64,000 nucleotides of DNA from positions 1 to 64,000 of the IMG/VR virus record IMGVR_UViG_3300012665_000817; one strand, written 5' to 3'. The translations under genes were made by a program, and so were the position numbers. Origin of the DNA: a virus. Taxonomy: Duplodnaviria > Caudoviricetes. The notes under the pieces were generated by a model. That model was not told where the DNA came from. It saw nothing but the letters and a program-made list of their open reading frames with translations, and searched no databases. This document shows, piece by piece, positions 1 through 64,000 of the stretch (the stretch's first letter is position 1; every line of letters begins with the position of its first letter).

Positions 1-2
1 TT

Positions 3-131
3 AAAACCGACACAGGCAAGACCATCGCCTTTACCAAGGATGAGAATTGCGGGTGTGGATCACGTCTACGCACTTGGAATCCTTATGGACAGAACAGTTC
101 GGTCTATTCAACATCGGATCCAGTCGAATGA
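3..131 (+). CDS. 3' end of an upstream gene (partial), hypothetical protein with a CGCG motif
   Basis: Open frame from the window edge, KTDTGKTIAFTKDENCGCGSRLRTWNPYGQNSSVYSTSDPVE*. Its TGA overlaps the next ATG (ATGA, 128-131). Not in the ORF track. Confidence 0.55.
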   Translation, partial: KTDTGKTIAFTKDENCGCGSRLRTWNPYGQNSSVYSTSDPVE

Positions 132-424
132 GTGAGTTCTCAGCACTACAGATCGCCATCTTAGGTCTTGCTACCTATCGCACAACTCGCCTCTTTACTA
201 GAGACACTATCCTCAACCCTATCCGTAATTGGATCTGGAAGAAGTGCCCTCCAGAAAAGTCTTTCATCGGGTATCTACTGACCTGTGAGTGGTGCATGTC
301 AGTCTGGGTAGGATCAGGTTTTGTATTATCCGCTATCATTATTCCTGAAGTAACCTACATAGTTGCAACGATTTCAGCGTTGTCTGCTATTGCAGGATTG
401 TTGACCGCATATGAGGATAAGTGA
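128..424 (+). CDS. DUF1360-like small membrane protein
   Basis: LATYRTTRL...GYLLTCEWCMSVW motif and hydrophobic segments. Start moved from 47 to ATG 128 because of the ATGA coupling with the upstream frame. Confidence 0.65.
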   Translation: MSEFSALQIAILGLATYRTTRLFTRDTILNPIRNWIWKKCPPEKSFIGYLLTCEWCMSVWVGSGFVLSAIIIPEVTYIVATISALSAIAGLLTAYEDK

Positions 425-464
425 CAGCCCTCATGTTCCGCAGCAGAATTGACGAGGAGTAAAC

Positions 465-2162
465 ATGGGTATATTCACCAACGACGATTCCACACCAGTC
501 ACTCCCGCTCCTAAAAAATCTGCTCCTTCAGCAATCTCAACAATCTTCACAAACCAAGCTCAGTCTGTTAGCTATTCAACACCTCGTGCACTTACTGCAG
601 CGGCTGCTCAATTAAAAATTAATGACAAAGGTGAATACGAGCAGTTTAGAACTCGTCGTTCAGCAGGGTCTAGCGCATGGCAAGCAGAAGCTTGGGAATA
701 CTACGACGCAATCGGTGAAGTGAAGTATGCATTTAATTTAGTTGCATCAGTTGTTTCAAGAATTAGAATTTATGCAGCAGTCATTGATGATCCTGCAGAG
801 GCTCCAGTATCTGTTCGCAACTCAGATAAGATTGATGATCGTTTAGCTCAAGCAGCAGAGCGTGCACTTGATCGTTTAAATTCCGCATACGGAGGACAGG
901 CAGGGTTACTTAAAGATGCAGCACTTAACTTATCGGTTACTGGGGAATGCTACCTCGTTCAAATGCCAGCTAGAGCTGGAGCTGGTTTACCCGAGTCTTG
1001 GGATATTCGTTCTGTTGATGAAGTAACAACAGATCCAAAGGGTGGATTTAATGTTATTGGTCGTCGTGAACAAGCTGGTTCTGGACAAAATAATAACGGT
1101 TTAACTACAAAACTTTCAAAGAATGCATTTGTAGGACGCATCTGGCGTTCACACCCACGTTTCTCTGATGAAGCAGATTCATCTTTGCGTGGTCTTCTTG
1201 ATCTTTGTGCCGAACTCCTTCTACTGAATAGGACATTCCGTGCTACTGCTCGTTCTCGCCTCAATGCTGGTGCTCTTTATCTTCCTGATGGTCTTTCGGT
1301 TGCGGCGCAAGCGGATCCAGACTACCCCTACGATTCTGAGGATGGTATCGGTCCAAACTTTACTGCTGAAGAAGCAGAAGACGAGTTCGAAGAGCAGCTA
1401 ATGGATGCGATGACAACTCCGATTCGTGACGAAGAGTCCGCATCAGCAGTTGTTCCGCTAATCATTCGTGGTCCTGCAGAACTTGGCGACAAGATTAAGC
1501 AGTTTAAGTTTGAGCGTTCATTTGATCCAATGCTTGCAGAGCGCAGTGACCGTGTTCTAGAGCGCATCTTGCAGGGACTTGATGTTCCAAAGGATGTTGT
1601 TACAGGTCTTGCAAATGTTAAGTACTCAAACGCACTTCAGATTGATGAAACTCTTTACAAGTCACACATCGAACCAATGATGTTGCTTATTGCAGATGCA
1701 CTTACTGTTGTTTATCTTCGTCCATACCTTATCGCAAGTGGATTTACAGATACAGATGTAAACCGCATTGTTGTTTGGTACGACCCATCAGCAATTGCAA
1801 CTCGCAATGACCGTGCAGCAGATGCTGATTCAGGATTTGATCGTGGTGCAGTTTCTTACGACACATGGCGTCGTGCTCATGGCTTCTCAGATCAAGATGC
1901 ACCAACTCCAACAGAGATGGCAATCCGTATGCTCTCAGAGCGTGGAGCCCTCACACCAGAACTTACAGAAGCAATGCTCGGAGCAGTTGCACCAGATGTT
2001 ATGAATGCAATTCGCAGCGCACAGCAAGCAGCTTCCGTTGCCCCGCTACCTCCAGAGGTTGAGCAAGCACTTCAGCAAGCATCAGCAGGTGCAGAGGCAG
2101 CAGGAAACGTTGCTGAATCCCCAGATGCAGAGACAGCACCTGAGGGAACAGAAAATGTCTGA
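465..2162 (+). CDS. portal protein (actinophage type)
   Basis: 565 aa, first in the head operon, SD GAGGAG upstream. WQxEAWEYYD.IGEVKYA and LNLSVTGECYL motifs resemble actinophage portals. Confidence 0.8.
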   Translation: MGIFTNDDSTPVTPAPKKSAPSAISTIFTNQAQSVSYSTPRALTAAAAQLKINDKGEYEQFRTRRSAGSSAWQAEAWEYYDAIGEVKYAFNLVASVVSRIRIYAAVIDDPAEAPVSVRNSDKIDDRLAQAAERALDRLNSAYGGQAGLLKDAALNLSVTGECYLVQMPARAGAGLPESWDIRSVDEVTTDPKGGFNVIGRREQAGSGQNNNGLTTKLSKNAFVGRIWRSHPRFSDEADSSLRGLLDLCAELLLLNRTFRATARSRLNAGALYLPDGLSVAAQADPDYPYDSEDGIGPNFTAEEAEDEFEEQLMDAMTTPIRDEESASAVVPLIIRGPAELGDKIKQFKFERSFDPMLAERSDRVLERILQGLDVPKDVVTGLANVKYSNALQIDETLYKSHIEPMMLLIADALTVVYLRPYLIASGFTDTDVNRIVVWYDPSAIATRNDRAADADSGFDRGAVSYDTWRRAHGFSDQDAPTPTEMAIRMLSERGALTPELTEAMLGAVAPDVMNAIRSAQQAASVAPLPPEVEQALQQASAGAEAAGNVAESPDAETAPEGTENV

Positions 2163-3132
2163 CGCAAAAGCTCCTAAGAAAGATCAAATTAAAGGTTCTA
2201 GCAAAAATAAAAAGGGATCTGCATCAGGATCTCGTAAAGTAGTTTTTTCTAAAGCAGTAGAGAAGTCTCTGCAGGAAAAAGTAGCGACACATAATGAAAA
2301 GGCTAGAGATGGCCGTCGTGCAACTTTAGGAATGCTTAAAGCAGTTTATCGTCGTGGCGCAGGTGCTTACAGCACTTCACATCGTCCCGGCATGACTCGC
2401 AACCAGTGGGCTATGGCTCGTGTTAATGCATTTTTAAAGATGCTCAAGTCTGGTAAGCCAGCGAACTCAGCTTACAAGTCAGACAACGACTTGCTCCCAG
2501 CAAAGCATCCTCGCTCAACAAAGAAGAACAACTCAATCACTGCTTCGGCTGGACTAGTTCCAGAAGAATCAGACCTAGCTAATGCTCTCATTGAGATCGC
2601 TGAGAAGTATGGAAAGTTTAATGAAGATGCAACAGGAATTTGGGCAGGATATACCCCAGCCGCAGAAAACAAGTACAAGGGAATCGGAGTCAAGTGTTCT
2701 TCATGTGTTCTATACATGGGTAATGGCTCGTGCAGAATCATCGAAACCGAAGTCGAGGACGAGGGGAAGTGTCGTTTCGCGGTTATTCCAGATGGGGTCG
2801 TTGATGTCGGAATTCTCGAAGGCGAAAAACTCGGAAACGAAATCCAATCAGTAGAAGAGCTTGCACAGATTTCAGAAGAGTATCGTTTTGAACAAGAACT
2901 TACTGTAGAACTACAAGATGAAGAAGATTACGACTCTCCAGAGCACGCCATCCTCTCTCTAGCTGAGTTCTCAGGGTTTGGCTATGAGGCAGAGCATGCA
3001 GTTCGTGCAGCTTGGCTTCGTGGAGTTCGTAACAATGAAAATCCATTTAAAAGAGCAGCTAATTTTGCATCACTAGGTTACGAAAGCATGGATTCAGATC
3101 TATTGCCTAAAAAGGGAGAAGATAATGTCTAA
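2155..3132 (+). CDS. head-associated protein: basic helical N-domain (VYRRGAGAY...WAMARVNAF, DUF5824-like), HiPIP-like 4-Cys domain, acidic C-domain
   Basis: Likely start ATG 2155, overlapping the portal stop (ATGTCTGA). Motifs read directly from the translation. Confidence 0.65.
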   Translation: MSDAKAPKKDQIKGSSKNKKGSASGSRKVVFSKAVEKSLQEKVATHNEKARDGRRATLGMLKAVYRRGAGAYSTSHRPGMTRNQWAMARVNAFLKMLKSGKPANSAYKSDNDLLPAKHPRSTKKNNSITASAGLVPEESDLANALIEIAEKYGKFNEDATGIWAGYTPAAENKYKGIGVKCSSCVLYMGNGSCRIIETEVEDEGKCRFAVIPDGVVDVGILEGEKLGNEIQSVEELAQISEEYRFEQELTVELQDEEDYDSPEHAILSLAEFSGFGYEAEHAVRAAWLRGVRNNENPFKRAANFASLGYESMDSDLLPKKGEDNV

Positions 3133-6100
3133 GAAGAATCAAAGACAGCTTCACATCCTCTCTCAGAGCGAGACTATCTTTAGTACTCGCCAACAGGCAC
3201 GCATTATTCGCAGTGAAGCACTACAGATGATCGAGGCAGCTAATGAATTTACAACTAATACCCGTAGAGTTAATCGTCGCTCAGCTTTTCGTGTTGTTTC
3301 TCGCTCTCTACACTCTTCTGAAGGTCTCCCATTTTCAGTTCGTAAGCACCAAGCGCTCACAGAACTCTCAAACTACATCTCACTTGCAAAATACAACAAG
3401 GTAGTTGGCTTAACAGCATTTAACACAGACCTTCTACCTCTTACACACCCTCGTTCTACTCGTGAACACTCGATGACTGCATCTGCAATCATTCGTACAC
3501 ACGTTCAGTGGGTCACAGATGATCCACGCATCACCGACGAGAACGCTAAGGCACTTATTGCATCTGCGATGCTTGCTCCAGCTAATTCTCCAGAGAAACT
3601 TTATGCAATTACACGCCTCGAGAACCTTCCACAGGGTCATGTTCCATTAGAGGCAATGACTGCAGCATATGGTGGAGGAAACTCTGCTGCTGCAAAGCGT
3701 GCTCGTGTTGCTCTCCAGCTCCGTGATCGCCTCGGCCGTTGGGTTGAGATGTTTGGTGGACTTGGTATCAAGGTAAAGCGTCGTGATGGAAGCACAGCAA
3801 GCCTTTCAGGTCGTGCAGTTGGTCAGAACATCTTTAGTCCACAACTTGCAGACGTTGAACTTGGCGATGGTCGCATTGTTGCAATGCCAATTCGTCAATC
3901 AAGAGGTGGAAACTTCTTAGCTAGCGATGAAGCAAAGAAAGATGGCTTCACTCGTGCTGGTTCAACAGCAGATGATATGGATGATCCAATCATTGATGAA
4001 GCAGACCTTACATTTATGGAAAGCCCAAGCTCATTCGATAAGGATGAGAAGGGAAGCAAGCAGGGAACAACTAAGTACACAGATCAGGCTTATGATGTAG
4101 TTAAGTTTGACAGTAACAAGCGAGCTTTGGAAGATATTGTCGAAACAAACAAGATCAGAGCTGAAAAAGATTTAGATGATGCCGCTGTTGATAAGCAAGG
4201 CGAGACAGATGCAGATACAGGTAAGCAGTTCTGGGATCCAGAGAAGCCAATCTACGCAGTTTCACGTCGTGGTGGCACTCCATTTGCTTACACACAGAGT
4301 TGGAACGATGCACAGCAGAGAATTCAAGCAGACCAAAGATTCCTCGATGAAGAAGAGGGTCGTACACCTCTTGCACGAATCACACAGGATGACAACACTC
4401 CTGAAGATGAGACTCCACTTGTAGATCAGCAAGATAAGTTTAAGAAGGAAGAGATTGCACGTCTTCCAGAGCCAGAAGCTGACGCAGAGGCTCCACAAGG
4501 TTTTGAATACAAGGTTCCAGAAGATACTTACGAAGTAACTAACCCAACTGCACCATATCGCTCAGTATCTGAGTATGACGACCCTGCATCTCTTGCAAAC
4601 ATGTTCCAAGGTGATGAACTTGTTGAAGGTCTCGATGATGCACTTGATACTGGTCTTGGTCGTTTAACATTCCCAGATTCAGTTGGACCTGACGGAGAAC
4701 CTACTGGTGGAGAGCAAGAAGTTCCAGCAGAGGCAATCCTCAAGGCAATTGATGAAAAGGGCGGAGACGCAGAACTCGCACTTGCTCAAGCATACGATAA
4801 GCGTCTTGGAACAAACGAGAACGAAGATGCACTTGCTGCAAAGCGTGAAGCAGATAAAGAAGGCAAAGTTGGCGAGCCAAAGAAGCTCGGCGAAGTATTT
4901 GATGAAGTAACAAAGGCTCCAGAGCCAGAACCAGAAGCACCTGCAGAAGAGGAAACTCCTGATGCAGATATCCCAGAGATTACTGAAGATGCAGAGCCAT
5001 CTACATACCCTGCTCTTATTGATGGACTTACTGAAGAAGAGCAAGCAGAGTTTGATAAGAACAAGGATTACACTCCATATCTTTCAGAGGATGCTCCAGT
5101 TGAATGGCCAGAAGGTTCTACACCTCCACAAAATAGAATTCTTAGTGAAGAAGAGCGTGCTCAAGCTCTAGAGATTGCTAACTCAGATATTCCTGATGAA
5201 GATCTTGTCGAGTCATACAACGGAGCGATTAAAAACAAGTATGACGAAGATGGTTATGCACCATTTGGAGATCTAGACGAAAATAACGAAGTTCAAACTA
5301 TCCAAGTACCAAGTGAAGTACTTCGTGATGCAATGAAGCTTCGTAACTTCGACATGGATGAGACTAATCAGCAAGTTGTAGATGGAACTTGGGATGAAGT
5401 AGATCCAGAAGATGAAGTTGCTCTTGAAGAAGAGCCTGTAGCAGAAATTCCTACACCAAGAATTCCAGATGAAGGCAAGGGAACTAAGGCTGGAAAAGAT
5501 CCTCTCAAGGAAGGCTGGGGATCAGAAGATTGGATTGATGAAACATCTAAGGATCCTCGTTTCCACGAGATGCTTAAGAAGAATAAAGACTTTGCAAGAC
5601 TTACTGGTTTCTTTAATGATCCAACATTTGATAGCCCTCTTCTTTCTGATTATCAGGATAAAGAGATGGAAGGCTTTGAGGCTGGAAGTGAAGTAGAGGC
5701 AATTGACACTGGAGAATATGGTTTTGAACCAGGACCTTCAGCTCGTGTTCAGTATGCACTTGATATTCTGCAAGATCCTACGCAGTCAGTTCGTGGTGGT
5801 TTCAAAGACTTCAGAACTGGCGAGCGCTCTGCAGAGAATGAAAGAAACATTCTTAAGGCAGCAGACGAGCAACTCGATCTTGCTAAGCAAGATTTGTCAG
5901 AGTCAGATGTTATTGAAAACAAAGCAATCGACTCTGTTCGTGCAACTCTTGCAAAAGAAATTGCAAAGCTTGATAAGCAGATCGAGAAAGATAAGAAGAA
6001 GGCAGAAGAGGATGCAATTGCACCTCAAGTTTCTTATCGTCTAAGAGGAGATCGCCTAGAGCTTCGCTCTGGTAAGAAGGCTCCATTTAGAATTCAAGAA

Positions 6101-9100
6101 GTTAAAGACTTCCTAGATGACAACGGTTTTGATTGGAACCCAGACGCTAAGGCTGAAACAAAGTCTGGCATGGATGAAAAGCAAGCTAAGGCTTTCCTCA
6201 AGGAACTTAAAGATAGATTTGGAATCGACCTACTCGAAAGAGAAGGACAAGCTCGACTTGATCTAGATGCAGTCGATGAAACTCCAGAACCAGAAGCAGA
6301 AGACTTAACACCAGAGACTACAGATGTTGCTGGCCCAGAGGTTTCAAAAGACAAGACAGATATTGCTGACGCACTTCCAGATACTTTGCCAGAAGGTTGG
6401 TCAAAGGATCCAGAGTCTGCAACTCTTGCTAAGAATGAAGATGGAACAATTCTTGATCTTGTTGATGAACCAGGTGCTAAGTATTGGTTCCTTCTTGGTG
6501 GCTCTCTAGAGCAGTCAGTTGAGTTTAATAATCCACAAGAAGCATTTGATTATCACGAAAAGAACATGAAGGGCGAGTCAGCCCCACTAAGTGACGGACC
6601 TTTCCGTCCCAATGGAATTCTTCCAGGACTTCCTGGATACAAGCGTGATCCAGAAGTACCTATAGATCTTAGAGGCGACTATATTAAAGTTGGCGATAGG
6701 GTTCTACACAGAGGCAAGTATAAAAAAGTTAAAGAAATTACTGGCAAAGGTCTAGATAGAACTGTTTGGTTTGAAGAAGAGTTCCCTGGCGAAAACAACT
6801 GGCTAACTGTTGGAATTAAGCCTCAGTCTGTTAAGAGTCCTCTAGAGAATGATGGACCTGAAACACTTGACGTTGCTGGCGAGAAAGTTATTAAAGTTCC
6901 TAATGGACTTGGAGACTGGGAGCTTGATAACTTTGTCTTGAGAAAAGTATTTGGTAAGTGGACTGTCCGTGATAAAAACGGTGTAAAGAAGTTCGGCAAA
7001 TATGACACGATGGAAGATGCAGTAAAGGCTATTCAAGAATCTAGAAAAGAAAAGCCAGCGGCAACTCCAACTCCTGCAGAAATAGTTCCTAACTTCAAGC
7101 CTAAGCCAAAAGCTACCTCCGAAGAAGATGTGTCCTCAGAGGAGAATGTAACAACACAGGTTGTTACTGATATGGAAGAAGAGGAAGCTCCCGAGGCGAC
7201 TCCTACAACTCCAGAAGAGACAACACCAACAGAGTCTGAAATCCCAGAACCTACAACACAGCGTAAGGTTCTCATCTTCAAACTTGTGTTTGCTAACTTT
7301 GGTCCTAGAATGTATCAAACTGCTGGAAAGGGATCTAAGGATCTTGCTCCAGAAGTACAGGCTATGTTTGACGAGCTTGCAAAACTAGATACAGAAACTC
7401 TCAAGGCGTTAGGTCGTAATGTTAACGAAACTTGGGGATGGAAATACATCAAGAATGTCGATCCTAAGAGAGGATCTAAGGCTGATACTCCAGACATTGG
7501 TGATGGAGAAGTAGAGATTGTTTCTGAGCCAGAACAACCTGCAAGCACAATTGATGAATCTAACATTGAAGACGCAGTAATCGTAACAACCCCACGCATT
7601 GCAACAGCTAAGACAACAGATCTTAAGCCAGGCGATGTTATGACTAAGGACTTCTTTACAGTTACAAAGGTAGAACCAGGATTTGAAAAGAAGCGTAATG
7701 GAGAAATGGTTCCAGCTTCTCGTGTAAGTGGCTATTACCCTGGCGGAGTAGAGCAGTCAAGCAAACTTTGGGCAGACGATGTTCTCTTCGATGTTTATCG
7801 TGATGTAACTCCTCCTGCAAAGGGAGATCTACCTGAACTCAATCAGCCAAAGATGGGTGATTACGGAAAGCTTACAAAGGTCAATGGCGATTGGGAACTA
7901 AAAGACCCAGCTGAGCAAAAGCAATTTGAACAAGATATGGAAAAGTATCAGGAGCAACTAGCTACTCAGAAAGCACTATGGGATGCTCCAGAAGTAGAAC
8001 CTACTGTAAAAGAATTTACACCTGAAAACACTCTTCACGTTGTTAATGCACTTGGTAAGGATCTTAAGCCAAACGACATTGCATTCCGTCGTGATGGAGA
8101 TAATCTCAGCGAGTTCTTTGTTATTGAAGAAGTTCTTCCAGGTACAGTTATGGTTGAGCGTGCAGATGGAAAGCCAGCTGAAGAAAAGGTTCAGATCCGT
8201 GGATACTACCCAGGACATGAATCACAAGTTAAGTCTTGGAAGGTCGGAACATCTGTTGAAGTTCTCCGTGGAGAAAAGGCAGAGAACATTCCTGCAAAGG
8301 GCGATAAGCCAGCAATCGAAAGTATTGAGCCAGGAACTCTTAAGGGTCAGGCTTACAAAGACAAGAATGCAGAAATTTCAGCAGCAAGAAAAGAAGCAGG
8401 TAGTGCATACACACCTAACCTAACAGCTACAGATATCCCAGCGGTGCTGGTACAAAAGCCAAGCAACTGGGACCGTGGAAATCGTCCAGCATTCTTTGGT
8501 AAAGCTGCAGAGCTTGCAAACCTCAAGGATGGAGCTGCAATCTCAGAAGCTCTTAAGGGCAAGAGAGTTGTTTACTTTGACTTTGAAACAGTAGGAACTG
8601 GAAAGTTTGATAACGATAATCCTGATGCACCTATTCAGGTTGCAGCATCTGTCTGGGAAGGTGGAGAGAAGGTTGGAGAGATCAACCTATTCATCAACCC
8701 AGGTGAACCTCTTGGAGACTTCTACTACAAGACAGATGCAGATGGAAATAAAGTTCTTGACCCAGAGAAGCTACTTATCTCAGACGGACAAATCGTTGAC
8801 GACGAGTTCCTAGCAAGCCAACCATCTATCGAAGAACAGCTTCGTGCATTTGCAGAGTTCGCTGGACAAGATGCAATCTTTGTTGCACACAACGCTGAGT
8901 TTGATACAAATACATTTGAGAAGTGGGCTAAGAAGTTTGGTATCGATTACAACATGGATGGTGTTATCGATACTCTTGAACTAGCAAAGAGCATGACTCC
9001 TAAGGGCAATAAGCTCGGTCAAGTTGCTAAGCGCTACGGCATTGAGAAGACAGATGAAGAGTGGCATGACGCTAGAACTGACTCAGAGGTTCTTCCAGCG

Positions 9101-12100
9101 ATTCTAGAAGGCTTACTTGGAGACATAAAGCCTGACAATAGAGAATTTGATAGTGCAACACGCCTTGCAGAGTTTAACGCCAAGCGTTCTGCATATAACG
9201 AAAAGATGGAAGCATTTAAGAAGCAAGAAGCAGAGCTTGCTATGGCTGAAGCAGTCAAACGTGGAATGTCTGGAGAGCAAGTATCTGTCGATGAGATGCT
9301 CGGTAAGCCTACGACAACATCTGGCTTTGGATCTGAAGGAAGCACAGATACTGCTGAAGAGTACGCCTACGAGTCAATCTTTGGTGGAAAGATTAACAAC
9401 TCTTGGATCGAAGATGATGAAAACACATTTGTTGTTGACGAAGGCGGAGCAACTGTTGGTGATATTAAGGTTGGTGACTTTGTCCCAGCTGAAGGTGGCG
9501 GATACCACGAAGTTGTAGAGCTTCAACAAGACCCAGAAGATCCAAACGGAACTATCGTTATTCGTAGAATTGTTTCAACTGGTGAGCTATACAGCACACG
9601 AGTTACAGAGAAGAAGTCTCCAGGAATTGGTTGGTCTAATGGAAAGGTTCTTAAGGGAACACTTCGTCGTCGTAATGAACTAGCTGGTAAGACACCTGCA
9701 GAAGTTAAAGATCTAGTATCTAAGCCAGTAGTTGTTGCTCCAGAACCTAAGACAAAGCCAAAGACAGCTACACCTAAGGGTAAGAAGTCTATTACTCCAG
9801 AAGAGACTCAGAGTGTTGTCTCAGATGCAATCGAAACAATTACATCTGGTGCTAAGCCAGACGCTACTGTTGAGGAAGCAGTTAAGGGTCTTCCAGTAGA
9901 TGACACAACTAAAACTGCAGTACTTGCTGTTCGTCCAGATGCATCTATCAATCATCTTTCAGCAGATGGTGTTGCTCTTAAGGTTGGCGATAGAGTTCGT
10001 GGAGTTAAGCACGGCCGCATGGGTGAAGTCAGAGCAATCCTTACAACATACGGTCCTCGTGGATACAAGAACTATGTCAAGGTAAAGTTTGATGACGCTG
10101 CTAAGCGTGAAAACATTTCAGCAGGTTCACTACAGATTATTAATCCAGATGATGGTGGCGGTTTCTTTGTAGATACAACACCTCCAACAGTTGGAGAGCC
10201 AGTAAATCCTAATGAAACTCCTAAATCAACAGAAGAACTAACTTCACTTCTTACTGGAGATGTTGCAGATAACACTCCTACAGTTGAAGTCCCTGAAGAG
10301 CCTGTAGTTATGGATGCTGAAGAGCGAAGCAGAATTTGGAAAGAAAACGAAGAAAAGAGAATGAAGTACGCTCTTGATCTAAACTACCGCCAAGTAAGCC
10401 CTGAAGCATTAGCAGAACTCACAGCGGCAGTTCAAGATATTTCTCAGTACGACAAGGGTCATCAAAGATCTGTTACAGCATTTATGCCAAGTCTTTCTAC
10501 TGGAAAACCTGTAAAGGCAACATATACATTTGTAAAGCCAAGTAAAAAAGAGCTTGAATATCGTGAAGACTTTGAACCAGACGATATTATTGTCAAGATT
10601 GGTCCAAGCAACACTGAAGCAGTTATCAAATCAGATGGAAAAATTTTCTATTTCGATAATCCATCTATTCCAAACTGGTGGTTCAGCGTTAGATCTCCAG
10701 ACCTATACACAGCTATTGAAAAGAAAGATGAAGTCACTCTTCCTCTAGGAGAAAAACCTGACCTTGAAAATATGGGAATGATCTCTCTTAATCAAGAGTT
10801 CCCAATTGAATCTGCAGGTAGCCCAGACGATGAACTAGATCCAGATTTTATTGCAGATAGCCCTGATGCAGAGCCAAAGGGAATCAAGCCAACTAAGCAA
10901 CAGCAAGCAGTTATTGATGCTGTAGTTTCTGGTAAGGATGTAATTGTTCAGGCTCTTGCTGGAACAGGCAAGACCAGCACACTTAAGATGGCTGCAAAGG
11001 CTGTTGCAGAAAAAGATCCAGAAAAAACTATTCTTTACATTGCCTTTAATAAGGCTGTAGCTGCAGAACTCAATGCAGACCCAGATCGTCCTTCAAATAT
11101 GATTGCAAGAACCAACACACAGGTTGCTTGGCACCACTCACCTACATGGATGCAAAAGCGTAGTTTCGATAAGACATCTATTGGATTCCCAACAGAAGTT
11201 GCAGACCATCTTGAGTTCGGACCAGTTAAGGTCACAGAGATTAAGAAGGATGGAACAAAGGTAGAAGCAACTCTCTCAAGTAGAGAAGTAGTTGCAGTTG
11301 TTCGTCAGGCAGTAACAGCATTTGCACAAAGTGCCGATGAAAAGATTATGCCTAAGCACTTCACAGATAATTTTGTAGATATTCCTGAAGTATTCATTGA
11401 CTACGCAAACCGCTGGTGGGACGACATCTCAAGCCCTAAGGGTCGCTTGACAATGAACCAGTCTTTCCCAGAAAAATATGTTCAACTTAATGGCATTGAT
11501 GTAACAATGTCTCCAGATTCAGAAACTACAAATCCAGACAAGGTAATTCCTGCAGCAGACATTATCTTCTTTGACGAAGCACAGGATATTAACGATGTTG
11601 CTGGTGACTGGGTGCGTAAGCAAAATGTACAAAAGGTATTTGTTGGCGATGGAAACCAATCTATCTATGGCTTCCGTGGAGCTAAGGATCAACTAGATAC
11701 TCTTGAAGGAGCAGAGAAGCTTCAAATCACAGAGTCATTCCGTTTCGGTCCAAACATTGCAGCACCTGCTAACCGTTTCCTTGCTGTTGCTGGAAAGCCA
11801 GAGAGAGTCATTGGAGCTGGTAAAGATCAAGGTAAGGTTGTAGAAAGTCTTGACCAGATGCCAGACCCAGATGCAGTTCTTGTTCGCACAAATGGTGGCG
11901 GATTCAAGGCAATGCTTGAGTATCTTGAGCAAGGAAAAACTGTAGGTATTAGTCAATCAACCAAGACAAGACTTGAAGAAGTTATTGATACAACAAGTTG
12001 GCTAATGGGCGGAAAGAAAGGCTCAAAGCCAGCAAAATACAATGCAGAAATTGGAATGTACGACTCTTGGGAAGAGCTTTCTACTGCAGTGCGAGAAGGA

Positions 12101-14551
12101 AAAGCTCGTCCAGTTAAGGCTTTCTACGACTTGGTAACACAAAACGGTATGCAGAGTATTCGTGACATTCTAGATCGTGTTGTTGTAGAGCGTGAAGAAA
12201 CTCCAGAAAGCAAGATTGCTCTTAAGAACTACAAGCCTCTTACTCTAGATAAGGTAGAAGATGGCTCTACTGGAAAGCTAGATAAAGATGTAACTTACAA
12301 GATCGAAGGTGATGATATTGTCCTCACTGGATTCTTTAAGTTTAATAACGAAAAGCTTAAAGAAGCAGGATTTAAGGCAAGAAAGAATCCAGACGGAACT
12401 TGGGCAAATGATCGTCGCCTTACAATTGAAGATGATCTTAAGAAGGTAGATAAGCTCAACCAACTTAAGAAGATCCTTGAGGGTGTCATCGAGCCAGTTA
12501 AGGCAGATGTAGTTATTACCACAGCGCATCAATCAAAGGGTCTGCAATGGGACAAGGTTCGTATATTTGATGACTTCTGGGGTCCAAAGTTTAATAAGGA
12601 GACTGGCGAGATTGATATGCCAGCACCAGAAGAACTTCGTCTTGCATATGTTGCAATTACTCGTGCTCAGAAAGAAGTTTACCTAGGACCTCTTAGCTGG
12701 GTTAATGACTACACATCTGAAGAAGATGAGCAAGCAACTCCATCATCTTTAATATTGCAAGCAACGAACATTGAAACAGATCCAGTACCAGTTACACCAG
12801 AAGAGTTTGGTGATGAAGTACAGGAAACTGCAAAGAAGATTGACCCAGCTACTCAGAAGATTGCAGATGCAATTATTGCAGCCCTTGAAGCAGGAACTGC
12901 TCCTTGGCGCAAGCCGTGGACTGGCGGAGGATTCCTTCCAACTAGCGTTGCAACTGGCAAGATGTATGAAGGAACAAACGTCCTTGTACTCTGGGCAGCT
13001 CAGGAGCGCAATGGTTGGTCAGACAATCGTTGGCTTACATACAAGCAAGCAGAAAAGCTTGGCGGAAACATCAAGCGTGGCGAAAAGGCAACATCAATCA
13101 TCCACTGGACTCCAAAGTTCAAGGATGTTAAGCAGCCAGATGGAACTATCGAAAAGGTATTTGTTTACACACCGCCAAAGATCATTAACGTCTTTAACGT
13201 AGAACAAGCAGAGGGCATTAATCTCCCTCCACTAGTTAAGGGTGAGCCAATCCCAGTGAGCCAAGCAGAGCAGACTCTTCTTGACACATACAAGGATCGT
13301 CCAGAGATTTTCTACAAGTCTCAAGACAGCGCTTACTACTCACCAGTAACAGACACTATTCACTTGCCACTTCGTGAGCAGTTCGGTGCAGAGCAAGACT
13401 TGTTTGAGACTCTAGTTCACGAACTTGCACACAGCACAGGGCACACATCTCGTGTAAACCGCAAGGATCTTACAGACAACTACGGAACTCATAAGGCAAG
13501 CCGTGGTGAAGAAGAACTTATTGCAGAAATCTCTGTAGCACTTGTTGCTGCTCGTCTTGGAGTTGAGATTGACTTCGGTAACGTTGCATCTTATGCAAAG
13601 TCATGGCTTGGAGCTCTTAAGAACGATCCAACAATGATTATCAAGGCAGCCAAGCAAGCACAAAAGGCTGTAGACCATATGCTAGGCAAGCAAGAAGAGC
13701 CAGCAAAGGTTGATGAAGAAGGAAACCCTGAAGAGCCTGTTGGCGAAGGTGTTGGTAGCGAAGGTAAGACTGGCGATGAAATTGCAGAAGATGCAGGGTT
13801 AAAGCCAGAGTCAACTCCTGAACCTAATGTCGGCGAGCAGGGTAAAACTGGAGAAGAGATTGCTCAAGAAGATGACATCAAACCTGCTGGTATAAAAGGT
13901 GGACACGATCTTAGCCCTAGAGAAGCATTTACCAAAGCTGTAAATCGTACCGATGTAGATATTAAAAAAGTATATGGTGCAGAAGAAAAATACCAGCCTC
14001 AACTGCAGAAAGATATGGAACCACCTGCTGCCCCTAGACGTGCAGATTTTCAAGATAGTGACTCTTATATAGCAGCTCATAAAAAATATGTTAAAGACTT
14101 TAATAACTACTACCTTGAAAGATCAACAAATATTCAATCTTCAATAGGAGAAAAACATTTAGACGGGTCTCCAAAAGGTGTTCAAAATTATGTAAAAGAT
14201 ATAATCACCGCCGATTGGTTTGTAGAAGCCTTTGGCGATGGAGGACAGATAGGAAGACCTCCAGTTAGCCTGTTCAGTGGTAAGAGCCATGGTGGTAAAT
14301 ATACTTATGGCTTTAAAAACGGTGCGTTTATGTCATCATTAAAAATTAACAGACTTTTAGCGAAAAGTGAGCCAAATATCCTTCACGAAATTGCTCATTT
14401 TGCTACAACAATTGCCGTGGCAGAGGGGCATGACGCTCATGGTGTAGAGTATAGAATGAATTATATTTTTATCACTGATAAAGTACTTGGTCGTGAAGCT
14501 GCAGAAAGTCTTAAAGAGTCTTACAGAAAGGGAAATCTAAATGTCGGATGA
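3125..14551 (+). CDS. giant polyvalent head-associated protein: DEDDh exonuclease + UvrD-like SF1 helicase + ArdC-N/MPTase + C-terminal zincin
   Basis: 3808-aa uninterrupted ORF between portal and prohead protease. Motifs: DFET/HNAEFD/HDARTD; ALAGTGKT/DEAQD/GDGNQSIYGFRGA/SFRFG/TAHQSKG/YVAITRA; PWRKPW/YEGTN/WLTYKQA/VFNVEQ; HELAH; HEIAH. Confidence 0.9.
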   Translation: MSKKNQRQLHILSQSETIFSTRQQARIIRSEALQMIEAANEFTTNTRRVNRRSAFRVVSRSLHSSEGLPFSVRKHQALTELSNYISLAKYNKVVGLTAFNTDLLPLTHPRSTREHSMTASAIIRTHVQWVTDDPRITDENAKALIASAMLAPANSPEKLYAITRLENLPQGHVPLEAMTAAYGGGNSAAAKRARVALQLRDRLGRWVEMFGGLGIKVKRRDGSTASLSGRAVGQNIFSPQLADVELGDGRIVAMPIRQSRGGNFLASDEAKKDGFTRAGSTADDMDDPIIDEADLTFMESPSSFDKDEKGSKQGTTKYTDQAYDVVKFDSNKRALEDIVETNKIRAEKDLDDAAVDKQGETDADTGKQFWDPEKPIYAVSRRGGTPFAYTQSWNDAQQRIQADQRFLDEEEGRTPLARITQDDNTPEDETPLVDQQDKFKKEEIARLPEPEADAEAPQGFEYKVPEDTYEVTNPTAPYRSVSEYDDPASLANMFQGDELVEGLDDALDTGLGRLTFPDSVGPDGEPTGGEQEVPAEAILKAIDEKGGDAELALAQAYDKRLGTNENEDALAAKREADKEGKVGEPKKLGEVFDEVTKAPEPEPEAPAEEETPDADIPEITEDAEPSTYPALIDGLTEEEQAEFDKNKDYTPYLSEDAPVEWPEGSTPPQNRILSEEERAQALEIANSDIPDEDLVESYNGAIKNKYDEDGYAPFGDLDENNEVQTIQVPSEVLRDAMKLRNFDMDETNQQVVDGTWDEVDPEDEVALEEEPVAEIPTPRIPDEGKGTKAGKDPLKEGWGSEDWIDETSKDPRFHEMLKKNKDFARLTGFFNDPTFDSPLLSDYQDKEMEGFEAGSEVEAIDTGEYGFEPGPSARVQYALDILQDPTQSVRGGFKDFRTGERSAENERNILKAADEQLDLAKQDLSESDVIENKAIDSVRATLAKEIAKLDKQIEKDKKKAEEDAIAPQVSYRLRGDRLELRSGKKAPFRIQEVKDFLDDNGFDWNPDAKAETKSGMDEKQAKAFLKELKDRFGIDLLEREGQARLDLDAVDETPEPEAEDLTPETTDVAGPEVSKDKTDIADALPDTLPEGWSKDPESATLAKNEDGTILDLVDEPGAKYWFLLGGSLEQSVEFNNPQEAFDYHEKNMKGESAPLSDGPFRPNGILPGLPGYKRDPEVPIDLRGDYIKVGDRVLHRGKYKKVKEITGKGLDRTVWFEEEFPGENNWLTVGIKPQSVKSPLENDGPETLDVAGEKVIKVPNGLGDWELDNFVLRKVFGKWTVRDKNGVKKFGKYDTMEDAVKAIQESRKEKPAATPTPAEIVPNFKPKPKATSEEDVSSEENVTTQVVTDMEEEEAPEATPTTPEETTPTESEIPEPTTQRKVLIFKLVFANFGPRMYQTAGKGSKDLAPEVQAMFDELAKLDTETLKALGRNVNETWGWKYIKNVDPKRGSKADTPDIGDGEVEIVSEPEQPASTIDESNIEDAVIVTTPRIATAKTTDLKPGDVMTKDFFTVTKVEPGFEKKRNGEMVPASRVSGYYPGGVEQSSKLWADDVLFDVYRDVTPPAKGDLPELNQPKMGDYGKLTKVNGDWELKDPAEQKQFEQDMEKYQEQLATQKALWDAPEVEPTVKEFTPENTLHVVNALGKDLKPNDIAFRRDGDNLSEFFVIEEVLPGTVMVERADGKPAEEKVQIRGYYPGHESQVKSWKVGTSVEVLRGEKAENIPAKGDKPAIESIEPGTLKGQAYKDKNAEISAARKEAGSAYTPNLTATDIPAVLVQKPSNWDRGNRPAFFGKAAELANLKDGAAISEALKGKRVVYFDFETVGTGKFDNDNPDAPIQVAASVWEGGEKVGEINLFINPGEPLGDFYYKTDADGNKVLDPEKLLISDGQIVDDEFLASQPSIEEQLRAFAEFAGQDAIFVAHNAEFDTNTFEKWAKKFGIDYNMDGVIDTLELAKSMTPKGNKLGQVAKRYGIEKTDEEWHDARTDSEVLPAILEGLLGDIKPDNREFDSATRLAEFNAKRSAYNEKMEAFKKQEAELAMAEAVKRGMSGEQVSVDEMLGKPTTTSGFGSEGSTDTAEEYAYESIFGGKINNSWIEDDENTFVVDEGGATVGDIKVGDFVPAEGGGYHEVVELQQDPEDPNGTIVIRRIVSTGELYSTRVTEKKSPGIGWSNGKVLKGTLRRRNELAGKTPAEVKDLVSKPVVVAPEPKTKPKTATPKGKKSITPEETQSVVSDAIETITSGAKPDATVEEAVKGLPVDDTTKTAVLAVRPDASINHLSADGVALKVGDRVRGVKHGRMGEVRAILTTYGPRGYKNYVKVKFDDAAKRENISAGSLQIINPDDGGGFFVDTTPPTVGEPVNPNETPKSTEELTSLLTGDVADNTPTVEVPEEPVVMDAEERSRIWKENEEKRMKYALDLNYRQVSPEALAELTAAVQDISQYDKGHQRSVTAFMPSLSTGKPVKATYTFVKPSKKELEYREDFEPDDIIVKIGPSNTEAVIKSDGKIFYFDNPSIPNWWFSVRSPDLYTAIEKKDEVTLPLGEKPDLENMGMISLNQEFPIESAGSPDDELDPDFIADSPDAEPKGIKPTKQQQAVIDAVVSGKDVIVQALAGTGKTSTLKMAAKAVAEKDPEKTILYIAFNKAVAAELNADPDRPSNMIARTNTQVAWHHSPTWMQKRSFDKTSIGFPTEVADHLEFGPVKVTEIKKDGTKVEATLSSREVVAVVRQAVTAFAQSADEKIMPKHFTDNFVDIPEVFIDYANRWWDDISSPKGRLTMNQSFPEKYVQLNGIDVTMSPDSETTNPDKVIPAADIIFFDEAQDINDVAGDWVRKQNVQKVFVGDGNQSIYGFRGAKDQLDTLEGAEKLQITESFRFGPNIAAPANRFLAVAGKPERVIGAGKDQGKVVESLDQMPDPDAVLVRTNGGGFKAMLEYLEQGKTVGISQSTKTRLEEVIDTTSWLMGGKKGSKPAKYNAEIGMYDSWEELSTAVREGKARPVKAFYDLVTQNGMQSIRDILDRVVVEREETPESKIALKNYKPLTLDKVEDGSTGKLDKDVTYKIEGDDIVLTGFFKFNNEKLKEAGFKARKNPDGTWANDRRLTIEDDLKKVDKLNQLKKILEGVIEPVKADVVITTAHQSKGLQWDKVRIFDDFWGPKFNKETGEIDMPAPEELRLAYVAITRAQKEVYLGPLSWVNDYTSEEDEQATPSSLILQATNIETDPVPVTPEEFGDEVQETAKKIDPATQKIADAIIAALEAGTAPWRKPWTGGGFLPTSVATGKMYEGTNVLVLWAAQERNGWSDNRWLTYKQAEKLGGNIKRGEKATSIIHWTPKFKDVKQPDGTIEKVFVYTPPKIINVFNVEQAEGINLPPLVKGEPIPVSQAEQTLLDTYKDRPEIFYKSQDSAYYSPVTDTIHLPLREQFGAEQDLFETLVHELAHSTGHTSRVNRKDLTDNYGTHKASRGEEELIAEISVALVAARLGVEIDFGNVASYAKSWLGALKNDPTMIIKAAKQAQKAVDHMLGKQEEPAKVDEEGNPEEPVGEGVGSEGKTGDEIAEDAGLKPESTPEPNVGEQGKTGEEIAQEDDIKPAGIKGGHDLSPREAFTKAVNRTDVDIKKVYGAEEKYQPQLQKDMEPPAAPRRADFQDSDSYIAAHKKYVKDFNNYYLERSTNIQSSIGEKHLDGSPKGVQNYVKDIITADWFVEAFGDGGQIGRPPVSLFSGKSHGGKYTYGFKNGAFMSSLKINRLLAKSEPNILHEIAHFATTIAVAEGHDAHGVEYRMNYIFITDKVLGREAAESLKESYRKGNLNVG
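8560..9130 (+). other. DEDDh (DnaQ-like) 3'-5' exonuclease domain within the giant protein (approximate bounds)
   Basis: ExoI VYFDFETVG, ExoII FVAHNAEFD and ExoIII WHDARTD are all present. Confidence 0.9.
10880..12710 (+). other. UvrD/Rep-like SF1 helicase domain within the giant protein (approximate bounds)
   Basis: Walker A ALAGTGKT, Walker B FFDEAQD, and motifs VGDGNQSIYGFRGA, ESFRFG, LVRTN, TTAHQSKGLQW, AYVAITRA. Confidence 0.92.
12848..13690 (+). other. ArdC-like ssDNA-binding domain plus MPTase zincin within the giant protein (approximate bounds)
   Basis: IIAALEAGTAPWRKPW...YEGTNVLVL...WLTYKQAEKLGGNIKRGEKAT...VFNVEQ, then AYYSP..D.IHLP...HELAHSTGH...EELIAE...ASY.KSW. This is the canonical ArdC architecture. 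Confidence 0.9.
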
Positions 14552-14657
14552 TTTTGAGTATGAAATTGTGGACCCTCTACCTGATGACTACAACCCAGAG
14601 CCTTCTGAAGAAGAGTATCCAGAAGAAGAAGAAGAAGACCTAGAGAAGACGGTATAA
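14541..14657 (+). CDS. small highly acidic protein (38 aa)
   Basis: MSDDFEYEIVDPLPDDYNPEPSEEEYPEEEEEDLEKTV*. Its ATG overlaps the end of the giant ORF and SD-like GAAAGGG lies upstream. Below the ORF-track cutoff. Confidence 0.55.
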   Translation: MSDDFEYEIVDPLPDDYNPEPSEEEYPEEEEEDLEKTV

Positions 14658-14659
14658 TA

Positions 14660-14785
14660 ATGACTAAGTCAGATAAGGAAAAGTACAACGAGGCTGTCGT
14701 TGCTGCTTATCGCAAGATTATCGAGCTGGCAGAGGTTGATCCCAATGCTGACTCCTATGAGCCTGAGGATGAGGAAAAGCTATGA
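14660..14785 (+). CDS. small acidic protein (41 aa)
   Basis: MTKSDKEKYNEAVVAAYRKIIELAEVDPNADSYEPEDEEKL*. It starts 2 nt after the previous stop and ends in an ATGA overlap with 14782. Confidence 0.6.
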   Translation: MTKSDKEKYNEAVVAAYRKIIELAEVDPNADSYEPEDEEKL

Positions 14786-15504
14786 AACTTTCTAATGCTA
14801 AGTCCTACCCGCTCGAAGGTATGTCTTTAATCTATGCAAATGGCGAGAATGTTGTTTATCAAGCTGTATTTTCTACAGAAAAGTTTGGTACTTTCACAAG
14901 AGTAGATGGCCAATGGCTTGCCTTGTCTCCAGACGATACTAGCCTCGAGAACCTTTCAATTATGGACATTCTTCCTGCTGACTACAAAGTAGTTACAGAT
15001 ATGTTCGATGCTGCTCAGAAGGCAAATACTTATCTTACATATGACCAAGTTAAAGACTATGAAGTTGCCTACTCTTTTGAAGAAAGTGGCAAGTCTATGA
15101 CTGCAGCAGTCGAGACATCAGAGGGATGTCCTCCTGCTACTTCAGACATCGCTATAAACTTAAAAAATAGAGAAGGTGCTATCAAAACTGCTGGTTATGG
15201 ACCAATGAATCCAGCACTTCCAAATAACAAGTTTTGGCAAGCAAAGGCAGATCGCTGGACTGTTCCAGTTGAAGATGCAAAGAAATCCCTGTGTGGAAAT
15301 TGCGCTGTATTCATTCAAACACCAAAAATGCTTGACTGTATTGCTTCTGGACTTGGAAATGAAGCAGGAAATGACGCTTGGGGCTCAATCGAGGCTGGCG
15401 ATCTAGGGTATTGTGAAGCATTCGACTTTAAATGTGCAGCTTCTAGAACATGCGATGCATGGGTAGCTGGCGGACCAGTAACTGAGGAGTCAGGAAAAAT
15501 ATGA
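14782..15504 (+). CDS. head-module protein with C-terminal Cys-rich HiPIP-like domain
   Basis: CGNCAVF...GYCEAFDFKCAASRTCDAW motif. ATGA-coupled on both sides. Confidence 0.6.
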   Translation: MKLSNAKSYPLEGMSLIYANGENVVYQAVFSTEKFGTFTRVDGQWLALSPDDTSLENLSIMDILPADYKVVTDMFDAAQKANTYLTYDQVKDYEVAYSFEESGKSMTAAVETSEGCPPATSDIAINLKNREGAIKTAGYGPMNPALPNNKFWQAKADRWTVPVEDAKKSLCGNCAVFIQTPKMLDCIASGLGNEAGNDAWGSIEAGDLGYCEAFDFKCAASRTCDAWVAGGPVTEESGKI

Positions 15505-18500
15505 TGGAGTTTATCGGTCGTAACGGAACTAGAGCTCTCTTTGTTTCAGACGATAAAGGCGTTGTTGTAGATGACTCTGTAAACATTGTTACTGCATTAG
15601 ATATCAAAGAGCCTCTCATTGCTTCCTTCGAATGGGACTCAAAGGGTGCTCGTCCTACCGATACAGCAGTAGAGCTTGCAGCCGCTGCTTTAACATCTCT
15701 TGACATCAAAGTATTTTCAAATAACGACCGTATGTACACAATTCCAGACTCTGTTATCGCAGAGGCAAAGCGTGGACTTGCATGGCGCAAGGAAGAAGAT
15801 CGTGGCGGCACTTCAGTAGGTATGAACACTGCTCGCACACTTGCTCGTGGTGGACAAATTGGTATTCGCAAGGTTCGTCATATTGCTAAGTACTTCCCAC
15901 GTCATCAAGTAGATAAAAAGGGAACTGGCTACAAGCCGGGACAAAAGAATTATCCATCTAATGGCCGTATTGCTTGGGCTTTATGGGGTGGAGATGCCGC
16001 AGAGCGTTGGGCATCAGCAATTGTAGAGCGTGAAAATAAAGCAGCAAAGTCAAATGCAATGCTTGCTTATGGCTACGAGTCATACGAGCACGAGATGCCA
16101 AAGGCTGTTGACTATGACTCTTTCATTACTTCAAAGACAATGCCTGAAGATAATGTAATTGAATTTTTTGTTCGCATCCGTATGGATGGATCTGGTATTG
16201 ATCGCCTATATCGCATTGAACCTAATGGTTTGATGTATGTATGGGACGACGGCAACTGGGACGACATGGGTAACCCAGACAACGATCACCACAGCTATGA
16301 CAAGATGTTGGATGATATCGAAGACACTGTGCCTAAGACACACATGCCTGTTGACACAGAAACAGCGCTTCTCATTGCTGCTCTTCTAGATAACGAACCT
16401 CTTATTGCTCATCGGATTGACAAGCTTCAACCAGAAGAACACAAGATGATTGTTGATGCTCGCCCTGAGCTTGATTGGGAGTTGATGAATGAAATCATCA
16501 TGCCTGATGAAGAAGCATCCATGTGGGATTACGATGACTCACTTACTGCGGCAGGAGAAGCTCCATCAGATAACGATGGAAACTACACTCCCGAAGAGCG
16601 CTCAGCAAATGCTGGAGCACAGCTTCGTGATAAGACAGGTAAGTTTGCAAAGATGGGTGGCCGAGTAGTAATCGGTGGTCGTCCAAACTATCAAGGAAAC
16701 ATTCGTTCTATTGATAATGCAACAGGCAATGTCAAGGTAGAGCTTGATAACGGCAACATGATTGATGTTAATGCAAAGCTTACAGAGCCACTAGATACCT
16801 ACACACCAATTCCTCAAGGGTTTGCTGAAACAGAGCTAGATACAAGCGGAATTCTTGGTGAGCCTCGTACTCCTATGGATTCACCAATTCGTATGCCAGG
16901 AACACTACCTCCTCTTAATGCACAAAATTTAAACTCAATGCTTACAAACTATCCACAGTGGGTTGCTGATCAAAGATTATCTCCAGACACTGCAGAGTCA
17001 ACAGCAACATCTGCTACACCAGGAGTTGCAGAAAAGCCTCCAGCAAGAAGTGCAGATCCTCTTGCAAAATATTATCCTCAAGCAATGAAGCAGCCTACAA
17101 AATCTGTCAATGCCTATAACATTCCAACACTGAAGAGATGGTTAGAAGCAGATAAAAACGGACTTAGAACTGCAACTCCTTTTCAAGATCCTGCAGACAC
17201 AAAAAAGTATATTGATGCTAAAGGAGCTCAGAGTCCTTTTCTAGATAAAAAAGGAAGACCTCTTAAGGCATCTGTCGAGTCTCCAGTAAATATGACACCA
17301 GAAACATCAGACGTTCCAATTGTTCATATGGCTGTTGTATCTCCAGATGATCCACAGGCGGTTATGGATTTAGTTGCTCTAGTTCCTTCAACAGATGTAA
17401 GCACTACTCCAACAACATTTACTCGTAAGGATGGTAAGTGGGTTCCAGAACCTCAGATTCTTTCTGACCTTCGTAGTGCAACACCACCTCCAGTAGTAGT
17501 TCTAGATGACACCAATCTTCTTGATGTTTTAGAGCAAGTTGATGGTAAGAAGTCAGTTACTGCAGCAGGTGGTTTAGATCGCAATAAAGGTCAAGCAGAA
17601 AAGCTTCGTCGTTACTGGACCTACGGCAAGGGTGCAGCCAAGATTCGTTGGAAGACTCCCGGAGATTGGACTCGCTGCTACAAGCAGTTGGCTAAGTACA
17701 TGGGACCTCGTGCCAAGGGCTACTGCGCCCTTCGCCACAAGGAGATGAATGGCTACTGGCCAGGAGATCGTAAAAACGATAGAAAGTCTGATTTTTCAGT
17801 CAACACTATGCATTCTTATGACGAGCTTTTGAGCACTTTTGTTATGAGAGCTAAGGCAGCAGATGCCAAGGCTAGAGTCCTAACTGCTGGGGCGTATGAG
17901 ACCAACGAGACTGCAAAATCTCAAGGTGCAGAGTTCTTAATCCCTCTTGTTATTCCAGAAGGTATGGAGTCTGGCGATGGAAGAATTATGAGAAAGGGCG
18001 CTCTCGATATGAGAGAACTTCCTCTTCCACTTCTATGGCAGATTAAAACAGGCGAAGGACATGATGGTTCTGTCGTAGTTGGTCAGATCACTAGTATGGA
18101 AAGAACTGATGAAGGTATTGGAAATGCCAAGGGTCATTTCGATACTGGAGAATATGGTAAGGAAGCCGAGCGTCTAGTGCGTGGAGGTTTCATCAGAGGA
18201 GTGTCAGCTGACCTAGACCAGTTCGAGGCAGATGATGAGCGCAAAGATGATGAAAACGGATCTGACACTAAGGTAGATGCGGGTAAAATTACTATCACAA
18301 AAGCACGAGTCATGGCTGTGACTATCGTGCCTAAACCTGCTTTCCAAGAGTGCACAATTCAGTTAGCTAGCGAAGCTAACGTTGAGGAGGATGAAGTGAA
18401 CATTCCTGACGGAGTTTACGTCGAGGGAGTCAATGCTCTGGAAGCTTCGGCTCTAGTTGCTTGTGGAATGATTGCTGGAGCAATTCCAGTAACACCACCA

Positions 18501-20252
18501 ACAGAGTGGTTTAACGACCCACAACTTAAGGGACCTACACCTCTTACTGTAGAAGATGATGGCCGAGTATTCGGACACATTGCTGCATGGCACGTCGACC
18601 ATATCGGTATGACAGCAGGAACTAAACCTCCTCGTAGCCGTAGCAAATATGCCTACTTCCATACTGGAGTAGTTCGCACTGACAACGGAACAGATGTTCC
18701 TGTCGGACAATTAACTCTTGCGGGGGGACACGCTGGACTAGAAGCATCAGCTTCCGAAGCAGTTCGTCATTATGACGACACAGCATCTGCTATTGCAGAT
18801 GTCCATGCTGGAGAAGATGCTTATGGTATTTGGGTAGCTGGATCAGTTCGTCCAGGATCAACCCCAGAACAAATCCGTGCACTTCGTGCATCAGCACCAT
18901 CAGGTGACTGGCGCCCAATTAAGAATTCCCTAGAACTAGTTGCCGTATGTCAGGTAAATGTTCCAGGATTCCCAATCGCTCGTGCTCGTGTTGCATCAGG
19001 TCAGGTAATGGCTTTGGTTGCAGCAGGTGCAAGCACCTTGGCTATGCTCAAGCACGATCCACTTGAAGAACTCAATGCTCGCATTGCAGATCTTGAAGGA
19101 GATAAGAAGATGGCGCTAGTTGCTTCTGCTAACGATGTTCGTGCTCGCTTTGAGACAAATCGTATGGAAGTTCTTGCTGCTAAGAAGTTAGAGCTTGCTG
19201 CAAAAATCAAAAAAGTCAAGGAAGATGTAGATCAAGACATCGACTACATGACTCAAAATTTTGATGAGAACCCAGAGACAGAACTTGCTGTTATCTCCCG
19301 CCGTGTTCGTGAGCGCCTAGCTAAAGAAGGTAAGGCTCTAGATGACGGTTCATTCCCAATCAGAAATGCTGGGGATCTAAAGAATGCAATTCAGGCTTAT
19401 GGCCGTGCAAAGCCAGGAAGCCGTGGCAAGGTAAAGCGCCATATTATGAAGCGTGCTATTGGTCTTGGTAGAGAAGAACTTATTCCAGAGAACTGGAAGG
19501 GTGCTGCTTCAAACCTAGATGAGATTGTTGCTTCAATGAAGTCTCGTACTGAAGAGTACGGAACTCGTCTTGGAGCAGAATTTGCAACCAATTCTGAAGC
19601 ACTTTTTGCAGACAAGGCAACAGAGGATTTAAAGGATTTAACCCCTGAAGAGGTTGAAGTTTTGAAGCAAGAAGCCAAGGCTCGTGAAGAGGGTAGAGCA
19701 ACTGATGGTGAAGCACCTCCAGAGAGAGATGCTGATGGCCGTGTTAAATACACCGCCGAAACTCAACCTCGTGATGCAACTGGAAAGTTTAGAACAGTTC
19801 TAGCCCGTATCAAGCAAGATCTAGGAACCTCTGGTCTTCAGAATGTTCTTGACAAGGTTAAAGAGGCAGAGAACTTCGATAGCACTGGAGACTACGCTGG
19901 AGCAGCCAAAGCAGCCACAGAATTGATCGGGATTATTGACCGATTGGACTCTGGAGCGCTAAATGCTGAATCTTTAGAGAACGTTCGCAATAGCGCAGGT
20001 GAGCTTGGAAAGGTTATTGCTAACCTCCCGTTTGCCTTTGGTGAGGAAGCACAGAAGATTCGTTTCTCAGATGTTCCACCAGCTCTCCGTGACCTTATGG
20101 AAGATATGATCACAAAGGTAGAGGCAAAGATTGGCAAGGAAGATGCCGATGTAGCTACTGCCGAACTCAAGAAATTCATCTCAGGAAGTGAGCTCTACAA
20201 CCAATCAGAGATCTCATCCCAGATGGCAAAGCTTCTTAGGTTACTTACCTAA
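15501..20252 (+). CDS. multidomain capsid maturation (prohead) protease
   Basis: Core protease fold LVIPEG.ESGDGR...LPLLWQ...GHDGSVVVG...RGVSADLD...AVTIVPKPAF. Also LRRYWT..GAAKIRW.TPGD.TRC and GRVFGHIAAW domains typical of actinophage proteases, and a DUF6582-like GSFPIRNA.DL.NAI.AYGRA domain. Directly precedes the capsid gene. Confidence 0.85.
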   Translation: MMEFIGRNGTRALFVSDDKGVVVDDSVNIVTALDIKEPLIASFEWDSKGARPTDTAVELAAAALTSLDIKVFSNNDRMYTIPDSVIAEAKRGLAWRKEEDRGGTSVGMNTARTLARGGQIGIRKVRHIAKYFPRHQVDKKGTGYKPGQKNYPSNGRIAWALWGGDAAERWASAIVERENKAAKSNAMLAYGYESYEHEMPKAVDYDSFITSKTMPEDNVIEFFVRIRMDGSGIDRLYRIEPNGLMYVWDDGNWDDMGNPDNDHHSYDKMLDDIEDTVPKTHMPVDTETALLIAALLDNEPLIAHRIDKLQPEEHKMIVDARPELDWELMNEIIMPDEEASMWDYDDSLTAAGEAPSDNDGNYTPEERSANAGAQLRDKTGKFAKMGGRVVIGGRPNYQGNIRSIDNATGNVKVELDNGNMIDVNAKLTEPLDTYTPIPQGFAETELDTSGILGEPRTPMDSPIRMPGTLPPLNAQNLNSMLTNYPQWVADQRLSPDTAESTATSATPGVAEKPPARSADPLAKYYPQAMKQPTKSVNAYNIPTLKRWLEADKNGLRTATPFQDPADTKKYIDAKGAQSPFLDKKGRPLKASVESPVNMTPETSDVPIVHMAVVSPDDPQAVMDLVALVPSTDVSTTPTTFTRKDGKWVPEPQILSDLRSATPPPVVVLDDTNLLDVLEQVDGKKSVTAAGGLDRNKGQAEKLRRYWTYGKGAAKIRWKTPGDWTRCYKQLAKYMGPRAKGYCALRHKEMNGYWPGDRKNDRKSDFSVNTMHSYDELLSTFVMRAKAADAKARVLTAGAYETNETAKSQGAEFLIPLVIPEGMESGDGRIMRKGALDMRELPLPLLWQIKTGEGHDGSVVVGQITSMERTDEGIGNAKGHFDTGEYGKEAERLVRGGFIRGVSADLDQFEADDERKDDENGSDTKVDAGKITITKARVMAVTIVPKPAFQECTIQLASEANVEEDEVNIPDGVYVEGVNALEASALVACGMIAGAIPVTPPTEWFNDPQLKGPTPLTVEDDGRVFGHIAAWHVDHIGMTAGTKPPRSRSKYAYFHTGVVRTDNGTDVPVGQLTLAGGHAGLEASASEAVRHYDDTASAIADVHAGEDAYGIWVAGSVRPGSTPEQIRALRASAPSGDWRPIKNSLELVAVCQVNVPGFPIARARVASGQVMALVAAGASTLAMLKHDPLEELNARIADLEGDKKMALVASANDVRARFETNRMEVLAAKKLELAAKIKKVKEDVDQDIDYMTQNFDENPETELAVISRRVRERLAKEGKALDDGSFPIRNAGDLKNAIQAYGRAKPGSRGKVKRHIMKRAIGLGREELIPENWKGAASNLDEIVASMKSRTEEYGTRLGAEFATNSEALFADKATEDLKDLTPEEVEVLKQEAKAREEGRATDGEAPPERDADGRVKYTAETQPRDATGKFRTVLARIKQDLGTSGLQNVLDKVKEAENFDSTGDYAGAAKAATELIGIIDRLDSGALNAESLENVRNSAGELGKVIANLPFAFGEEAQKIRFSDVPPALRDLMEDMITKVEAKIGKEDADVATAELKKFISGSELYNQSEISSQMAKLLRLLT

Positions 20253-20307
20253 GTTGATCAAAAACCGTACAAATAACTAAATAAGAAGTAATGTAATATA
20301 TAACTAG

Positions 20308-20413
20308 GTGGAGTGCCTCCACGCATCTAATGCGTCTGTGAGTCCCTCGGCCTTTGACTGATAAGCGAGACAGGTTATTAGTGCCTGTCGCAACTGACCC
20401 GGAGGAGGGACAG
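20308..20413 (+). promoter_or_regulatory. structured 5' leader of the major capsid gene; pairing covers the Shine-Dalgarno
   Basis: Hairpins GTGGAG/CTCCAC (20308-20322), ACGCAT/ATGCGT (20321-20335) and GACAGG/CCTGTC (20369-20389), plus long-range GTCCCTC (20342-48) with GAGGGAC (20405-11). Preceded by an AT-rich stretch with TAATAT/TATAAC. Confidence 0.55.
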
Positions 20414-20414
20414 T

Positions 20415-22508
20415 ATGGACCAAATCAAAGACATGATGGACCAGTTAGCAGATCTCGATAGCGATCAAGTTACCGACCTGCAAAACTCGATCATCAAGGA
20501 ATTTGAGTCCGTTGAGAAAGAAGATCCAACTCCCCAGACAGTTGACGCAATGTCGTCATTAGCCGACATGCTTGACACCGTTCGTGGTGAATTCAAGCGA
20601 CGTGAGGCAGCAGCACAGGAGCTCGCACAACGAGCAGCCGAGGCAGCTTCTCGTGTATATGGCAATGACGGAGAAAAGGATATGGAATCCGATTCCGAGA
20701 AGAAGGAAGAAATGCCAGCAGAAACTGAAGCAATGGCAGAGATGCCAGTTGAAGAAGAGAAGCCAGCAGATGCACCTTCTGAGGAAGTTCCCGCAGCTGA
20801 AGCTCCTGTAGCAGAAGAAATGCCAGCAGAAGAAGAAGCACCATCAGAAGCGATGGACGAGGAAAAGAAAAAGGAAGAGGAAAAAATGTCTGAAGCGTCA
20901 ACCGAAGCGGATAAGACCGCAGAGTTCTCAACAGAATCAAATATTACCGAAGCTGCAGCCGTAGCCGAGGATGCTGTTGTTGCAGATGGCTCAGAGCCAG
21001 AAGCAGCAGCAGAAGCAGAAGTTGTTGCAGAAGCAGCAGCAGAAGCAGAAGAAGCTCCAGTAGCAGATGAAGCAGTAGCAGAAGCAGTTGTAGCAGATGA
21101 AGCAGTAGCTTCAGATGAAGCAGCAGCAGTTGCTGATGTTGCAGATGGTGCAGAAGCTTCAGTAGTAGCAACAGAAGAAATACTAACTGAGTCAACGACT
21201 CAAGAAACTATGGAGGCACCCGTGACTGCAAGCGCAGATAACCTCAACATTGAGGTCCCGGCTGATCGTCGTCCTATCACAGAGACTTCTGCCGCAGCTG
21301 TGGCAATCACAGCGGGCGCAGACATTCCTGGATATACGGCTGGAAGCTCAATGGACTCAATGTCCGATGTATCAGTAGCGATGGAAAAGCGTCTACACGC
21401 TCTTCGTCGTGTTAATGGTGGAGATGGAGAGCAGCACATCGTTGCTTCTATCACTACACAGTACCCAGAAGGCCGCACCCTTACACAGGATGCAGAGTCA
21501 AACTGGGCAAAGGTTCAGGCTGTAACTGGTCCAGAAGCACTTGTTGCTTCAGGTGGCCACTCAGCACCATTCGAAGTTAAGTACGACATCTTTGGACTTG
21601 GCACAACTGCTCGTCCACTTCGTGACGCACTTCCTCGTTTCCAGGCAGATCGTGGCGGTATCCGCTTCGTAACTCCACCAGTACTTAGCTCATACGCTAA
21701 CGCTGTTGGTATCTGGACTGCAGCAAACGACTCAGCAGAGACACCAAGCCCAGCTTCAAAGCTTAGCTTGACAGTTGCTGCTGCTTCAGAGACAACAGTT
21801 GCTACTGATGCTGTAACACTACAGCTACAGTTCGGTAACTTGATGTCTCGTGCATATCCTGAATTGATCGCTCGCCACAACGAGCTTGGTCTTATTCAGC
21901 ACGCTCGTGAAGCAGAAGGTCAGATCTTGACTCGTCTAACTGCTCTTTCAACAGCAGTTACATCAACTTCACTAATCGGTGTAGCTCGTGACTTCCTAGT
22001 ACAACTAGGTCGTGCAGCAGCTAACTACCGTGGCCGTCATCGTCTAGAAGCAGATGCACCACTTCGTGTCATTGCCCCAGTTTGGGTCAAGGATGCTATG
22101 GCTGCAGATCTAGCTCTTGCAATGCCTGGCGATTCAACACTAAACGCTTACGCAGAAATCGAAGGCTTCATTGCTTCTCGTGGCATCAACGTCACATGGC
22201 ACATCGATGACTTCACAGATGCACAGGGCGCTTCTGCAATGAACGAGTTCGCAGATACATTCGTTTGGTACCTCTTCGCTGAAGGAACATTCTTGTTCCT
22301 TGATGGCGGAACTTTGGACCTCGGTGTTATCCGTGACTCTACCCTCGTTGGCACAAACGACTACAAGATGTTCGTTGAAACCTTCGAAGGTGTTGCAAAG
22401 ATTGGCGTTGAGTCACTCAAGGTCACATCAACCATCTCAGTGAACGGTGTAGCAGCAGCTCTCCGTGACACAACAGGTGGCGCAACAGCTGCGGCTATCG
22501 AGTACTAA
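20415..22508 (+). CDS. major capsid (hexamer-type) protein with fused N-terminal acidic scaffold region
   Basis: N-terminal helical region and long E/A-rich linker, then ALVASGG.SAP, FQADRGGIRF, and FLFLDGGTLDLGVIRDS..V.TNDY.MF.E.FEG.AK, as in Rosebush/cluster-B-type capsid proteins. Confidence 0.85.
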   Translation: MDQIKDMMDQLADLDSDQVTDLQNSIIKEFESVEKEDPTPQTVDAMSSLADMLDTVRGEFKRREAAAQELAQRAAEAASRVYGNDGEKDMESDSEKKEEMPAETEAMAEMPVEEEKPADAPSEEVPAAEAPVAEEMPAEEEAPSEAMDEEKKKEEEKMSEASTEADKTAEFSTESNITEAAAVAEDAVVADGSEPEAAAEAEVVAEAAAEAEEAPVADEAVAEAVVADEAVASDEAAAVADVADGAEASVVATEEILTESTTQETMEAPVTASADNLNIEVPADRRPITETSAAAVAITAGADIPGYTAGSSMDSMSDVSVAMEKRLHALRRVNGGDGEQHIVASITTQYPEGRTLTQDAESNWAKVQAVTGPEALVASGGHSAPFEVKYDIFGLGTTARPLRDALPRFQADRGGIRFVTPPVLSSYANAVGIWTAANDSAETPSPASKLSLTVAAASETTVATDAVTLQLQFGNLMSRAYPELIARHNELGLIQHAREAEGQILTRLTALSTAVTSTSLIGVARDFLVQLGRAAANYRGRHRLEADAPLRVIAPVWVKDAMAADLALAMPGDSTLNAYAEIEGFIASRGINVTWHIDDFTDAQGASAMNEFADTFVWYLFAEGTFLFLDGGTLDLGVIRDSTLVGTNDYKMFVETFEGVAKIGVESLKVTSTISVNGVAAALRDTTGGATAAAIEY

Positions 22509-22576
22509 ACCGTACACGAAACCTATAAGTAGTTAATTACCCGAGTCGACACTCAGAAGAAAAAGGAGAATCAAAA

Positions 22577-23458
22577 ATGGCGTTTAGAGGGATTTATCCA
22601 GCACCAGATTTGACCCCTGCCCCTTGTGGCCTTCTGAGTGTCGCTCGTGTAATGACTCACGGTGGCGCAGAGTATGACGAGCGTTGGGTTCGTGGGTTCT
22701 CCTACGAATTTGACTCTCAACCAGAAGTTGAAATCTTTACAGTAAATGATGAAACAGTAACTGGTGGAGTTATCGGCACTTCTTCACTCCCACAGTTCAA
22801 AGAGTACGATCCGTTCTTTATCCAAGTAACAGACACTCGATCAGCGTTTGGTTTGACTGGAGAAGATCGTTTTAAGGTCGCTATCAAGCAACTTGAAGTA
22901 GCGTCACAGAAGGCAGTAGAGCGTGAGCTTTGGGAAGGCGTCGCAGCACTAGCCGAAACTAATGGGAATGACTTTTTAAGAGAATCAGGAGCAGCAACCG
23001 TAGTAAACAGCGGTGCTCTAGCTCCAGCAACAGCCCTAATGCTGTTGGAACAAGCGATTTCTAGCTCACCTGCAGGTATCAATGGAGTCATCCATATGAC
23101 TCGTGATGTGGCATCCATCCTTGGATCACGCCTCATCTACTCACCAGCAGATGGCGGAAAAACAGGCAAGGCTATGACTCGTTTAGGTACAGAGGTAGTT
23201 ATTGGTTCTGGTTACACAGGTGCTGGTCGTATTAACGACTCGAACACCACAGCATCTGCTTCAAACAAGTGGATGTTTGCAACTGGACCTATTGACGTAC
23301 ATCTAAGCAAGCCTGAAGTTGTAAACGAAAACCTTGGACAAGGATTTACAGTAAGCACCAACACTAATGACCTTACAGTCAAAGCGGTTCGTGCAGCTGC
23401 GGTATACTTTGATCCATCGATTCACTACACAGTACGACTAGCACTACCAACCACCTAA
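22577..23458 (+). CDS. second capsid protein (major capsid pentamer-type)
   Basis: 293 aa right after the capsid gene. P.CGLLSVA, GVIHMTR, TRLGT.VVIG.GY and WMFATG motifs match the pentamer protein position and family in cluster-B-like actinophages. Confidence 0.65.
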   Translation: MAFRGIYPAPDLTPAPCGLLSVARVMTHGGAEYDERWVRGFSYEFDSQPEVEIFTVNDETVTGGVIGTSSLPQFKEYDPFFIQVTDTRSAFGLTGEDRFKVAIKQLEVASQKAVERELWEGVAALAETNGNDFLRESGAATVVNSGALAPATALMLLEQAISSSPAGINGVIHMTRDVASILGSRLIYSPADGGKTGKAMTRLGTEVVIGSGYTGAGRINDSNTTASASNKWMFATGPIDVHLSKPEVVNENLGQGFTVSTNTNDLTVKAVRAAAVYFDPSIHYTVRLALPTT

Positions 23459-23486
23459 GCAAAAACAATAGAAGGAGAACACTGGA

Positions 23487-24533
23487 ATGGCCACTCAAGA
23501 ATACGCGGCTAGCGTCCAAGGTGTGTCGATCCGAGTCACCAGACTGGACGCCGCTGGCAACTTGCTCAATGGAGCAGGAGACAGCTACACAACTTCGGCG
23601 TTCCTCCGCACATCTTTTACACCTGAATACGAAGAGGGTGACGAAATTGTAGAGAAGTCAGCTGACGGCACTGTATGCGTGTCATACAAAGCCCCTGACA
23701 CTCTAAAGCGCATTACAATGGAACTCGCAATTTGCGAACCAGATACAGAACTTTCACAGCTAATCTCAGGCGGTTTGTTGCTTCGTAAGAACTTCGGTTC
23801 ATACGCATCACCAAACAACAAGTCTGTAGGTTGGGCTGCACCATCTGTTGGCGATGACCCAACAGGTAACGGCGTGGCACTAGAAGTTTGGTCATTTGCT
23901 GTTGCAGACGGACGTCGTGCAGCAACAAACCCTTACTTCCACTGGGTATTCCCATACGTCAAGCTACGTCAATCAGGTGACCGTGTTATTGAAAACGGCA
24001 TGCTTGCTACAACATTCGAAGGTTACGGCCTTGGAAACATTAACTTCAATTCAGGTCTAGACGGCCGCTGGGAGTTCCCAGTAGCATCTGAGCGTTCATA
24101 CTCATATGCTCGTGCATCATGGGCGCCAACAGGTCTTAAGGGCTTCTACCAATGGTTTGATGAAGCAACTAACACTGTTTCAAACAAGTCTCTAACATCA
24201 AACGTTGCTACTTTGACAACAGGAACCGCACACGGCTTCCTAGCAGGTCAGAGCGTGACTGTAGCTGGCGTGGATAGCACTTTCAACGGTACATACACAA
24301 TCACTGCAGTTCCAACAACAACAACATTCCGTTATGCAAAGACAGCTAACGATGTTGCATCTGCAGCAGTCTCACCAACAGGTACAGTTCTTCGTAACCG
24401 TGGATACCTAGCGGTTTCAGACTTTGCCTCACAAGGATCAACAACAGCATTCAACGTACCAGGTAGCGCAGAGTACAACGCAGATCTACCAGTGGATTAC
24501 ATTGTTGCATCAACTGAGGATCCATCAGCGTAA
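23487..24533 (+). CDS. major tail (tube) protein with C-terminal beta-repeat decoration domain
   Basis: IRVTRLDA.G...EEGDEI.EKSADG.VC...APDTLK...LAICEPD motif, with a C-terminal VATLTT..HGF..GQ.VTV.G....NGTYTIT repeat. Confidence 0.8.
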   Translation: MATQEYAASVQGVSIRVTRLDAAGNLLNGAGDSYTTSAFLRTSFTPEYEEGDEIVEKSADGTVCVSYKAPDTLKRITMELAICEPDTELSQLISGGLLLRKNFGSYASPNNKSVGWAAPSVGDDPTGNGVALEVWSFAVADGRRAATNPYFHWVFPYVKLRQSGDRVIENGMLATTFEGYGLGNINFNSGLDGRWEFPVASERSYSYARASWAPTGLKGFYQWFDEATNTVSNKSLTSNVATLTTGTAHGFLAGQSVTVAGVDSTFNGTYTITAVPTTTTFRYAKTANDVASAAVSPTGTVLRNRGYLAVSDFASQGSTTAFNVPGSAEYNADLPVDYIVASTEDPSA

Positions 24534-24540
24534 TTAAATA

Positions 24541-24602
24541 AATAGGAGGCGGGCAGCGTACCGATGGTATATACCGTTGACACGTTGCCCGCCTTTTCTA
24601 TT
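24541..24602 (+). terminator. long intrinsic terminator-like hairpin after the major tail gene
   Basis: AGGCGGGCAGCGT...ACGTTGCCCGCCT followed by TTTCT, with inner stem CGATGGT/ACCGTTG. Confidence 0.8.
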
Positions 24603-24619
24603 AGAGACGGGAGACAACT

Positions 24620-25753
24620 ATGAGCAATCTATGGGTAACACCAGAAGAACTTGGCGATTACGCTGAATCTGACTATGCCTACGATGCTGCAAAGACTGCT
24701 TCCTACCTCCTATGGGGAATGTCTGGCCGTAAATTTTCAGGGATTACAACTGTTACAGAGCGTTATGTATCTTCATTTGATCCATACCTAAGAACCGCTG
24801 GCTCAGATTTTAACTACGCTCCAGTCCTTGTTGACGGTAACGTAGAAAACGTTCCATATGTAGGATATGGATATGATAAAGATTATCAAGGAGATGGGAC
24901 AACATCTTCATCTCGTCTCCGATTGCGTGGACGCAAGGTTGTAAAAGTCCACACCGTTAGAAACCTAGACGGAGAGATTGTTGACCCAAGTAAATACTAT
25001 CTTGCAGACCACTCGACTCTTATAGGTGTTTCAGGATCTAGTTGGTTCTCATCTCGTGTCGAGGTCACATACACCTACGGAAGCCCTCCACCAACGGCTG
25101 GAAGAGCCGCTGCCCGTGTTTTAGCAACCGAACTAGTAAAACTATACGAAGGTGACGATACCTGCGCCCTACCGCAACGTGTGACCTCTATATCTCGTCA
25201 AGGTGTCTCGTATACTCTTCTTGACAGCCAAGATTTTATTGATGAACTCCGCACTGGCATCTATGCCATTGATCTATTTCTCAAGACAGCTAACCCAGAC
25301 AAGGCTCGTGCCCGTTCTCGTGTCTTCTCCCCAGATATGCCTCGTGCTCGCCGCATTACTGGCGCATCTCCTCTCTACCCTCTTAGTGCTAACGATCTTT
25401 ACGTTGGTGCAGATGGAACATCAAATATTTATTATTTCTCAGAGATTGCAGCCGAGTTTATTGATGGAGATAACGCTTGGACAATCCTGACTAATGTTTC
25501 AGATATTAATAACAACACAACAACTGAAATTCCTAACGCTGCTGTAATTGACCGTGTAGAAAATACGATCAGAGTAAGCGCTACATTTACACAAATTAAT
25601 TCTATTATAGGTCCTCGTGATCCAGGAGTCTTGGACCTTTACGCAGTTAGACCAAGTCTTGGAAACCCAGCAGTAAATGAAGTTGTTCACTTAGTCTCCA
25701 GTAACGTCATCGTTCAGCTGGGGGAAAGAACAGTTCCAATCTATACTGTGTAA
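24620..25753 (+). CDS. head-to-tail adaptor
   Basis: A..AS.LLW.MSGRKF, TYTYG..PP.AG..AA..LA.EL and C.LPQRVTSISRQGVS motifs of actinophage adaptors, plus gene position. Confidence 0.7.
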   Translation: MSNLWVTPEELGDYAESDYAYDAAKTASYLLWGMSGRKFSGITTVTERYVSSFDPYLRTAGSDFNYAPVLVDGNVENVPYVGYGYDKDYQGDGTTSSSRLRLRGRKVVKVHTVRNLDGEIVDPSKYYLADHSTLIGVSGSSWFSSRVEVTYTYGSPPPTAGRAAARVLATELVKLYEGDDTCALPQRVTSISRQGVSYTLLDSQDFIDELRTGIYAIDLFLKTANPDKARARSRVFSPDMPRARRITGASPLYPLSANDLYVGADGTSNIYYFSEIAAEFIDGDNAWTILTNVSDINNNTTTEIPNAAVIDRVENTIRVSATFTQINSIIGPRDPGVLDLYAVRPSLGNPAVNEVVHLVSSNVIVQLGERTVPIYTV

Positions 25754-25781
25754 TACGACAACCTAAAGACAAGAGGACACT

Positions 25782-26291
25782 ATGGCTACACCTATTAATA
25801 CAGCAACTGTAGATGACTCAGCTAAAAATCTAGCTGCACTTATGCAAGGAGTTCTTGACTCCGTTATTAGTACATATGCATCATACACAATGCCTCTACC
25901 AGGTCGTAGATATTGGACTCTTGGGAACCCTTCTGTTGATTGTGAACAAGTTGTAGTTTCTCTACTTCAAATGTATATCGGCTCTCCTGGAGATGAAGCA
26001 ACTGATCCTCGTAGATGTAACGATCCACGCAGCGCAACTTTACTTGTTTCTGTATCTAGAGAAGTACCTACAGTTTCTATAAACGGTAAAGCTCCATCAG
26101 CAGATGATATTCAAGCTTTCTCGGAAATCTCTGCATATGATGCATGGATTCTTTTAGATAGCTCGCGGGCTTTAGACCAGTGGGCAACAGGTGGTTCTTT
26201 TGGTTTGGGAGTGATTGCAACTGTGGAGACCAATGCTCCTGAAGGTGGATTTCAAACCGTGACCATGACAATCACTGTAGCGGTCCCATAA
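25782..26291 (+). CDS. head-tail connector / tail terminator-like protein
   Basis: Size and position between adaptor and tail assembly chaperone; DCEQVVV and PEGG motifs. Confidence 0.5.
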   Translation: MATPINTATVDDSAKNLAALMQGVLDSVISTYASYTMPLPGRRYWTLGNPSVDCEQVVVSLLQMYIGSPGDEATDPRRCNDPRSATLLVSVSREVPTVSINGKAPSADDIQAFSEISAYDAWILLDSSRALDQWATGGSFGLGVIATVETNAPEGGFQTVTMTITVAVP

Positions 26292-26680
26292 TGGCTAATG
26301 TAAGAATTAATTGGTTTGAAGCTCCTCTAGATAGACTATTAAATCAACCTGGTGGAGAAGTCGGTAAATATTTACAAATAAAGGGAAATGAAATTCTTGC
26401 TTCTGCTCGAACAAGAGTCGGAGTGAGGACAGGAAGGTTAAGAGCCTCCCTACATATGAGACATATGAGAGATGCCAGAGGTCAATACCTTTGGATTGGA
26501 TCAGATGTTTCCTATGCTTTGGACCATCACGAAGGCACAAAACCTCATGTGATAACTCCAAAAACTGGAAAAGTTCTTCGTTTTGTCTCAAGAGGAAGAA
26601 TTGTTTACGCACATTCTGTAAAACATCCAGGTACAAGAGCAAACAGATACCTATCTGATGCTTTGAAAGACAAGATATAA
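26291..26680 (+). CDS. HK97 gp10-like tail completion protein
   Basis: VGVRTGRLRAS, YALDHHEGTKPHVITP and V.HPGTRAN.YL.DAL motifs. Confidence 0.7.
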   Translation: MANVRINWFEAPLDRLLNQPGGEVGKYLQIKGNEILASARTRVGVRTGRLRASLHMRHMRDARGQYLWIGSDVSYALDHHEGTKPHVITPKTGKVLRFVSRGRIVYAHSVKHPGTRANRYLSDALKDKI

Positions 26681-26734
26681 TTATCTAACGATAACTACGA
26701 AAGTAGTACGTCAATGACAGAAAAGGAATAATAG

Positions 26735-27082
26735 ATGACAACACGATTTAAAGATTTTGGTGATGGTGGAGTAATCAACTCGGAGCCATTAAATTTTAAA
26801 CTGCACGGTCAAGATTTTGCATGTAAGCCAAACCTTCAAGGAAAAGCACTACTAGATATGGCATCAATGTCATCATCAGCAGACCCTGTTGTTTTGGCTC
26901 AGGGTATTAGTTTGTTCTTCAGCAAAGCACTTCAGGAAGAGAGCTATGCACGATTCCAAACACTACTTGATTCAGACAAAATTGTAACTGTTGAGTCTTT
27001 GGCAGAAATTGCTGGTTGGTTGGTGCAAGAGTATTCAAACCGCCCGAACCAGGGGCCAGAGCAATCTGCGAGTGGGCAATAG
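26735..27082 (+). CDS. tail assembly chaperone (G-like)
   Basis: 115 aa, two genes before the tape measure, SD AAGGA. Confidence 0.7.
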   Translation: MTTRFKDFGDGGVINSEPLNFKLHGQDFACKPNLQGKALLDMASMSSSADPVVLAQGISLFFSKALQEESYARFQTLLDSDKIVTVESLAEIAGWLVQEYSNRPNQGPEQSASGQ

Positions 27083-27465
27083 ACCTCTGGCCCTATGTAA
27101 ATGGTAAAGCTTTGACTAACGGTATTAGATTAGAAGAATTGGAGATTTCTGACATGTTAGATGTACTGCATTACTACATGGAAGAAGACTACAATTTTTC
27201 TAACGCAGACCAAGTCGATGCTAAATCAAGACTTAGAAAAACAATTTATAGAACAATGTATAATAAAGACTATAAATTTGGAAATGAAACTGAAAAAGAC
27301 TTCTCGCTTCCTCAGGATTTTACTATTCAAGAAGAAGGGTCCACTCCTTCTCAGGAAGAAGATCCACTAAAAGGTCCTACGAAGTCTTATGTACGACCAA
27401 CAGAGTTTAATCCTGATTCAGCAAAACCATTTGGAAATCTTTTAGACGCTCCATTCGAGCTCTAA
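27016..27465 (+). CDS. tail assembly chaperone extension (T-like), probably expressed by -1 frameshift
   Basis: Overlaps the end of 26735..27082 in the -1 frame, has no convincing own start or SD, and lies immediately before the tape measure. Confidence 0.6.
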   Translation: MVGARVFKPPEPGARAICEWAIDLWPYVNGKALTNGIRLEELEISDMLDVLHYYMEEDYNFSNADQVDAKSRLRKTIYRTMYNKDYKFGNETEKDFSLPQDFTIQEEGSTPSQEEDPLKGPTKSYVRPTEFNPDSAKPFGNLLDAPFEL

Positions 27466-27493
27466 TCTAACTTAGTAACTAGGAGGTGATGGC

Positions 27494-30400
27494 ATGGCAG
27501 TTGTAGGTAGTGCAGAGATCTTTGTCCGTGCCGTCACATCTGGGTTTAAAGATGATGTAAAAAGAGGTTTAAGCGGGCTAGATAACCTTGGTGACGAACA
27601 AGGTTCTTCTTTAGGAAACTCGTTTTCTAGAGCATTTACCAGAAATGCTACTGGAAGCATTATGGATATGTTTAGTCAAGGATTTTCTCAGAGTCTTATG
27701 GACGCTAGAGAAGGTTTCAGAGCTCTAACAACACAAAGCTATGTAATGGGAGCTGCTCTCACAGCATTAGGTGGAACAGTTGGTGCTTTAGTTGGCGGTG
27801 TCGGTGTTCTCATTGGAATTGTTGGAGCTGCTAGTCCTGTCTTACTCGGTTTTGGAAACATATTAGGTGCTGTAGCAGTAGGTGCCTCTGTTTTAAAACA
27901 AGTATTTAAGGGTGTTGGCGAGGCAATTGGCAACCAGAGTAAGGGTGTTGATGCTGCTGGAGATGCAACAGAAAGATATAACGATGCTCTAGATGCACAG
28001 AATGATGCAACTTACGCATACAATCAACTTGTCAAAGATCAAGCAAGAGCTCTTAAAGATTTAGAGGAAAGAAGAAACCAAGCAGCTGATGCTGTAGCAG
28101 ATGCGACTATTGCTTCTGAAAGAGCAGAGCGTAACTACCAAGAATCAGTAAAAAACACTGAAAAAGCAATTCAAGATGTAACAAAAGCTCGTGAAGATGC
28201 TAAGGAAGCAATCCAACAACTTCGCTTCGAGCTTGAAGGCGGAGTTATTTCTGAAAAGAAAGCACGCCTTGAGTTTGAAAAGGCTCGTGACTCCCTACAG
28301 CGTGTTCAGGATCTTCCACCTAACTCTCGTGCTCGCCGTGAGGCTGAGCTTGCATTTGCTGAAGCAGATCTTAATCTTCGTAAAGCAATAGATAAAAATA
28401 ACGACCTACGCAAAACAACAGCTAAAGCAAACAAAGCTGGGGTAGATGGCAGTGCACAAGTAATAGCTGCTGAAGAAAAATTAAAGAAAGCAAAAGAGGC
28501 TCAAGGCGATGCAGAGATAAATGCTGCAAAGGCCGTAAGAGGTGTTGTAGAAGCCAAGAAAGCCCTTAAAGAAATTGATGACTCTCTTCTAGCTGGTTCC
28601 GAAAGAGAGCTTGCAAATACTAGAGCGCTAGAGCTAGCTGCTCGGGCAGAGCGTGAAGCTATAGAAGATACTGCTAGAGCTAAAAAAGCCCTAGATGTTG
28701 TTATGGGAACTCCTGCAATCGCAATGTCCCCCGCTGCTAAAGAGTTTGTTGATTACATTGTTGGTCTTAAAGATAGACTTGAAGAGCTAAGACTTAAGCT
28801 TCAAGAAGAGTTTTTTAGTAAGTTTACTCCAGCAGTTAAAACACTAGCAGAGACATATCTTCCTATATTGGAAAGAGTTCTTCCAATTATTGCATCAGCT
28901 TTAGGAGATGTTGCAGCAAAGATAGCAGAGGTGTTTAAAGATCCTAAGGTAATTGAAGCTGTAACAAAAGTCCTTGATGCAATGGCTCCTATCATTCTTG
29001 CCCTTGGTGGTGGAGCAGCAAATCTTGCTGGAGGATTTGCTATTCTTCTTGGAGCGTTTTCTCCTTTTGCTGTTGAGTTTGCTAAGTATGTAGAAAACCT
29101 TACTAAAGGTTGGCTAGAAACAATAAAAATTAAAGAAGCAACAGGCGAGCTAGATGCAGCATTTAAAACAGCATCAGATGTCATGTACTCTCTATTTGCA
29201 TCTATTGGAAACACCATCGGCGCAATCATGGGCGTTATCAAGGCTCTCTTTGTTGAGGGCGGTGCTGGTTGGTACTTCCTTGATTGGCTAGAGAAGGTAA
29301 CTCAGGGGTGGGAAGACTTTACTAAGCTAGGAAACGAAAACGGAACTTTACCTACCCTTCTCAAGGGGCTTACAGAGAACTTTACAAAGATTTTAGAAAT
29401 TATTGGTCTCATCATCGGGGACCTTATCCTTATGGGAGCTACAGAAGGATTTGGTAAGTTCTTAGATAGCGTAAAAATAGCTGCAGCAAACTTTGGGGAT
29501 ATTGGAATAGCAATTTCTGAAAACGCACTTCCAGCTGTAGGAAGATTTATTGAAAAGTTCTCGGAACTGGCAAAGATATTTGTTGACCCGCTACCTATTG
29601 CAATTTTCTTTGATACCTTAGCTATCGCTATAGGTGTTGTAGTTGCTATTTTTGACAATGAATTTATGAGAGCAATTCTTGCTGTAACAGGAGCTATGCT
29701 AGCTTTTGGAATAGCAATAGAGTTGACTACTAAATCAGTAACATTTTTTGGAAAAGCAGTTATTGCTAATGCCCTTATGGGGATAGATAAATTCTTATCA
29801 GTGCTTCCTGGTGGAGGAAGAATTCTCACCTTCTTCCGTTCTGGTCTTACTGCTACTAGAGGTGCACTTCTTGGACTACAGGGAGCTACCCTAGCTGCTG
29901 CTGCACCATTTTTAATTGTAGTAGCAGCTATAGCAGCTGTAATTGCTATCTTGGTTATAGCCTACAACAAGAGCGAGATTCTTAGAGAAGCACTAAAAGA
30001 TTTTGTAGATGGAGTTTTAGGTGCTCTCAAGGAGGGCTGGGATAAGATCAAACTAGCTCTTAAAGATGCCATGCCATTTATTGACGGTGTCACGGATGGG
30101 TTTAAGGCTTTAGGTGACTTCTTAGGTAAGTATATTGTCCCATTCTTCAAGGAAGTATTGATAATTGCAATTAACCTAGTGGTAGATGTAATTATTGGCT
30201 TGATTAAGGTAGTTAAGGGAATCTGGGACGCATTCACAACAGGAAACCCACTTGCTGTAATTAAAGCATTATTTGATGCAGTACTAGGTGTAATTAAAGG
30301 ATTCCTCACAAATATTGCAAAAGCTTTTGGTTTTAAACTCTCATGGGCTTGGCTAACTGATGGATTGGAAGATGCAGTCAACTTTATTGCAAAGGGAATA

Positions 30401-30760
30401 AATAAAGTATCTGAAACTCTTAATAAAGCAATTGACGGGTTTAATAAAATAAACCCGTTCAAAGATGTTCCAAAGATTCCTATGATTTCAGTTCCAATAA
30501 AGCTAGCAAAGGGTGGAATTGTCCCAGCTACATCGGGAGGAATGCTTGCAACAATTGGTGAAGCAGGTCGTCCAGAGCGTGTAGAGCCTTTGGACCCTAG
30601 CGGGCTATCTAAGCGTGACAGAGCTATGATTGAGATGCTTGCTGGACCTGCTGGAGGTATCAATATAACTATTAATCCTTCTCAGGGTATGGATGAGCGT
30701 GAGCTTGCTGCACTCGTATCTCGTCAACTTGCATTCCAACTTCGTAAAGGTGCTGCATAA
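27494..30760 (+). CDS. tape measure protein
   Basis: 1088 aa with MAVVGSAEIFVRA start, coiled-coil and amphipathic A/L/I/G-rich repeats, and C-terminal IP..A.GGIV...IGEAGRPE.V.PL motif. Confidence 0.9.
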   Translation: MAVVGSAEIFVRAVTSGFKDDVKRGLSGLDNLGDEQGSSLGNSFSRAFTRNATGSIMDMFSQGFSQSLMDAREGFRALTTQSYVMGAALTALGGTVGALVGGVGVLIGIVGAASPVLLGFGNILGAVAVGASVLKQVFKGVGEAIGNQSKGVDAAGDATERYNDALDAQNDATYAYNQLVKDQARALKDLEERRNQAADAVADATIASERAERNYQESVKNTEKAIQDVTKAREDAKEAIQQLRFELEGGVISEKKARLEFEKARDSLQRVQDLPPNSRARREAELAFAEADLNLRKAIDKNNDLRKTTAKANKAGVDGSAQVIAAEEKLKKAKEAQGDAEINAAKAVRGVVEAKKALKEIDDSLLAGSERELANTRALELAARAEREAIEDTARAKKALDVVMGTPAIAMSPAAKEFVDYIVGLKDRLEELRLKLQEEFFSKFTPAVKTLAETYLPILERVLPIIASALGDVAAKIAEVFKDPKVIEAVTKVLDAMAPIILALGGGAANLAGGFAILLGAFSPFAVEFAKYVENLTKGWLETIKIKEATGELDAAFKTASDVMYSLFASIGNTIGAIMGVIKALFVEGGAGWYFLDWLEKVTQGWEDFTKLGNENGTLPTLLKGLTENFTKILEIIGLIIGDLILMGATEGFGKFLDSVKIAAANFGDIGIAISENALPAVGRFIEKFSELAKIFVDPLPIAIFFDTLAIAIGVVVAIFDNEFMRAILAVTGAMLAFGIAIELTTKSVTFFGKAVIANALMGIDKFLSVLPGGGRILTFFRSGLTATRGALLGLQGATLAAAAPFLIVVAAIAAVIAILVIAYNKSEILREALKDFVDGVLGALKEGWDKIKLALKDAMPFIDGVTDGFKALGDFLGKYIVPFFKEVLIIAINLVVDVIIGLIKVVKGIWDAFTTGNPLAVIKALFDAVLGVIKGFLTNIAKAFGFKLSWAWLTDGLEDAVNFIAKGINKVSETLNKAIDGFNKINPFKDVPKIPMISVPIKLAKGGIVPATSGGMLATIGEAGRPERVEPLDPSGLSKRDRAMIEMLAGPAGGINITINPSQGMDERELAALVSRQLAFQLRKGAA

Positions 30761-33345
30761 TGTCAGAAGTTTATAATCAAGCACAGGAAAATAACTTTGT
30801 TGACCGTGGGTTAATCCCGCTTCCACAGCCTCACCTGACTGGTATGAAGCTCAAGGCAGATATTGTCCTTGGTGACTTTGTATTCAACACTATCGACGAA
30901 TACGGTGTTACTTGGGTTATCACTGACATCAGTGGTTGGTGGAACCATCCAGAACCAGATATGCCATCAATTCCTCGTGGTTTTGGAGATGGTGATTACG
31001 ATATTAAAGGAAGATACAACGCTCGAATATTGACACTCTCTGGATCTTTCCTAACTCCAACACCTGACTTGGTTGAGGCAGCCCGTGATCGTCTTATCGC
31101 TGCTACAGATCTTGTGTACAAGGGAGCATGGCTAAAAACAGGTGTTAATAATAAACGTGCTTCTTTTGTACGTCTTAGTGGTGCTCCTCAGATTCAAACA
31201 GTAACTGCAAGAGGAAAGACAGAGTTTTCTATTGGATTAAAAGCAGCAAACCCTCTTAAGTTCTCGTGGGATGACTCGGAGCCAGACGGATACGACATTA
31301 TTGAAATCCCTGCTGCAAACCGTGATACTGCTGCTACAGGTGTATTGTCTATTACCAATAATGGAAATGTAGACACCCCGATTGAGCTAGAGATAAATGG
31401 ACCGATTACTGGACCTGCTCGAGTCTACAATAAAACAACTGATAAGTTGCTATACATAGTTTCTTCACTAAGAGGAAGATTAAACTCTTCTATCGAGAAT
31501 AAACAAGTATCCTTTGATGTAGATACTCTAGAAGATATCGCAACACTCACGACAAGAACGAACCACGGTTTGCTTGTAGGAGACCTTGTAGAGATCAGTG
31601 GATTGTCAGAATCATATCTTAATGGAGATTTTACTGTCACTGCTGTCCCAACAAATACAACTTTTTCTTTTAGTTTGTTTCCCAATATCTCCTCTATTGA
31701 GAGCATCGTATCTAAAAAACTTTCAAACAACATTGCAACCATAACAACAAGAACAAACCATAATTTTGTAACTAACGACTCGATTACTGTTCAAGGTGTT
31801 GATACTGTCTTTAATGGTACCTATAGAATCACATCGACCCCTACAGCAACAAGTTTTACTTATGCAAAGAATAGAGTTCCACCTAGAGTTGTTACTGGAG
31901 CTATTTTAATTTCCAATATTGCAACTCTTACTACCAGCGAAGCTCATCAATTTATCGAGGGTGAGTCAGTAACTATTTCTGGTATAAATATTAACTATAA
32001 TGGAACATACATTATTACAAGTATTGACTCTCCTACAACATTTAGCTATGCACTTACAAGAACAAACAGTAAGGCAATAACCACGAAGCAAATGTCTTCT
32101 GACATTGCGTCGATCACTATGGGAGCAGAGCACGGATTTGTTGCTGGAGAAAATGTATCCATATCTGGACTAGATGACACTTTTGATGGAACTTATAAAA
32201 TACTTTCCGTTCCTACATCTACCTCATTTACATATAAAATTGAAAGATCTACTGTAAACACAGCTGCTATCAGATCTATATTCTCTGGAGTTGCAACAAT
32301 AACTTTAGCTTCTGACCATGGATTTAGTCTTGGAGAGCAAGTATTTGTATCTGACGTGGGTGCAAATTATGATGGAACATATACAATTACTCAGATACCT
32401 TCTAGTACAACTTTTAGCTACGCTAAAGCTGCAGCCGATGAAACAGCGATTTTAGTTACTACTGGAACAGTCATTCCAGTAAGAAGAGCTGTAGTTGCAC
32501 GACAGCTTATTGGAGGAGTTGCAACACTAACTACTTCTTCAGGTCACGGATTCCTTACTGGAGAAACAGTAACCGTTTCTTCTATGGGCACATCATTTGA
32601 TGGGTCATATGTAGTAACATCGGTACCAAGCACAAACACCTTTACATATAGTAAAGCTAGTGCAAACGTTGCCTATAGTATTGCTGGGGCTGGTATAACT
32701 TCTAGAGCGCAGTCTGGTACTACAGCAAGTGTTATTACAGCTAATGCTCATAATTTTACTAACGGACAGTATGTAACGATCAATAATATGGATTCTGCTG
32801 CATCTGCATTAAATGGAACATATATAGTTACCGTTACAGGTGCGACAACATTTACCTACACAGTTGGAACTTCTGCAACTATTGCAGCTGGTCCAGCAAG
32901 CGGTGCGACTCCATATGCAACTGGAGGATTTGCATTAGCTTCTAGATCTATACCATCTGCTGCTGATTCAGGTTCAGCAGTTGTATCTGGAAGTCTACCT
33001 TTCACAGCTATCAACGGTTCTGCATCAGTCTCTGCTGATATTTTAAGCGAAGTAGGCGGGGAGATTGAAAGCTCTGGAGTAGCTATTAGAAAGAACGAAG
33101 TTGTTTTTACTCCTGGTATTTCTGGAGCATCTGTGGATTTCGGACCAGATATTTTAGAAATAAACACCTTAACCAGAGATGTGTTTCTAAATGGAAGCTA
33201 CGAAAATGCAAGAGCAAAATTAGATGTACTAACTGATTTTTTCTTCTTACAACCAGGTAATAACGAAATAGAGTTTATTGATGAAAAGAACTCTGTAAGT
33301 AGATCTTTGCTTAGAGTTTATTATAGGTCTGCTTGGCTGGGATAA
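30760..33345 (+). CDS. distal tail (Dit-like) protein with seven inserted ~65-aa beta repeats
   Basis: Follows the tape measure. Dit-like N-terminal part (GWW..P...G.GD, NNGNV.TP..I.GP) and C-terminal FF.LQPGNN.I, with seven xAT.TT..HGF..G..V.I.G....NG.Y repeats inserted. Confidence 0.75.
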   Translation: MSEVYNQAQENNFVDRGLIPLPQPHLTGMKLKADIVLGDFVFNTIDEYGVTWVITDISGWWNHPEPDMPSIPRGFGDGDYDIKGRYNARILTLSGSFLTPTPDLVEAARDRLIAATDLVYKGAWLKTGVNNKRASFVRLSGAPQIQTVTARGKTEFSIGLKAANPLKFSWDDSEPDGYDIIEIPAANRDTAATGVLSITNNGNVDTPIELEINGPITGPARVYNKTTDKLLYIVSSLRGRLNSSIENKQVSFDVDTLEDIATLTTRTNHGLLVGDLVEISGLSESYLNGDFTVTAVPTNTTFSFSLFPNISSIESIVSKKLSNNIATITTRTNHNFVTNDSITVQGVDTVFNGTYRITSTPTATSFTYAKNRVPPRVVTGAILISNIATLTTSEAHQFIEGESVTISGININYNGTYIITSIDSPTTFSYALTRTNSKAITTKQMSSDIASITMGAEHGFVAGENVSISGLDDTFDGTYKILSVPTSTSFTYKIERSTVNTAAIRSIFSGVATITLASDHGFSLGEQVFVSDVGANYDGTYTITQIPSSTTFSYAKAAADETAILVTTGTVIPVRRAVVARQLIGGVATLTTSSGHGFLTGETVTVSSMGTSFDGSYVVTSVPSTNTFTYSKASANVAYSIAGAGITSRAQSGTTASVITANAHNFTNGQYVTINNMDSAASALNGTYIVTVTGATTFTYTVGTSATIAAGPASGATPYATGGFALASRSIPSAADSGSAVVSGSLPFTAINGSASVSADILSEVGGEIESSGVAIRKNEVVFTPGISGASVDFGPDILEINTLTRDVFLNGSYENARAKLDVLTDFFFLQPGNNEIEFIDEKNSVSRSLLRVYYRSAWLG

Positions 33346-33371
33346 AAAACATGAAAGAGAGACAATAGACA

Positions 33372-35456
33372 ATGGCATCGGTTACCTCATCTGACCCATC
33401 TGTAACAGATGTAAAGTACAGATACTTTTTAACAGACCTAGTAAGTAACTCTGTAATTGCAGAACTCCCATTTACTGGTGTCTCTTATCAAAGAGTCTTA
33501 AGAAAAGCAGGAACTTTTACTGGAAACATCCCACTAATTGCTGCAACTAGTAGATTAAATATCTACGATGCAACAATGCCAGGAAGAACTGGCGTATATG
33601 TCATGCGTAACGATGTATGTGTCTGGGGCGGAATTATTTGGGGTAGAAAATACGATCAAGCAAGCAAAACAGTAAGCATTGACGCATCAGAGTTTACAAG
33701 TTACTTTTATCATAGACATGTGTGGCAGACACTTCTTTATGGCTCTGATTTTATCGGGATATCTTCTTTTTCTATTACAAATAAAGTTGCAACAGTTATT
33801 ACTGAAGAGCCTATCAGCATCGATCCAACAAGATTTAGAGTTGGTAACTATGTAAAAATTACTTTTACGAATCCTGTAGTTGACGGTACTCATCAAATAG
33901 CTAGCATAACTTCTGCTAATAGTTTTACTTTTGCTGTTGACTACCCAAATGTTACATCGACAGCTGTAACCAGTGGTGCCGTAAGAAAACTAATCGACAC
34001 CTATGATTTTGTAAGAGACCTTATGTTTCAGCTCTCTACAGATATGTCTGGTCTAAACTTTGCAAATGATGTAATTGAGCCAGCAGCTATTCAAGAAGTA
34101 TCGATTATATCTAAAAAGAGAGATAACGGAAGAGTAGTTCTTGAGACCCTAGAAGAACACAGTTTGGTTCCCGGCCAAGAGTTTGAAATTATTCAAGTTG
34201 GTTCTGGCTTAGATGGCTACCATACTGTTACTGAAGTCCCTGATAATAATAATATAGTTTTTGAATTATCTGGTTCAAACATTTCAAAGGCGACTTTGTC
34301 TGGAATTAAAACTTTTTATGTGACTAAGAAAAAACTACAATCTAACGTTGCAACATTGACAACACACCTACCTCATGGTGCAGCTGTGGGACAAGTAGTT
34401 GTAGTTAACAATGTGGACTCCTTCTTTAGTCAGAGACTAGACGAAAATTTTAATGGTAGATATACAATAACTTCTACACCCACACCAACAACTTTTACAT
34501 ATGATCAGCCAAGCCCAGAGGGAAGATTTTACCCAGACATTGCAGAAGTTACAGTCTCTGGTGGAACTGTCACTCTAGGTAGTAAAGCAGTCTACGGAAC
34601 TTTTGGACCTTACACAAGCAACTCAGATCTAGGAATTACCGTTGGCTCAAATAAAACTAGCGGGCTATATCAAGATACACAGTATCTAAGAGGTTACGAG
34701 CTTAAAACTTTTGGTGAGATTTTAGAAGATTACTCCGACAACCTAGATGGTTTTGAATATCGTATTGATTGTGACTACGACTTCACTACCGCATCTTTTA
34801 CTAGGACTTTAGTTCTTATGAACATTGAAAACCCTAACGAGATTACGGTCAGCCCTGATATGTCGGATGCTGAAAGATTAGGGTTTAACAGTCTTGTCTT
34901 TGAGTATCCAGGTAGTATCTCTACTTTTACAGTAGAAGAAAGCGCTGAAGATGCTGCAACTAGATTTTTTGTAGAAGGCAACATTACAGATCTTTCTGAC
35001 GCTGCAAGCCAACCATATGCTGTGGCAGCAGATACATCTCTATTAAACAACTCTTTAGGAAAGAGCTGGCCTTTACTTGATCAAGTCGAAATGGTAAATA
35101 ACACTGCTGACGAAGATGTTTTATATTCTTATGCTCAGGAATATCTCTACGAATCAAAGCCCCCTATGGGAGACTTTAGTGTCAGGGTTAATGGATCTTT
35201 AAACCCTGTTGTCGGGACATATGTTCCCGGTCAGTGGTGTTCTTTGATTATTGATGATCCTTTTGTTCTTGCACGACTAGCTAGTGATCAAGAACCAAGA
35301 AGTGACATCATCGTGAGAAAAATTAATTCATATAAAGTATCTGTGCCAGATGCCCCTTCTTTCCCAGAAACAGTAGATCTTGAACTTATTACTGACTGGA
35401 AGGTTGATAAAGCTGGAGAAGTAGCTGGACTTAAAAAGACAACAGGAGGAAACTAA
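33372..35456 (+). CDS. minor tail / baseplate hub protein (ReqiPepy6 gp37-like) with three beta repeats
   Basis: YRYFLTDL....IAELP..GVSY...L..AGTF.G and CVWGGIIW.R.Y motifs, FEYPG.I, plus gene position. Confidence 0.7.
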   Translation: MASVTSSDPSVTDVKYRYFLTDLVSNSVIAELPFTGVSYQRVLRKAGTFTGNIPLIAATSRLNIYDATMPGRTGVYVMRNDVCVWGGIIWGRKYDQASKTVSIDASEFTSYFYHRHVWQTLLYGSDFIGISSFSITNKVATVITEEPISIDPTRFRVGNYVKITFTNPVVDGTHQIASITSANSFTFAVDYPNVTSTAVTSGAVRKLIDTYDFVRDLMFQLSTDMSGLNFANDVIEPAAIQEVSIISKKRDNGRVVLETLEEHSLVPGQEFEIIQVGSGLDGYHTVTEVPDNNNIVFELSGSNISKATLSGIKTFYVTKKKLQSNVATLTTHLPHGAAVGQVVVVNNVDSFFSQRLDENFNGRYTITSTPTPTTFTYDQPSPEGRFYPDIAEVTVSGGTVTLGSKAVYGTFGPYTSNSDLGITVGSNKTSGLYQDTQYLRGYELKTFGEILEDYSDNLDGFEYRIDCDYDFTTASFTRTLVLMNIENPNEITVSPDMSDAERLGFNSLVFEYPGSISTFTVEESAEDAATRFFVEGNITDLSDAASQPYAVAADTSLLNNSLGKSWPLLDQVEMVNNTADEDVLYSYAQEYLYESKPPMGDFSVRVNGSLNPVVGTYVPGQWCSLIIDDPFVLARLASDQEPRSDIIVRKINSYKVSVPDAPSFPETVDLELITDWKVDKAGEVAGLKKTTGGN

Positions 35457-35591
35457 ATGACCCTAAAAACACCAGATGAGTTTGATACACCGCAAGAGTA
35501 TGCTGACTATTTATCGCAGATTCAAGCAGAAAAGAATGCTCAAGCTGAGGCTCAAGTGGCAGCAGCAGCGATAGCTAGAGAGGAAAACTAA
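35457..35591 (+). CDS. small protein (44 aa)
   Basis: MTLKTPDEFDTPQEYADYLSQIQAEKNAQAEAQVAAAAIAREEN*. SD AGGAGG upstream; fills the gap exactly. Not in the ORF track. Confidence 0.6.
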   Translation: MTLKTPDEFDTPQEYADYLSQIQAEKNAQAEAQVAAAAIAREEN

Positions 35592-35593
35592 CC

Positions 35594-37099
35594 GTGGCAA
35601 CTCGTAGAAGATCTAGAAGAAAAAGTATTGCTGGAAATATCACGGATGTCCAAAAACGTCTTAGATATTTAGAAACCAGACCAGCACCTACACAGCTTGC
35701 TTCTAAGGTTGTCGTTTCAAAAAACATAGCACCTCGTGCTGTTGGACAAGAGCTGATTGCAGACTCAGCTGTCACAAGAAGGTCTCTAGTTGCAGGTGTT
35801 GTAGGTACCACTCAAATTGAAGCGAGCGCCATTACTCAGTCGTTACTGGCTACGGACTCGGTAGGTACTGCACAGATTATCCAAGACTCCGTCACAGCAA
35901 ATGAGATTGCACCAGGAACTATCACGGCCAATGAGATGGGAGCTAACTCTGTCGGTTCTACTCAAATTAGCAATGGCTCTGTAGGTACAGATGAGCTTGC
36001 AGGTGGGATTCCAGATTCAAAGATTGCTGGAATGTCTTCTTCTAAACTCATTGGAGATATAACTACAGATAAAATAGGTAATCTTCAAGTTACAGATGAA
36101 AAAATAGCTGGAATATCTGGATCTAAAATAATTGGTGGAGTTCAAGGGTCTCTTATCGTTGATAGAAGCATTACTGCCGTTAAAATAGGGACAGGTGTGA
36201 TCACCGACAATGAGCTCGGAGCTGACTGCGTAGGTTTTTCTGAGCTTAAAGATAACGCTATTTTTAATGACAACATCAATGCTGGTGTTGTCGTAGGAAG
36301 TTCTGGAACAGGTAAAGTAAATATTCAAAACTTTAGTATTGGATCAAATGATATCTTTACTGGAGCTATTACCAATGCCAAGATTGGGCAGAATGCTGTT
36401 ACTGATTACAATGTTTTAAACGTTTCTGCTGACAAAATAACCTCAGGAGTCCTTGCTACACAAAGAATTCCATCTATCACGAATGCCATGCTAGCTGGTG
36501 GAATCACAAACGGAAAAATTTCAAGCGTTGATGCTGGAACAATTATTACTGGCACTATAGGTATTAACCGACTTCCAGGAGAAGTTCTAACAAACGTAGC
36601 TGCTGGTACTGGTATATCAGTTACTGGAAGTGGTAGAAGTAGAACTGTTTCTTTTAACGGATCTGGATATGCCTTGTCTAACCACACCCATAGCCAGTAT
36701 GCATCCTCTGGTAGATACGATACTTCTTTTGCTGGTGGCCACGTTGGTCACGGAGGTCACACTCACTTTACAAATATCTCTTCTACTAGAAAACTTAAGA
36801 AAGAGATTTCTGACTACTCCATTGACCTAGATAAGCTATTTCTACTCCAACCAAAAAGATTTAAATATCGTAATCAAGCAAGAGATGCCAGTAAGAACCG
36901 CGAATGGGATTACGGGTATATTGCAGAAGAGGCTTTAGAGCTTGGAGTAGAAGAGATCGTTGGATATGATGAAAAAGGAGAAGTAGATAGCATCAATTAC
37001 GGTCTTCTTTCTGTTTTTGTCTTAGAGCTCGTCAAAAAACAACAAAATGAGATAAACTTACTCTCAGAAGAGATTAAGCGACTTAAGGAGAACAAATGA
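35594..37099 (+). CDS. tail fibre with C-terminal intramolecular chaperone (peptidase S74-like)
   Basis: ~10-aa ITxxKIxxxx repeats, a His-rich tip, then SSTRKLKKEI...LQPKRFKY...GYIAEE...INYG and a terminal coiled coil. Confidence 0.85.
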   Translation: MATRRRSRRKSIAGNITDVQKRLRYLETRPAPTQLASKVVVSKNIAPRAVGQELIADSAVTRRSLVAGVVGTTQIEASAITQSLLATDSVGTAQIIQDSVTANEIAPGTITANEMGANSVGSTQISNGSVGTDELAGGIPDSKIAGMSSSKLIGDITTDKIGNLQVTDEKIAGISGSKIIGGVQGSLIVDRSITAVKIGTGVITDNELGADCVGFSELKDNAIFNDNINAGVVVGSSGTGKVNIQNFSIGSNDIFTGAITNAKIGQNAVTDYNVLNVSADKITSGVLATQRIPSITNAMLAGGITNGKISSVDAGTIITGTIGINRLPGEVLTNVAAGTGISVTGSGRSRTVSFNGSGYALSNHTHSQYASSGRYDTSFAGGHVGHGGHTHFTNISSTRKLKKEISDYSIDLDKLFLLQPKRFKYRNQARDASKNREWDYGYIAEEALELGVEEIVGYDEKGEVDSINYGLLSVFVLELVKKQQNEINLLSEEIKRLKENK

Positions 37100-37482
37100 T
37101 TGTCTACGCAGCTCACTACGAGGTGGGTAAACCAGCTATGATTAAAAAGGTTATAGAAACCATAGATGAAACATTTGTAGAGACTGGTGTTAACTTTTAC
37201 AATCTTGAAGAGAGAGAGTTTTTAACAGACGAGATCATCGCTCAGCATCTTGAAAATCTACTTCTCTACTTTAAAGAAGTAGCTGCATCTTCTTCTATTA
37301 TTCCTACAGCAAGCCATCAAACAACACATATCGTCCCAGAATGGGCCGAACTAAATGATATTTTTCAAGAAATTGTTTCATGGTGGAATTTCCTAAGCTA
37401 CAGGCCAGAGACGGATGAGTCCGATCACTACCATGACCCGATCACAGGTGAGCACACAACAGCACCTTCAGAAGAAGGGTAA
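37096..37482 (+). CDS. hypothetical protein
   Basis: 128-aa ORF with ATGA coupling to the fibre gene. Confidence 0.6.
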   Translation: MIVYAAHYEVGKPAMIKKVIETIDETFVETGVNFYNLEEREFLTDEIIAQHLENLLLYFKEVAASSSIIPTASHQTTHIVPEWAELNDIFQEIVSWWNFLSYRPETDESDHYHDPITGEHTTAPSEEG

Positions 37483-37485
37483 ACT
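37480..37485 (+). promoter_or_regulatory. TANNNT -10 box, candidate leaderless promoter
   Basis: TAAACT 6 nt before ATG 37492 with no well-spaced SD, at the boundary between structural and replication modules. Confidence 0.4.
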
Positions 37486-37491
37486 TCTACA

Positions 37492-37962
37492 ATGTTTGAA
37501 GTAAAAGATGGATCTAGAACGCTTCAGTTCAACGGGCGTCTTCTGGGAGAATCCTCTTCATGGCGCCGTGGGTCTACACGCTGGATAGAGTTTAAGCTCT
37601 TCAAGACAGAGAATGGCTCTTATATCCTCTCTCGGGTTGGAGTCTCTCTTGTATTCCACGGGGCGGCATGCCCTCTTGTTAAGAGATATTACCTAAAAGA
37701 GTCTGACACAGATTGCCTAACAAAAGACTCTACCCCATGTGAAGAGTGCGATCCTTCTAGAGATCTACCTGTTATTTTCCCTGAAACAGACCGCAACTGG
37801 GCTCAGGTAAGCGAAGATCCAACTCCTGTACTAGATGCACTTTACAAATACGACCAAGGTGGTGCAAGATACCTTACTAACGTTGCTCAAAGGCTGCTTG
37901 AGAAAGCGGCTTTGAATGACGAAAAGATAGACTCCATATACAGAGTGGAGATGATCCCCTAA
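37492..37962 (+). CDS. hypothetical protein (possible Zn site: H/C...CxxC)
   Basis: LQFNGRLLGESSS...RWIEF.LFKT..G.Y.L motif; HGAAC and CEEC. Confidence 0.6.
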   Translation: MFEVKDGSRTLQFNGRLLGESSSWRRGSTRWIEFKLFKTENGSYILSRVGVSLVFHGAACPLVKRYYLKESDTDCLTKDSTPCEECDPSRDLPVIFPETDRNWAQVSEDPTPVLDALYKYDQGGARYLTNVAQRLLEKAALNDEKIDSIYRVEMIP

Positions 37963-37982
37963 AAGATTAAGGAAAAAGACAT

Positions 37983-38774
37983 ATGACAATAGTGAATCAA
38001 GATGAAAATCTTGTTGTTCCAAAGAATACTATTGCATTCTTTCCTGTAATCCCGAGCGAAGGTGTCAAACCCTTTGATTTAAAAAATATAGGTTTATTTC
38101 TAAATCCTTTAAATACAGACCATAAGCGAGGATGGTTTTCTCCCAACTTCTATAAGTGTCTACCGCTAGCAATTGGAAATATGCAGGGTTTTGTTTTCAG
38201 CATTCCATACGGATTTGATGTTATTTGGAATGGTGGAAACTCTCCAGAAGATATAACCATAACTTATCACGATGATTTTGAACCATATAGAGATTTAAAT
38301 TTTATATATCCTAACTCCGAGTTTGGCCATGGAGTTCTTACTCTTCACTACCCAGTTATACTAAAGACACCTCCCATGGTTAATTTAATGACTATATCTC
38401 CTCCTAACTATCCAATGCCGGGAATGAGCGTAATGACAGGAGTTGTAGAGTCTGACAATATTCGTTTTGGTTTTACTTTAAATCTAAAGATAGATATACC
38501 AAACACAGTTATACGGGTTCTCCCTGACTCGCCTTTAGTAGGCATTATACCTATACCAAGATACTTCTGCGACTCTTTTGAACTAAAGAGTGCTTATGAT
38601 ATCTTTGATGAACAGGTTGTAGAGGAAGAGAAAGCAGTAGTAAAAGAGCACTCAGATAAAAGGGAAAGAGATAATATGGACAAAAACGCTAAAGATGGTC
38701 TATATTACAAAGGTATGGATGTTAGAGGTAACAAGTTTAAAGACCATCAGCTTCCTAGAAGCAAAAACAGTTAA
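37983..38774 (+). CDS. DUF6065-like protein
   Basis: YKCLPL.IGN..GF, GHGVLT, PPN...M.GVVESD and FTLNLK motifs. Confidence 0.55.
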   Translation: MTIVNQDENLVVPKNTIAFFPVIPSEGVKPFDLKNIGLFLNPLNTDHKRGWFSPNFYKCLPLAIGNMQGFVFSIPYGFDVIWNGGNSPEDITITYHDDFEPYRDLNFIYPNSEFGHGVLTLHYPVILKTPPMVNLMTISPPNYPMPGMSVMTGVVESDNIRFGFTLNLKIDIPNTVIRVLPDSPLVGIIPIPRYFCDSFELKSAYDIFDEQVVEEEKAVVKEHSDKRERDNMDKNAKDGLYYKGMDVRGNKFKDHQLPRSKNS

Positions 38775-38790
38775 CGCAGGTTAGGAAACA

Positions 38791-40629
38791 ATGAGCGACA
38801 ATCAAACGACGCAAGGATTAGGTGATGTAAAACTTCACCTTGTTGATTCTGTAGAAAAAGCTGGCCAGTTTATTACTTGGCTTGGTGAAAGACGTCCTTA
38901 TGACGCAATTGCAATCGATACTGAAACTGGTGAACGCCCCGGTGGGCAGCGTAGCGATGCGCTATCTCCTTGGCATGGAGACTTGCGTCTTGTTCAAGTT
39001 GGAGATGGAATGCAAGGCTGGTCTATTCCTTGGGAAGAATGGAACGGTGTCTTCTACGAAGCAATGAGAAAGTTTGAAGGTCCTATTGTGTGTCACAATA
39101 TTGCCTTCGAAGCAAGATGGTTTGCAATTAAATCTAAATGGGAAATGCCTTGGCAGCGTGCACACGACACAATGATTATGGCTCACATTATTGATCCTCT
39201 TGGTGTTGGTGGTCTTAAGCCTCTTGCTGCTCGTTATGTAGATGGCAAGGCTGTTGCAATGCAAGAGAGTCTTGACTTAGGTCTCATTGAGAATGGTTGG
39301 ACTTGGGGAACAGTCCCAGTTAACTACGAGCCTTACTGGGTGTACGGTGCTTTAGACACAGTTCTAACAATGCGCTTATGGGAACAGTTTTATCAGCAGT
39401 GTGGCCCACAAGGTCCATATAACCGTGCCTATGAGCTTGAGATGGCAACACGCAAGATTGTTACTCGTATGGAGATTAATGGTGCTCGTGTTGATCTTGA
39501 TTACTCGAAGAAGAAGTATGAAGAGCTTTTATCTTACGCAGACTCGGTGAAGGATTGGGCAGCTAAGACTTACGGTGGAACAAGTATTACAAGTAATATC
39601 CAACTAGTACGACTTTTTGAAAAGCTTGGTGCAGAGATTACAGAAACAACCCCCTCTGGAGCAAAGTCTGCAAGTAAAGATCAATTAAAGCTTTTAACAA
39701 TTCACGGCAACGAAGAGGTTAAAAACCTTGCAGAGACTGTTCTCAAGCAACGCAAGGCAGATAAGCTAGCTAATACCTACTTCCTTAATTTTCTTAACAA
39801 GAATGTTGATGGAATATTGCACCCGTCCGTAAAGACTCTTGGTGCTCGTACTTCTCGTATGTCAATCACTGATCCTGCTCTACAGACTCTACCTAAGGGA
39901 GATGAAACAGTACGCAGAGCATTCTTACCTCGTGACCCAGACCATGTAATTATCTCTTCTGACTTAGATCAGGTTGAATTCCGTATGTTTGCTTCTCTAT
40001 CTCAGGATCCAAACCTTATCTCTCTATTTCATAAAGCAGATGCAACTGGCTCTGATCCATTTACCGAAATCGGTCGTCAAGTTTATCAAGAACCAGATAT
40101 GCAAAGAACAGATAAGCGTCGTAACCTCATCAAGGGTGTTGTCTACGGACGACTTTACGGAGCAGGTGTTGCTAAACAAGCTTTGACTGCTGGTGTTCCA
40201 GAACCCCAGATGCGTTCTGTTTCTGATTCTTTTGATGCTAACTATCCAGGAATGATGCAGTTCCAAAAGCAAATTGAAAATATTGGAATGACTCGACTTC
40301 GTCAAGAAGGTCAAGGTTATGTAAAAACTTGGACTGGTCGCCGTATCCCTTGTGATGAAGAGCGTGTCTATACTCTTGTTAACTACCTAATCCAAGGTGG
40401 AGCAGCAGAAGTATTCAAGAGCAATCTTGTAAAGTTGGATCAAGCAGATTTGACCGAACACCTTATTGTTCCAGTACACGACGAAATTGTTCTACAAGCA
40501 CCTAAAGACCAAGTTGAAGAGTTCAAAAGAACTGTTCAAGAGTGTATGACCACTACCGAAGGTTGGGCTGTTCCACTGACCTCAGGCATCGATGGTCCTA
40601 TGAATAACTGGGGGGAAAAGTACGCATGA
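38791..40629 (+). CDS. polA: family A DNA polymerase (3'-5' exonuclease + polymerase, no 5' nuclease)
   Basis: Exonuclease DTETG/HNIAFE/YGALD; polymerase motif A DLDQVEFR, motif B RNLIKGVVYGRLYG, NYLIQGGAAE, motif C VHDEIV. Confidence 0.95.
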   Translation: MSDNQTTQGLGDVKLHLVDSVEKAGQFITWLGERRPYDAIAIDTETGERPGGQRSDALSPWHGDLRLVQVGDGMQGWSIPWEEWNGVFYEAMRKFEGPIVCHNIAFEARWFAIKSKWEMPWQRAHDTMIMAHIIDPLGVGGLKPLAARYVDGKAVAMQESLDLGLIENGWTWGTVPVNYEPYWVYGALDTVLTMRLWEQFYQQCGPQGPYNRAYELEMATRKIVTRMEINGARVDLDYSKKKYEELLSYADSVKDWAAKTYGGTSITSNIQLVRLFEKLGAEITETTPSGAKSASKDQLKLLTIHGNEEVKNLAETVLKQRKADKLANTYFLNFLNKNVDGILHPSVKTLGARTSRMSITDPALQTLPKGDETVRRAFLPRDPDHVIISSDLDQVEFRMFASLSQDPNLISLFHKADATGSDPFTEIGRQVYQEPDMQRTDKRRNLIKGVVYGRLYGAGVAKQALTAGVPEPQMRSVSDSFDANYPGMMQFQKQIENIGMTRLRQEGQGYVKTWTGRRIPCDEERVYTLVNYLIQGGAAEVFKSNLVKLDQADLTEHLIVPVHDEIVLQAPKDQVEEFKRTVQECMTTTEGWAVPLTSGIDGPMNNWGEKYA

Positions 40630-41093
40630 CAAAATATGTCTTATCAGTAGATCCAGGAAAAGCCACAGGTGTTGTTTTTATGTCATGGAATGGCTCTGAT
40701 CCAGTCCCTAACGTGATACTTTCAAAAGAAGTGCAACCAGAGGATTTTGCATTAGTTATTGAAACCGTTTTAAATACTCAAAAGCAGCAAGATGACTTTA
40801 CTGTTGTGTGTGAGCGATTTACTATCAATGCCCAGACAGTCCGTAACTCTCAGGCACCCTATAGCCTTGAGCAGATAGGGGTGCTAAAGCACCTTTGCCG
40901 TACCAATATGTACGATCCTGAAAAGATCGTTTTTCAGTCTCCAGCAGATGCCAAGAATATGTTCCCTAACCCTACCCTCAAAAAGCTTGGGACTTGGCAT
41001 GTAGGAGGGGAAGGGCACGCAAATGATGCGATGCGACACGCCCTGCTAAGGCTGGTTAAAACTGGCTGGGTTCCTAGAACTCTGCTAGACTAA
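40626..41093 (+). CDS. RuvC-like Holliday junction resolvase
   Basis: VLSVDPGKATG, VVCERF and HANDAMRHAL, an RNase H-fold acidic motif set. Confidence 0.8.
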   Translation: MTKYVLSVDPGKATGVVFMSWNGSDPVPNVILSKEVQPEDFALVIETVLNTQKQQDDFTVVCERFTINAQTVRNSQAPYSLEQIGVLKHLCRTNMYDPEKIVFQSPADAKNMFPNPTLKKLGTWHVGGEGHANDAMRHALLRLVKTGWVPRTLLD

Positions 41094-41177
41094 AGATACT
41101 ATTAAGAAACTTTTAGTTTGCAATATCTTCAATAGTATGTTTTACTTGATGTAGTGACGCTAAGGAGTAGGTGGCAA

Positions 41178-42980
41178 ATGGCAGTAACAGTAGATATAAA
41201 TCCAGACAAGAACAATATCCTCATAACCGCTGACTGGCGCTTTAAAGAGCTCTGTAAAAGCCTTCCAGGGGCTTCCTGGAGCCCTAAGGAGCAGGTCTGG
41301 ACTGTTCCGCTTAGCTGGACAACTTGCCTTGCCTTACGGTCAACCTTTAAGGAAGATCTCTTTGTAGGACCTGCTCTAACCGAATGGGCAACCAACGAAC
41401 TCAATAATAGAATTGCTCCTGCCAATGCCCTTAGAGAGCTTGAGACCTATGAGGGTGATGAAGACCTTTTCCCACATCAAAGGGCTGGCGTAGCTTTCCT
41501 TAGCACCGCAAAGCGTGCTCTTCTAGCAGATGAGCCGGGCTTAGGTAAGACTGCCCAAGCCATTCGTGCTCTTAAAAGACTTCAAGATAATGGCGAAGAT
41601 GTTTTCCCTGCACTTATTGTGTGCCCTAATACCCTAAAGAAAAACTGGGCTAGAGAGTTTGAGAAGTGGTGGCCGGGAGTGAAAACTCAAGTTATTAAGG
41701 GTTCTGCTGTTCAGCGCAAGAAGCAGTTTGCCAATGAAGAAGCGCAAGTATTTATTATCAACTGGGAATCACTTCGCTCACACTCACGTCTTGCTGGTTA
41801 CGGTTCTATCGCTTTAATTAAGTGTGTTGACATGGGTGGTCAAGATCCAAGCGTTACAGAGACTCGCTGTGAGGTACATCCTCGTGAGCTTAACATGATT
41901 GATTTTAAGGCAGTGGTTGCTGACGAAATTCACCGCTCTAAAGAGCCAAAGTCCAAGCAGACTCGTGCTCTTTGGGCTGCAACTGGAGATGCCCCTATTC
42001 GCTTTGCACTTACTGGTACTCCTATTGCTAAAGATGTTGTTGATCTTTGGTCAATTCTTCACTGGCTCTCTCCTATCGATTGGCCATCAAAGACAAAGTG
42101 GATTGATCGAATGATTGACATCATGCTCAACGCATTTGGTGGAATGATGGTAATCGGTGTTAAGCCACATATGGAAGATGAATTCCACAAGAGCGTAAAT
42201 CCTGTAATGCGTCGTATGCTTAAGAAGGTAGTGCTTCCTTGGCTACCACCTGTAATGAACGAGCGTCGTGATGTGGAGATGTCAACTAAGCAGAAAAAAG
42301 CTTATGACCAGATGCGTGACACAATGATTGCTGAGTTAGAAAGTGGAGATGCAGTTACTGCTCCATCTATCTTGACTCAGACAACACGCTTGCTTCAATT
42401 TGCTAGTTCTTATGCCACTATGGAAGTTGATGAGTCAACAGGGGAAATGAAGACTGTTCTTGCTGGACCATCTTGTAAGGTGGATTCGCTTATGGATGAC
42501 ATTAAGAATGGTGACTTTGGAGATGACTCCGTTGCTGTCTGTGCAGTATCACGTCAGCTAATTGACCTTCTTAGCGCAGAACTTACAAAGGCTGGAATTA
42601 AGCACGGACTGATTACTGGTGCTCAGAATGAAGACGAGCGACAGAGAGCAGTAGATGATTTCCAAGCAGGAAATATCAAGTGGGTTCTTTTTACTGCTCA
42701 AGCGGGTGGTGTAGGTATTACATTGACTGCTGCTCGCCGTCTTGTTATGCTACAGCGACCTTGGTCACTAGTTGATCATCGTCAGGCTCTAGATCGTGTT
42801 CACCGTATTGGTAGCGAAATCCACGACTCTATCTTGATTATGGATTATGTAACAGAGGGAACTATTGAAGAAAGAGTTTTACAAGTACTAGAAACAAAGT
42901 CAGATAATTTCGAACAGATTGTTCGAGATAAAGATCAACTAATGAAGTTGCTCAAAGATGATAAGGCAGGTGTTCTATGA
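41178..42980 (+). CDS. SNF2-family (SF2) helicase with N-terminal HARP-like domain
   Basis: LLADEPGLGKT, DEIH, LTGTP, AGGVGITLT and QALDRVHRIG. Start moved to ATG 41178 (SD AAGGAG/AGGTGG). Confidence 0.92.
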   Translation: MAVTVDINPDKNNILITADWRFKELCKSLPGASWSPKEQVWTVPLSWTTCLALRSTFKEDLFVGPALTEWATNELNNRIAPANALRELETYEGDEDLFPHQRAGVAFLSTAKRALLADEPGLGKTAQAIRALKRLQDNGEDVFPALIVCPNTLKKNWAREFEKWWPGVKTQVIKGSAVQRKKQFANEEAQVFIINWESLRSHSRLAGYGSIALIKCVDMGGQDPSVTETRCEVHPRELNMIDFKAVVADEIHRSKEPKSKQTRALWAATGDAPIRFALTGTPIAKDVVDLWSILHWLSPIDWPSKTKWIDRMIDIMLNAFGGMMVIGVKPHMEDEFHKSVNPVMRRMLKKVVLPWLPPVMNERRDVEMSTKQKKAYDQMRDTMIAELESGDAVTAPSILTQTTRLLQFASSYATMEVDESTGEMKTVLAGPSCKVDSLMDDIKNGDFGDDSVAVCAVSRQLIDLLSAELTKAGIKHGLITGAQNEDERQRAVDDFQAGNIKWVLFTAQAGGVGITLTAARRLVMLQRPWSLVDHRQALDRVHRIGSEIHDSILIMDYVTEGTIEERVLQVLETKSDNFEQIVRDKDQLMKLLKDDKAGVL

Positions 42981-43903
42981 GTGGTGTAGTAAGACTATCT
43001 AACTCCGAACTACAGACATTTAAGGACTGCCGTCGTAAGTGGTGGCTTGCTTACTACCGCCGTCTACAACCAAAGTTTCGTGATAAGACTGGTGCTCTAG
43101 CTTTTGGTAGCCGTATCCACGCAGCTCTAGATGATCACTATGCAAACGGGACTCCACTATTAGAAGCGCACTCAAAGCTTGTGCAGGTAGACAAAGAGAT
43201 TCTTCTTGCAGACTTTCTAGATGTATCTAATCTTGAAGCAGAGGCAGAGATGGGTCGCATCATGTTAGAAGGTTATGAAGAGTGGGTTGCGGAAGAGGGA
43301 ATCGACGCAGAACTTGAAATGATCTCTACAGAAGAAACAATCATTGCTCCACTCTTTAACGGAGAAGTTGAATTACAGGGAAAGCTTGATATGCGTGTTC
43401 GTCGTAAAGTTGACGGCGTTCGTATGTTCCGTGACTTTAAAACTGTAGGTGGGTCTCTAGGAGACTTTGGAAACCTTGCTCATATGAACGAGCAGGTTAT
43501 GACTTACATGCTTCTCGAGGCTACAAAAGCTGACGAAGAACACCGCTCAGATGGCGGTATTTTTACTCTTCTTAAGAAAGTAAAGCGCACAGCAACTGCT
43601 CGCCCACCTTTCTATGATCAAGTAGAAGTTCATCACAATGTATTTACAATGCGTTCTTTCTGGAATAGAATCCATGGAACGATTGCTGATCTTATGAATG
43701 TTCGTAGAGCTTTAGATACTGGCTCAGATCATTCATATGTTGCATATCCGACACCAAGTCGTGATTGCAAATGGAAATGCCAATTTTTCGCTATATGCCC
43801 AATGTTCGATGACGGAAGCGCTGCCGAACAAGCACTTAGCGATTCGTATGAGGAAGCAGATCCTTATGCGTATTACGAAACCGACAAAAAAGGAAGTGAG
43901 TGA
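42977..43903 (+). CDS. PD-(D/E)xK Cas4/RecB-like exonuclease with a 4-Cys Fe-S staple
   Basis: LSNSELQTFKDC.RKW, GKLD...DFKT, and C-terminal CKWKCQFFAIC. Confidence 0.85.
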   Translation: MSGVVRLSNSELQTFKDCRRKWWLAYYRRLQPKFRDKTGALAFGSRIHAALDDHYANGTPLLEAHSKLVQVDKEILLADFLDVSNLEAEAEMGRIMLEGYEEWVAEEGIDAELEMISTEETIIAPLFNGEVELQGKLDMRVRRKVDGVRMFRDFKTVGGSLGDFGNLAHMNEQVMTYMLLEATKADEEHRSDGGIFTLLKKVKRTATARPPFYDQVEVHHNVFTMRSFWNRIHGTIADLMNVRRALDTGSDHSYVAYPTPSRDCKWKCQFFAICPMFDDGSAAEQALSDSYEEADPYAYYETDKKGSE

Positions 43904-43906
43904 CGT

Positions 43907-44695
43907 ATGAGCGATATTCAACGTTCTCTTACCGTTATGGTGTACGGAGAGAGTAAGGTTGGTAAATCCAGTCTTGCTGTTACAGCACCATATCCACGCC
44001 TAATGCTCGATGTTGAGGGTGGACACCGCTTCCTCCCAATCATCGTAAAGTACTGGGATCCTCTTCGTGAGGAGCCACCAGTGGCTGATGGAACTTGGGA
44101 TACATGCGTAGTCACAGTGCGTGACTATGACACTGTTCTCAAGACATACCAGTGGCTACAACTAGGTAAGCATCAATTCAAGAGTCTGATCATTGACTCT
44201 GTGTCTGAACTCCAAGTTAAGTGCTTGGAGAACATCGCAGGTGTTAATCAGATGACACAGCAGCAGTGGGGAGAACTTCTCCGCCACATGGGTGGACTCT
44301 TGCGTGACCTGCGTGACCTAACAATGCACGCTACAAATCCACTAGAAGCAGTAGTTCTAACTGCAATGGCTCGTCTTGATAAGGATGGTCGTTATCGTCC
44401 ATACCTACAAGGTCAGCTTGCGATTCAGGCTCCTTACTTCTACGACATTCTGGGTGCGATTACCGTTGAGGAACGTCACAACCCAGATCCAACACAACCA
44501 CCATTCAAAGTTCGTCGTATGTACGTTGAGCGCACAAACCAGCATGAAGCTGGTGAGCGTGTACAAGGACGTCTTGGCAAGGTAGTTGAGCAAGAAAACC
44601 TCTCTATCGAAAGAATGTTAGACATTGTTTTCGGACAGAGACAAGCAGCAGCAGCGGCCGCAGCAGCTGAAACAACAACACAGAAAGAAGGATAA
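43907..44695 (+). CDS. AAA_24 / Sak4-like recombination ATPase
   Basis: YGESKVGKSS Walker A, LDVEGG, IIDSVSE, QQQWG. Confidence 0.8.
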   Translation: MSDIQRSLTVMVYGESKVGKSSLAVTAPYPRLMLDVEGGHRFLPIIVKYWDPLREEPPVADGTWDTCVVTVRDYDTVLKTYQWLQLGKHQFKSLIIDSVSELQVKCLENIAGVNQMTQQQWGELLRHMGGLLRDLRDLTMHATNPLEAVVLTAMARLDKDGRYRPYLQGQLAIQAPYFYDILGAITVEERHNPDPTQPPFKVRRMYVERTNQHEAGERVQGRLGKVVEQENLSIERMLDIVFGQRQAAAAAAAAETTTQKEG

Positions 44696-44698
44696 TAA

Positions 44699-45262
44699 GT
44701 GAGCAGTAAAAACTGGTCTGACTTAATTAAGGATGCTGGTGAAACTGGCAGTTACGAACCGCTACCTGACGGTGATTTTGATCTATTGGTAGTAGAAGCA
44801 ACTGCAACAACATCGCAGTCTGGTAAGACAATGTTCAAGCTAAAGGCACAGGTTGAAGGTGGACCTTACAACAAGCGTCTTGTCTGGGATAACTTGGTTG
44901 TAACACCAGAAAGTCCTGCAGCACTTGGTATGTTGTTTAAGAAGTTCCATGCAATGGGTATTGGTCGTAGCTACTTCGACACAAACCCAACTAACGCTCA
45001 GATTGAGGCAACTCTTACTGGTCGTAGATTCCGTGCACAGATTGGCAGCCGTATGTATAACGGAGCCAAGAAGAACGAGATCCGTAACTACTTCCCAAGC
45101 GCAGCAACCATTGCAGCAATGCAAGGTGACACTGCAGCTCCTGCTCAAGCAGCAGCACCAGCTCCAGCGTCTCCACCTCCAGCAGCAGCACCAGCTCCTG
45201 CTCCAGCACCAGTAGCAGCAGCACCAGCTCCTGCTCCAGCAGCACCGTCTGCACCGTTCTAA
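44699..45262 (+). CDS. DUF669-like ssDNA-binding protein
   Basis: YEPLPDGDF..VVEA, T.SQSGK.MFK, GPY.KR.VWDN, and a Pro/Ala tail ending in APF. GTG start. Confidence 0.8.
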   Translation: MSSKNWSDLIKDAGETGSYEPLPDGDFDLLVVEATATTSQSGKTMFKLKAQVEGGPYNKRLVWDNLVVTPESPAALGMLFKKFHAMGIGRSYFDTNPTNAQIEATLTGRRFRAQIGSRMYNGAKKNEIRNYFPSAATIAAMQGDTAAPAQAAAPAPASPPPAAAPAPAPAPVAAAPAPAPAAPSAPF

Positions 45263-45274
45263 TAAAGTTCGTTG

Positions 45275-45302
45275 GGGGGCTGCTCAAGACAGGGCAGCCT
45301 CC
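45275..45302 (+). terminator. GC-rich hairpin (terminator-like, no U tract)
   Basis: GGGGGCTGCTC-AAGACA-GGGCAGCCTCC, an 11-bp stem with two G-U pairs right after the SSB stop. Confidence 0.6.
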
Positions 45303-45323
45303 TAATAACTAACAAGGAGAAAA

Positions 45324-46352
45324 ATGAAAGTATTAGTTACAGGATTTACAGCATCTCAGTGCTCTGAGAATGCTAATAATCGTCTGTCTACTTTTACTGG
45401 ATTGTTTAAGAATGCTTTAGATGAACTTCAGTGCGATGTAACTTGGGAAAAACCACAGCTCTACATGAGCAAAGAATATTTAGATCAATATGACTTAATC
45501 ATAGTCGGGCTTGCTTCTCCACACAGCGTTTCAGCTAACTATGTGTACGCTGGCCTTTGGGTAGCTAGTCAAGCAAAAGATCTAGGGAAGCTAAGACTAC
45601 TAATCGATGCACCAGACCCATATTGGATCTGGTCTGGAATTAGAGACTGTAACGACAACCCACAAAAACTTTTTAAATCTTTTTATGATAGAAGACACAA
45701 CTATTTTGAGGCTCAAGACAGTAAGTACGCCGAACCTATCTATCGATTTATCCAACACCTTTATAACGAGCAGTGGGGTAAAACTATTGTCCCAAGCATG
45801 CCGTGGTTCTCTAGAGAGGTTGTATCTAACTCTATTAAGAATCTACAGACTGAAGATGTTGTAGGTATTTGTTATGACAGAGAGCTTATTGACGCTTCTA
45901 TAGATCGTATAGATCCCTCATATGGCACATACTGGTGTGCTGATGCTCCTAAAAGCGATTGGACTAAGAAGGTAGTAAAAACTTTAGCTTCAGAAGTAGT
46001 GCCAGTACGAGTTCACAAGTATGATAAGAATAGCGAGATTCTAAGTCGCATAGAGAACTCTATGGGAACTTTGATTAGTACATATAAAAATAACGACCCT
46101 TGGTGGTCTATAGCGATATCTCAATCGATTGCGGTTGGAGTTCCTGTAGTTACTGATTGGCGTCATACATCTTGGGTAGGAGCAGAATGGGCGTTTTTAC
46201 CTTCAACAGTGGAAGAGATGAGCCCGAGTCAGCGGCTTATCATGGCACAAAGTCAGAAAGATTTTTACAGAGATGCCACTCCCTCACGGGAGGAATCTTT
46301 GCAAAAAACAGCAGAGGCACTGGACAACCAGAGCTTGCTGTCAGTAATCTAG
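45324..46352 (+). CDS. putative GT-B fold (T4 beta-glucosyltransferase-like) DNA-modifying glycosyltransferase
   Basis: MKVLVTG...LDQYDLIIVG.ASP N-terminal Rossmann-like pattern, LIDAPDP, C-terminal SQSIAVGVPVVTDW. Location in the replication module. Assignment from recalled family resemblance only. Confidence 0.45.
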   Translation: MKVLVTGFTASQCSENANNRLSTFTGLFKNALDELQCDVTWEKPQLYMSKEYLDQYDLIIVGLASPHSVSANYVYAGLWVASQAKDLGKLRLLIDAPDPYWIWSGIRDCNDNPQKLFKSFYDRRHNYFEAQDSKYAEPIYRFIQHLYNEQWGKTIVPSMPWFSREVVSNSIKNLQTEDVVGICYDRELIDASIDRIDPSYGTYWCADAPKSDWTKKVVKTLASEVVPVRVHKYDKNSEILSRIENSMGTLISTYKNNDPWWSIAISQSIAVGVPVVTDWRHTSWVGAEWAFLPSTVEEMSPSQRLIMAQSQKDFYRDATPSREESLQKTAEALDNQSLLSVI

Positions 46353-46378
46353 GCACATCTGTCAGAAAGGACATTAAG

Positions 46379-46819
46379 ATGCCAGAAGTAGATATGAACT
46401 GGGTTAAACAACAACTCACAGATAACAAAACTAAGAGGGTGGTTGGTGATTCTGTCATCAAACTTCTCAACGCTTGGACTGAGATTAAAAATACAGACCC
46501 AGATCCAGATAAGGATCAAGCAAACCTAAGTCAAGTTATCGAGCTATTCAGCAAGATTGCCCTTGGTCATGCCATTGTAAAAGAAAATAAAAACGAAAAC
46601 TGGGTACCAGCACAGTCTGGTCAATTAGTTATTGCCGATGAAGTTCGTGTTAAGTGGAATGCCTTTGATGGTGATAAGGGTAAGATCCACAATGGTCGTC
46701 GTGGAAAGATTGTAAGTATTAGATACGGCGACATTATTGTAAAAACAACAGACGGTAAGGAGCCTCTACTAGATGGGTTCCACTACACTCCACAACAACT
46801 AGAGAAAAGAGTTCCATAA
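46379..46819 (+). CDS. hypothetical protein with C-terminal SH3/KOW-like domain
   Basis: Likely start ATG 46379 (SD AAAGGA) rather than 46157; DEVRVK...NGRRGKIVSIRYGDIIVK. Confidence 0.6.
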   Translation: MPEVDMNWVKQQLTDNKTKRVVGDSVIKLLNAWTEIKNTDPDPDKDQANLSQVIELFSKIALGHAIVKENKNENWVPAQSGQLVIADEVRVKWNAFDGDKGKIHNGRRGKIVSIRYGDIIVKTTDGKEPLLDGFHYTPQQLEKRVP

Positions 46820-47040
46820 TGAAAACTGTCCATGTAAAGTCTTTAGTGAGCTCTACAACCTACAAGGGTCTTATAGCTGAAGCTGAAAAAAAGCTTTGTA
46901 ATTTTTTTGAAATTGAGTTAGAAGAACTTAAAAATAAAGTAAACTATGAAATAACAGTGTACGAAAGCTCTAATGATGGCGTTACTCTTCCAATTTTTAC
47001 TGGAGAAGTTTCCGCAAGATTGAGAAACTCACATGACTAA
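46819..47040 (+). CDS. hypothetical protein
   Basis: 73 aa, TAATG-coupled to the upstream gene. Confidence 0.55.
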   Translation: MKTVHVKSLVSSTTYKGLIAEAEKKLCNFFEIELEELKNKVNYEITVYESSNDGVTLPIFTGEVSARLRNSHD

Positions 47041-47353
47041 TGAAAATGAATACCTCAAACAAGTAACAGATACTCCTCATCGGGTTGAAGCTCTTAGAGA
47101 AGCAGCTAGGATCACTACACAGGATAGAAATGCTAATTATGGCGGTCCAGAAGAGAATTTTACACGGACAGCTAGGATTTGGTCTGTAATTCTTGGACAC
47201 GAGATTACCAATGAGCAGGTAGCGATGATGATGGTTGGACTTAAGATGGCACGATTTGCTCATGGCTCTGGGTTTCAACCAGATACATGGATTGATATTG
47301 CTGGCTATGCTGGCTGCGGCTACGAAGTCGGGAAGATTGCATCGGAGCAGTAA
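47033..47353 (+). CDS. DUF6378-like protein
   Basis: L.EAA.IT..DRN..YG.PE.NF.R.A.IW...VA.MM..LK.AR....D.W.DIAGYA motif. Confidence 0.8.
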   Translation: MTNENEYLKQVTDTPHRVEALREAARITTQDRNANYGGPEENFTRTARIWSVILGHEITNEQVAMMMVGLKMARFAHGSGFQPDTWIDIAGYAGCGYEVGKIASEQ

Positions 47354-47396
47354 GAGTAGACTAGAGCCATATAAAACTACTTGAAGGTAGGAGAAG

Positions 47397-47696
47397 ATGG
47401 CCGCAGAGCCCGTCATAAGCCCTATGCCAGTATGCGAAGCGTGCTGGCTAGAAAACCACACTAAGTGGGAGCCTGAGAGTGTGGACGAAAAAGGTAAAAT
47501 CCTTATGCGTCTTAAAGGGGTAGATGTCCCAGAAAAAGTAAATAGTGGCTCTGTTGAGGTTTGTGTTATGTGTGGGAACATAACAGTTGCAGGGATATTT
47601 GAATTAAAACTTACAGATGAAGTGTATTTTATTAAAGAGCTTTACCAAGAAACCTTTGAGATTCCTCTAGATACTACAGAAGAAGATCCAAACTAA
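47397..47696 (+). CDS. hypothetical Zn-binding protein
   Basis: CEAC...CVMC motifs; SD GGAG. Confidence 0.55.
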   Translation: MAAEPVISPMPVCEACWLENHTKWEPESVDEKGKILMRLKGVDVPEKVNSGSVEVCVMCGNITVAGIFELKLTDEVYFIKELYQETFEIPLDTTEEDPN

Positions 47697-47706
47697 GGAG
47701 TCATAA

Positions 47707-48042
47707 ATTAAAGACGAAAGACATGGTCAGCATCTCTGGTCTGAGTGGGGTGGGAGTGGCTACAGCGAACAGCTCACAGCCTCGACTGTTTACTACACTT
47801 TTGACCACGTTGATCTAGAAAATGACTTAGTGCGAAGAGCTCTTGCCTCGGCTTTACAGAGAGACGGTGTTGCAGTTTCCTTAGGTGATGGATTTAATAT
47901 GATAGATAAAGCAACTCCAGTACATGGATGGTCGGGGTTAATTGATGAAGAGCTCGAATTTACCGTATGTGATGACTCTGGAGAGACAGAGTATGGAGAT
48001 ATTGTAGGGGTAGCACTCGCAACGACATGGATAGAAATATAG
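47707..48042 (+). CDS. hypothetical protein (111 aa) with probable non-canonical ATT start
   Basis: The frame is open from ATT 47707, right after an in-frame TAA, and SD AAGGAG (47695-47700) lies 6 nt upstream. No in-frame ATG/GTG/TTG before 47830. Confidence 0.55.
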   Translation: MKDERHGQHLWSEWGGSGYSEQLTASTVYYTFDHVDLENDLVRRALASALQRDGVAVSLGDGFNMIDKATPVHGWSGLIDEELEFTVCDDSGETEYGDIVGVALATTWIEI

Positions 48043-48045
48043 TAG

Positions 48046-48095
48046 ATAGTCTATAGTAGAGCGGTTTTATAGTCTATAGTCTAAAATAGTCTATA
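48046..48095 (+). repeat. four ATAGTCTA direct repeats overlapping a candidate leaderless promoter of whiB
   Basis: ATAGTCTA at 48046, 48069, 48076 and 48086. TAAAAT at 48082-87 is 7 nt before the ATG, and there is no SD. Confidence 0.6.
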
Positions 48096-48574
48096 TGTGG
48101 AAACCAGCTGATAACCTAGAGTGGCAGAAAGATGCATCCTGCGCTGATCCTAAAAATAAAGAATCTGTTGACTGGTTCTTTTCTACGGATTCAGTAAAGA
48201 AATATGCAGCTAAAAATATGTGTTTCGAGTGCCCTGTTAGATCTCAGTGTCTGCAGTGGGCTTTAGAGCATAGACAAATCTGGGGCATCTGGGGAGGAAG
48301 AGATGAAGTTGACATCCGTAGAACTCTATCCGTATCCTACAACGGTGAAGAAACAAAAAGAAGAAGAGTACCTAATTGTCCATATTGCACTGCTCGTCCT
48401 TCTAAGCTTGATACTTCTATAGAAGAACTACCAAACGGTGGTAGATGGACAACAGCAAAAATTGTTACATGTACAGAATGTAACTTTTCATGGAGAAGCA
48501 GAACAAGTGCAAATGCTATTGAAGCTTATAAAGAAGAAAAACTACAAAAAACTAAGACAAATAAAAAGAAATAG
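48095..48574 (+). CDS. whiB: WhiB-family Fe-S transcription factor fused to a C-terminal zinc ribbon
   Basis: WQKDASC...AK.MC..CPVRSQC..WAL...GIWGG, then CPYC...CTEC. Confidence 0.92.
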   Translation: MWKPADNLEWQKDASCADPKNKESVDWFFSTDSVKKYAAKNMCFECPVRSQCLQWALEHRQIWGIWGGRDEVDIRRTLSVSYNGEETKRRRVPNCPYCTARPSKLDTSIEELPNGGRWTTAKIVTCTECNFSWRSRTSANAIEAYKEEKLQKTKTNKKK

Positions 48575-50072
48575 GGTTTTTTAAATCTATCTCAAAGGGC
48601 ATGTTTTGATTTAATAAATCTCTTTCTACATTTTCTTTAAAATACTCGTAGTGTCCTTTAGCATAATCATACATATCAAACTGTATAAGCTCTTCTTTTG
48701 CAAGATTAGGATCAATAAGGTTTAAACCAGCTAAAGTCCACTTCCAAAGATCATTAGCTCCCCATTGTTCGTCGGAAGCAAATAAAAATGTTGGAATTTT
48801 ACTTTTTGCTTTTTCAATATAATTTTTTACTGTAGGAGTTACTAGATTTTCATTCTTGATGTATCTCCAAAATTCGGAGTCTTCTCGACCACCCTGATAA
48901 TGGAGAACTGTAAAATCTAATAGATTCTCATACATTTTTATAATATTGTTATTATAATTTTTAATGTTTGCTTCAGTAACAGTGGTCTCAGGTTTACTTG
49001 TTAAATGTTCCAAACAAAACGAGTAAACCTGAGCAATTGTTGCATGAATAGATGTAGCCTCTAGTGGTTCAATAAATGAACTTGCTAGACCAGTAACTAG
49101 ACAGTTATTCTTCCAAACTTCTTCTAAACGACCAGATTCAAACTTAAGATGATTAATTGGTACTATAGGATGTCCCATAATTTTTTCAGCTTCGTCTTGA
49201 GCCTCGTCTTCAGACATAAAACTACTACTGTAGACATAGCCGCAACCTTTTCTACTCGAAAGAGGTGTACGCCACATCCAACCTGATGAAAGCGCTTCTG
49301 CTTCAGTCACTGGTTGTATTTTTTCACCTTCTTCATACTGAACAAGGAATGGCATAGCTCTATCGACAGGAAGATAGTCTTTATATGAGTGCCATTTAAT
49401 CTCTAACTTTTTAGCTAATATTCTTTGCATACCAGTACAGTCTACAAAAAAATCTCCCTCTAAAATAGAATCATCTTCAAGTAAGACCCCACTGATATTT
49501 CCATTAGATTTTATTTCTACATCTTTAATAATTGAATCTACAAATTTAACATTGTAGTATTCAACTAAGTAATCTTTAATATACTTCCCTACTTTAAAAG
49601 CATCAAAGTGAAGTCCGTAGTCTCTATTATTTAGGAATTTATTACTGTTATAAGCTTGACCTGCTGGTGTGCAAAGATAAGCTTTATCTATTCCGTACTC
49701 AGAAATAACATAATTAAAAAGATGATCTGGCGAGTTTTTTGTTGTTACAGATCCTACAACTGGAGCAAAATATGATCCTTTATCTTTTGCCCAGTTTATG
49801 TGTTTTAAGGCGTACTTTGGTATAGCATCTGTTTTATTTATAAAATCTGCAATGTCCATCTCTTTATTGTTAGGTAGTAATTTTCTATTATTATAAAAAA
49901 AGTTTCCACTTAATATATCAATAATCAAACCACTAGAAGCTTCTCCAGCTCCAATAATCCCGATTTTAGAGGACTCGACAACCGTTATATTGTGTTGATA
50001 AGGGTTACTTTGTGAGATTATGAAAGCAGACAGCCACCCGGCTGTCCCGCCCCCACATATAACTATGTTCAA
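48552..50072 (-). CDS. tryptophan-halogenase-family flavin-dependent enzyme
   Basis: GGGTAGW FAD motif, GAGEAS, PKYAL.H.NW, DCTG, GWMWRTP, FIEPLEATS. Confidence 0.85.
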   Translation of the reverse strand: MNIVICGGGTAGWLSAFIISQSNPYQHNITVVESSKIGIIGAGEASSGLIIDILSGNFFYNNRKLLPNNKEMDIADFINKTDAIPKYALKHINWAKDKGSYFAPVVGSVTTKNSPDHLFNYVISEYGIDKAYLCTPAGQAYNSNKFLNNRDYGLHFDAFKVGKYIKDYLVEYYNVKFVDSIIKDVEIKSNGNISGVLLEDDSILEGDFFVDCTGMQRILAKKLEIKWHSYKDYLPVDRAMPFLVQYEEGEKIQPVTEAEALSSGWMWRTPLSSRKGCGYVYSSSFMSEDEAQDEAEKIMGHPIVPINHLKFESGRLEEVWKNNCLVTGLASSFIEPLEATSIHATIAQVYSFCLEHLTSKPETTVTEANIKNYNNNIIKMYENLLDFTVLHYQGGREDSEFWRYIKNENLVTPTVKNYIEKAKSKIPTFLFASDEQWGANDLWKWTLAGLNLIDPNLAKEELIQFDMYDYAKGHYEYFKENVERDLLNQNMPFEIDLKNPISFYLS

Positions 50073-51154
50073 TCTTTTTCTTTTTCTTCTTCTTCTAAAC
50101 TAGACTTCATTAAGCAATAATCTAGATTATTTTTTAATCTTTCATTACTTGGTTCTAAATCGTAAGCTTGCTGAGCATATTCCGCTGCTTCTTTATAGAG
50201 TCCTAGATTGTAGGAAGCTATAGCTGCATAGTCATAGGGTGCAGCTCCCCAAGCGTCTGCTTCACAAAGATACTCGAGAGGTTTTTCAGTAATAGCTAAC
50301 GCTTCTTTAGCGGTCTCTAAAGAGTTAGTCCAATCATTTCTTTCATAATAAAGCTTTGCAAGATCTACCCAAGGCTCTCTGCGACCAGGTGCTTGTATGA
50401 TTGCTTTTCTAAACCAAATCTCTGCTTCTTCTGGAAGTGATTTACCAATAAAACGCATGGATGCGGCACGCTCTGGTGCCCAATGAGCTGTTGGTAGATC
50501 TAAATGGCGCTTAAGCTCTCTAGCTGCTTCTTCATTCTGTCCATAAAAGTACAACTCTCGACCATAATAAAACGCATTGCGATCATTGTATGGATCTTCT
50601 TTAACTGAAAGTGCAAGAAGCGGTAAATATTGAGCACGAGACTTGCTTGGATCAGGGTGGTGATGAGTTTCAAGACCATCTGTCCATTCTTGTTTCTCCT
50701 CAATCCCGTAGCTATACAGACACTCGTGAACTGGGTGACGCCATCTATAGCCCTTGCGAGCATGGATGTGGTCGTAGCTAAATTCGAGACCAGGAGTTCC
50801 ATCATCATTAAATGACCAAATATGCTTATATCGTGGTCGTGTTACTCCTCGACTCCATAGCTCTTCAAGAACTGGTTTCCAGTTAGGAGTAATAACTTCA
50901 TCCATATCCAAAGAGATACACATGTCAATGTCTTCAGGCAAAAGTGCTAGTGCAGCATTCCGTGCATCATCAAATCTCCAAGGCATGTTTTTAATACTAT
51001 GAACTACGATCCCAAGCTCTCTAGCACGTTCTACAGTGCCGTCTGTTGATCCAGTATCTGCAATCATTAAGTAGTCAGCATCTTTAGATGCCTCGAACCA
51101 CTTATCGACAAACTGACGTTCATTAAGAGCAATTGTGTAAATAGCTACTTTCAT
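50069..51154 (-). CDS. GT2 (GT-A) glycosyltransferase with C-terminal TPR repeats
   Basis: IALNE..F...W, ADTGSTDGT, FDDARNAAL, LDMDE (DxD), W.HPVHE, followed by TPR helices (R.AFYYGRE, RREPW..LA). Confidence 0.9.
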   Translation of the reverse strand: MKVAIYTIALNERQFVDKWFEASKDADYLMIADTGSTDGTVERARELGIVVHSIKNMPWRFDDARNAALALLPEDIDMCISLDMDEVITPNWKPVLEELWSRGVTRPRYKHIWSFNDDGTPGLEFSYDHIHARKGYRWRHPVHECLYSYGIEEKQEWTDGLETHHHPDPSKSRAQYLPLLALSVKEDPYNDRNAFYYGRELYFYGQNEEAARELKRHLDLPTAHWAPERAASMRFIGKSLPEEAEIWFRKAIIQAPGRREPWVDLAKLYYERNDWTNSLETAKEALAITEKPLEYLCEADAWGAAPYDYAAIASYNLGLYKEAAEYAQQAYDLEPSNERLKNNLDYCLMKSSLEEEEKEKD

Positions 51155-51156
51155 TT

Positions 51157-51741
51157 TTACCCTATCTTCCTAAACCAGCGCTGATAACCTTTAAGTATTT
51201 CCACTACTCTATCACCATATATGTTGCTAAACGCATCGATTGCCATTTTTGGCTCTTTTCTAACCCCTAAACCAGCAGACCATTCATAGTCGTCAAAGCC
51301 AATAATGCCTCCAACTTCTAAGCATTCATATGCGGCAACTGCATCTTTAAGGACACCATAAGCGGTATGGTCACCATCGACATATATAAAATTAAACTTT
51401 TCAGTATTAGATCTAAAGAACTCGTCGCTAGTGCCTTTGAACTTAATAATCTTTCCGTCTTCCAATCCTTCTGCGACTTTTTCATCATATAAGGACTCCA
51501 CGGTCTGCCAATTCATTTTATGGTGAACAGGCTCGTCGGAACCCTCCCATGTATCAATATCTACTAAAACAGAGTTTGAATTCTTAAGTAGGTTCTCATA
51601 GATCCAAAGAGATGCATCCCCCGTGTATGCCCCAACTTGTAGATACTTAGCTGGCTTACCCGGAACGTAGTTTTTTAAAAGAAATGTAGCAAAATTTGTC
51701 TGTCCATCATTCTTAAACCAATTTACATAATCTTCAGTCAT
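51157..51741 (-). CDS. class I SAM-dependent methyltransferase (Methyltransf_24-like)
   Basis: YLQVGAYTGDAS, DIDTW.GS, FIYVDGDH, GGII.FDDY. Confidence 0.85.
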   Translation of the reverse strand: MTEDYVNWFKNDGQTNFATFLLKNYVPGKPAKYLQVGAYTGDASLWIYENLLKNSNSVLVDIDTWEGSDEPVHHKMNWQTVESLYDEKVAEGLEDGKIIKFKGTSDEFFRSNTEKFNFIYVDGDHTAYGVLKDAVAAYECLEVGGIIGFDDYEWSAGLGVRKEPKMAIDAFSNIYGDRVVEILKGYQRWFRKIG

Positions 51742-51767
51742 TTTATCTCTTTTCGTTATATGAGGAT

Positions 51768-53326
51768 CTATCCTGAAATGATATATCTTTTTTGCCCTTT
51801 CATAGGCATATTGACTATTTTTACATCCCCTCCTTGAACACTTAAAGTACTCGTATAGTCATTAGCCAGACCAGTAGTGTATAGGATTGATTGAGAATTA
51901 GCTAGTATCCATCTCTTTATCTGACTTGGGGTCCAGTCTGGATACACTTGCTTAAGTAGGGCGCATATGCCAGCTACCTGAGGAGATGCCATAGATGTAC
52001 CACCAATTACTGCTTGTTTATATGAAGCATTTAGGTAGTATGCACTAGTAGACGCTCCATGTTCGTTTGTAGTGCTCATAGCACTCATAATTCTTTCTCC
52101 AGCTGCATAAATATCTACTGCTGGACCGCAAACGCTAAAACTACTTCTGGCTTCCGTTGTTGAGACAAAAGCGGTTCCTATGGAACCGACATCAAAACCA
52201 TCACCGCTACCGCAGTTAGGAGATGACCCTCTGTGGTAGTAAATATTCCCTAGGCTTGTTACTGTTATAAAGTTATTATAATCTACTCCGCCAGAAACAT
52301 CAGCTTTCATACCAGTATTTCCAGCAGCGTTACATACAATAACTCCTGCTGCAATTAATAAACTTACATCTGCATCTATAGAAGGAATATTGTATTCAAA
52401 AGCATATAAGTTTGCTCCCTGCTGATCTCCAGTATGTCCTTTAGCAGTGTCTTTAGTGGTTCCAGACCAAGGAGTTCCTCTATAAGAACCACCAGTTATT
52501 GAAAAATAATTTACTTGATTTTGACTCATTTGATTTAAAGATGTATCCCAGTAAATGTTGTATCCCCAGCTATTATTAATAACAGTAGGTCTTCCATTTG
52601 TTTTTGCGTTGTGCCAGCCCAGAATGCAGTCAAAAGCATCAAATGTGCTTATTCCGCCATTAGGGTCTGTTGTACCTTGAAGTCCGCTAAGTTTAATAGA
52701 ATATATATTTGCATTTTTAGCCCAGCCAAATGTCTTACCAGCCACTGTTGCGGCAACGTGGGTTCCATGTCCATCGTAATCTGTGTAATGTGCTGTTGGC
52801 ATGGTTCCAGGAACACCACTGGCTGTATACCAATTTATTTGTTGAACCCTACTTGCCCCAGAAGCATCTTGAAACTCTGGATGATCTGCCTGAATACCGC
52901 TGTCAATAATAACTACATCTACACCAGTGCCGTCTAATACATAGTCATATGTTCCGCCTGGATCTGCAGTGCTTGTTCCAAAAACATTAGTAGCAGACGT
53001 GTGACGAAGCAAGCCCCAGTTTTGCTTTTCCCCAGATGAGGTGGTTGTTTTGTTAAAAGCTCCATCTTGAAAAGCAAATTTACTAGGTACAAGATCTTCT
53101 AGATTTGCTACCTCTTGGACCCGTGGATCTTCTTTTAGTTTTTGTGCTTCTTCTTCAGTAAGTAGGTAGACGGTATTTCTAGGGTTTACTGCTCTTTCAT
53201 TCGCTACTTCTACAACTCTACTTGGAATAGTGTCTACAGTTGAAGAGCTACTTAGTAGATCATCCCACAGGGAGTCTGTTTGCTCTATACCCTCTGTAGT
53301 TACCGTGTAAGGATATAGTTCACTCA

Positions 53327-53327
<1 letters not shown>
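51768..53327 (-). CDS. subtilisin-like (S8) serine protease with N-terminal propeptide-like region
   Basis: Catalytic triad VVIIDSGI, DGHGTHVA and GGTSMASPQVAG; oxyanion AAGN. Confidence 0.95.
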
Positions 53328-55116
<1,789 letters not shown>

Positions 55117-55117
<1 letters not shown>

Positions 55118-55359
55118 TATTGACCACCCTCTACTAAAGAAACTTTTCCTTCATAGCAGCAGTGATCTGCTCCTTCAAGAGTTTCTACAGCTGTATTGTA
55201 CACACCTTCAAGAAAATCTTCACGACCAGTTGCCCACACTACGTCCGAGACTAGTACCGTCTTATTTTCAGAGATATTTTTAATAGTTAAGTTAAGTAAA
55301 GGAGCGTTTTCGCTTTCCTCTACTTTCCACTGAAAGTTTCCTACGGTTTCCATCATCAT
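55117..55359 (-). CDS. small hypothetical protein (80 aa)
   Basis: Coupled to both neighbours (ATGA and TAATG overlaps). Confidence 0.55.
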
Positions 55360-57089
55360 GGCATCGACGCAATGCTCTTGACGGTGATAGTTCCAACCAT
55401 ATTACTGTGGATTGAGCAGAGATACCCGTAAGTTCCACTTATACTTGCTGGTACTTGCCAATACAAAGTTCCACTAGTTTTACCTTGAGCACTAGAACCA
55501 GTAGACACAACTCCCGCTGTTGTAACGTGAATTAGCCCTGTGTCGTAGTTTGCTCCTGCAAATCTAATCAGGAAAGGATGACCAGCTACGTTTAATCTAA
55601 ACCCTATAGTTGTCCCCGAGATTGCATATATTGTTGGGTTATTTCCGCTGTACTGGTTATTAAAAAGATAAGATGAGGAGCCGTTAGCAGTGACATCTAA
55701 CATAGTTATTGCAGGATAAGCAAACTCATCGACAGTAAGTCCAGCAGATGTTGCATCACTAGCTGCACTAAATGTTGTTATTCCCGCTGTTCCAGTCGCA
55801 CCTGTCGCACCAGTCGGACCAGTTGCACCTACTGCACCCGTTGGTCCCGTTACCGTGCTTGCTGCACCTGTTGGTCCTGTAGATCCAGTCGGACCTGTAA
55901 CAGTGCTAGCAGCACCCGTTGCACCTGTTGGTCCTGTTGGTCCAGTAGCACCAGTAGCACCTGTCGCACCTGTCGCTGAAGCAGAACCTGCTGGTCCCGT
56001 TGAGCCAGTCGGACCTTGCGGTCCTGTAGATCCAGTCGGACCTGTAACAGTGCTTGCAGCACCCTGTGCACCCGTTGGACCTGTCGGTCCTGCTACTCCT
56101 GTGGCACCAGTGGGACCAGTTACGGTAGATGCCGCACCAGTTGCACCAGTTGCACCAGTTGGACCTGTAGGACCTGGAACTGTGCTTGCTGCACCCGTTG
56201 GTCCTGTCGGTCCACCTGATGGGCCTGTAGGTCCCGTTGGACCAGTTACATTTGACGCAGCTCCTGTTGCACCAGTCGCACCTGTTGGTCCTGTTGGACC
56301 AGTTACATTTGACGCAGCTCCTGTTGGTCCTGTAACACTAGGACCAGTCGCACCTGTTGGGCCAACTGCACCAGTTGCACCAGTTGGGCCAGTAGGTCCA
56401 CCTGATGGTCCTGTAGGGCCAGGAACAGTTGAGGCTGCACCTGTTGGGCCAGTTGCTCCTACTGCTCCAGTTGCACCTGTTGGACCCGCAGGGCCAGTTG
56501 GTCCATTTGCTGGGCCTTGCGGACCTGTTGGTCCTGTTGGACCAGTTGCGCCACTACCAGCATTAGAAACTCCAGAGCCAACAACTGTCCACTCGGATGG
56601 GGTTTTTACTTCTAAATTATTTGTTTCTGTATTGAATCTTAAATAACCTACATCTGCAGTTGCAAGCCGCTGAGCAGTAGTTCCTTTGTCAACATATAAA
56701 GTATTGTAGTTTCCTAAAATTGTTTTATTAGTTAGTATCTGCGCTAGATTTTCTGGTTGGCCAGCGTCATCTTGAGCTATACCACTTGCGCTAAAAGAAA
56801 CAGTTGATACTGAGGCTCTAACATAAAGAGAGTCACCTTCATTTACTGGAAACCTAAAAGTTTCAAAAGACTGCCCTAGGCTTAGAGTTATATTGTATCC
56901 AATATAGGCGTATTGAGATGGAATTGAAGCATTAGCTGGTACTACCCAGATGCTAACTTTTGTTAGAGGAGTAGCTACTACAGCCTTACTTGCAGCAATA
57001 ACAGACACCAGATATGAGGATTGAAACGTCTCTAAAACAGTATCTGTGTTAGCGGCAGGAGAGGCAACACCTAATCGTATAATTGGCAT
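55356..57089 (-). CDS. collagen-like fibre protein with C-terminal cupredoxin-like domain
   Basis: N-domain paralogous to 53327..55117, [14 protein letters not shown] (major tropism determinant N-like) motif, (GPT/GAT)n, and C-terminal GHPF...[11 protein letters not shown]. Confidence 0.85.
55790..56552 (-). repeat. Gly-X-Thr collagen repeats (approximate bounds)
   Basis: GPT/GAT triplets with recurring [11 protein letters not shown] interruptions. Confidence 0.9.
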
Positions 57090-57098
57090 CTTGCCCTC

Positions 57099-60000
57099 CT
57101 ATGCCTGTGCTTCAGACCATGATAGCTTAGCTGATGAAAGTGTTGGGTTACCTGTCAAACGAGATACCGCAATAGTAAGGATATCAGGTCCGTCAGGGAA
57201 AATCGAGTCTCCACCAAGAATTGAGTTTGAAAGCTCGAACAGAGAGCTAACATCTACAGTTGTTGTTCCATCACTGGCTCCACCACCTGGAGCAGCTAGG
57301 AAGTTATAAACCTGAACTCCACCAGAAACGGTGTCCTGAGCAGTGTGCTCGATGATTTGAGTAAGTGATGGAGAATCTACTCCAATAAAGGACAAGTTAT
57401 TAAGACGTGTATTTAGAAGAATCTTAACTTCAATAAGCTGATTAGTAGATACGCTAATCTCCTTAAGACGAAGCTGCATTCGATTAATAACGTCTCGATC
57501 TCCAAGCTTTCCTGTCAAACCAGATGATACCGATGGGCTCAAGCGGATTGATAGAAGAGGCTGGTAGTTAGGGCCAGAGGTGTTATTTGCAGATCCATCT
57601 GGATACAAGAAGTATGTGTACTGAGTATTACCTTGACTTGTAAAGTTGATAACTTGAGATATAGCAGCACCTGGCTGAGCAATACTAGCCACTGTCTGCG
57701 AGCCAGTAACTGTGTATGTAAACACTGTATCGCTCACTCGGGTAACTGTGAAAGGTCCATTTACCAAGTTTGTGGCTGTTAAACCATAGATTCCTACATA
57801 CATTCCTGTAGTTAGATTATGGTTAGTTGCTGTTGTCACGGTGATTGTTGAACCTGAACGCTCAACTGTAGCTCCAACAGTAATAGTTGCATTAAGAGGA
57901 GTTAAGTGGATCAAGTTAGCTGAGTTAACAAAAGCTCTGTATTTAGCGTTGTTAGTTAGATTTGATAATGTATTAGAGCCCACCACCTGAGTAGCTGGGT
58001 TTAACGAGTTAACACCAAGCAAACCATTTGCTCCCAGTGATTGGAACTGTAGGACTTCTCCTGTAGTAAATCCGTGGCTTTGAACAGTCATTAAATCTGT
58101 TGTCAAGCTAATTCCAGCAGATGAGAAGGACTTTGCAGTAGTTCCAGCAATGTTAAGAGTCTGGCTTGATCCTGTAAAGAGGTAAGCATTATCATCATCA
58201 AAACGGCCATCCATCATTACCGAAGTACCCCAGTGGAACAGAGATGGAATGTATGTAGGGTTATCGTATGTAACTACTTCATAACGAGCTGGCATGTTAC
58301 CAGAGCGTAAGTATGACTCAAACAAGTTGTTGTTGTGGACAAACTCGTGTACATACTGAACCTGACCATCGGTTGTCTTGAAGCCGAAGCGAATCTTACC
58401 CGCACCGTACCAAGAGTAGTCAATGTAGGCCATCTGAATACGACTTAAGTCAAGGTTATATCCTGTTGCACCAGTTCCATCGCAAGGATCGATTGACCAA
58501 TCCTCTTGAGGTATGCGAGTGTTTACAGTTTTTGTACCGATAATGCCTGACTTAGCAGGGACAAACGAGTGGATTGTTGTAGTTCCAACGCTCGAGAGGT
58601 TTACAATATCAGCAGAATCTGGAGATGCTTTAAGCTTGAAATTATTGTTATCGATAAGAGATACATAATATGTACGGCCGTTGATAAGACCACCAATTGG
58701 CTCTCCATCAATAGAGTTATATGAAACTGGTAGTAGATCACTAAAACCATGACCAATAATGTTAAACACATCGGTTGTTGTGTTGACAGCTGTTGAAGGA
58801 TTAAACTCTTTTTCTGCTCCAGAAGAACCCTTGTACTCTGGTCGCACAGATAGACGAGTCTGACTTGTAATTTCTACAACTCTATATGACTGTCCACGCA
58901 TAACAAGGTAGTCACCGACTGCCAACTGAGCTTGGAAGCTAGTGTTTGTTCCAAATATAACTTCGTTTCCTTGAAGTGCAGCTAAAGTTCCAGCTATTTG
59001 CTGAGTAGATGAACGACGTACAGCATAGATCTTTTGTCCATCGTACTCAAAGAACATACCGTTCTGGTCATCAAACATTCCAGTGCGTACAGCTCCATTT
59101 GTCCAATTCTTTACATAGAACTGAGGGAATCCATATGCTCTATCTTGTGCAATTGCACCATTTGCAGAGATTCTAAATGTTGTAAGATCTACCACAGTTA
59201 CTGAGAATTCTCCGTTGTAGACAGTACTTACATCTCCAAAAGAGTCAGTTGCTTCAGATACCTTAATAATCAAACCAGACAATAGACCGTGTGGTCGACG
59301 TGTCTTACACTCGATAGTAGTATTACTAAACTTTATCATGCTCTCAAGGTCAATTGATGGCTTGAAGTTGATACCGCAAGAGGTCTGAATACCTTTACCT
59401 GACTGGTAACGGAAATACTTACGAGTCTGACGAATAATCTGTGCGTTCGATGTACCAGCTCCAGCAGACATTTCCACTCCACCATCGAATGGACGGTGTA
59501 GAGAGTAGCCTTCTGGACGAACATATACGAATGTAGGATATGAGTATGAGACAGAGCTGTATGCAGAAGCATATGGACGATCAACAGAAATCTGTGTATC
59601 AGATCCAATAGCTGTAATACGACGAATAATTGGTCCCACTGGGATAGTCTCTGTCAAACTAAAGTAAGGAATAGACCCTACAGTACCTTGAGTTGAGATT
59701 GCTACAGCATTTGCATTAGATATTGCATCTGCAGCAGATGAGTGAAGAGTAATTGTATTTGCATCAATTGCACGAACAAAGTAGTAATATTGATCAACAA
59801 GTGGAGCTGGTGACACGCCGCCATTTGCAGAGTAAACAACTGTATCTCCTGTTGAAAACCCGTGAGAGGTCTTTGTAATTCTGTTATTTGCAGTATTAAT
59901 ATCTGCAGAGACAAAGTTAATATTTACTACAGTGTTAGGTGGGAATAGGCGGAAACGGTCTCCTACTTTAAGAATCTTAGAGAAAGAAGTACCAAGTCCA

Positions 60001-62933
60001 TTAACAAGAACTGAGCCAGAAACAGTGGTGACTGTACCTCCACCAGTAATATTTCCGTTGAGCTGCGCTGTTGTAAATTTGTGACCGACACCAGTTCCAA
60101 AATCTGTAACTGTTAGTGTAGTACCTGTAGCAGAGTTGCTAGCAGATGTTGCTAATCTAAAGTAATCTCTATTAATCGCAACTACATAGTAATCTGTTAG
60201 GTCAGTAAGACCTACGATAACTGTTGCTGAATCACCTTTGTCATATCTTAGTTTTGTTCCAGTTAAGAAACCGTGAGAAGGAAGCTTAAAAGCACTAAGG
60301 TTTAAGTCAAGTGTTGTTCTTGGGTTAAAAGTTTTAGTAATAAGAGGTACTTTTCCAGCAGCAGTAACTGTAAAGCTCTTATCTGTAGGAACAGAAGCAA
60401 TTGAATAGATTCCATCTGGAGTCTTGCTCAGTGACTGTAGTGAGTGATATCCGACACCAGCGGGTGTGTCAGTAATATTTACCGCTGTTGAAGCATCTGC
60501 ATTTTCTGGACTAGTCGCAAGCTTGATTTTATCTCCGTCAATAAATATCACATAGTAAGGAGTTGCAGTTGTTAGACCGTTGATAACAGTCTGACCTTTA
60601 GCATCATACAAAACAAGTTCTTTTTGAAGGAAACCGTGATTTGGAATAGTAAAAGTATCAGTAGCATAATCCAAGGCAATAATTACTAGGGATTGAGTTC
60701 CAGTTCCAACAGCAAGAATATTTGCAGGGTTTGATAGGTTAGGATTTGGTGAAAGTTTTACAAGGCTGTTATCTACTTTAATAATGTAGTAGATAGTGTT
60801 ATTTGATAATCCTTGGATAGTTGTTCCACCACCGTTTGAGTATCTAACTGCTTGTCCAGATACAAGGCCATGGTTAGGAATATACAAAGTGTCTTCTAGA
60901 ATATTAACTGTAATGAATGTAAAGCTGTGCTCTGTACCTGTACCTGGTCCAGTTAAGTTAATAAATGTAGGAGCATTAAGAGATGTTTTTAATCTAATTT
61001 GGTTCGAGTTAAGAACTTCTTGAACATAATAGGTTGTTAGGTGAGTTAAGCCGCCAATAGATCCAGTATTATTTCCAGCTGGATTTCCACTACCGTTGTT
61101 GTACTGAATAGGCTGATCTACCAAGAAACCGTGAGCAGTGATAGTTAGTGTATCCGTTGCTGGGTTTACAACCACCTTAGAAATAAAATCTGGTGTAGCT
61201 GTAGAACGAGTCGATGGAAGCGTTAGATTAATTGTTGTAAATGAAGGACTTGGTGTTGAACTTAGTCTATATGTAAAGTTATCTACTTTATCGATGTAAT
61301 AAATAGAACCGTTTGACAATCCTGCAGGAGCTGTTGTCTGGAATGTAGGTACAACTGCTTCACCGCTAGATAGATTGTGTGCTGCTGCGCTATAGATTAA
61401 ATCTGCCGCAGAGTCAAAGTTAATTGGGACAAAAGCGTGATATGAAGTACCAGCTGGTTCAATAGCAATCTTATTTGTTCCTGCTTCTGCATCTGCAGCT
61501 GTTGGGTAGACTTCATTTCCGTTTGTGAAAGATGAAACGAGAGATACTCCTACAGAGCCATCTCCAATATTGTATGAAGCAAGATTTGTAATTGCAACGC
61601 CGTTAAATAGCCCTGCACCATCAAATGTTCCACTTGATGTGCCAACATTTGTTGCAGTATTAATAATAAATGATCCACCGCCACCGCCAGATTGGAAAGC
61701 TGAAACGTTTCTTGCACCAGCGCCACCAGAGTAGCCACCGCCACCACCTGACTGACCACCGTTGTTTCCGTCAGAAGATCCTCCACCACCAAAACCACCG
61801 TTACCGCCATCACGAGCAGATTGTGCTATCGCTGTTAGACCGTCGAGGAATGAACCACCACCTGTATTAAAAGGCGAAACTGAGCGACCGTTACCGCCTC
61901 GAGAGTTGAATCCTCCACCAGCTGCAGAGTTACCACCAATTGCACTACCACCGAAGCCTCTAGCTCCACCAGCTACGACACCAGATGAGGAAAGACCGCC
62001 CAACTGCGTCAATACACCATCTTGACCGCCTCTTGAGTTTGCGTCGGCAGCACCGCCTCCTGCAACAAAGAGAGGAGCGTTAGTTGCTTTACGAACAACA
62101 AATGTTCCACCACCAGAGCCACCATATAAGTTTGCAGCGGTAGTTGTACCGTTTGCACCACGCTGTCCTACGGCAATAGTGACAACTTCACCCTTAGTAA
62201 GAGTTACTCTTCCCTTTACAATTGCTCCACGTCCTGCTGCTGCTGGACCAGAGCTTCCTTCAAAACCAGAGGCACCAGCGACAGTAAACTCATAAATACC
62301 TGATACTGGAACAGTCCAGTCCTGATAACCTTCGTAAGCACCTTGAGTCACATAGGTTTGTGTCCATGCGGCAGCTCCTGTATAAGCATTTGTTCTTTGG
62401 GAGTTTGTTGGGCCAGTACGTCCTGTTTGATTACAAGAGGTAAAAGTAAAAGATGAAAAGGAATAAATTGACTGTTGTCCAGCAAAATCAGATACAGAAA
62501 CGTTCTTTAAGAAATAGGTATTTCCGCTTACAAGTCCAGTAAGAGGAGTTCCATTTGTAAAATACTTAACTGCTTGGTTTGATGCTGTAGATGCGTCAAT
62601 ATTAACTTTATTGTTGTAAACAATAGGAGAGTTAAAAGTAATCGATCCGTTTGCATAACCAGTAATGTTAATGTCTGCTCCACCAGAAGTTGCGCTAAAT
62701 CTCAACTTCTTAGGTTCTGTTGTTGTTACATAAACAAGTTGACCGTTAGTGTATCCAGTAATAGATCCAAGACCTGCTGCATAGATAAAACTTGATCCGT
62801 TGACTAAAGCCGATGGGATAGCTGTAGCTGCGCTAGTGTTTTTAAAGTAGATGAAGTCATCTACTATATTAACATTTGAACGACGAAAAGAGTGCGTGCC
62901 AGCTGCACCGACTGTTGTCACATTAATTGGCAT
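57099..62933 (-). CDS. giant virion structural protein with ALK/LTK-like glycine-rich domain and about ten HGF-type beta repeats
   Basis: WTVP.SG.YEFTVAGASG...GRGA.V.G..TLTKGE...VGQ.G...GGSGGGTFV, repeated HG[FL]..G..V.Y motifs, and RQTRKYFRYQSGKG and IDYSWYGAG.IRFG motifs typical of large-phage virion proteins. Confidence 0.75.
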   Translation of the reverse strand: MPINVTTVGAAGTHSFRRSNVNIVDDFIYFKNTSAATAIPSALVNGSSFIYAAGLGSITGYTNGQLVYVTTTEPKKLRFSATSGGADINITGYANGSITFNSPIVYNNKVNIDASTASNQAVKYFTNGTPLTGLVSGNTYFLKNVSVSDFAGQQSIYSFSSFTFTSCNQTGRTGPTNSQRTNAYTGAAAWTQTYVTQGAYEGYQDWTVPVSGIYEFTVAGASGFEGSSGPAAAGRGAIVKGRVTLTKGEVVTIAVGQRGANGTTTAANLYGGSGGGTFVVRKATNAPLFVAGGGAADANSRGGQDGVLTQLGGLSSSGVVAGGARGFGGSAIGGNSAAGGGFNSRGGNGRSVSPFNTGGGSFLDGLTAIAQSARDGGNGGFGGGGSSDGNNGGQSGGGGGYSGGAGARNVSAFQSGGGGGSFIINTATNVGTSSGTFDGAGLFNGVAITNLASYNIGDGSVGVSLVSSFTNGNEVYPTAADAEAGTNKIAIEPAGTSYHAFVPINFDSAADLIYSAAAHNLSSGEAVVPTFQTTAPAGLSNGSIYYIDKVDNFTYRLSSTPSPSFTTINLTLPSTRSTATPDFISKVVVNPATDTLTITAHGFLVDQPIQYNNGSGNPAGNNTGSIGGLTHLTTYYVQEVLNSNQIRLKTSLNAPTFINLTGPGTGTEHSFTFITVNILEDTLYIPNHGLVSGQAVRYSNGGGTTIQGLSNNTIYYIIKVDNSLVKLSPNPNLSNPANILAVGTGTQSLVIIALDYATDTFTIPNHGFLQKELVLYDAKGQTVINGLTTATPYYVIFIDGDKIKLATSPENADASTAVNITDTPAGVGYHSLQSLSKTPDGIYSIASVPTDKSFTVTAAGKVPLITKTFNPRTTLDLNLSAFKLPSHGFLTGTKLRYDKGDSATVIVGLTDLTDYYVVAINRDYFRLATSASNSATGTTLTVTDFGTGVGHKFTTAQLNGNITGGGTVTTVSGSVLVNGLGTSFSKILKVGDRFRLFPPNTVVNINFVSADINTANNRITKTSHGFSTGDTVVYSANGGVSPAPLVDQYYYFVRAIDANTITLHSSAADAISNANAVAISTQGTVGSIPYFSLTETIPVGPIIRRITAIGSDTQISVDRPYASAYSSVSYSYPTFVYVRPEGYSLHRPFDGGVEMSAGAGTSNAQIIRQTRKYFRYQSGKGIQTSCGINFKPSIDLESMIKFSNTTIECKTRRPHGLLSGLIIKVSEATDSFGDVSTVYNGEFSVTVVDLTTFRISANGAIAQDRAYGFPQFYVKNWTNGAVRTGMFDDQNGMFFEYDGQKIYAVRRSSTQQIAGTLAALQGNEVIFGTNTSFQAQLAVGDYLVMRGQSYRVVEITSQTRLSVRPEYKGSSGAEKEFNPSTAVNTTTDVFNIIGHGFSDLLPVSYNSIDGEPIGGLINGRTYYVSLIDNNNFKLKASPDSADIVNLSSVGTTTIHSFVPAKSGIIGTKTVNTRIPQEDWSIDPCDGTGATGYNLDLSRIQMAYIDYSWYGAGKIRFGFKTTDGQVQYVHEFVHNNNLFESYLRSGNMPARYEVVTYDNPTYIPSLFHWGTSVMMDGRFDDDNAYLFTGSSQTLNIAGTTAKSFSSAGISLTTDLMTVQSHGFTTGEVLQFQSLGANGLLGVNSLNPATQVVGSNTLSNLTNNAKYRAFVNSANLIHLTPLNATITVGATVERSGSTITVTTATNHNLTTGMYVGIYGLTATNLVNGPFTVTRVSDTVFTYTVTGSQTVASIAQPGAAISQVINFTSQGNTQYTYFLYPDGSANNTSGPNYQPLLSIRLSPSVSSGLTGKLGDRDVINRMQLRLKEISVSTNQLIEVKILLNTRLNNLSFIGVDSPSLTQIIEHTAQDTVSGGVQVYNFLAAPGGGASDGTTTVDVSSLFELSNSILGGDSIFPDGPDILTIAVSRLTGNPTLSSAKLSWSEAQA

Positions 62934-62967
62934 TTAACTCTCCTTTGTTTTTCTGTTTATCCAGCTA

Positions 62968-63999
62968 TTAAAGTCTTTGAATTGTTAGGAAACCTGCGCC
63001 ACTGTTAGCACTGTTAGCGTTTGATTGGTTAGCTCCATTATTAATAGATCCACCACCAGAACCACAACTAGACCAAGGTCCAGCTCCACCACCAGAGTAG
63101 CCTCCACCGCCACCAGCACCGTTTGAACCGCCGCCAGCTCCGCCGCCGCCAGCACCAAATCCACCAGCATAACCTGGACCGCCTACACCACCATTAATAA
63201 ATGATTGTCCTGGCCAGCTACCACCGCCGTTGTTGAAGAGACCTCCGCCTCCTCCTGGTGTTGAGCTAGAAGGTCCACCATTACCACCACCTGCTTGTCC
63301 CCAAGCGCCTGGACGTCCTGCAGTTTGGTTGCCATAAGAATCACGGCGTTCGTCACCGTTAGGTGCTCCACCGCCACCACCACCAGAAATAATTAGTGGG
63401 TTGTTGCTGATGTCGGTGATACCTGTTCCTCCACCACCAGATCCATCATAAAAATCGTTTTGACCTGGCTGTCCAACAGCAATCTTTAGAACTTGACCCT
63501 TGGTTAGTGTAAAGTCTCCACGGTTTCCAGCACCATAACCACCACGCTGTCCCCAGTTTTGACCCCAGCCGCCAACGGCTCCGTATGTTTGAATTCTATA
63601 AGTTCCATCTTCTGGAACTGTCCAAAGCATAATTCCATTTACTGACATATTTAAATATGTATTTGCCCAAGCTGGGTTACCTATACCAGCTCTTGCCTGT
63701 GCAATATTTGGACCATTTCTTCCACCAGCTCCACCGCTGTTAAACTGTGCACTAGTGAAATCATAAAGTCTTGGTGCAGGGTTGATCTGGAAGGTAATTA
63801 CTTGGAAACCTTGCAAACCACCAACGTCTGTTGCTCTTACAGTTACTTGACGACCTGGAGCATTAATAACTTCTGTAGGAGTTCCTGAAATGACACCGTT
63901 AGATGTATTAAAGTTAAGACCTGTAGGAAGTGTTCCACTTGAAATTGCCCATGTGATTGGAGCAACAAGGTTTACAGTTGTTGCAGTAGTCGGGGTAAT
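62968..63999 (-). CDS. structural protein (partial, 5' end outside the window): putative Ig (He_PIG-like) domain plus glycine-rich ALK/LTK-like domain
   Basis: The frame stays open to the window edge (WAISSGTLPTGLNFNTSNGVISGTPT...VTVRATD), so the track start at 63816 is an artefact. Then WTVPEDGTYRIQTYGAVGG and a Gly-rich C-terminus. Confidence 0.8.
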   Translation of the reverse strand: MTPTTATTVNLVAPITWAISSGTLPTGLNFNTSNGVISGTPTEVINAPGRQVTVRATDVGGLQGFQVITFQINPAPRLYDFTSAQFNSGGAGGRNGPNIAQARAGIGNPAWANTYLNMSVNGIMLWTVPEDGTYRIQTYGAVGGWGQNWGQRGGYGAGNRGDFTLTKGQVLKIAVGQPGQNDFYDGSGGGGTGITDISNNPLIISGGGGGGAPNGDERRDSYGNQTAGRPGAWGQAGGGNGGPSSSTPGGGGGLFNNGGGSWPGQSFINGGVGGPGYAGGFGAGGGGAGGGSNGAGGGGGYSGGGAGPWSSCGSGGGSINNGANQSNANSANSGAGFLTIQRL

Positions 64000-64000
64000 T

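Follow-up and report, generated by a model that had tools for sequence, protein, structure and literature searches.

A 3,808-residue multienzyme protein among the head genes of an uncultured lake phage carries an N-terminal header found in a family of large proteins with variable cargo

Among the head genes of an uncultured lake phage is one for a single protein of 3,808 residues in which a DEDDh exonuclease, a UvrD-type helicase, a complete ArdC unit and a second zincin follow a basic N-terminal header. The class of polyvalent proteins to which this giant belongs is known, as is the presence of a giant gene in this genomic slot; what is new is the header, which matches neither Pfam nor PHROG, and the family of proteins with variable cargo that it heads. 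The conserved N-terminal header, motifs that it has in common with head proteins and the complete absence of cysteine point, as far as sequence can indicate, to a protein that resides in the head. We therefore favor, as the probable reading, a chain of enzymes for anti-restriction and DNA processing that is loaded into the head, trimmed of its leader and injected together with the genome; its loading, trimming and ejection, and whatever it does in the host, are steps that we infer.

The window analyzed here comprises 64,000 nucleotides of viral DNA (positions 1 to 64,000 of IMG/VR record IMGVR_UViG_3300012665_000817), and the features given below with coordinates lie on its plus strand. The giant gene (3125 to 14551) is a single uninterrupted open reading frame (ORF) of 3,808 codons, and its product has a mass of 420.8 kDa, a pI of 4.74 and no cysteine. 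A good ribosome-binding site of the GGGAG Shine-Dalgarno type precedes its ATG, which overlaps the stop codon at the end of the preceding ORF, an arrangement that fits translational coupling. The genes are ordered portal, DUF5824 gene, giant, a 240-amino-acid gene, a 1,583-amino-acid protease/scaffold gene and the major capsid protein, after which the tail genes follow. The portal protein (465 to 2162) was assigned by its match to phrog_776 (E = 1.9e-111), and the DUF5824 protein (2155 to 3132) has an L-L-P-x-x-H-P element and a cleavage-like element, as does the leader of the giant. Directly after the giant gene comes the gene of the 240-amino-acid protein, which is rich in cysteine. The protease/scaffold protein (15501 to 20252), presumed to be the processing enzyme, combines an S78-type prohead protease with a scaffold-like C terminus and contains two R-D-x-x-G-K-F motifs and two cleavage-like sites. 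In the major capsid protein (20415 to 22508), a hyperacidic N-terminal extension of approximately 265 amino acids ends in a cleavage-like site immediately ahead of the conserved HK97-fold part. An earlier note on this DNA, made from its letters, had placed the giant between portal and prohead protease, which is roughly right, except that the DUF5824 gene and the 240-amino-acid gene flank it on either side.

By its capsid protein, the phage groups with Actinomycetia phage DSL-LC01, a metagenome-assembled genome (MAG) from a lake, and, further off, with large siphophages of Microbacterium, Arthrobacter and Gordonia. Its replication module stands apart from the giant and includes a PolA that has a proofreading exonuclease domain of its own, an SNF2 helicase, a PD-(D/E)XK nuclease, AAA_24 and DUF669, as well as a primase-polymerase/D5 protein encoded beyond the window. 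The phage thus owns a polymerase and a helicase elsewhere, in agreement with what had been read from the sequence before, and the existence of this separate module implies that the enzymes of the giant are not the replisome.

The window derives from a metagenome-type contig of 89 kb, and the Logan contigs of four public DNA runs cover the giant gene in pieces of less than 2.4 kb, none of those listed spanning it, so that one might suspect an assembly chimera or a fusion artifact of separate genes. However, when related contigs were compared for slot and domain content, as the earlier note had proposed, the same continuous ORF turned up in at least 20 IMG/VR contigs that had been assembled independently and come from different samples, with the order of header, exonuclease, helicase and ArdC kept at identities ranging from 96% down to 36%. 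The protein library likewise holds representatives of 3,498 to 3,613 amino acids with the same architecture. Two scans of IMG/VR located the header at 26 loci and the C-terminal zincin at 18 loci, in many samples. Because at least 20 independent contigs show the same domain order, the gene is not a chimera, an explanation to which we give practically no credence.

All four enzyme assignments made earlier were confirmed, with their motifs intact. The DEDDh (DnaQ/RNase T-type) 3'-5' exonuclease (8555 to 9130) matches Pfam RNase_T (PF00929) over residues 1816 to 1990 (E = 5.7e-16; 59.9 bits against a cut-off of 24), and its Exo I (D-x-E, residues 1817 to 1824), Exo II (D, residues 1922 to 1927) and Exo III (H-x4-D, residues 1980 to 1986) motifs are all present, the last one being kept in only 60 to 90% of relatives. 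The UvrD/Rep-type SF1 helicase (10880 to 12802) matches, above threshold, Pfam UvrD-helicase/AAA_19 (residues 2591 to 2854) and UvrD_C (residues 3098 to 3187); its motifs I, II, III, V and VI are intact and conserved in an alignment of 21 sequences. The complete ArdC unit (12827 to 13714) combines ArdC-N (Pfam ArdcN, PF08401, residues 3242 to 3330, E = 2.2e-29) with an MPTase (MPTase-PolyVal, PF18818, residues 3398 to 3511, E = 3.4e-29), whose HExxH motif (residues 3432 to 3436) and downstream acidic EEL stretch are kept in 11 homologues. A sequence search of the PDB aligned this unit with residues 10 to 284 of the 297 residues of R388 ArdC (6i89; E = 9e-46). Matches to PHROG families annotated as DNA helicase (E = 5e-74) and anti-restriction protein (E = 2e-68) agree with these assignments.

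The C-terminal domain (13895 to 14548), a minimal zincin that is putatively SprT/Wss1-like, has an HExxH motif at residues 3754 to 3758 and a downstream H-G, both of which are invariant in 11 fused and stand-alone homologues. Its Pfam match to the SprT-like family (PF10263, residues 3752 to 3778) stays below threshold, with 13.3 bits against a cut-off of 25.6, and a profile match to an HtpX homologue reaches an E value of 0.011. In a structure search with the AF2 model (pLDDT 88), SPRTN (6mdx) came first, on a par with other zincins, with Z = 6.5 and an rmsd of 3.3 across 105 residues; the structural neighbors are almost all zincins, including Wss1 and minigluzincins, along with SprT-like proteins in the viral structure library. 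Sequence motifs and predicted structure taken together confirm the domain as a second zincin. A stand-alone version of 255 amino acids exists in other phage contigs, and in an unrelated phage a stand-alone homologue with approximately 40% identity is encoded between the head-tail adaptor and a 1,944-amino-acid Alt-like ADP-ribosyltransferase polyvalent protein. This location in a head/connector block ties the zincin to head-associated cargo proteins more generally.

Residues 271 to 1810 of the giant (3935 to 8554) form an acidic region of small domains and linkers, with a hypervariable stretch at residues ~1150 to 1460 and two homologous small barrels. Outside the header, the pI is 4.2 to 5, and several windows of 50 residues are rich in Asp, Glu, Pro, Thr and Ala and poor in hydrophobic residues, which bears out the acidic linkers described before. 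The series of repeated DLKxGD-type barrels reported alongside them could be upheld for one pair, residues 1495 to 1570 and 1642 to 1715, which are homologous (E = 1e-7), with homology not demonstrable for the rest; five [LIV]-[KR]-x-[GN]-D segments occur in the giant, and a self-BLAST of the protein found no further repeats and no long internal repeats.

Approximately 60% of the chain (residues 271 to 1810 and 2011 to 2580) is acidic, rich in linkers and free of any recognizable enzyme, and the slot is conserved while its cargo is swapped or absent, as in Cece gp68 of a Microbacterium phage and in the DSL-LC01 protein, which have no Pfam domains. Both observations would suit a mainly structural giant, that is, an internal core, an "inner body" or an ejection conduit whose acidic chain organizes the DNA or the head interior and whose enzymes are secondary or partly decayed. 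Yet each of the four enzymes retains its catalytic residues, which are kept down to 36% identity, and lengths between 1,654 and over 7,000 amino acids within the slot and the family are a poor fit to a ruler or core of fixed geometry. We thus regard a mainly structural role as quite improbable.

The header, that is, the basic N-terminal ~270 to 300 residues of the giant, falls into two parts. A basic leader (3125 to 3487; residues 1 to 121, pI 11.3) comprises a predicted helical bundle and, behind it, a flexible segment on which the L-L-P-x-x-H-P element and the first cleavage-like site (residues 116 to 121) lie. It is followed by an anchor module (3488 to 3910; residues 122 to 262, pI 9.9) with a second cleavage-like site at residues 177 to 182, a basic helix bearing R-D-x-x-G-[RK]-[FW] at residues 197 to 212 and a predicted small beta-barrel. 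The one part that the giant shares with all of its same-slot counterparts in DSL-LC01 (3,289 amino acids), Microbacterium phage Cece (gp68; 1,654 amino acids) and Arthrobacter phage Mimi (gp77; 2,709 amino acids) is the N terminus, the anchor module being the only part of the header that Cece gp68 and Mimi gp77 share. Among 50,697 sequenced phage records, the DSL-LC01 MAG is the only one with a complete header; cultured Microbacterium phages have the anchor module only.

A profile of the first 300 residues of the giant retrieved at least 269 clusters at 50% identity from 1.84 billion representative proteins, and the header always occupies residues ~1 to 300 of these proteins, whose median length is 2,640 amino acids and whose maximum is 7,004, with 110 of the 150 best matches reaching 2,000 amino acids or more. 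What follows the header as cargo differs from protein to protein: within the best 150 of the at least 269, an exonuclease was found in 58, a helicase in 28, ArdC in 14 and the zincin in 2, and their order can differ. GNAT acetyltransferase, PI3/4-kinase-like and NUDIX domains appeared in 15 sampled header proteins, most of which had been chosen because they do not have the four enzymes. This variable cargo of exonuclease, helicase, ArdC, GNAT, kinase-like and NUDIX domains corresponds to the repertoire of polyvalent proteins (PMC5512222).

The header itself resembles no described domain that we searched for. It has no Pfam or PHROG match, and a Pfam search with 13 header sequences at E values up to 5 returned noise only (Hc1, E = 0.15). 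Phage_Mu_F was matched neither by the whole protein nor by the 13 header sequences at E values up to 5, which speaks against MuF membership; the role of the header may nevertheless be analogous to that of MuF. The AF2 model of residues 1 to 300 is of low confidence (pLDDT 59.6) and found no match in the PDB with Foldseek, and the ESM Atlas gave no usable match either. A predicted complex between the capsid protein and header residues 165 to 262 received a score of 0.00, which speaks neither for nor against binding.

Two short motifs connect the header with the head proteins. The first, [ILMV]-T-A-[AS], occurs nine times in the seven proteins from portal to capsid, against 1.75 expected, each of the seven having one or more, whereas 30 other ORFs hold two against approximately four expected. 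These positions are conserved in relatives. In the capsid protein, the site coincides with the exact start of similarity to the capsid proteins of most other phages and, standing at the end of the acidic extension, it marks the expected spot for maturation cleavage. In the giant, the sites at residues 117 and 178 lie in or beside segments that the AF2 model leaves flexible, and L-L-P-x-x-H-P precedes the first of them just as it precedes the site in the neighboring DUF5824 protein. Across the header family, the L-L-P-x-x-H-P element is present in 110 of 139 proteins and the first cleavage-like site in 91 of 139. The site at residue 178 was considered as a universal feature and rejected, being absent from a clade with 42 to 57% identity.

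Of 139 header proteins, 135 have the second motif, in which R-D-x-x-G-[RK]-[FW] closes a basic helix. The motif is seen again in the protease/scaffold protein and in other portal-proximal proteins in all four phages compared, usually soon after a cleavage-like site, and in Cece and Mimi it stands at the extreme N terminus of the giant protein. We regard [ILMV]-T-A-[AS] as a candidate protease site and R-D-x-x-G-[RK]-[FW] as a candidate loading element. Both motifs are short, and these putative roles are assigned by enrichment and position only.

A third sign is the composition of the chain. Not one of the 3,808 residues of the giant is a cysteine, although approximately 36 would be expected at the 0.95% of the replication enzymes; the capsid, tape-measure and Dit proteins have none either, unlike the replication enzymes of the same phage. 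Within the header family, cysteine is missing from 68 of 119 members, and no more than two are present in 115 of 119. Such an absence is expected for a protein that lives in a particle in oxic water and not for a cytoplasmic helicase.

The same observations can be weighed against a different reading, in which the giant is made late and stays unpackaged, serving as an accessory for DNA packaging (resolving or trimming concatemers) or for late anti-defense, so that its place in the head operon reflects timing. Indeed, records of Arthrobacter phages label the same-slot protein "DNA helicase," and the signs of virion residence are, for the giant, all signs in the sequence. Moreover, R388 ArdC functions when it is expressed inside the recipient, where its protease is not needed, so that prepackaging is no requirement of the ArdC family (PMC7213743). 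However, full avoidance of cysteine is common to virion proteins and not to replication enzymes, the header motifs also occur in the protease/scaffold and capsid proteins, and anti-restriction of the ArdC type serves entry rather than late infection. The GNAT, kinase-like and NUDIX cargo of header relatives would, in addition, make no sense for DNA packaging. On this balance, an unpackaged giant appears rather unlikely to us. In the literature on related actinophages we found no virion proteomics for this lineage, and the DSL-LC01 paper does not discuss the giant gene.

The earlier note had further proposed cleavage of the giant into its individual enzymes, for which the sequence gives no support. 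The cleavage-like motif occurs only in the header, at residues 117 and 178, and once more at residue 2432, which was dropped as a processing site on finding that it is lost in relatives with 57 to 74% identity; a repeated junction peptide was sought in the giant and is absent. Published examples point in both directions: P1 DdrB is processed, but N4 vRNAP and the plasmid proteins ArdC or TraC1 reach the recipient cell uncut (PMC5512222). R388 ArdC acts from within the recipient that expresses it, and anti-restriction does not depend on its protease (PMC7213743).

According to the head-cargo reading that we favor, the giant gene would be expressed together with the head genes, and the basic ~270-residue header would bring the giant into the procapsid via its R-D-x-x-G-[RK]-[FW] module, the same short element as in the protease/scaffold protein. 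The S78-type prohead protease would then trim the leader at one or more [ILMV]-T-A-[AS] sites, and the acidic, cysteine-free chain of ~400 kDa would remain in the DNA-filled head until it exits with the genome via portal and tail. Once in the host, the ArdC unit may bind single-stranded or exposed DNA and blunt type I restriction, while the UvrD-type helicase and the DEDDh exonuclease may act on DNA ends or on nucleoprotein obstacles of the host; the two zincins might either release modules or attack host proteins. Two physical considerations count against this reading: a strongly acidic 400-kDa chain beside packed DNA is unusual, and the passage of a chain of ~400 kDa down a siphovirus tail is a hypothetical step.

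Head packaging and co-injection were predicted for phage polyvalent proteins by Iyer et al. in 2017 (PMC5512222). The assignment of the giant to this class, made before, is well founded, since it strings many unrelated enzyme and DNA-binding domains into one chain, contains the hub domains ArdC-N and MPTase and lies among virion genes, beside portal/terminase-phage genes, like the proteins described there. It differs from them, however, in several respects (PMC5512222). Its anchor is the new header instead of a MuF/portal fusion or a described LPD domain. UvrD-type helicases are found there only in a few actinomycete giants of plasmid type, whereas here one is part of a phage giant, and ArdC-N, which is usually N-terminal and mostly from conjugative elements in the described proteins, stands near the C terminus of a phage protein. 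Finally, the giant adds a second, putatively SprT-like zincin and joins a DEDDh exonuclease and a UvrD helicase to ArdC. The earlier impression that this domain combination is unfamiliar in this slot overstates the novelty: the class and a helicase-bearing slot are known, even if the phage combination of exonuclease, UvrD and ArdC differs from those of Iyer et al. 2017.

With R388 ArdC (6i89/6sna; PMC7213743), the ArdC unit has in common a single-stranded-DNA-binding ArdC-N, an HExxH metalloprotease and homology over the full length; R388 ArdC is, however, a protein of 297 amino acids expressed in the recipient, and its counterpart here is a module of a 3,808-amino-acid phage protein for which anti-restriction is predicted. 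P1 DarB and N4 vRNAP are, like the giant, very large enzymes; they enter the host with the DNA, and their packaging into the head is proven where that of the giant is inferred; DarB joins a helicase and a DNA-modifying enzyme for anti-restriction, and N4 vRNAP has an MPTase-type domain (PMC5512222). In contrast to these two, the giant has neither a methyltransferase nor an RNA polymerase, and the loading determinants differ; we found no sequence relationship between them and the giant outside the helicase and zincin folds.

Closer relatives are Mimi gp77, Cece gp68 and the DSL-LC01 protein, which occupy the same slot after the portal and carry the anchor module with R-D-x-x-G-[RK]-[FW]. Mimi gp77, annotated as "DNA helicase," has a UvrD helicase that is 34% identical to that of the giant over approximately 670 amino acids, and the 3,289-amino-acid protein of DSL-LC01 has the whole header in common with it at 31% identity. 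Unlike the giant, the Mimi and Cece proteins do not have the leader of ~120 amino acids, and none of the three has a recognizable exonuclease, ArdC or C-terminal zincin. A parallel of another kind comes from Microbacterium phages of cluster EK, such as Burro, in which a portal-adjacent gene of 13 kb encodes more than 4,400 amino acids and a product of ~250 kDa is found in purified Burro virions, so that the Burro protein is virion-associated and probably processed (PMC7302621). These phages are podoviruses, and few informative domains have been reported for their protein (PMC7302621); the likeness to the giant considered here is one of slot and size.

Seen across the whole header family, it is tempting to speculate that the header, and in particular its R-D-x-x-G-[RK]-[FW] module, is a general cargo-loading tag for the HK97-fold capsids of actinobacterial phages, with which hundreds of lineages would load interchangeable chains of up to 7,000 amino acids, trim them at a T-A-[AS] code common to the lineage and inject them. 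We put this forward tentatively, as a possibility that falls somewhat short of being probable. Such a tag can be likened to the cargo peptides of encapsulins and to the capsid-targeting sequence of T4, and the chain of the giant would then amount to a ready-made machine for anti-restriction and DNA-end processing. If the giant is not packaged, it would be an ordinary, though very large, multidomain phage enzyme. If, on the other hand, the header is a loading tag, it would provide a sequence-defined and testable rule for how actinobacterial tailed phages load large enzymes into their heads, and it would yield a catalogue of several hundred natural cargo sets, made up of nucleases, helicases, ArdC, acetyltransferases and domains of the kinase-like and NUDIX types, that phages infecting abundant lake bacteria employ within the first seconds of an infection. 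The polyvalent hypothesis of 2017 would thereby become directly testable in culturable Microbacterium and Arthrobacter relatives, and the header might serve as a means of loading foreign proteins into the capsids of phages.

Within the giant, the 3,808-aa cysteine-free polyvalent protein, the stretch spanning amino acids ~1150 to 1460 (window:6572-7504, + strand) is swapped out or strongly diverged even among the relatives L006 to L011, which are 85 to 95% identical elsewhere. Within the gene, this stretch constitutes a hot spot for module exchange. Directly N-terminal of the C-terminal zincin, an acidic linker segment is imperfectly duplicated in tandem (window:13751-13873, + strand), and in this linker the alignments with some of the close relatives break around amino acid 3564 and restart at about amino acid 3541. 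A homologue of the same zincin stands alone in L045, an unrelated phage contig, as a 255-aa protein located upstream of a 1,944-aa protein (together L045:5848-12439) in which several Alt-like ADP-ribosyltransferase domains are combined with a portion resembling a protease. At its N terminus, the 255-aa protein carries a G-R-F-A-x-G element similar to the anchor motif (R-D-x-x-G-[RK]-[FW]) in the giant's basic N-terminal header.

Two small Cys-rich proteins flank the giant, one of 325 aa with four cysteines (window:2155-3132, + strand) and one of 240 aa with seven (window:14782-15504, + strand), and each contains a single cleavage-like site, i.e., a match to the candidate prohead-protease motif [ILMV]-T-A-[AS]. 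In DSL-LC01, a related Actinomycetia phage, the counterpart of the 240-aa protein carries the annotation "high-potential iron-sulfur protein".

Collagen-like (genome C1:67775-75111) and PA14 (genome C1:82674-86378) giant genes are found close to the large terminase gene, which lies outside the window (genome C1:80549-81961, - strand), on the strand opposite to the portal gene and about 79 kb from it on the linear contig C1, a distance that would be shorter if, in the complete genome, the two ends of the contig are near each other.

The 1,583-aa protease/scaffold head protein (window:15501-20252, + strand) combines a phrog_2859 domain at its N terminus with a prohead protease of the S78 type (amino acids ~850 to 960) and a helical scaffold-like C terminus, content that is distributed over three separate genes in DSL-LC01. 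The 1,583-aa protein harbors two cleavage-like sites (amino acids 348 and 686) and two R-D-x-x-G-K-F motifs (amino acids 374 and 1422). Near the N terminus of the portal (window:465-2162, + strand), an L-T-A-A-A-A element at amino acid ~43 is kept in relatives that are about 50% identical (L015, L022, L024, and L025), and the portal may undergo N-terminal trimming. A V-T-A-S site marks the end of the hyper-acidic, Ala/Glu-rich N-terminal extension of the major capsid protein (~265 aa; window:20415-21215, + strand), which may provide this protein with a delta or scaffold domain of its own and may also be the acidic partner of the giant's basic header.

What the first reader, a model, noticed from the sequence alone, without database searches (positions are those of the whole stretch)
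2230..3487. Shared DLLPxxHPRS leader domain in adjacent head proteins: candidate capsid cargo-loading tag
Seen: the 2155 protein has DLLPAKHPRSTKKNNSITASAG and the giant protein N-terminus has DLLPLTHPRSTREHSMTASAI, so the same motif is immediately followed by the putative cleavage motif in both. The upstream helices also align loosely (RRATLGMLKAVYRRG...QWAMARVNAFL vs RRVNRRSAFRVVSRS...HQALTELSNYI). The 2155 C-terminus ends in a third variant (AVRAAWLRG...DSDLLP). Inferred: a basic helical domain addresses cargo to the procapsid, portal or DNA and is clipped off after loading, analogous to the T4 capsid-targeting sequence. Together with the two findings above this would be a modular cargo-loading system.
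Basis: partly seen in the sequence, partly recalled or inferred. Interest (0 to 1): 0.78.

Follow-up and report, generated by a model that had tools for sequence, protein, structure and literature searches.

The report
DUF5824 pro-domain on phage head cargo
Two neighbouring head genes of an uncultured freshwater phage share a small basic domain (Pfam DUF5824, function unknown) placed just before a likely protease cut site, so it is probably a removable assembly-stage handle on proteins carried inside the capsid; cutting and loading have not been measured, and the domain is not purely a tag elsewhere.

Summary
The DLLPxxHPRS motif is the C-terminal signature of Pfam DUF5824. The 325-aa protein after the portal gene is a canonical member. 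The 3808-aa polyvalent protein starts with a degenerate copy (profile-profile probability 96%, same predicted topology). The third 'copy' shares only DxDLLP.

New here:
- In 80 of 80 related viral contigs, a giant with this leader sits directly after a DUF5824 + C-terminal-domain gene.
- A hydrophobic-T-A-(S/A) motif follows at fixed spacing. It occurs 9 times in the six head proteins (0.6 expected) and keeps its positions in four relatives. It fits an assemblin-type prohead protease cut site.
- A cut at the second site of the giant (A180|A181) would give the native N-terminus of leaderless orthologues in cultured Arthrobacter and Microbacterium phages, which also lack the DUF5824 gene.

The 'clipped cargo-loading tag' reading is therefore plausible for this lineage but unproven. 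Against a universal address tag, DUF5824 is 55-75% identical across unrelated phages, usually lies mid-protein or at the C-terminus, and is fused to portals, MuF, prohead proteases and a capsid protein. It looks like a basic head-interior module in its own right.

The scan noted the same pair on other genomes. Verdict: a new variant of a known kind, of moderate interest.

The parts
465..2162 (+). Portal gene. Its stop overlaps the start of the next gene (ATGTCTGA).
   Evidence: phrog_776 portal, E 1.9e-111; junction read. An LTAAAA motif at residue 43 is conserved in four relatives.
2155..3132 (+). 325-aa DUF5824 carrier protein: basic DUF5824, a putative cut site, a Cys-rich middle part, then an acidic C-terminal domain.
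   Evidence: Pfam PF19141 at 37-40 bits against a cut-off of 25. There are 3388 homologues. Net charge is +22 for residues 1-131 and -23 for 132-325.
2158..2520 (+). Canonical DUF5824 domain: a basic arm plus a three-helix bundle (helices 33-49, 58-71, 82-99) ending in DNDLLPAKHPRST (nt 2482-2520).
   Evidence: Own-genome HMM match over residues 2-128. pLDDT is above 90 for residues 31-120. Invariant columns are listed.
2536..2547 (+). Putative prohead-protease site I-T-A|S (residues 128-131) in the linker after DUF5824.
   Evidence: Motif enrichment. The same position carries the motif in DSL-LC01, L011 and L012 under the pattern used; L010 has the near variant IAAS. It lies 5-11 residues (mostly 8) after HP in 41 of 48 distinct relatives. 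pLDDT falls to 55-67 here.
2902..3129 (+). Conserved acidic C-terminal helical domain ending in DSDLLP (nt 3091-3108).
   Evidence: pLDDT is above 90 for residues 251-320. The domain is present next to the giant in 80 of 80 related loci. Only DxDLLP aligns to DUF5824.
3125..14551 (+). 3808-aa polyvalent protein (RNase T-like exonuclease, UvrD-like helicase, ArdC-N, MPTase). Its start overlaps the previous stop (ATGTCTAA).
   Evidence: Pfam and PHROG hits; junction read. Net charge after residue 230 is -234.
3203..3472 (+). Degenerate DUF5824-like domain of the giant (residues 27-116). It keeps NTDLLPLTHPRST (nt 3422-3460) and has lost the RRGxGAxSxSHRPG loop.
   Evidence: hhalign 96.3%; HMM E 1e-11 in the reverse direction; helices 21-40, 51-64 and 70-90 plus a DLL turn. 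D102-P105, H108 and P109 are invariant in 40 aligned relatives.
3473..3484 (+). Putative cut site 1 of the giant, M-T-A|S (residues 117-120).
   Evidence: It lies exactly 7 residues after HP in 32 of 39 distinct leaders. The residues are mostly conserved in 76 homologues, but some clades lack them. The site sits at the start of a predicted helix.
3656..3667 (+). Putative cut site 2 of the giant, M-T-A|A (residues 178-181), which marks the end of the roughly 180-aa pro-region.
   Evidence: DSL-LC01 has the site at the matching position; the pattern did not recur there in L010-L012. pLDDT falls below 50 at residues 184-189. Residue 6 of Atuin gp71 aligns with residue 187 here. Cece gp68 starts about 12 residues before the aligned block.
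15501..20252 (+). 1583-aa protein with an S78-type prohead protease region, the presumed processing enzyme.
   Evidence: phrog_18402 and phrog_3244 head maturation protease hits. The Pfam Peptidase_S78 match is weak and below threshold (E 7.5e-4, 20.1 bits against a cut-off of 21). It carries SLTAAG and SVTAAG motifs.
20415..22508 (+). Major capsid protein with a 270-aa acidic scaffold-like N-terminus and a V-T-A|S motif at residues 270-273.
   Evidence: phrog_777; sequence; APVTA(A/S)ADN is conserved in L010 and L011.

Best explanation
The shared segment is a DUF5824 (PF19141) domain. It is canonical in the 325-aa protein encoded right after the portal gene and degenerate at the N-terminus of the 3808-aa polyvalent (anti-restriction/helicase/exonuclease) protein. 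In this freshwater actinophage lineage the two genes are an inseparable, translationally coupled pair.

Inferred mechanism:
- Both proteins enter the procapsid.
- The phage's assemblin-type prohead protease then cuts after hydrophobic-T-A. In the small protein (ITA|S) this frees a +22 basic DUF5824 fragment from an acidic remainder.
- In the giant (MTA|S, then MTA|A at residue 180) it removes a pro-region of about 180 aa and exposes the QLRDxxGRW N-terminus that leaderless relatives have natively.
- The pro-region is an accessory assembly-stage handle. Its invariant DLLPxxHP face most likely docks the giant to a shared partner, either the neighbouring DUF5824-CTD protein or the portal, so that both are loaded together.

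DUF5824 in general is a basic head-interior module, not merely an address label.

Confidence by step:
- Homology: shown.
- Head-interior location: strongly inferred (about 0.8).
- Cleavage: inferred (about 0.6).
- Docking role: inferred (about 0.35-0.4).
For: Homology.

Pairing: 80 of 80 IMG/VR loci with a leader-bearing giant have a DUF5824 + CTD gene ending at the giant's start, with leader identity ranging from 31% to 95%. The arrangement also holds in DSL-LC01, L010, L011 and L012. Both are absent from all 46 cultured Gordonia, Arthrobacter, Microbacterium, Streptomyces, Curtobacterium and Dulem phage records that share the capsid protein.

Modularity: the leader heads giants with different cargo, including ArdC/MPTase, primase, ADP-ribosyltransferase and a PF00454 domain. 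The first ~215 residues (leader plus the QLRD block) give a clear consensus that decays afterwards.

Cut sites: [ILMV]TA[SA]x occurs 9 times in the six proteins from portal to capsid protein against 0.6 expected. It occurs once in the 27 other proteins, where about 1.7 are expected. Most positions are conserved in four diverged relatives, and the spacing after HP is fixed. The pattern matches the (V/L/I)-x-A|S rule of herpesvirus assemblin, a relative of phage prohead proteases (established knowledge).

Mature end: Atuin gp71 and Cece gp68 begin within about 10 residues of site 2 and follow the portal gene (directly in Atuin, after a 62-aa ORF in Cece) with no DUF5824 gene between.

Head interior: DUF5824 is fused C-terminally to three portal families, to MuF, and to S78 and XkdF prohead proteases. 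In Roseobacter phage CRP-821 it forms a single DUF5824-protease-capsid protein.

Analogy: the first 30 residues of P1 DarB target it to the capsid, and P1's helper gene ulx is numbered next to darB, portal and protease in the ORF table (PMC9024508).
Against: - No proteomic or biochemical data exist for this lineage, so cleavage and encapsidation are inferred.
- The motif pattern was widened after seeing the hits.
- Site 1 lies at the start of a confidently predicted helix, and some giant clades lack it.
- Leaderless orthologues show that the leader is dispensable for having a giant in the head module. The QLRD module, shared with the protease protein at E 1e-4, may be the true anchor.
- DUF5824 is 55-75% identical across phages with unrelated head genes, which is not expected of a capsid-specific address.
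- It is N-terminal in only 18 of 123 representatives and sits at the extreme C-terminus in 29.
- Other phages carry a single copy per genome, so homotypic docking cannot be general.
- The 80 loci are related phages, not independent events.
Confidence: 0.5

Rival explanations
1. DUF5824 is itself the payload. It would be a strongly basic, DNA-binding or host-factor-binding internal head protein, functionally like T4 IPI-III, that phages place in the capsid by fusing it to whatever already goes there (portal, MuF, protease, capsid protein) or by a separate tag. The giant's copy would be a decayed tandem duplicate kept only as a cleavable spacer.
For: - Mean net charge is +14.7 over about 132 aa in 124 representatives.
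- Identity is 55-75% across phages of Actinobacteria, Proteobacteria and Salinibacter, which points to a universal ligand.
- Fusions to portals and to a capsid protein need no address.
- In the T4-like pelagiphage HTVC008M the DUF5824 core sits at the C-terminus of a nucleotidyltransferase that begins MKTLKELL, which resembles the T4 targeting peptide, and it lacks DLLPxxHP.
- The unverified scan note e1-5706563 reads a similar protein the same way.
- The giant's copy has lost the RRGxGAxSxSHRPG loop, the most conserved polar patch.
Against: - The degenerate copy is under clear constraint. DLLP and HP are invariant and the spacing to the TAS motif is fixed over 31-95% identity, so it does something.
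- The DxDLLP motif recurs at the end of the unrelated C-terminal domain.
- No DNA-binding fold was recognised. The only PDB matches are weak sigma-region-2-like three-helix hits with Z at or below 5.9.
Confidence: 0.3
2. There is no cleavage. The DUF5824-like domain would stay on the giant as a permanent N-terminal anchor that ties it, and the small protein, to the portal in the mature virion. This is the role MuF/SPP1 gp7 domains play in other polyvalent proteins.
For: - The small protein occupies the gene position after the portal that MuF usually holds.
- Portal-DUF5824 and portal-MuF-DUF5824 fusions exist.
- The leader and the following helices are predicted as one well-ordered unit (pLDDT 83-93).
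- The hTA(S/A) motif could be conserved for structural reasons.
Against: - The motif is enriched only in head proteins and mostly sits in linkers before recognisable domains, including the mature capsid fold.
- The leaderless orthologues' N-terminus coincides with site 2.
- No MuF similarity was found in either protein.
Confidence: 0.15
3. DLLPxxHP is a processing signal rather than a loading signal. It would be an exosite where the prohead protease docks to cut a fixed distance downstream.
For: The spacing is constant at 7 residues in giants and mostly 8 (range 5-11) in the small protein family. The motif is the best-conserved part of the degenerate copy.
Against: - The other candidate sites (portal, capsid protein, 240-aa protein, protease) have no DLLP nearby.
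- Most DUF5824 proteins end a few residues after HPxSxK or lack a following site. Only 10 of 91 have one.
- The C-terminal DSDLLP is followed only by the stop.
Confidence: 0.1

Closest known systems
Pfam DUF5824 (PF19141), uncharacterised viral domain
   Same: The small protein scores above the curated threshold. The quoted DLLPxxHPRS is the C-terminal signature of the family, with D, D, L, L invariant and P, H, P nearly so in 150 representatives.
   Different: The giant's copy is below Pfam detection and lacks the RRGxGAxSxSHRPG loop. No function is recorded for the family, and no paper in the library mentions it.
T4 capsid-targeting sequence of IPI-III and Alt, removed by the gp21 prohead protease
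   Same: It is an N-terminal element on proteins carried in the head and ejected, followed by a prohead-protease site and shared by several cargo proteins.
   Different: The T4 element is a peptide of about 10 aa cut at L/I-x-E. Here it is a folded domain of 90-180 aa with an h-T-A|S-type motif. Targeting has not been shown here.
Phage P1 Dar system: DarB N-terminal 30-residue capsid signal with helper proteins Ulx, DdrB, DarA and Hdf (PMC9024508, PMC12810830)
   Same: A giant (250 kDa) anti-restriction helicase-type protein is loaded into the head through its N-terminus. A small helper gene sits immediately upstream, beside the portal and protease genes.
   Different: No sequence relationship was found or tested. 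DarB's signal is short, and no common signal was found among the Dar proteins. Here the helper and the cargo share a homologous domain.
MuF/SPP1 gp7-headed polyvalent proteins and MuF polymorphic toxins (PMC5512222, PMC5576092)
   Same: A constant N-terminal head-association module precedes variable effector domains, and the gene lies next to the portal. The same partner domains appear, including zeta toxin and 2H phosphoesterase.
   Different: No MuF domain is present. In some proteins DUF5824 co-occurs with MuF, so the two are distinct.
Herpesvirus assemblin release and maturation sites, (V/L/I)-x-A|S
   Same: The motif has the same residue pattern as the candidate sites, and the protease clan is related to phage S78 prohead proteases.
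   Different: Cleavage has not been demonstrated here. The Thr at P2 is a lineage-specific preference.
Encapsulin cargo-loading peptides
   Same: A short conserved docking motif sits near a terminus of ferritin-like and other cargo inside an HK97-fold shell. DUF5824 is fused to ferritin-like domains in 8 of 79 representatives and in L012.
   Different: Encapsulin peptides are unstructured C-terminal tails of about 10 aa. There is no sequence similarity, and the resemblance is an analogy only.

Membership tests
Pfam DUF5824 (PF19141) | Match to the family HMM above the gathering score (25 bits), tested on the 2155-3132 protein | tested here: met
   37.1 and 40.3 bits; 42 bits in the own-genome search.
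Pfam DUF5824 (PF19141) | Match to the family HMM above the gathering score, tested on the N-terminus of the giant protein | tested here: not met
   There is no PF19141 hit even at E up to 10. Remote homology is supported by hhalign at 96.3%, by the reverse HMM hit at E 1e-11 and by shared BFVD structural neighbours.
Pfam DUF5824 (PF19141) | Conserved signature residues: the RRGxGAxSxSHRPG loop and the terminal DxDLLPxxHP | tested here: met
   The small protein has both. The giant keeps only the terminal motif, so the giant's copy is a degenerate relative and not a full member.
T4-type capsid-targeting sequence | Short (about 10 aa) N-terminal peptide ending in an L/I-x-E gp21 site | tested here: not met
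   The leader is a folded domain of 116-180 aa, and the motif is h-T-A-(S/A).
T4-type capsid-targeting sequence | Sufficient to direct a foreign protein into the capsid, then removed by the prohead protease | not testable with these tools
   This needs procapsid expression or phage genetics.
MuF / SPP1 gp7 head-morphogenesis domain (PF04233) | Match to Phage_Mu_F | tested here: not met
   hmmscan at E up to 10 gave no hit for the DUF5824 half (residues 1-182) or the last 143 residues of the small protein, or for the giant's first 200 residues. The full proteins gave none at E up to 0.01.
Polyvalent proteins of phages (Iyer et al. 2017, PMC5512222) | Several effector domains in one polypeptide, typically with ArdC-N and MPTase, encoded among packaging or head genes | tested here: met
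   RNase_T, UvrD helicase, ArdC-N and MPTase-PolyVal lie in one ORF between the portal and the prohead protease.
Assemblin-type prohead protease substrates | Recurrent (V/L/I/M)-x-A|(S/A) motif at domain boundaries of head proteins | tested here: met
   9 hits against 0.6 expected, restricted to head proteins, and conserved in position.
Assemblin-type prohead protease substrates | Actual cleavage at those bonds | not testable with these tools
   No virion proteome exists for this lineage. DSL-LC01 is itself assembled from a metagenome.
P1 DarB-type N-terminal capsid signal | Sequence or structural similarity to the DarB N-terminus or to Ulx | not tested
   No P1 sequence was fetched. The comparison is functional only.

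The most novel reading that the evidence does not exclude
The DLLPxxHP-terminated DUF5824 fold is a portable, phage-wide docking module for the capsid interior, comparable to encapsulin cargo-loading peptides. Through it, tailed phages would load swappable cargo (ferritin-like, Fe-S-like, zeta-toxin, 2H phosphoesterase and giant anti-restriction proteins) next to the portal. Any protein fused to it could then be encapsidated and delivered.
Probability: 0.2. Interest if true: 0.8.

Novelty: new variant of a known kind. Interest (0 to 1): 0.55.

Why it matters
DUF5824 has thousands of members in environmental phages (2339 cluster representatives at E up to 1e-3) and no assigned role. This work places it inside the capsid and links it to a two-gene module that accompanies giant anti-defence proteins of very abundant freshwater actinophages.

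If the pro-domain does guide loading, it would be a third, structurally different solution to getting large effectors into a head, alongside the T4 and P1 signals and MuF. It would also be a candidate handle for packaging foreign proteins.

The predicted cut sites and mature N-termini can be tested directly in existing freshwater metaproteomes.

Tried and rejected
- Fold assignment: Foldseek against PDB gave nothing at E up to 0.001. VIA-align gave only sigma-factor region-2-like three-helix matches with Z 5-5.9, below the level at which helical bundles mean anything. No fold claim is made.
- The ESM Atlas search with PF19141 excluded gave one unnamed viral cluster at 0.81, which is uninformative.
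- A literature search for DUF5824 found 0 papers.
- The third copy as a true DUF5824 duplicate was rejected at the sequence level, since only 7 columns align.
- General homotypic docking (one DUF5824 on an anchor, one on the cargo) was rejected as a family-wide rule, because other phages have a single copy per genome.
- 'Hits confined to head operons' holds only in part. Of five stand-alone look-ups, two looked like head modules, two lay beside PolIII-alpha/PHP genes and one contig was too short.
- A look-up of the 5432-aa relative failed on the tool's length limit.
Full report
SETTING. The window is the first 64 kb of an 89-kb IMG/VR viral contig that is about 67% complete. The gene order is as follows:
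- portal, 465-2162 (phrog_776, E 1.9e-111)
- a 325-aa protein, 2155-3132
- a 3808-aa polyvalent protein, 3125-14551, carrying RNase T-like exonuclease, UvrD-like helicase, ArdC-N and MPTase-PolyVal
- a 240-aa protein
- a 1583-aa protein with an S78-type prohead protease region
- a 697-aa capsid protein with a 270-aa acidic N-terminus
- siphovirus tail genes

The closest named relative is the metagenome-assembled Actinomycetia phage DSL-LC01. More distant capsid relatives are cultured Microbacterium, Arthrobacter and Gordonia phages. Portal, small protein and giant are joined by identical 8-nt overlaps, ATGTCTGA and ATGTCTAA, each preceded by a purine-rich ribosome-binding site.

OBSERVATION. 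The quoted strings are present. Several independent tests support a real relationship:
- BLASTP of the two proteins gives 29% identity over 112 residues, E 6e-6.
- A profile of 76 giant N-termini aligns to a profile of 124 DUF5824 segments over 92 columns (hhalign probability 96.3%, E 1.9e-9).
- The giant-leader HMM finds the small protein at E 1e-11 among all six-frame ORFs of the genome.
- AlphaFold2 gives matching topologies. The small protein has helices 33-49, 58-71 and 82-99, then a DLL turn at 111-113. The giant has helices 21-40, 51-64 and 70-90, then a DLL turn at 101-103.
- The giant's model retrieves the same BFVD DUF5824 proteins as the small protein's model, though with weak E-values.

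The third 'copy' at the small protein's C-terminus aligns only over DxDLLP. It is nonetheless a confident helical bundle ending in the same turn. The pattern [DNST]xD[LIMV]LP occurs at exactly these three places in the whole genome.

WHAT THE DOMAIN IS. The small protein is a bona fide member of Pfam DUF5824 (37-42 bits against a cut-off of 25). A full HMMER search of 1.84 billion cluster representatives found 2339 hits at E up to 1e-3. The best 150 are 49-80% identical (mostly 55-75%) over about 120 residues, although the host proteins range from 160 to 2100 aa.

DNDLLPxxHP[RK]S[ST][KR] is the family's terminal signature, and many proteins end 3-10 residues after it. The motif is therefore not private to these two genes. 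The domain is N-terminal in 18, at the extreme C-terminus in 29 and internal in 73 of 123 representatives; 3 more are too short to classify. It is strongly basic, with a mean net charge of +14.7. No paper in the library mentions it, and no solved fold matches convincingly.

WHERE THE DOMAIN LIVES. Among 79 representatives of at least 400 aa, the co-occurring Pfam domains are:
- Peptidase_S78 (8), XkdF-type protease (2) and Mu-like protease (1)
- Phage_Mu_F (4)
- three different portal families (3)
- ferritin-like (8) and DUF3721 (8)
- zeta toxin (2), 2H/LigT and PNKP phosphatase

In the portal fusions DUF5824 follows the portal domain, at or near the C-terminus in the three simplest cases; that end is known to face the capsid interior in solved portals. 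One protein has the order portal-MuF-DUF5824. Roseobacter phage CRP-821 encodes, right after its portal, a single 974-aa DUF5824-S78-capsid protein. Salinibacter phages carry DUF5824 in the middle of an 846-aa protein of unknown function; only its sequence past the domain looked protease-like to me, and Pfam found no protease there. This places DUF5824 inside procapsids.

The domain is not confined to head operons. Two of the four stand-alone cases with informative neighbours lie beside PolIII-alpha/PHP genes, and two lie in head-like modules. In the T4-like pelagiphage HTVC008M, the DUF5824 core ends a nucleotidyltransferase that starts MKTLKELL and lacks DLLPxxHP.

THE PAIR. Of 110 large proteins found with the giant's N-terminal ~200 residues (76 of 2100-5400 aa, 34 shorter), every one of the 76 long ones has the motif 68-126 residues from its N-terminus, and cargo varies downstream: ArdC/MPTase, helicase, primase, ADP-ribosyltransferase and a PF00454 domain. 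D102-P105, H108 and P109 are invariant.

A scan of IMG/VR returned 80 loci with leader identity of 31-95%. In 80 of 80, a gene encoding canonical DUF5824 plus the acidic C-terminal DxDLLP domain ends right at the giant's start. The Cys-rich middle part of the small protein is optional. In L012 a ferritin-like domain precedes a degenerate DUF5824.

None of the 46 cultured Gordonia, Arthrobacter, Microbacterium, Streptomyces, Curtobacterium and Dulem phage records that share the capsid protein has a DUF5824 gene or the leader. In Arthrobacter phage Atuin the giant (gp71) follows the portal directly. In Microbacterium phage Cece a 62-aa ORF lies between portal and gp68.

CUT SITES. The pattern [ILMV]TA[SA]x occurs 9 times in the six proteins from portal to capsid protein against 0.6 expected. 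It occurs once in the other 27 proteins of the window, where about 1.7 are expected. The pattern was generalised after seeing the first hits, so this count is partly circular.

Positional conservation is the stronger evidence. In DSL-LC01, L010, L011 and L012 the motif recurs at most of the matching places:
- the portal N-terminus
- after DUF5824 in the small protein
- after the leader's HP, and in DSL-LC01 again about 60 residues later
- before the Cys-rich domain of the 240-aa protein
- inside the protease protein
- at the boundary between the scaffold-like and mature parts of the capsid protein

The motif lies exactly 7 residues after HP in 32 of 39 distinct leaders. It lies 5-11 residues (mostly 8) after HP in 41 of 48 small-protein relatives.

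The pattern equals the (V/L/I)-x-A|S rule of herpesvirus assemblin, which belongs to the same protease clan as phage prohead proteases. This rests on my own knowledge, and the analogy was suggested by scan note e1-5935112.

The most telling result concerns site 2 of the giant. Residue 6 of Atuin gp71 aligns with residue 187 of the window's giant (59% over 27 residues, E 3e-8). Cece gp68 begins about 12 residues before the same block. A cut at A180|A181 would therefore recreate the native N-terminus of the leaderless orthologues. That N-terminus is the QLRDxxGRW module, which also recurs in the protease protein (E 1e-4).

INTERPRETATION. Some steps are shown and others inferred.
- Shown: the homology, the modular and separable nature of the leader, its strict linkage to the neighbouring DUF5824 gene, and the head association of the family.
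- Inferred with moderate confidence (about 0.6): processing at the hTA|(S/A) sites.
- Inferred with lower confidence (0.35-0.4): the leader serves as a docking handle.

The best argument that DLLPxxHP has a role of its own is that it is the one part kept in the degenerate copies (the giants and the L012 ferritin protein), which have lost the family's conserved polar loop. The motif also recurs at the end of the unrelated C-terminal domain.

The best arguments against a simple address tag are the following:
- the family's extreme conservation across phages with unrelated capsids
- its fusion to proteins that need no address
- its frequent C-terminal or internal position
- the existence of leaderless giants

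I therefore read DUF5824 as a basic head-interior module with its own, unknown ligand, possibly DNA. In this lineage a decayed copy has been recruited as a cleavable pro-domain that couples the giant to its small companion. This resembles the Ulx and DdrB-assisted loading of DarB through its N-terminus in P1 (PMC9024508). Three rivals cannot be excluded without experiments: payload only, permanent portal anchor, and protease exosite.

NOVELTY. Capsid-targeting signals, prohead-protease propeptides and polyvalent proteins are all known (PMC5512222, PMC9024508). The new elements are the domain used, the homologous helper-cargo pair and a first functional placement for DUF5824. First-reader notes of this scan recorded the same pair on other genomes (e1-5949504, e1-5949511).

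Noticed in passing
window 2155-2162 and 3125-3132: Both gene junctions (portal to small protein, small protein to giant) use the same 8-nt overlap, ATGTCTGA and ATGTCTAA. Both upstream proteins end in (E/D)NV. This suggests translational coupling of the three genes and perhaps a duplicated junction.
   Followed up: partly
window 3665-3760 (giant residues 181-212); also 16620-16646 in the protease protein: The QLRDxxGRW block that follows cut site 2 is the very N-terminus of the leaderless giants of Arthrobacter phage Atuin and Microbacterium phage Cece. It recurs in the 1583-aa protease protein (HMM E 1e-4). It may be the real capsid anchor of these giants.
   Followed up: partly
L012:8669-10000; also proteins P0213, P0217, P0223, P0226, P0228, P0237, P0280, P0305: Ferritin/Dps-like domains are fused to DUF5824 on either side of it. 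In L012 such a protein takes the portal-adjacent slot. Ferritin-like cargo inside a phage head would parallel encapsulin cargo.
   Followed up: partly
window 2650-2790 compared with L084 and L095: The Cys-rich (CxxC-x8-C-x12-C) middle part of the small protein is an optional insert. Some relatives go straight from DUF5824 to the C-terminal domain, so the position behaves as a swappable cargo slot.
   Followed up: partly
window 20415-21224: The first 270 residues of the capsid protein are an extremely acidic, Ala/Glu-rich low-complexity stretch ending at VTA|SAD. It is probably a fused scaffold and a possible electrostatic partner for the basic DUF5824 segments.
   Followed up: no
window 3815-14551: The giant protein beyond residue 230 has a net charge of -234, which is unusually acidic for a DNA-acting enzyme array.
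   Followed up: no
L016:1884-3674 (Pelagibacter phage HTVC008M gp130): This T4-like phage protein annotated as a cytidyltransferase ends in a DUF5824 core without DLLPxxHP and starts MKTLKELL, which resembles the T4 capsid-targeting peptide.
   Followed up: partly
L049 and L058 (same 160,704-bp IMG/VR contig): The DUF5824 gene and giant pair appears twice, about 136 kb apart, on one contig. A near-identical 136,029-bp contig exists (L057), so the longer record is probably an assembly longer than one genome.
   Followed up: no
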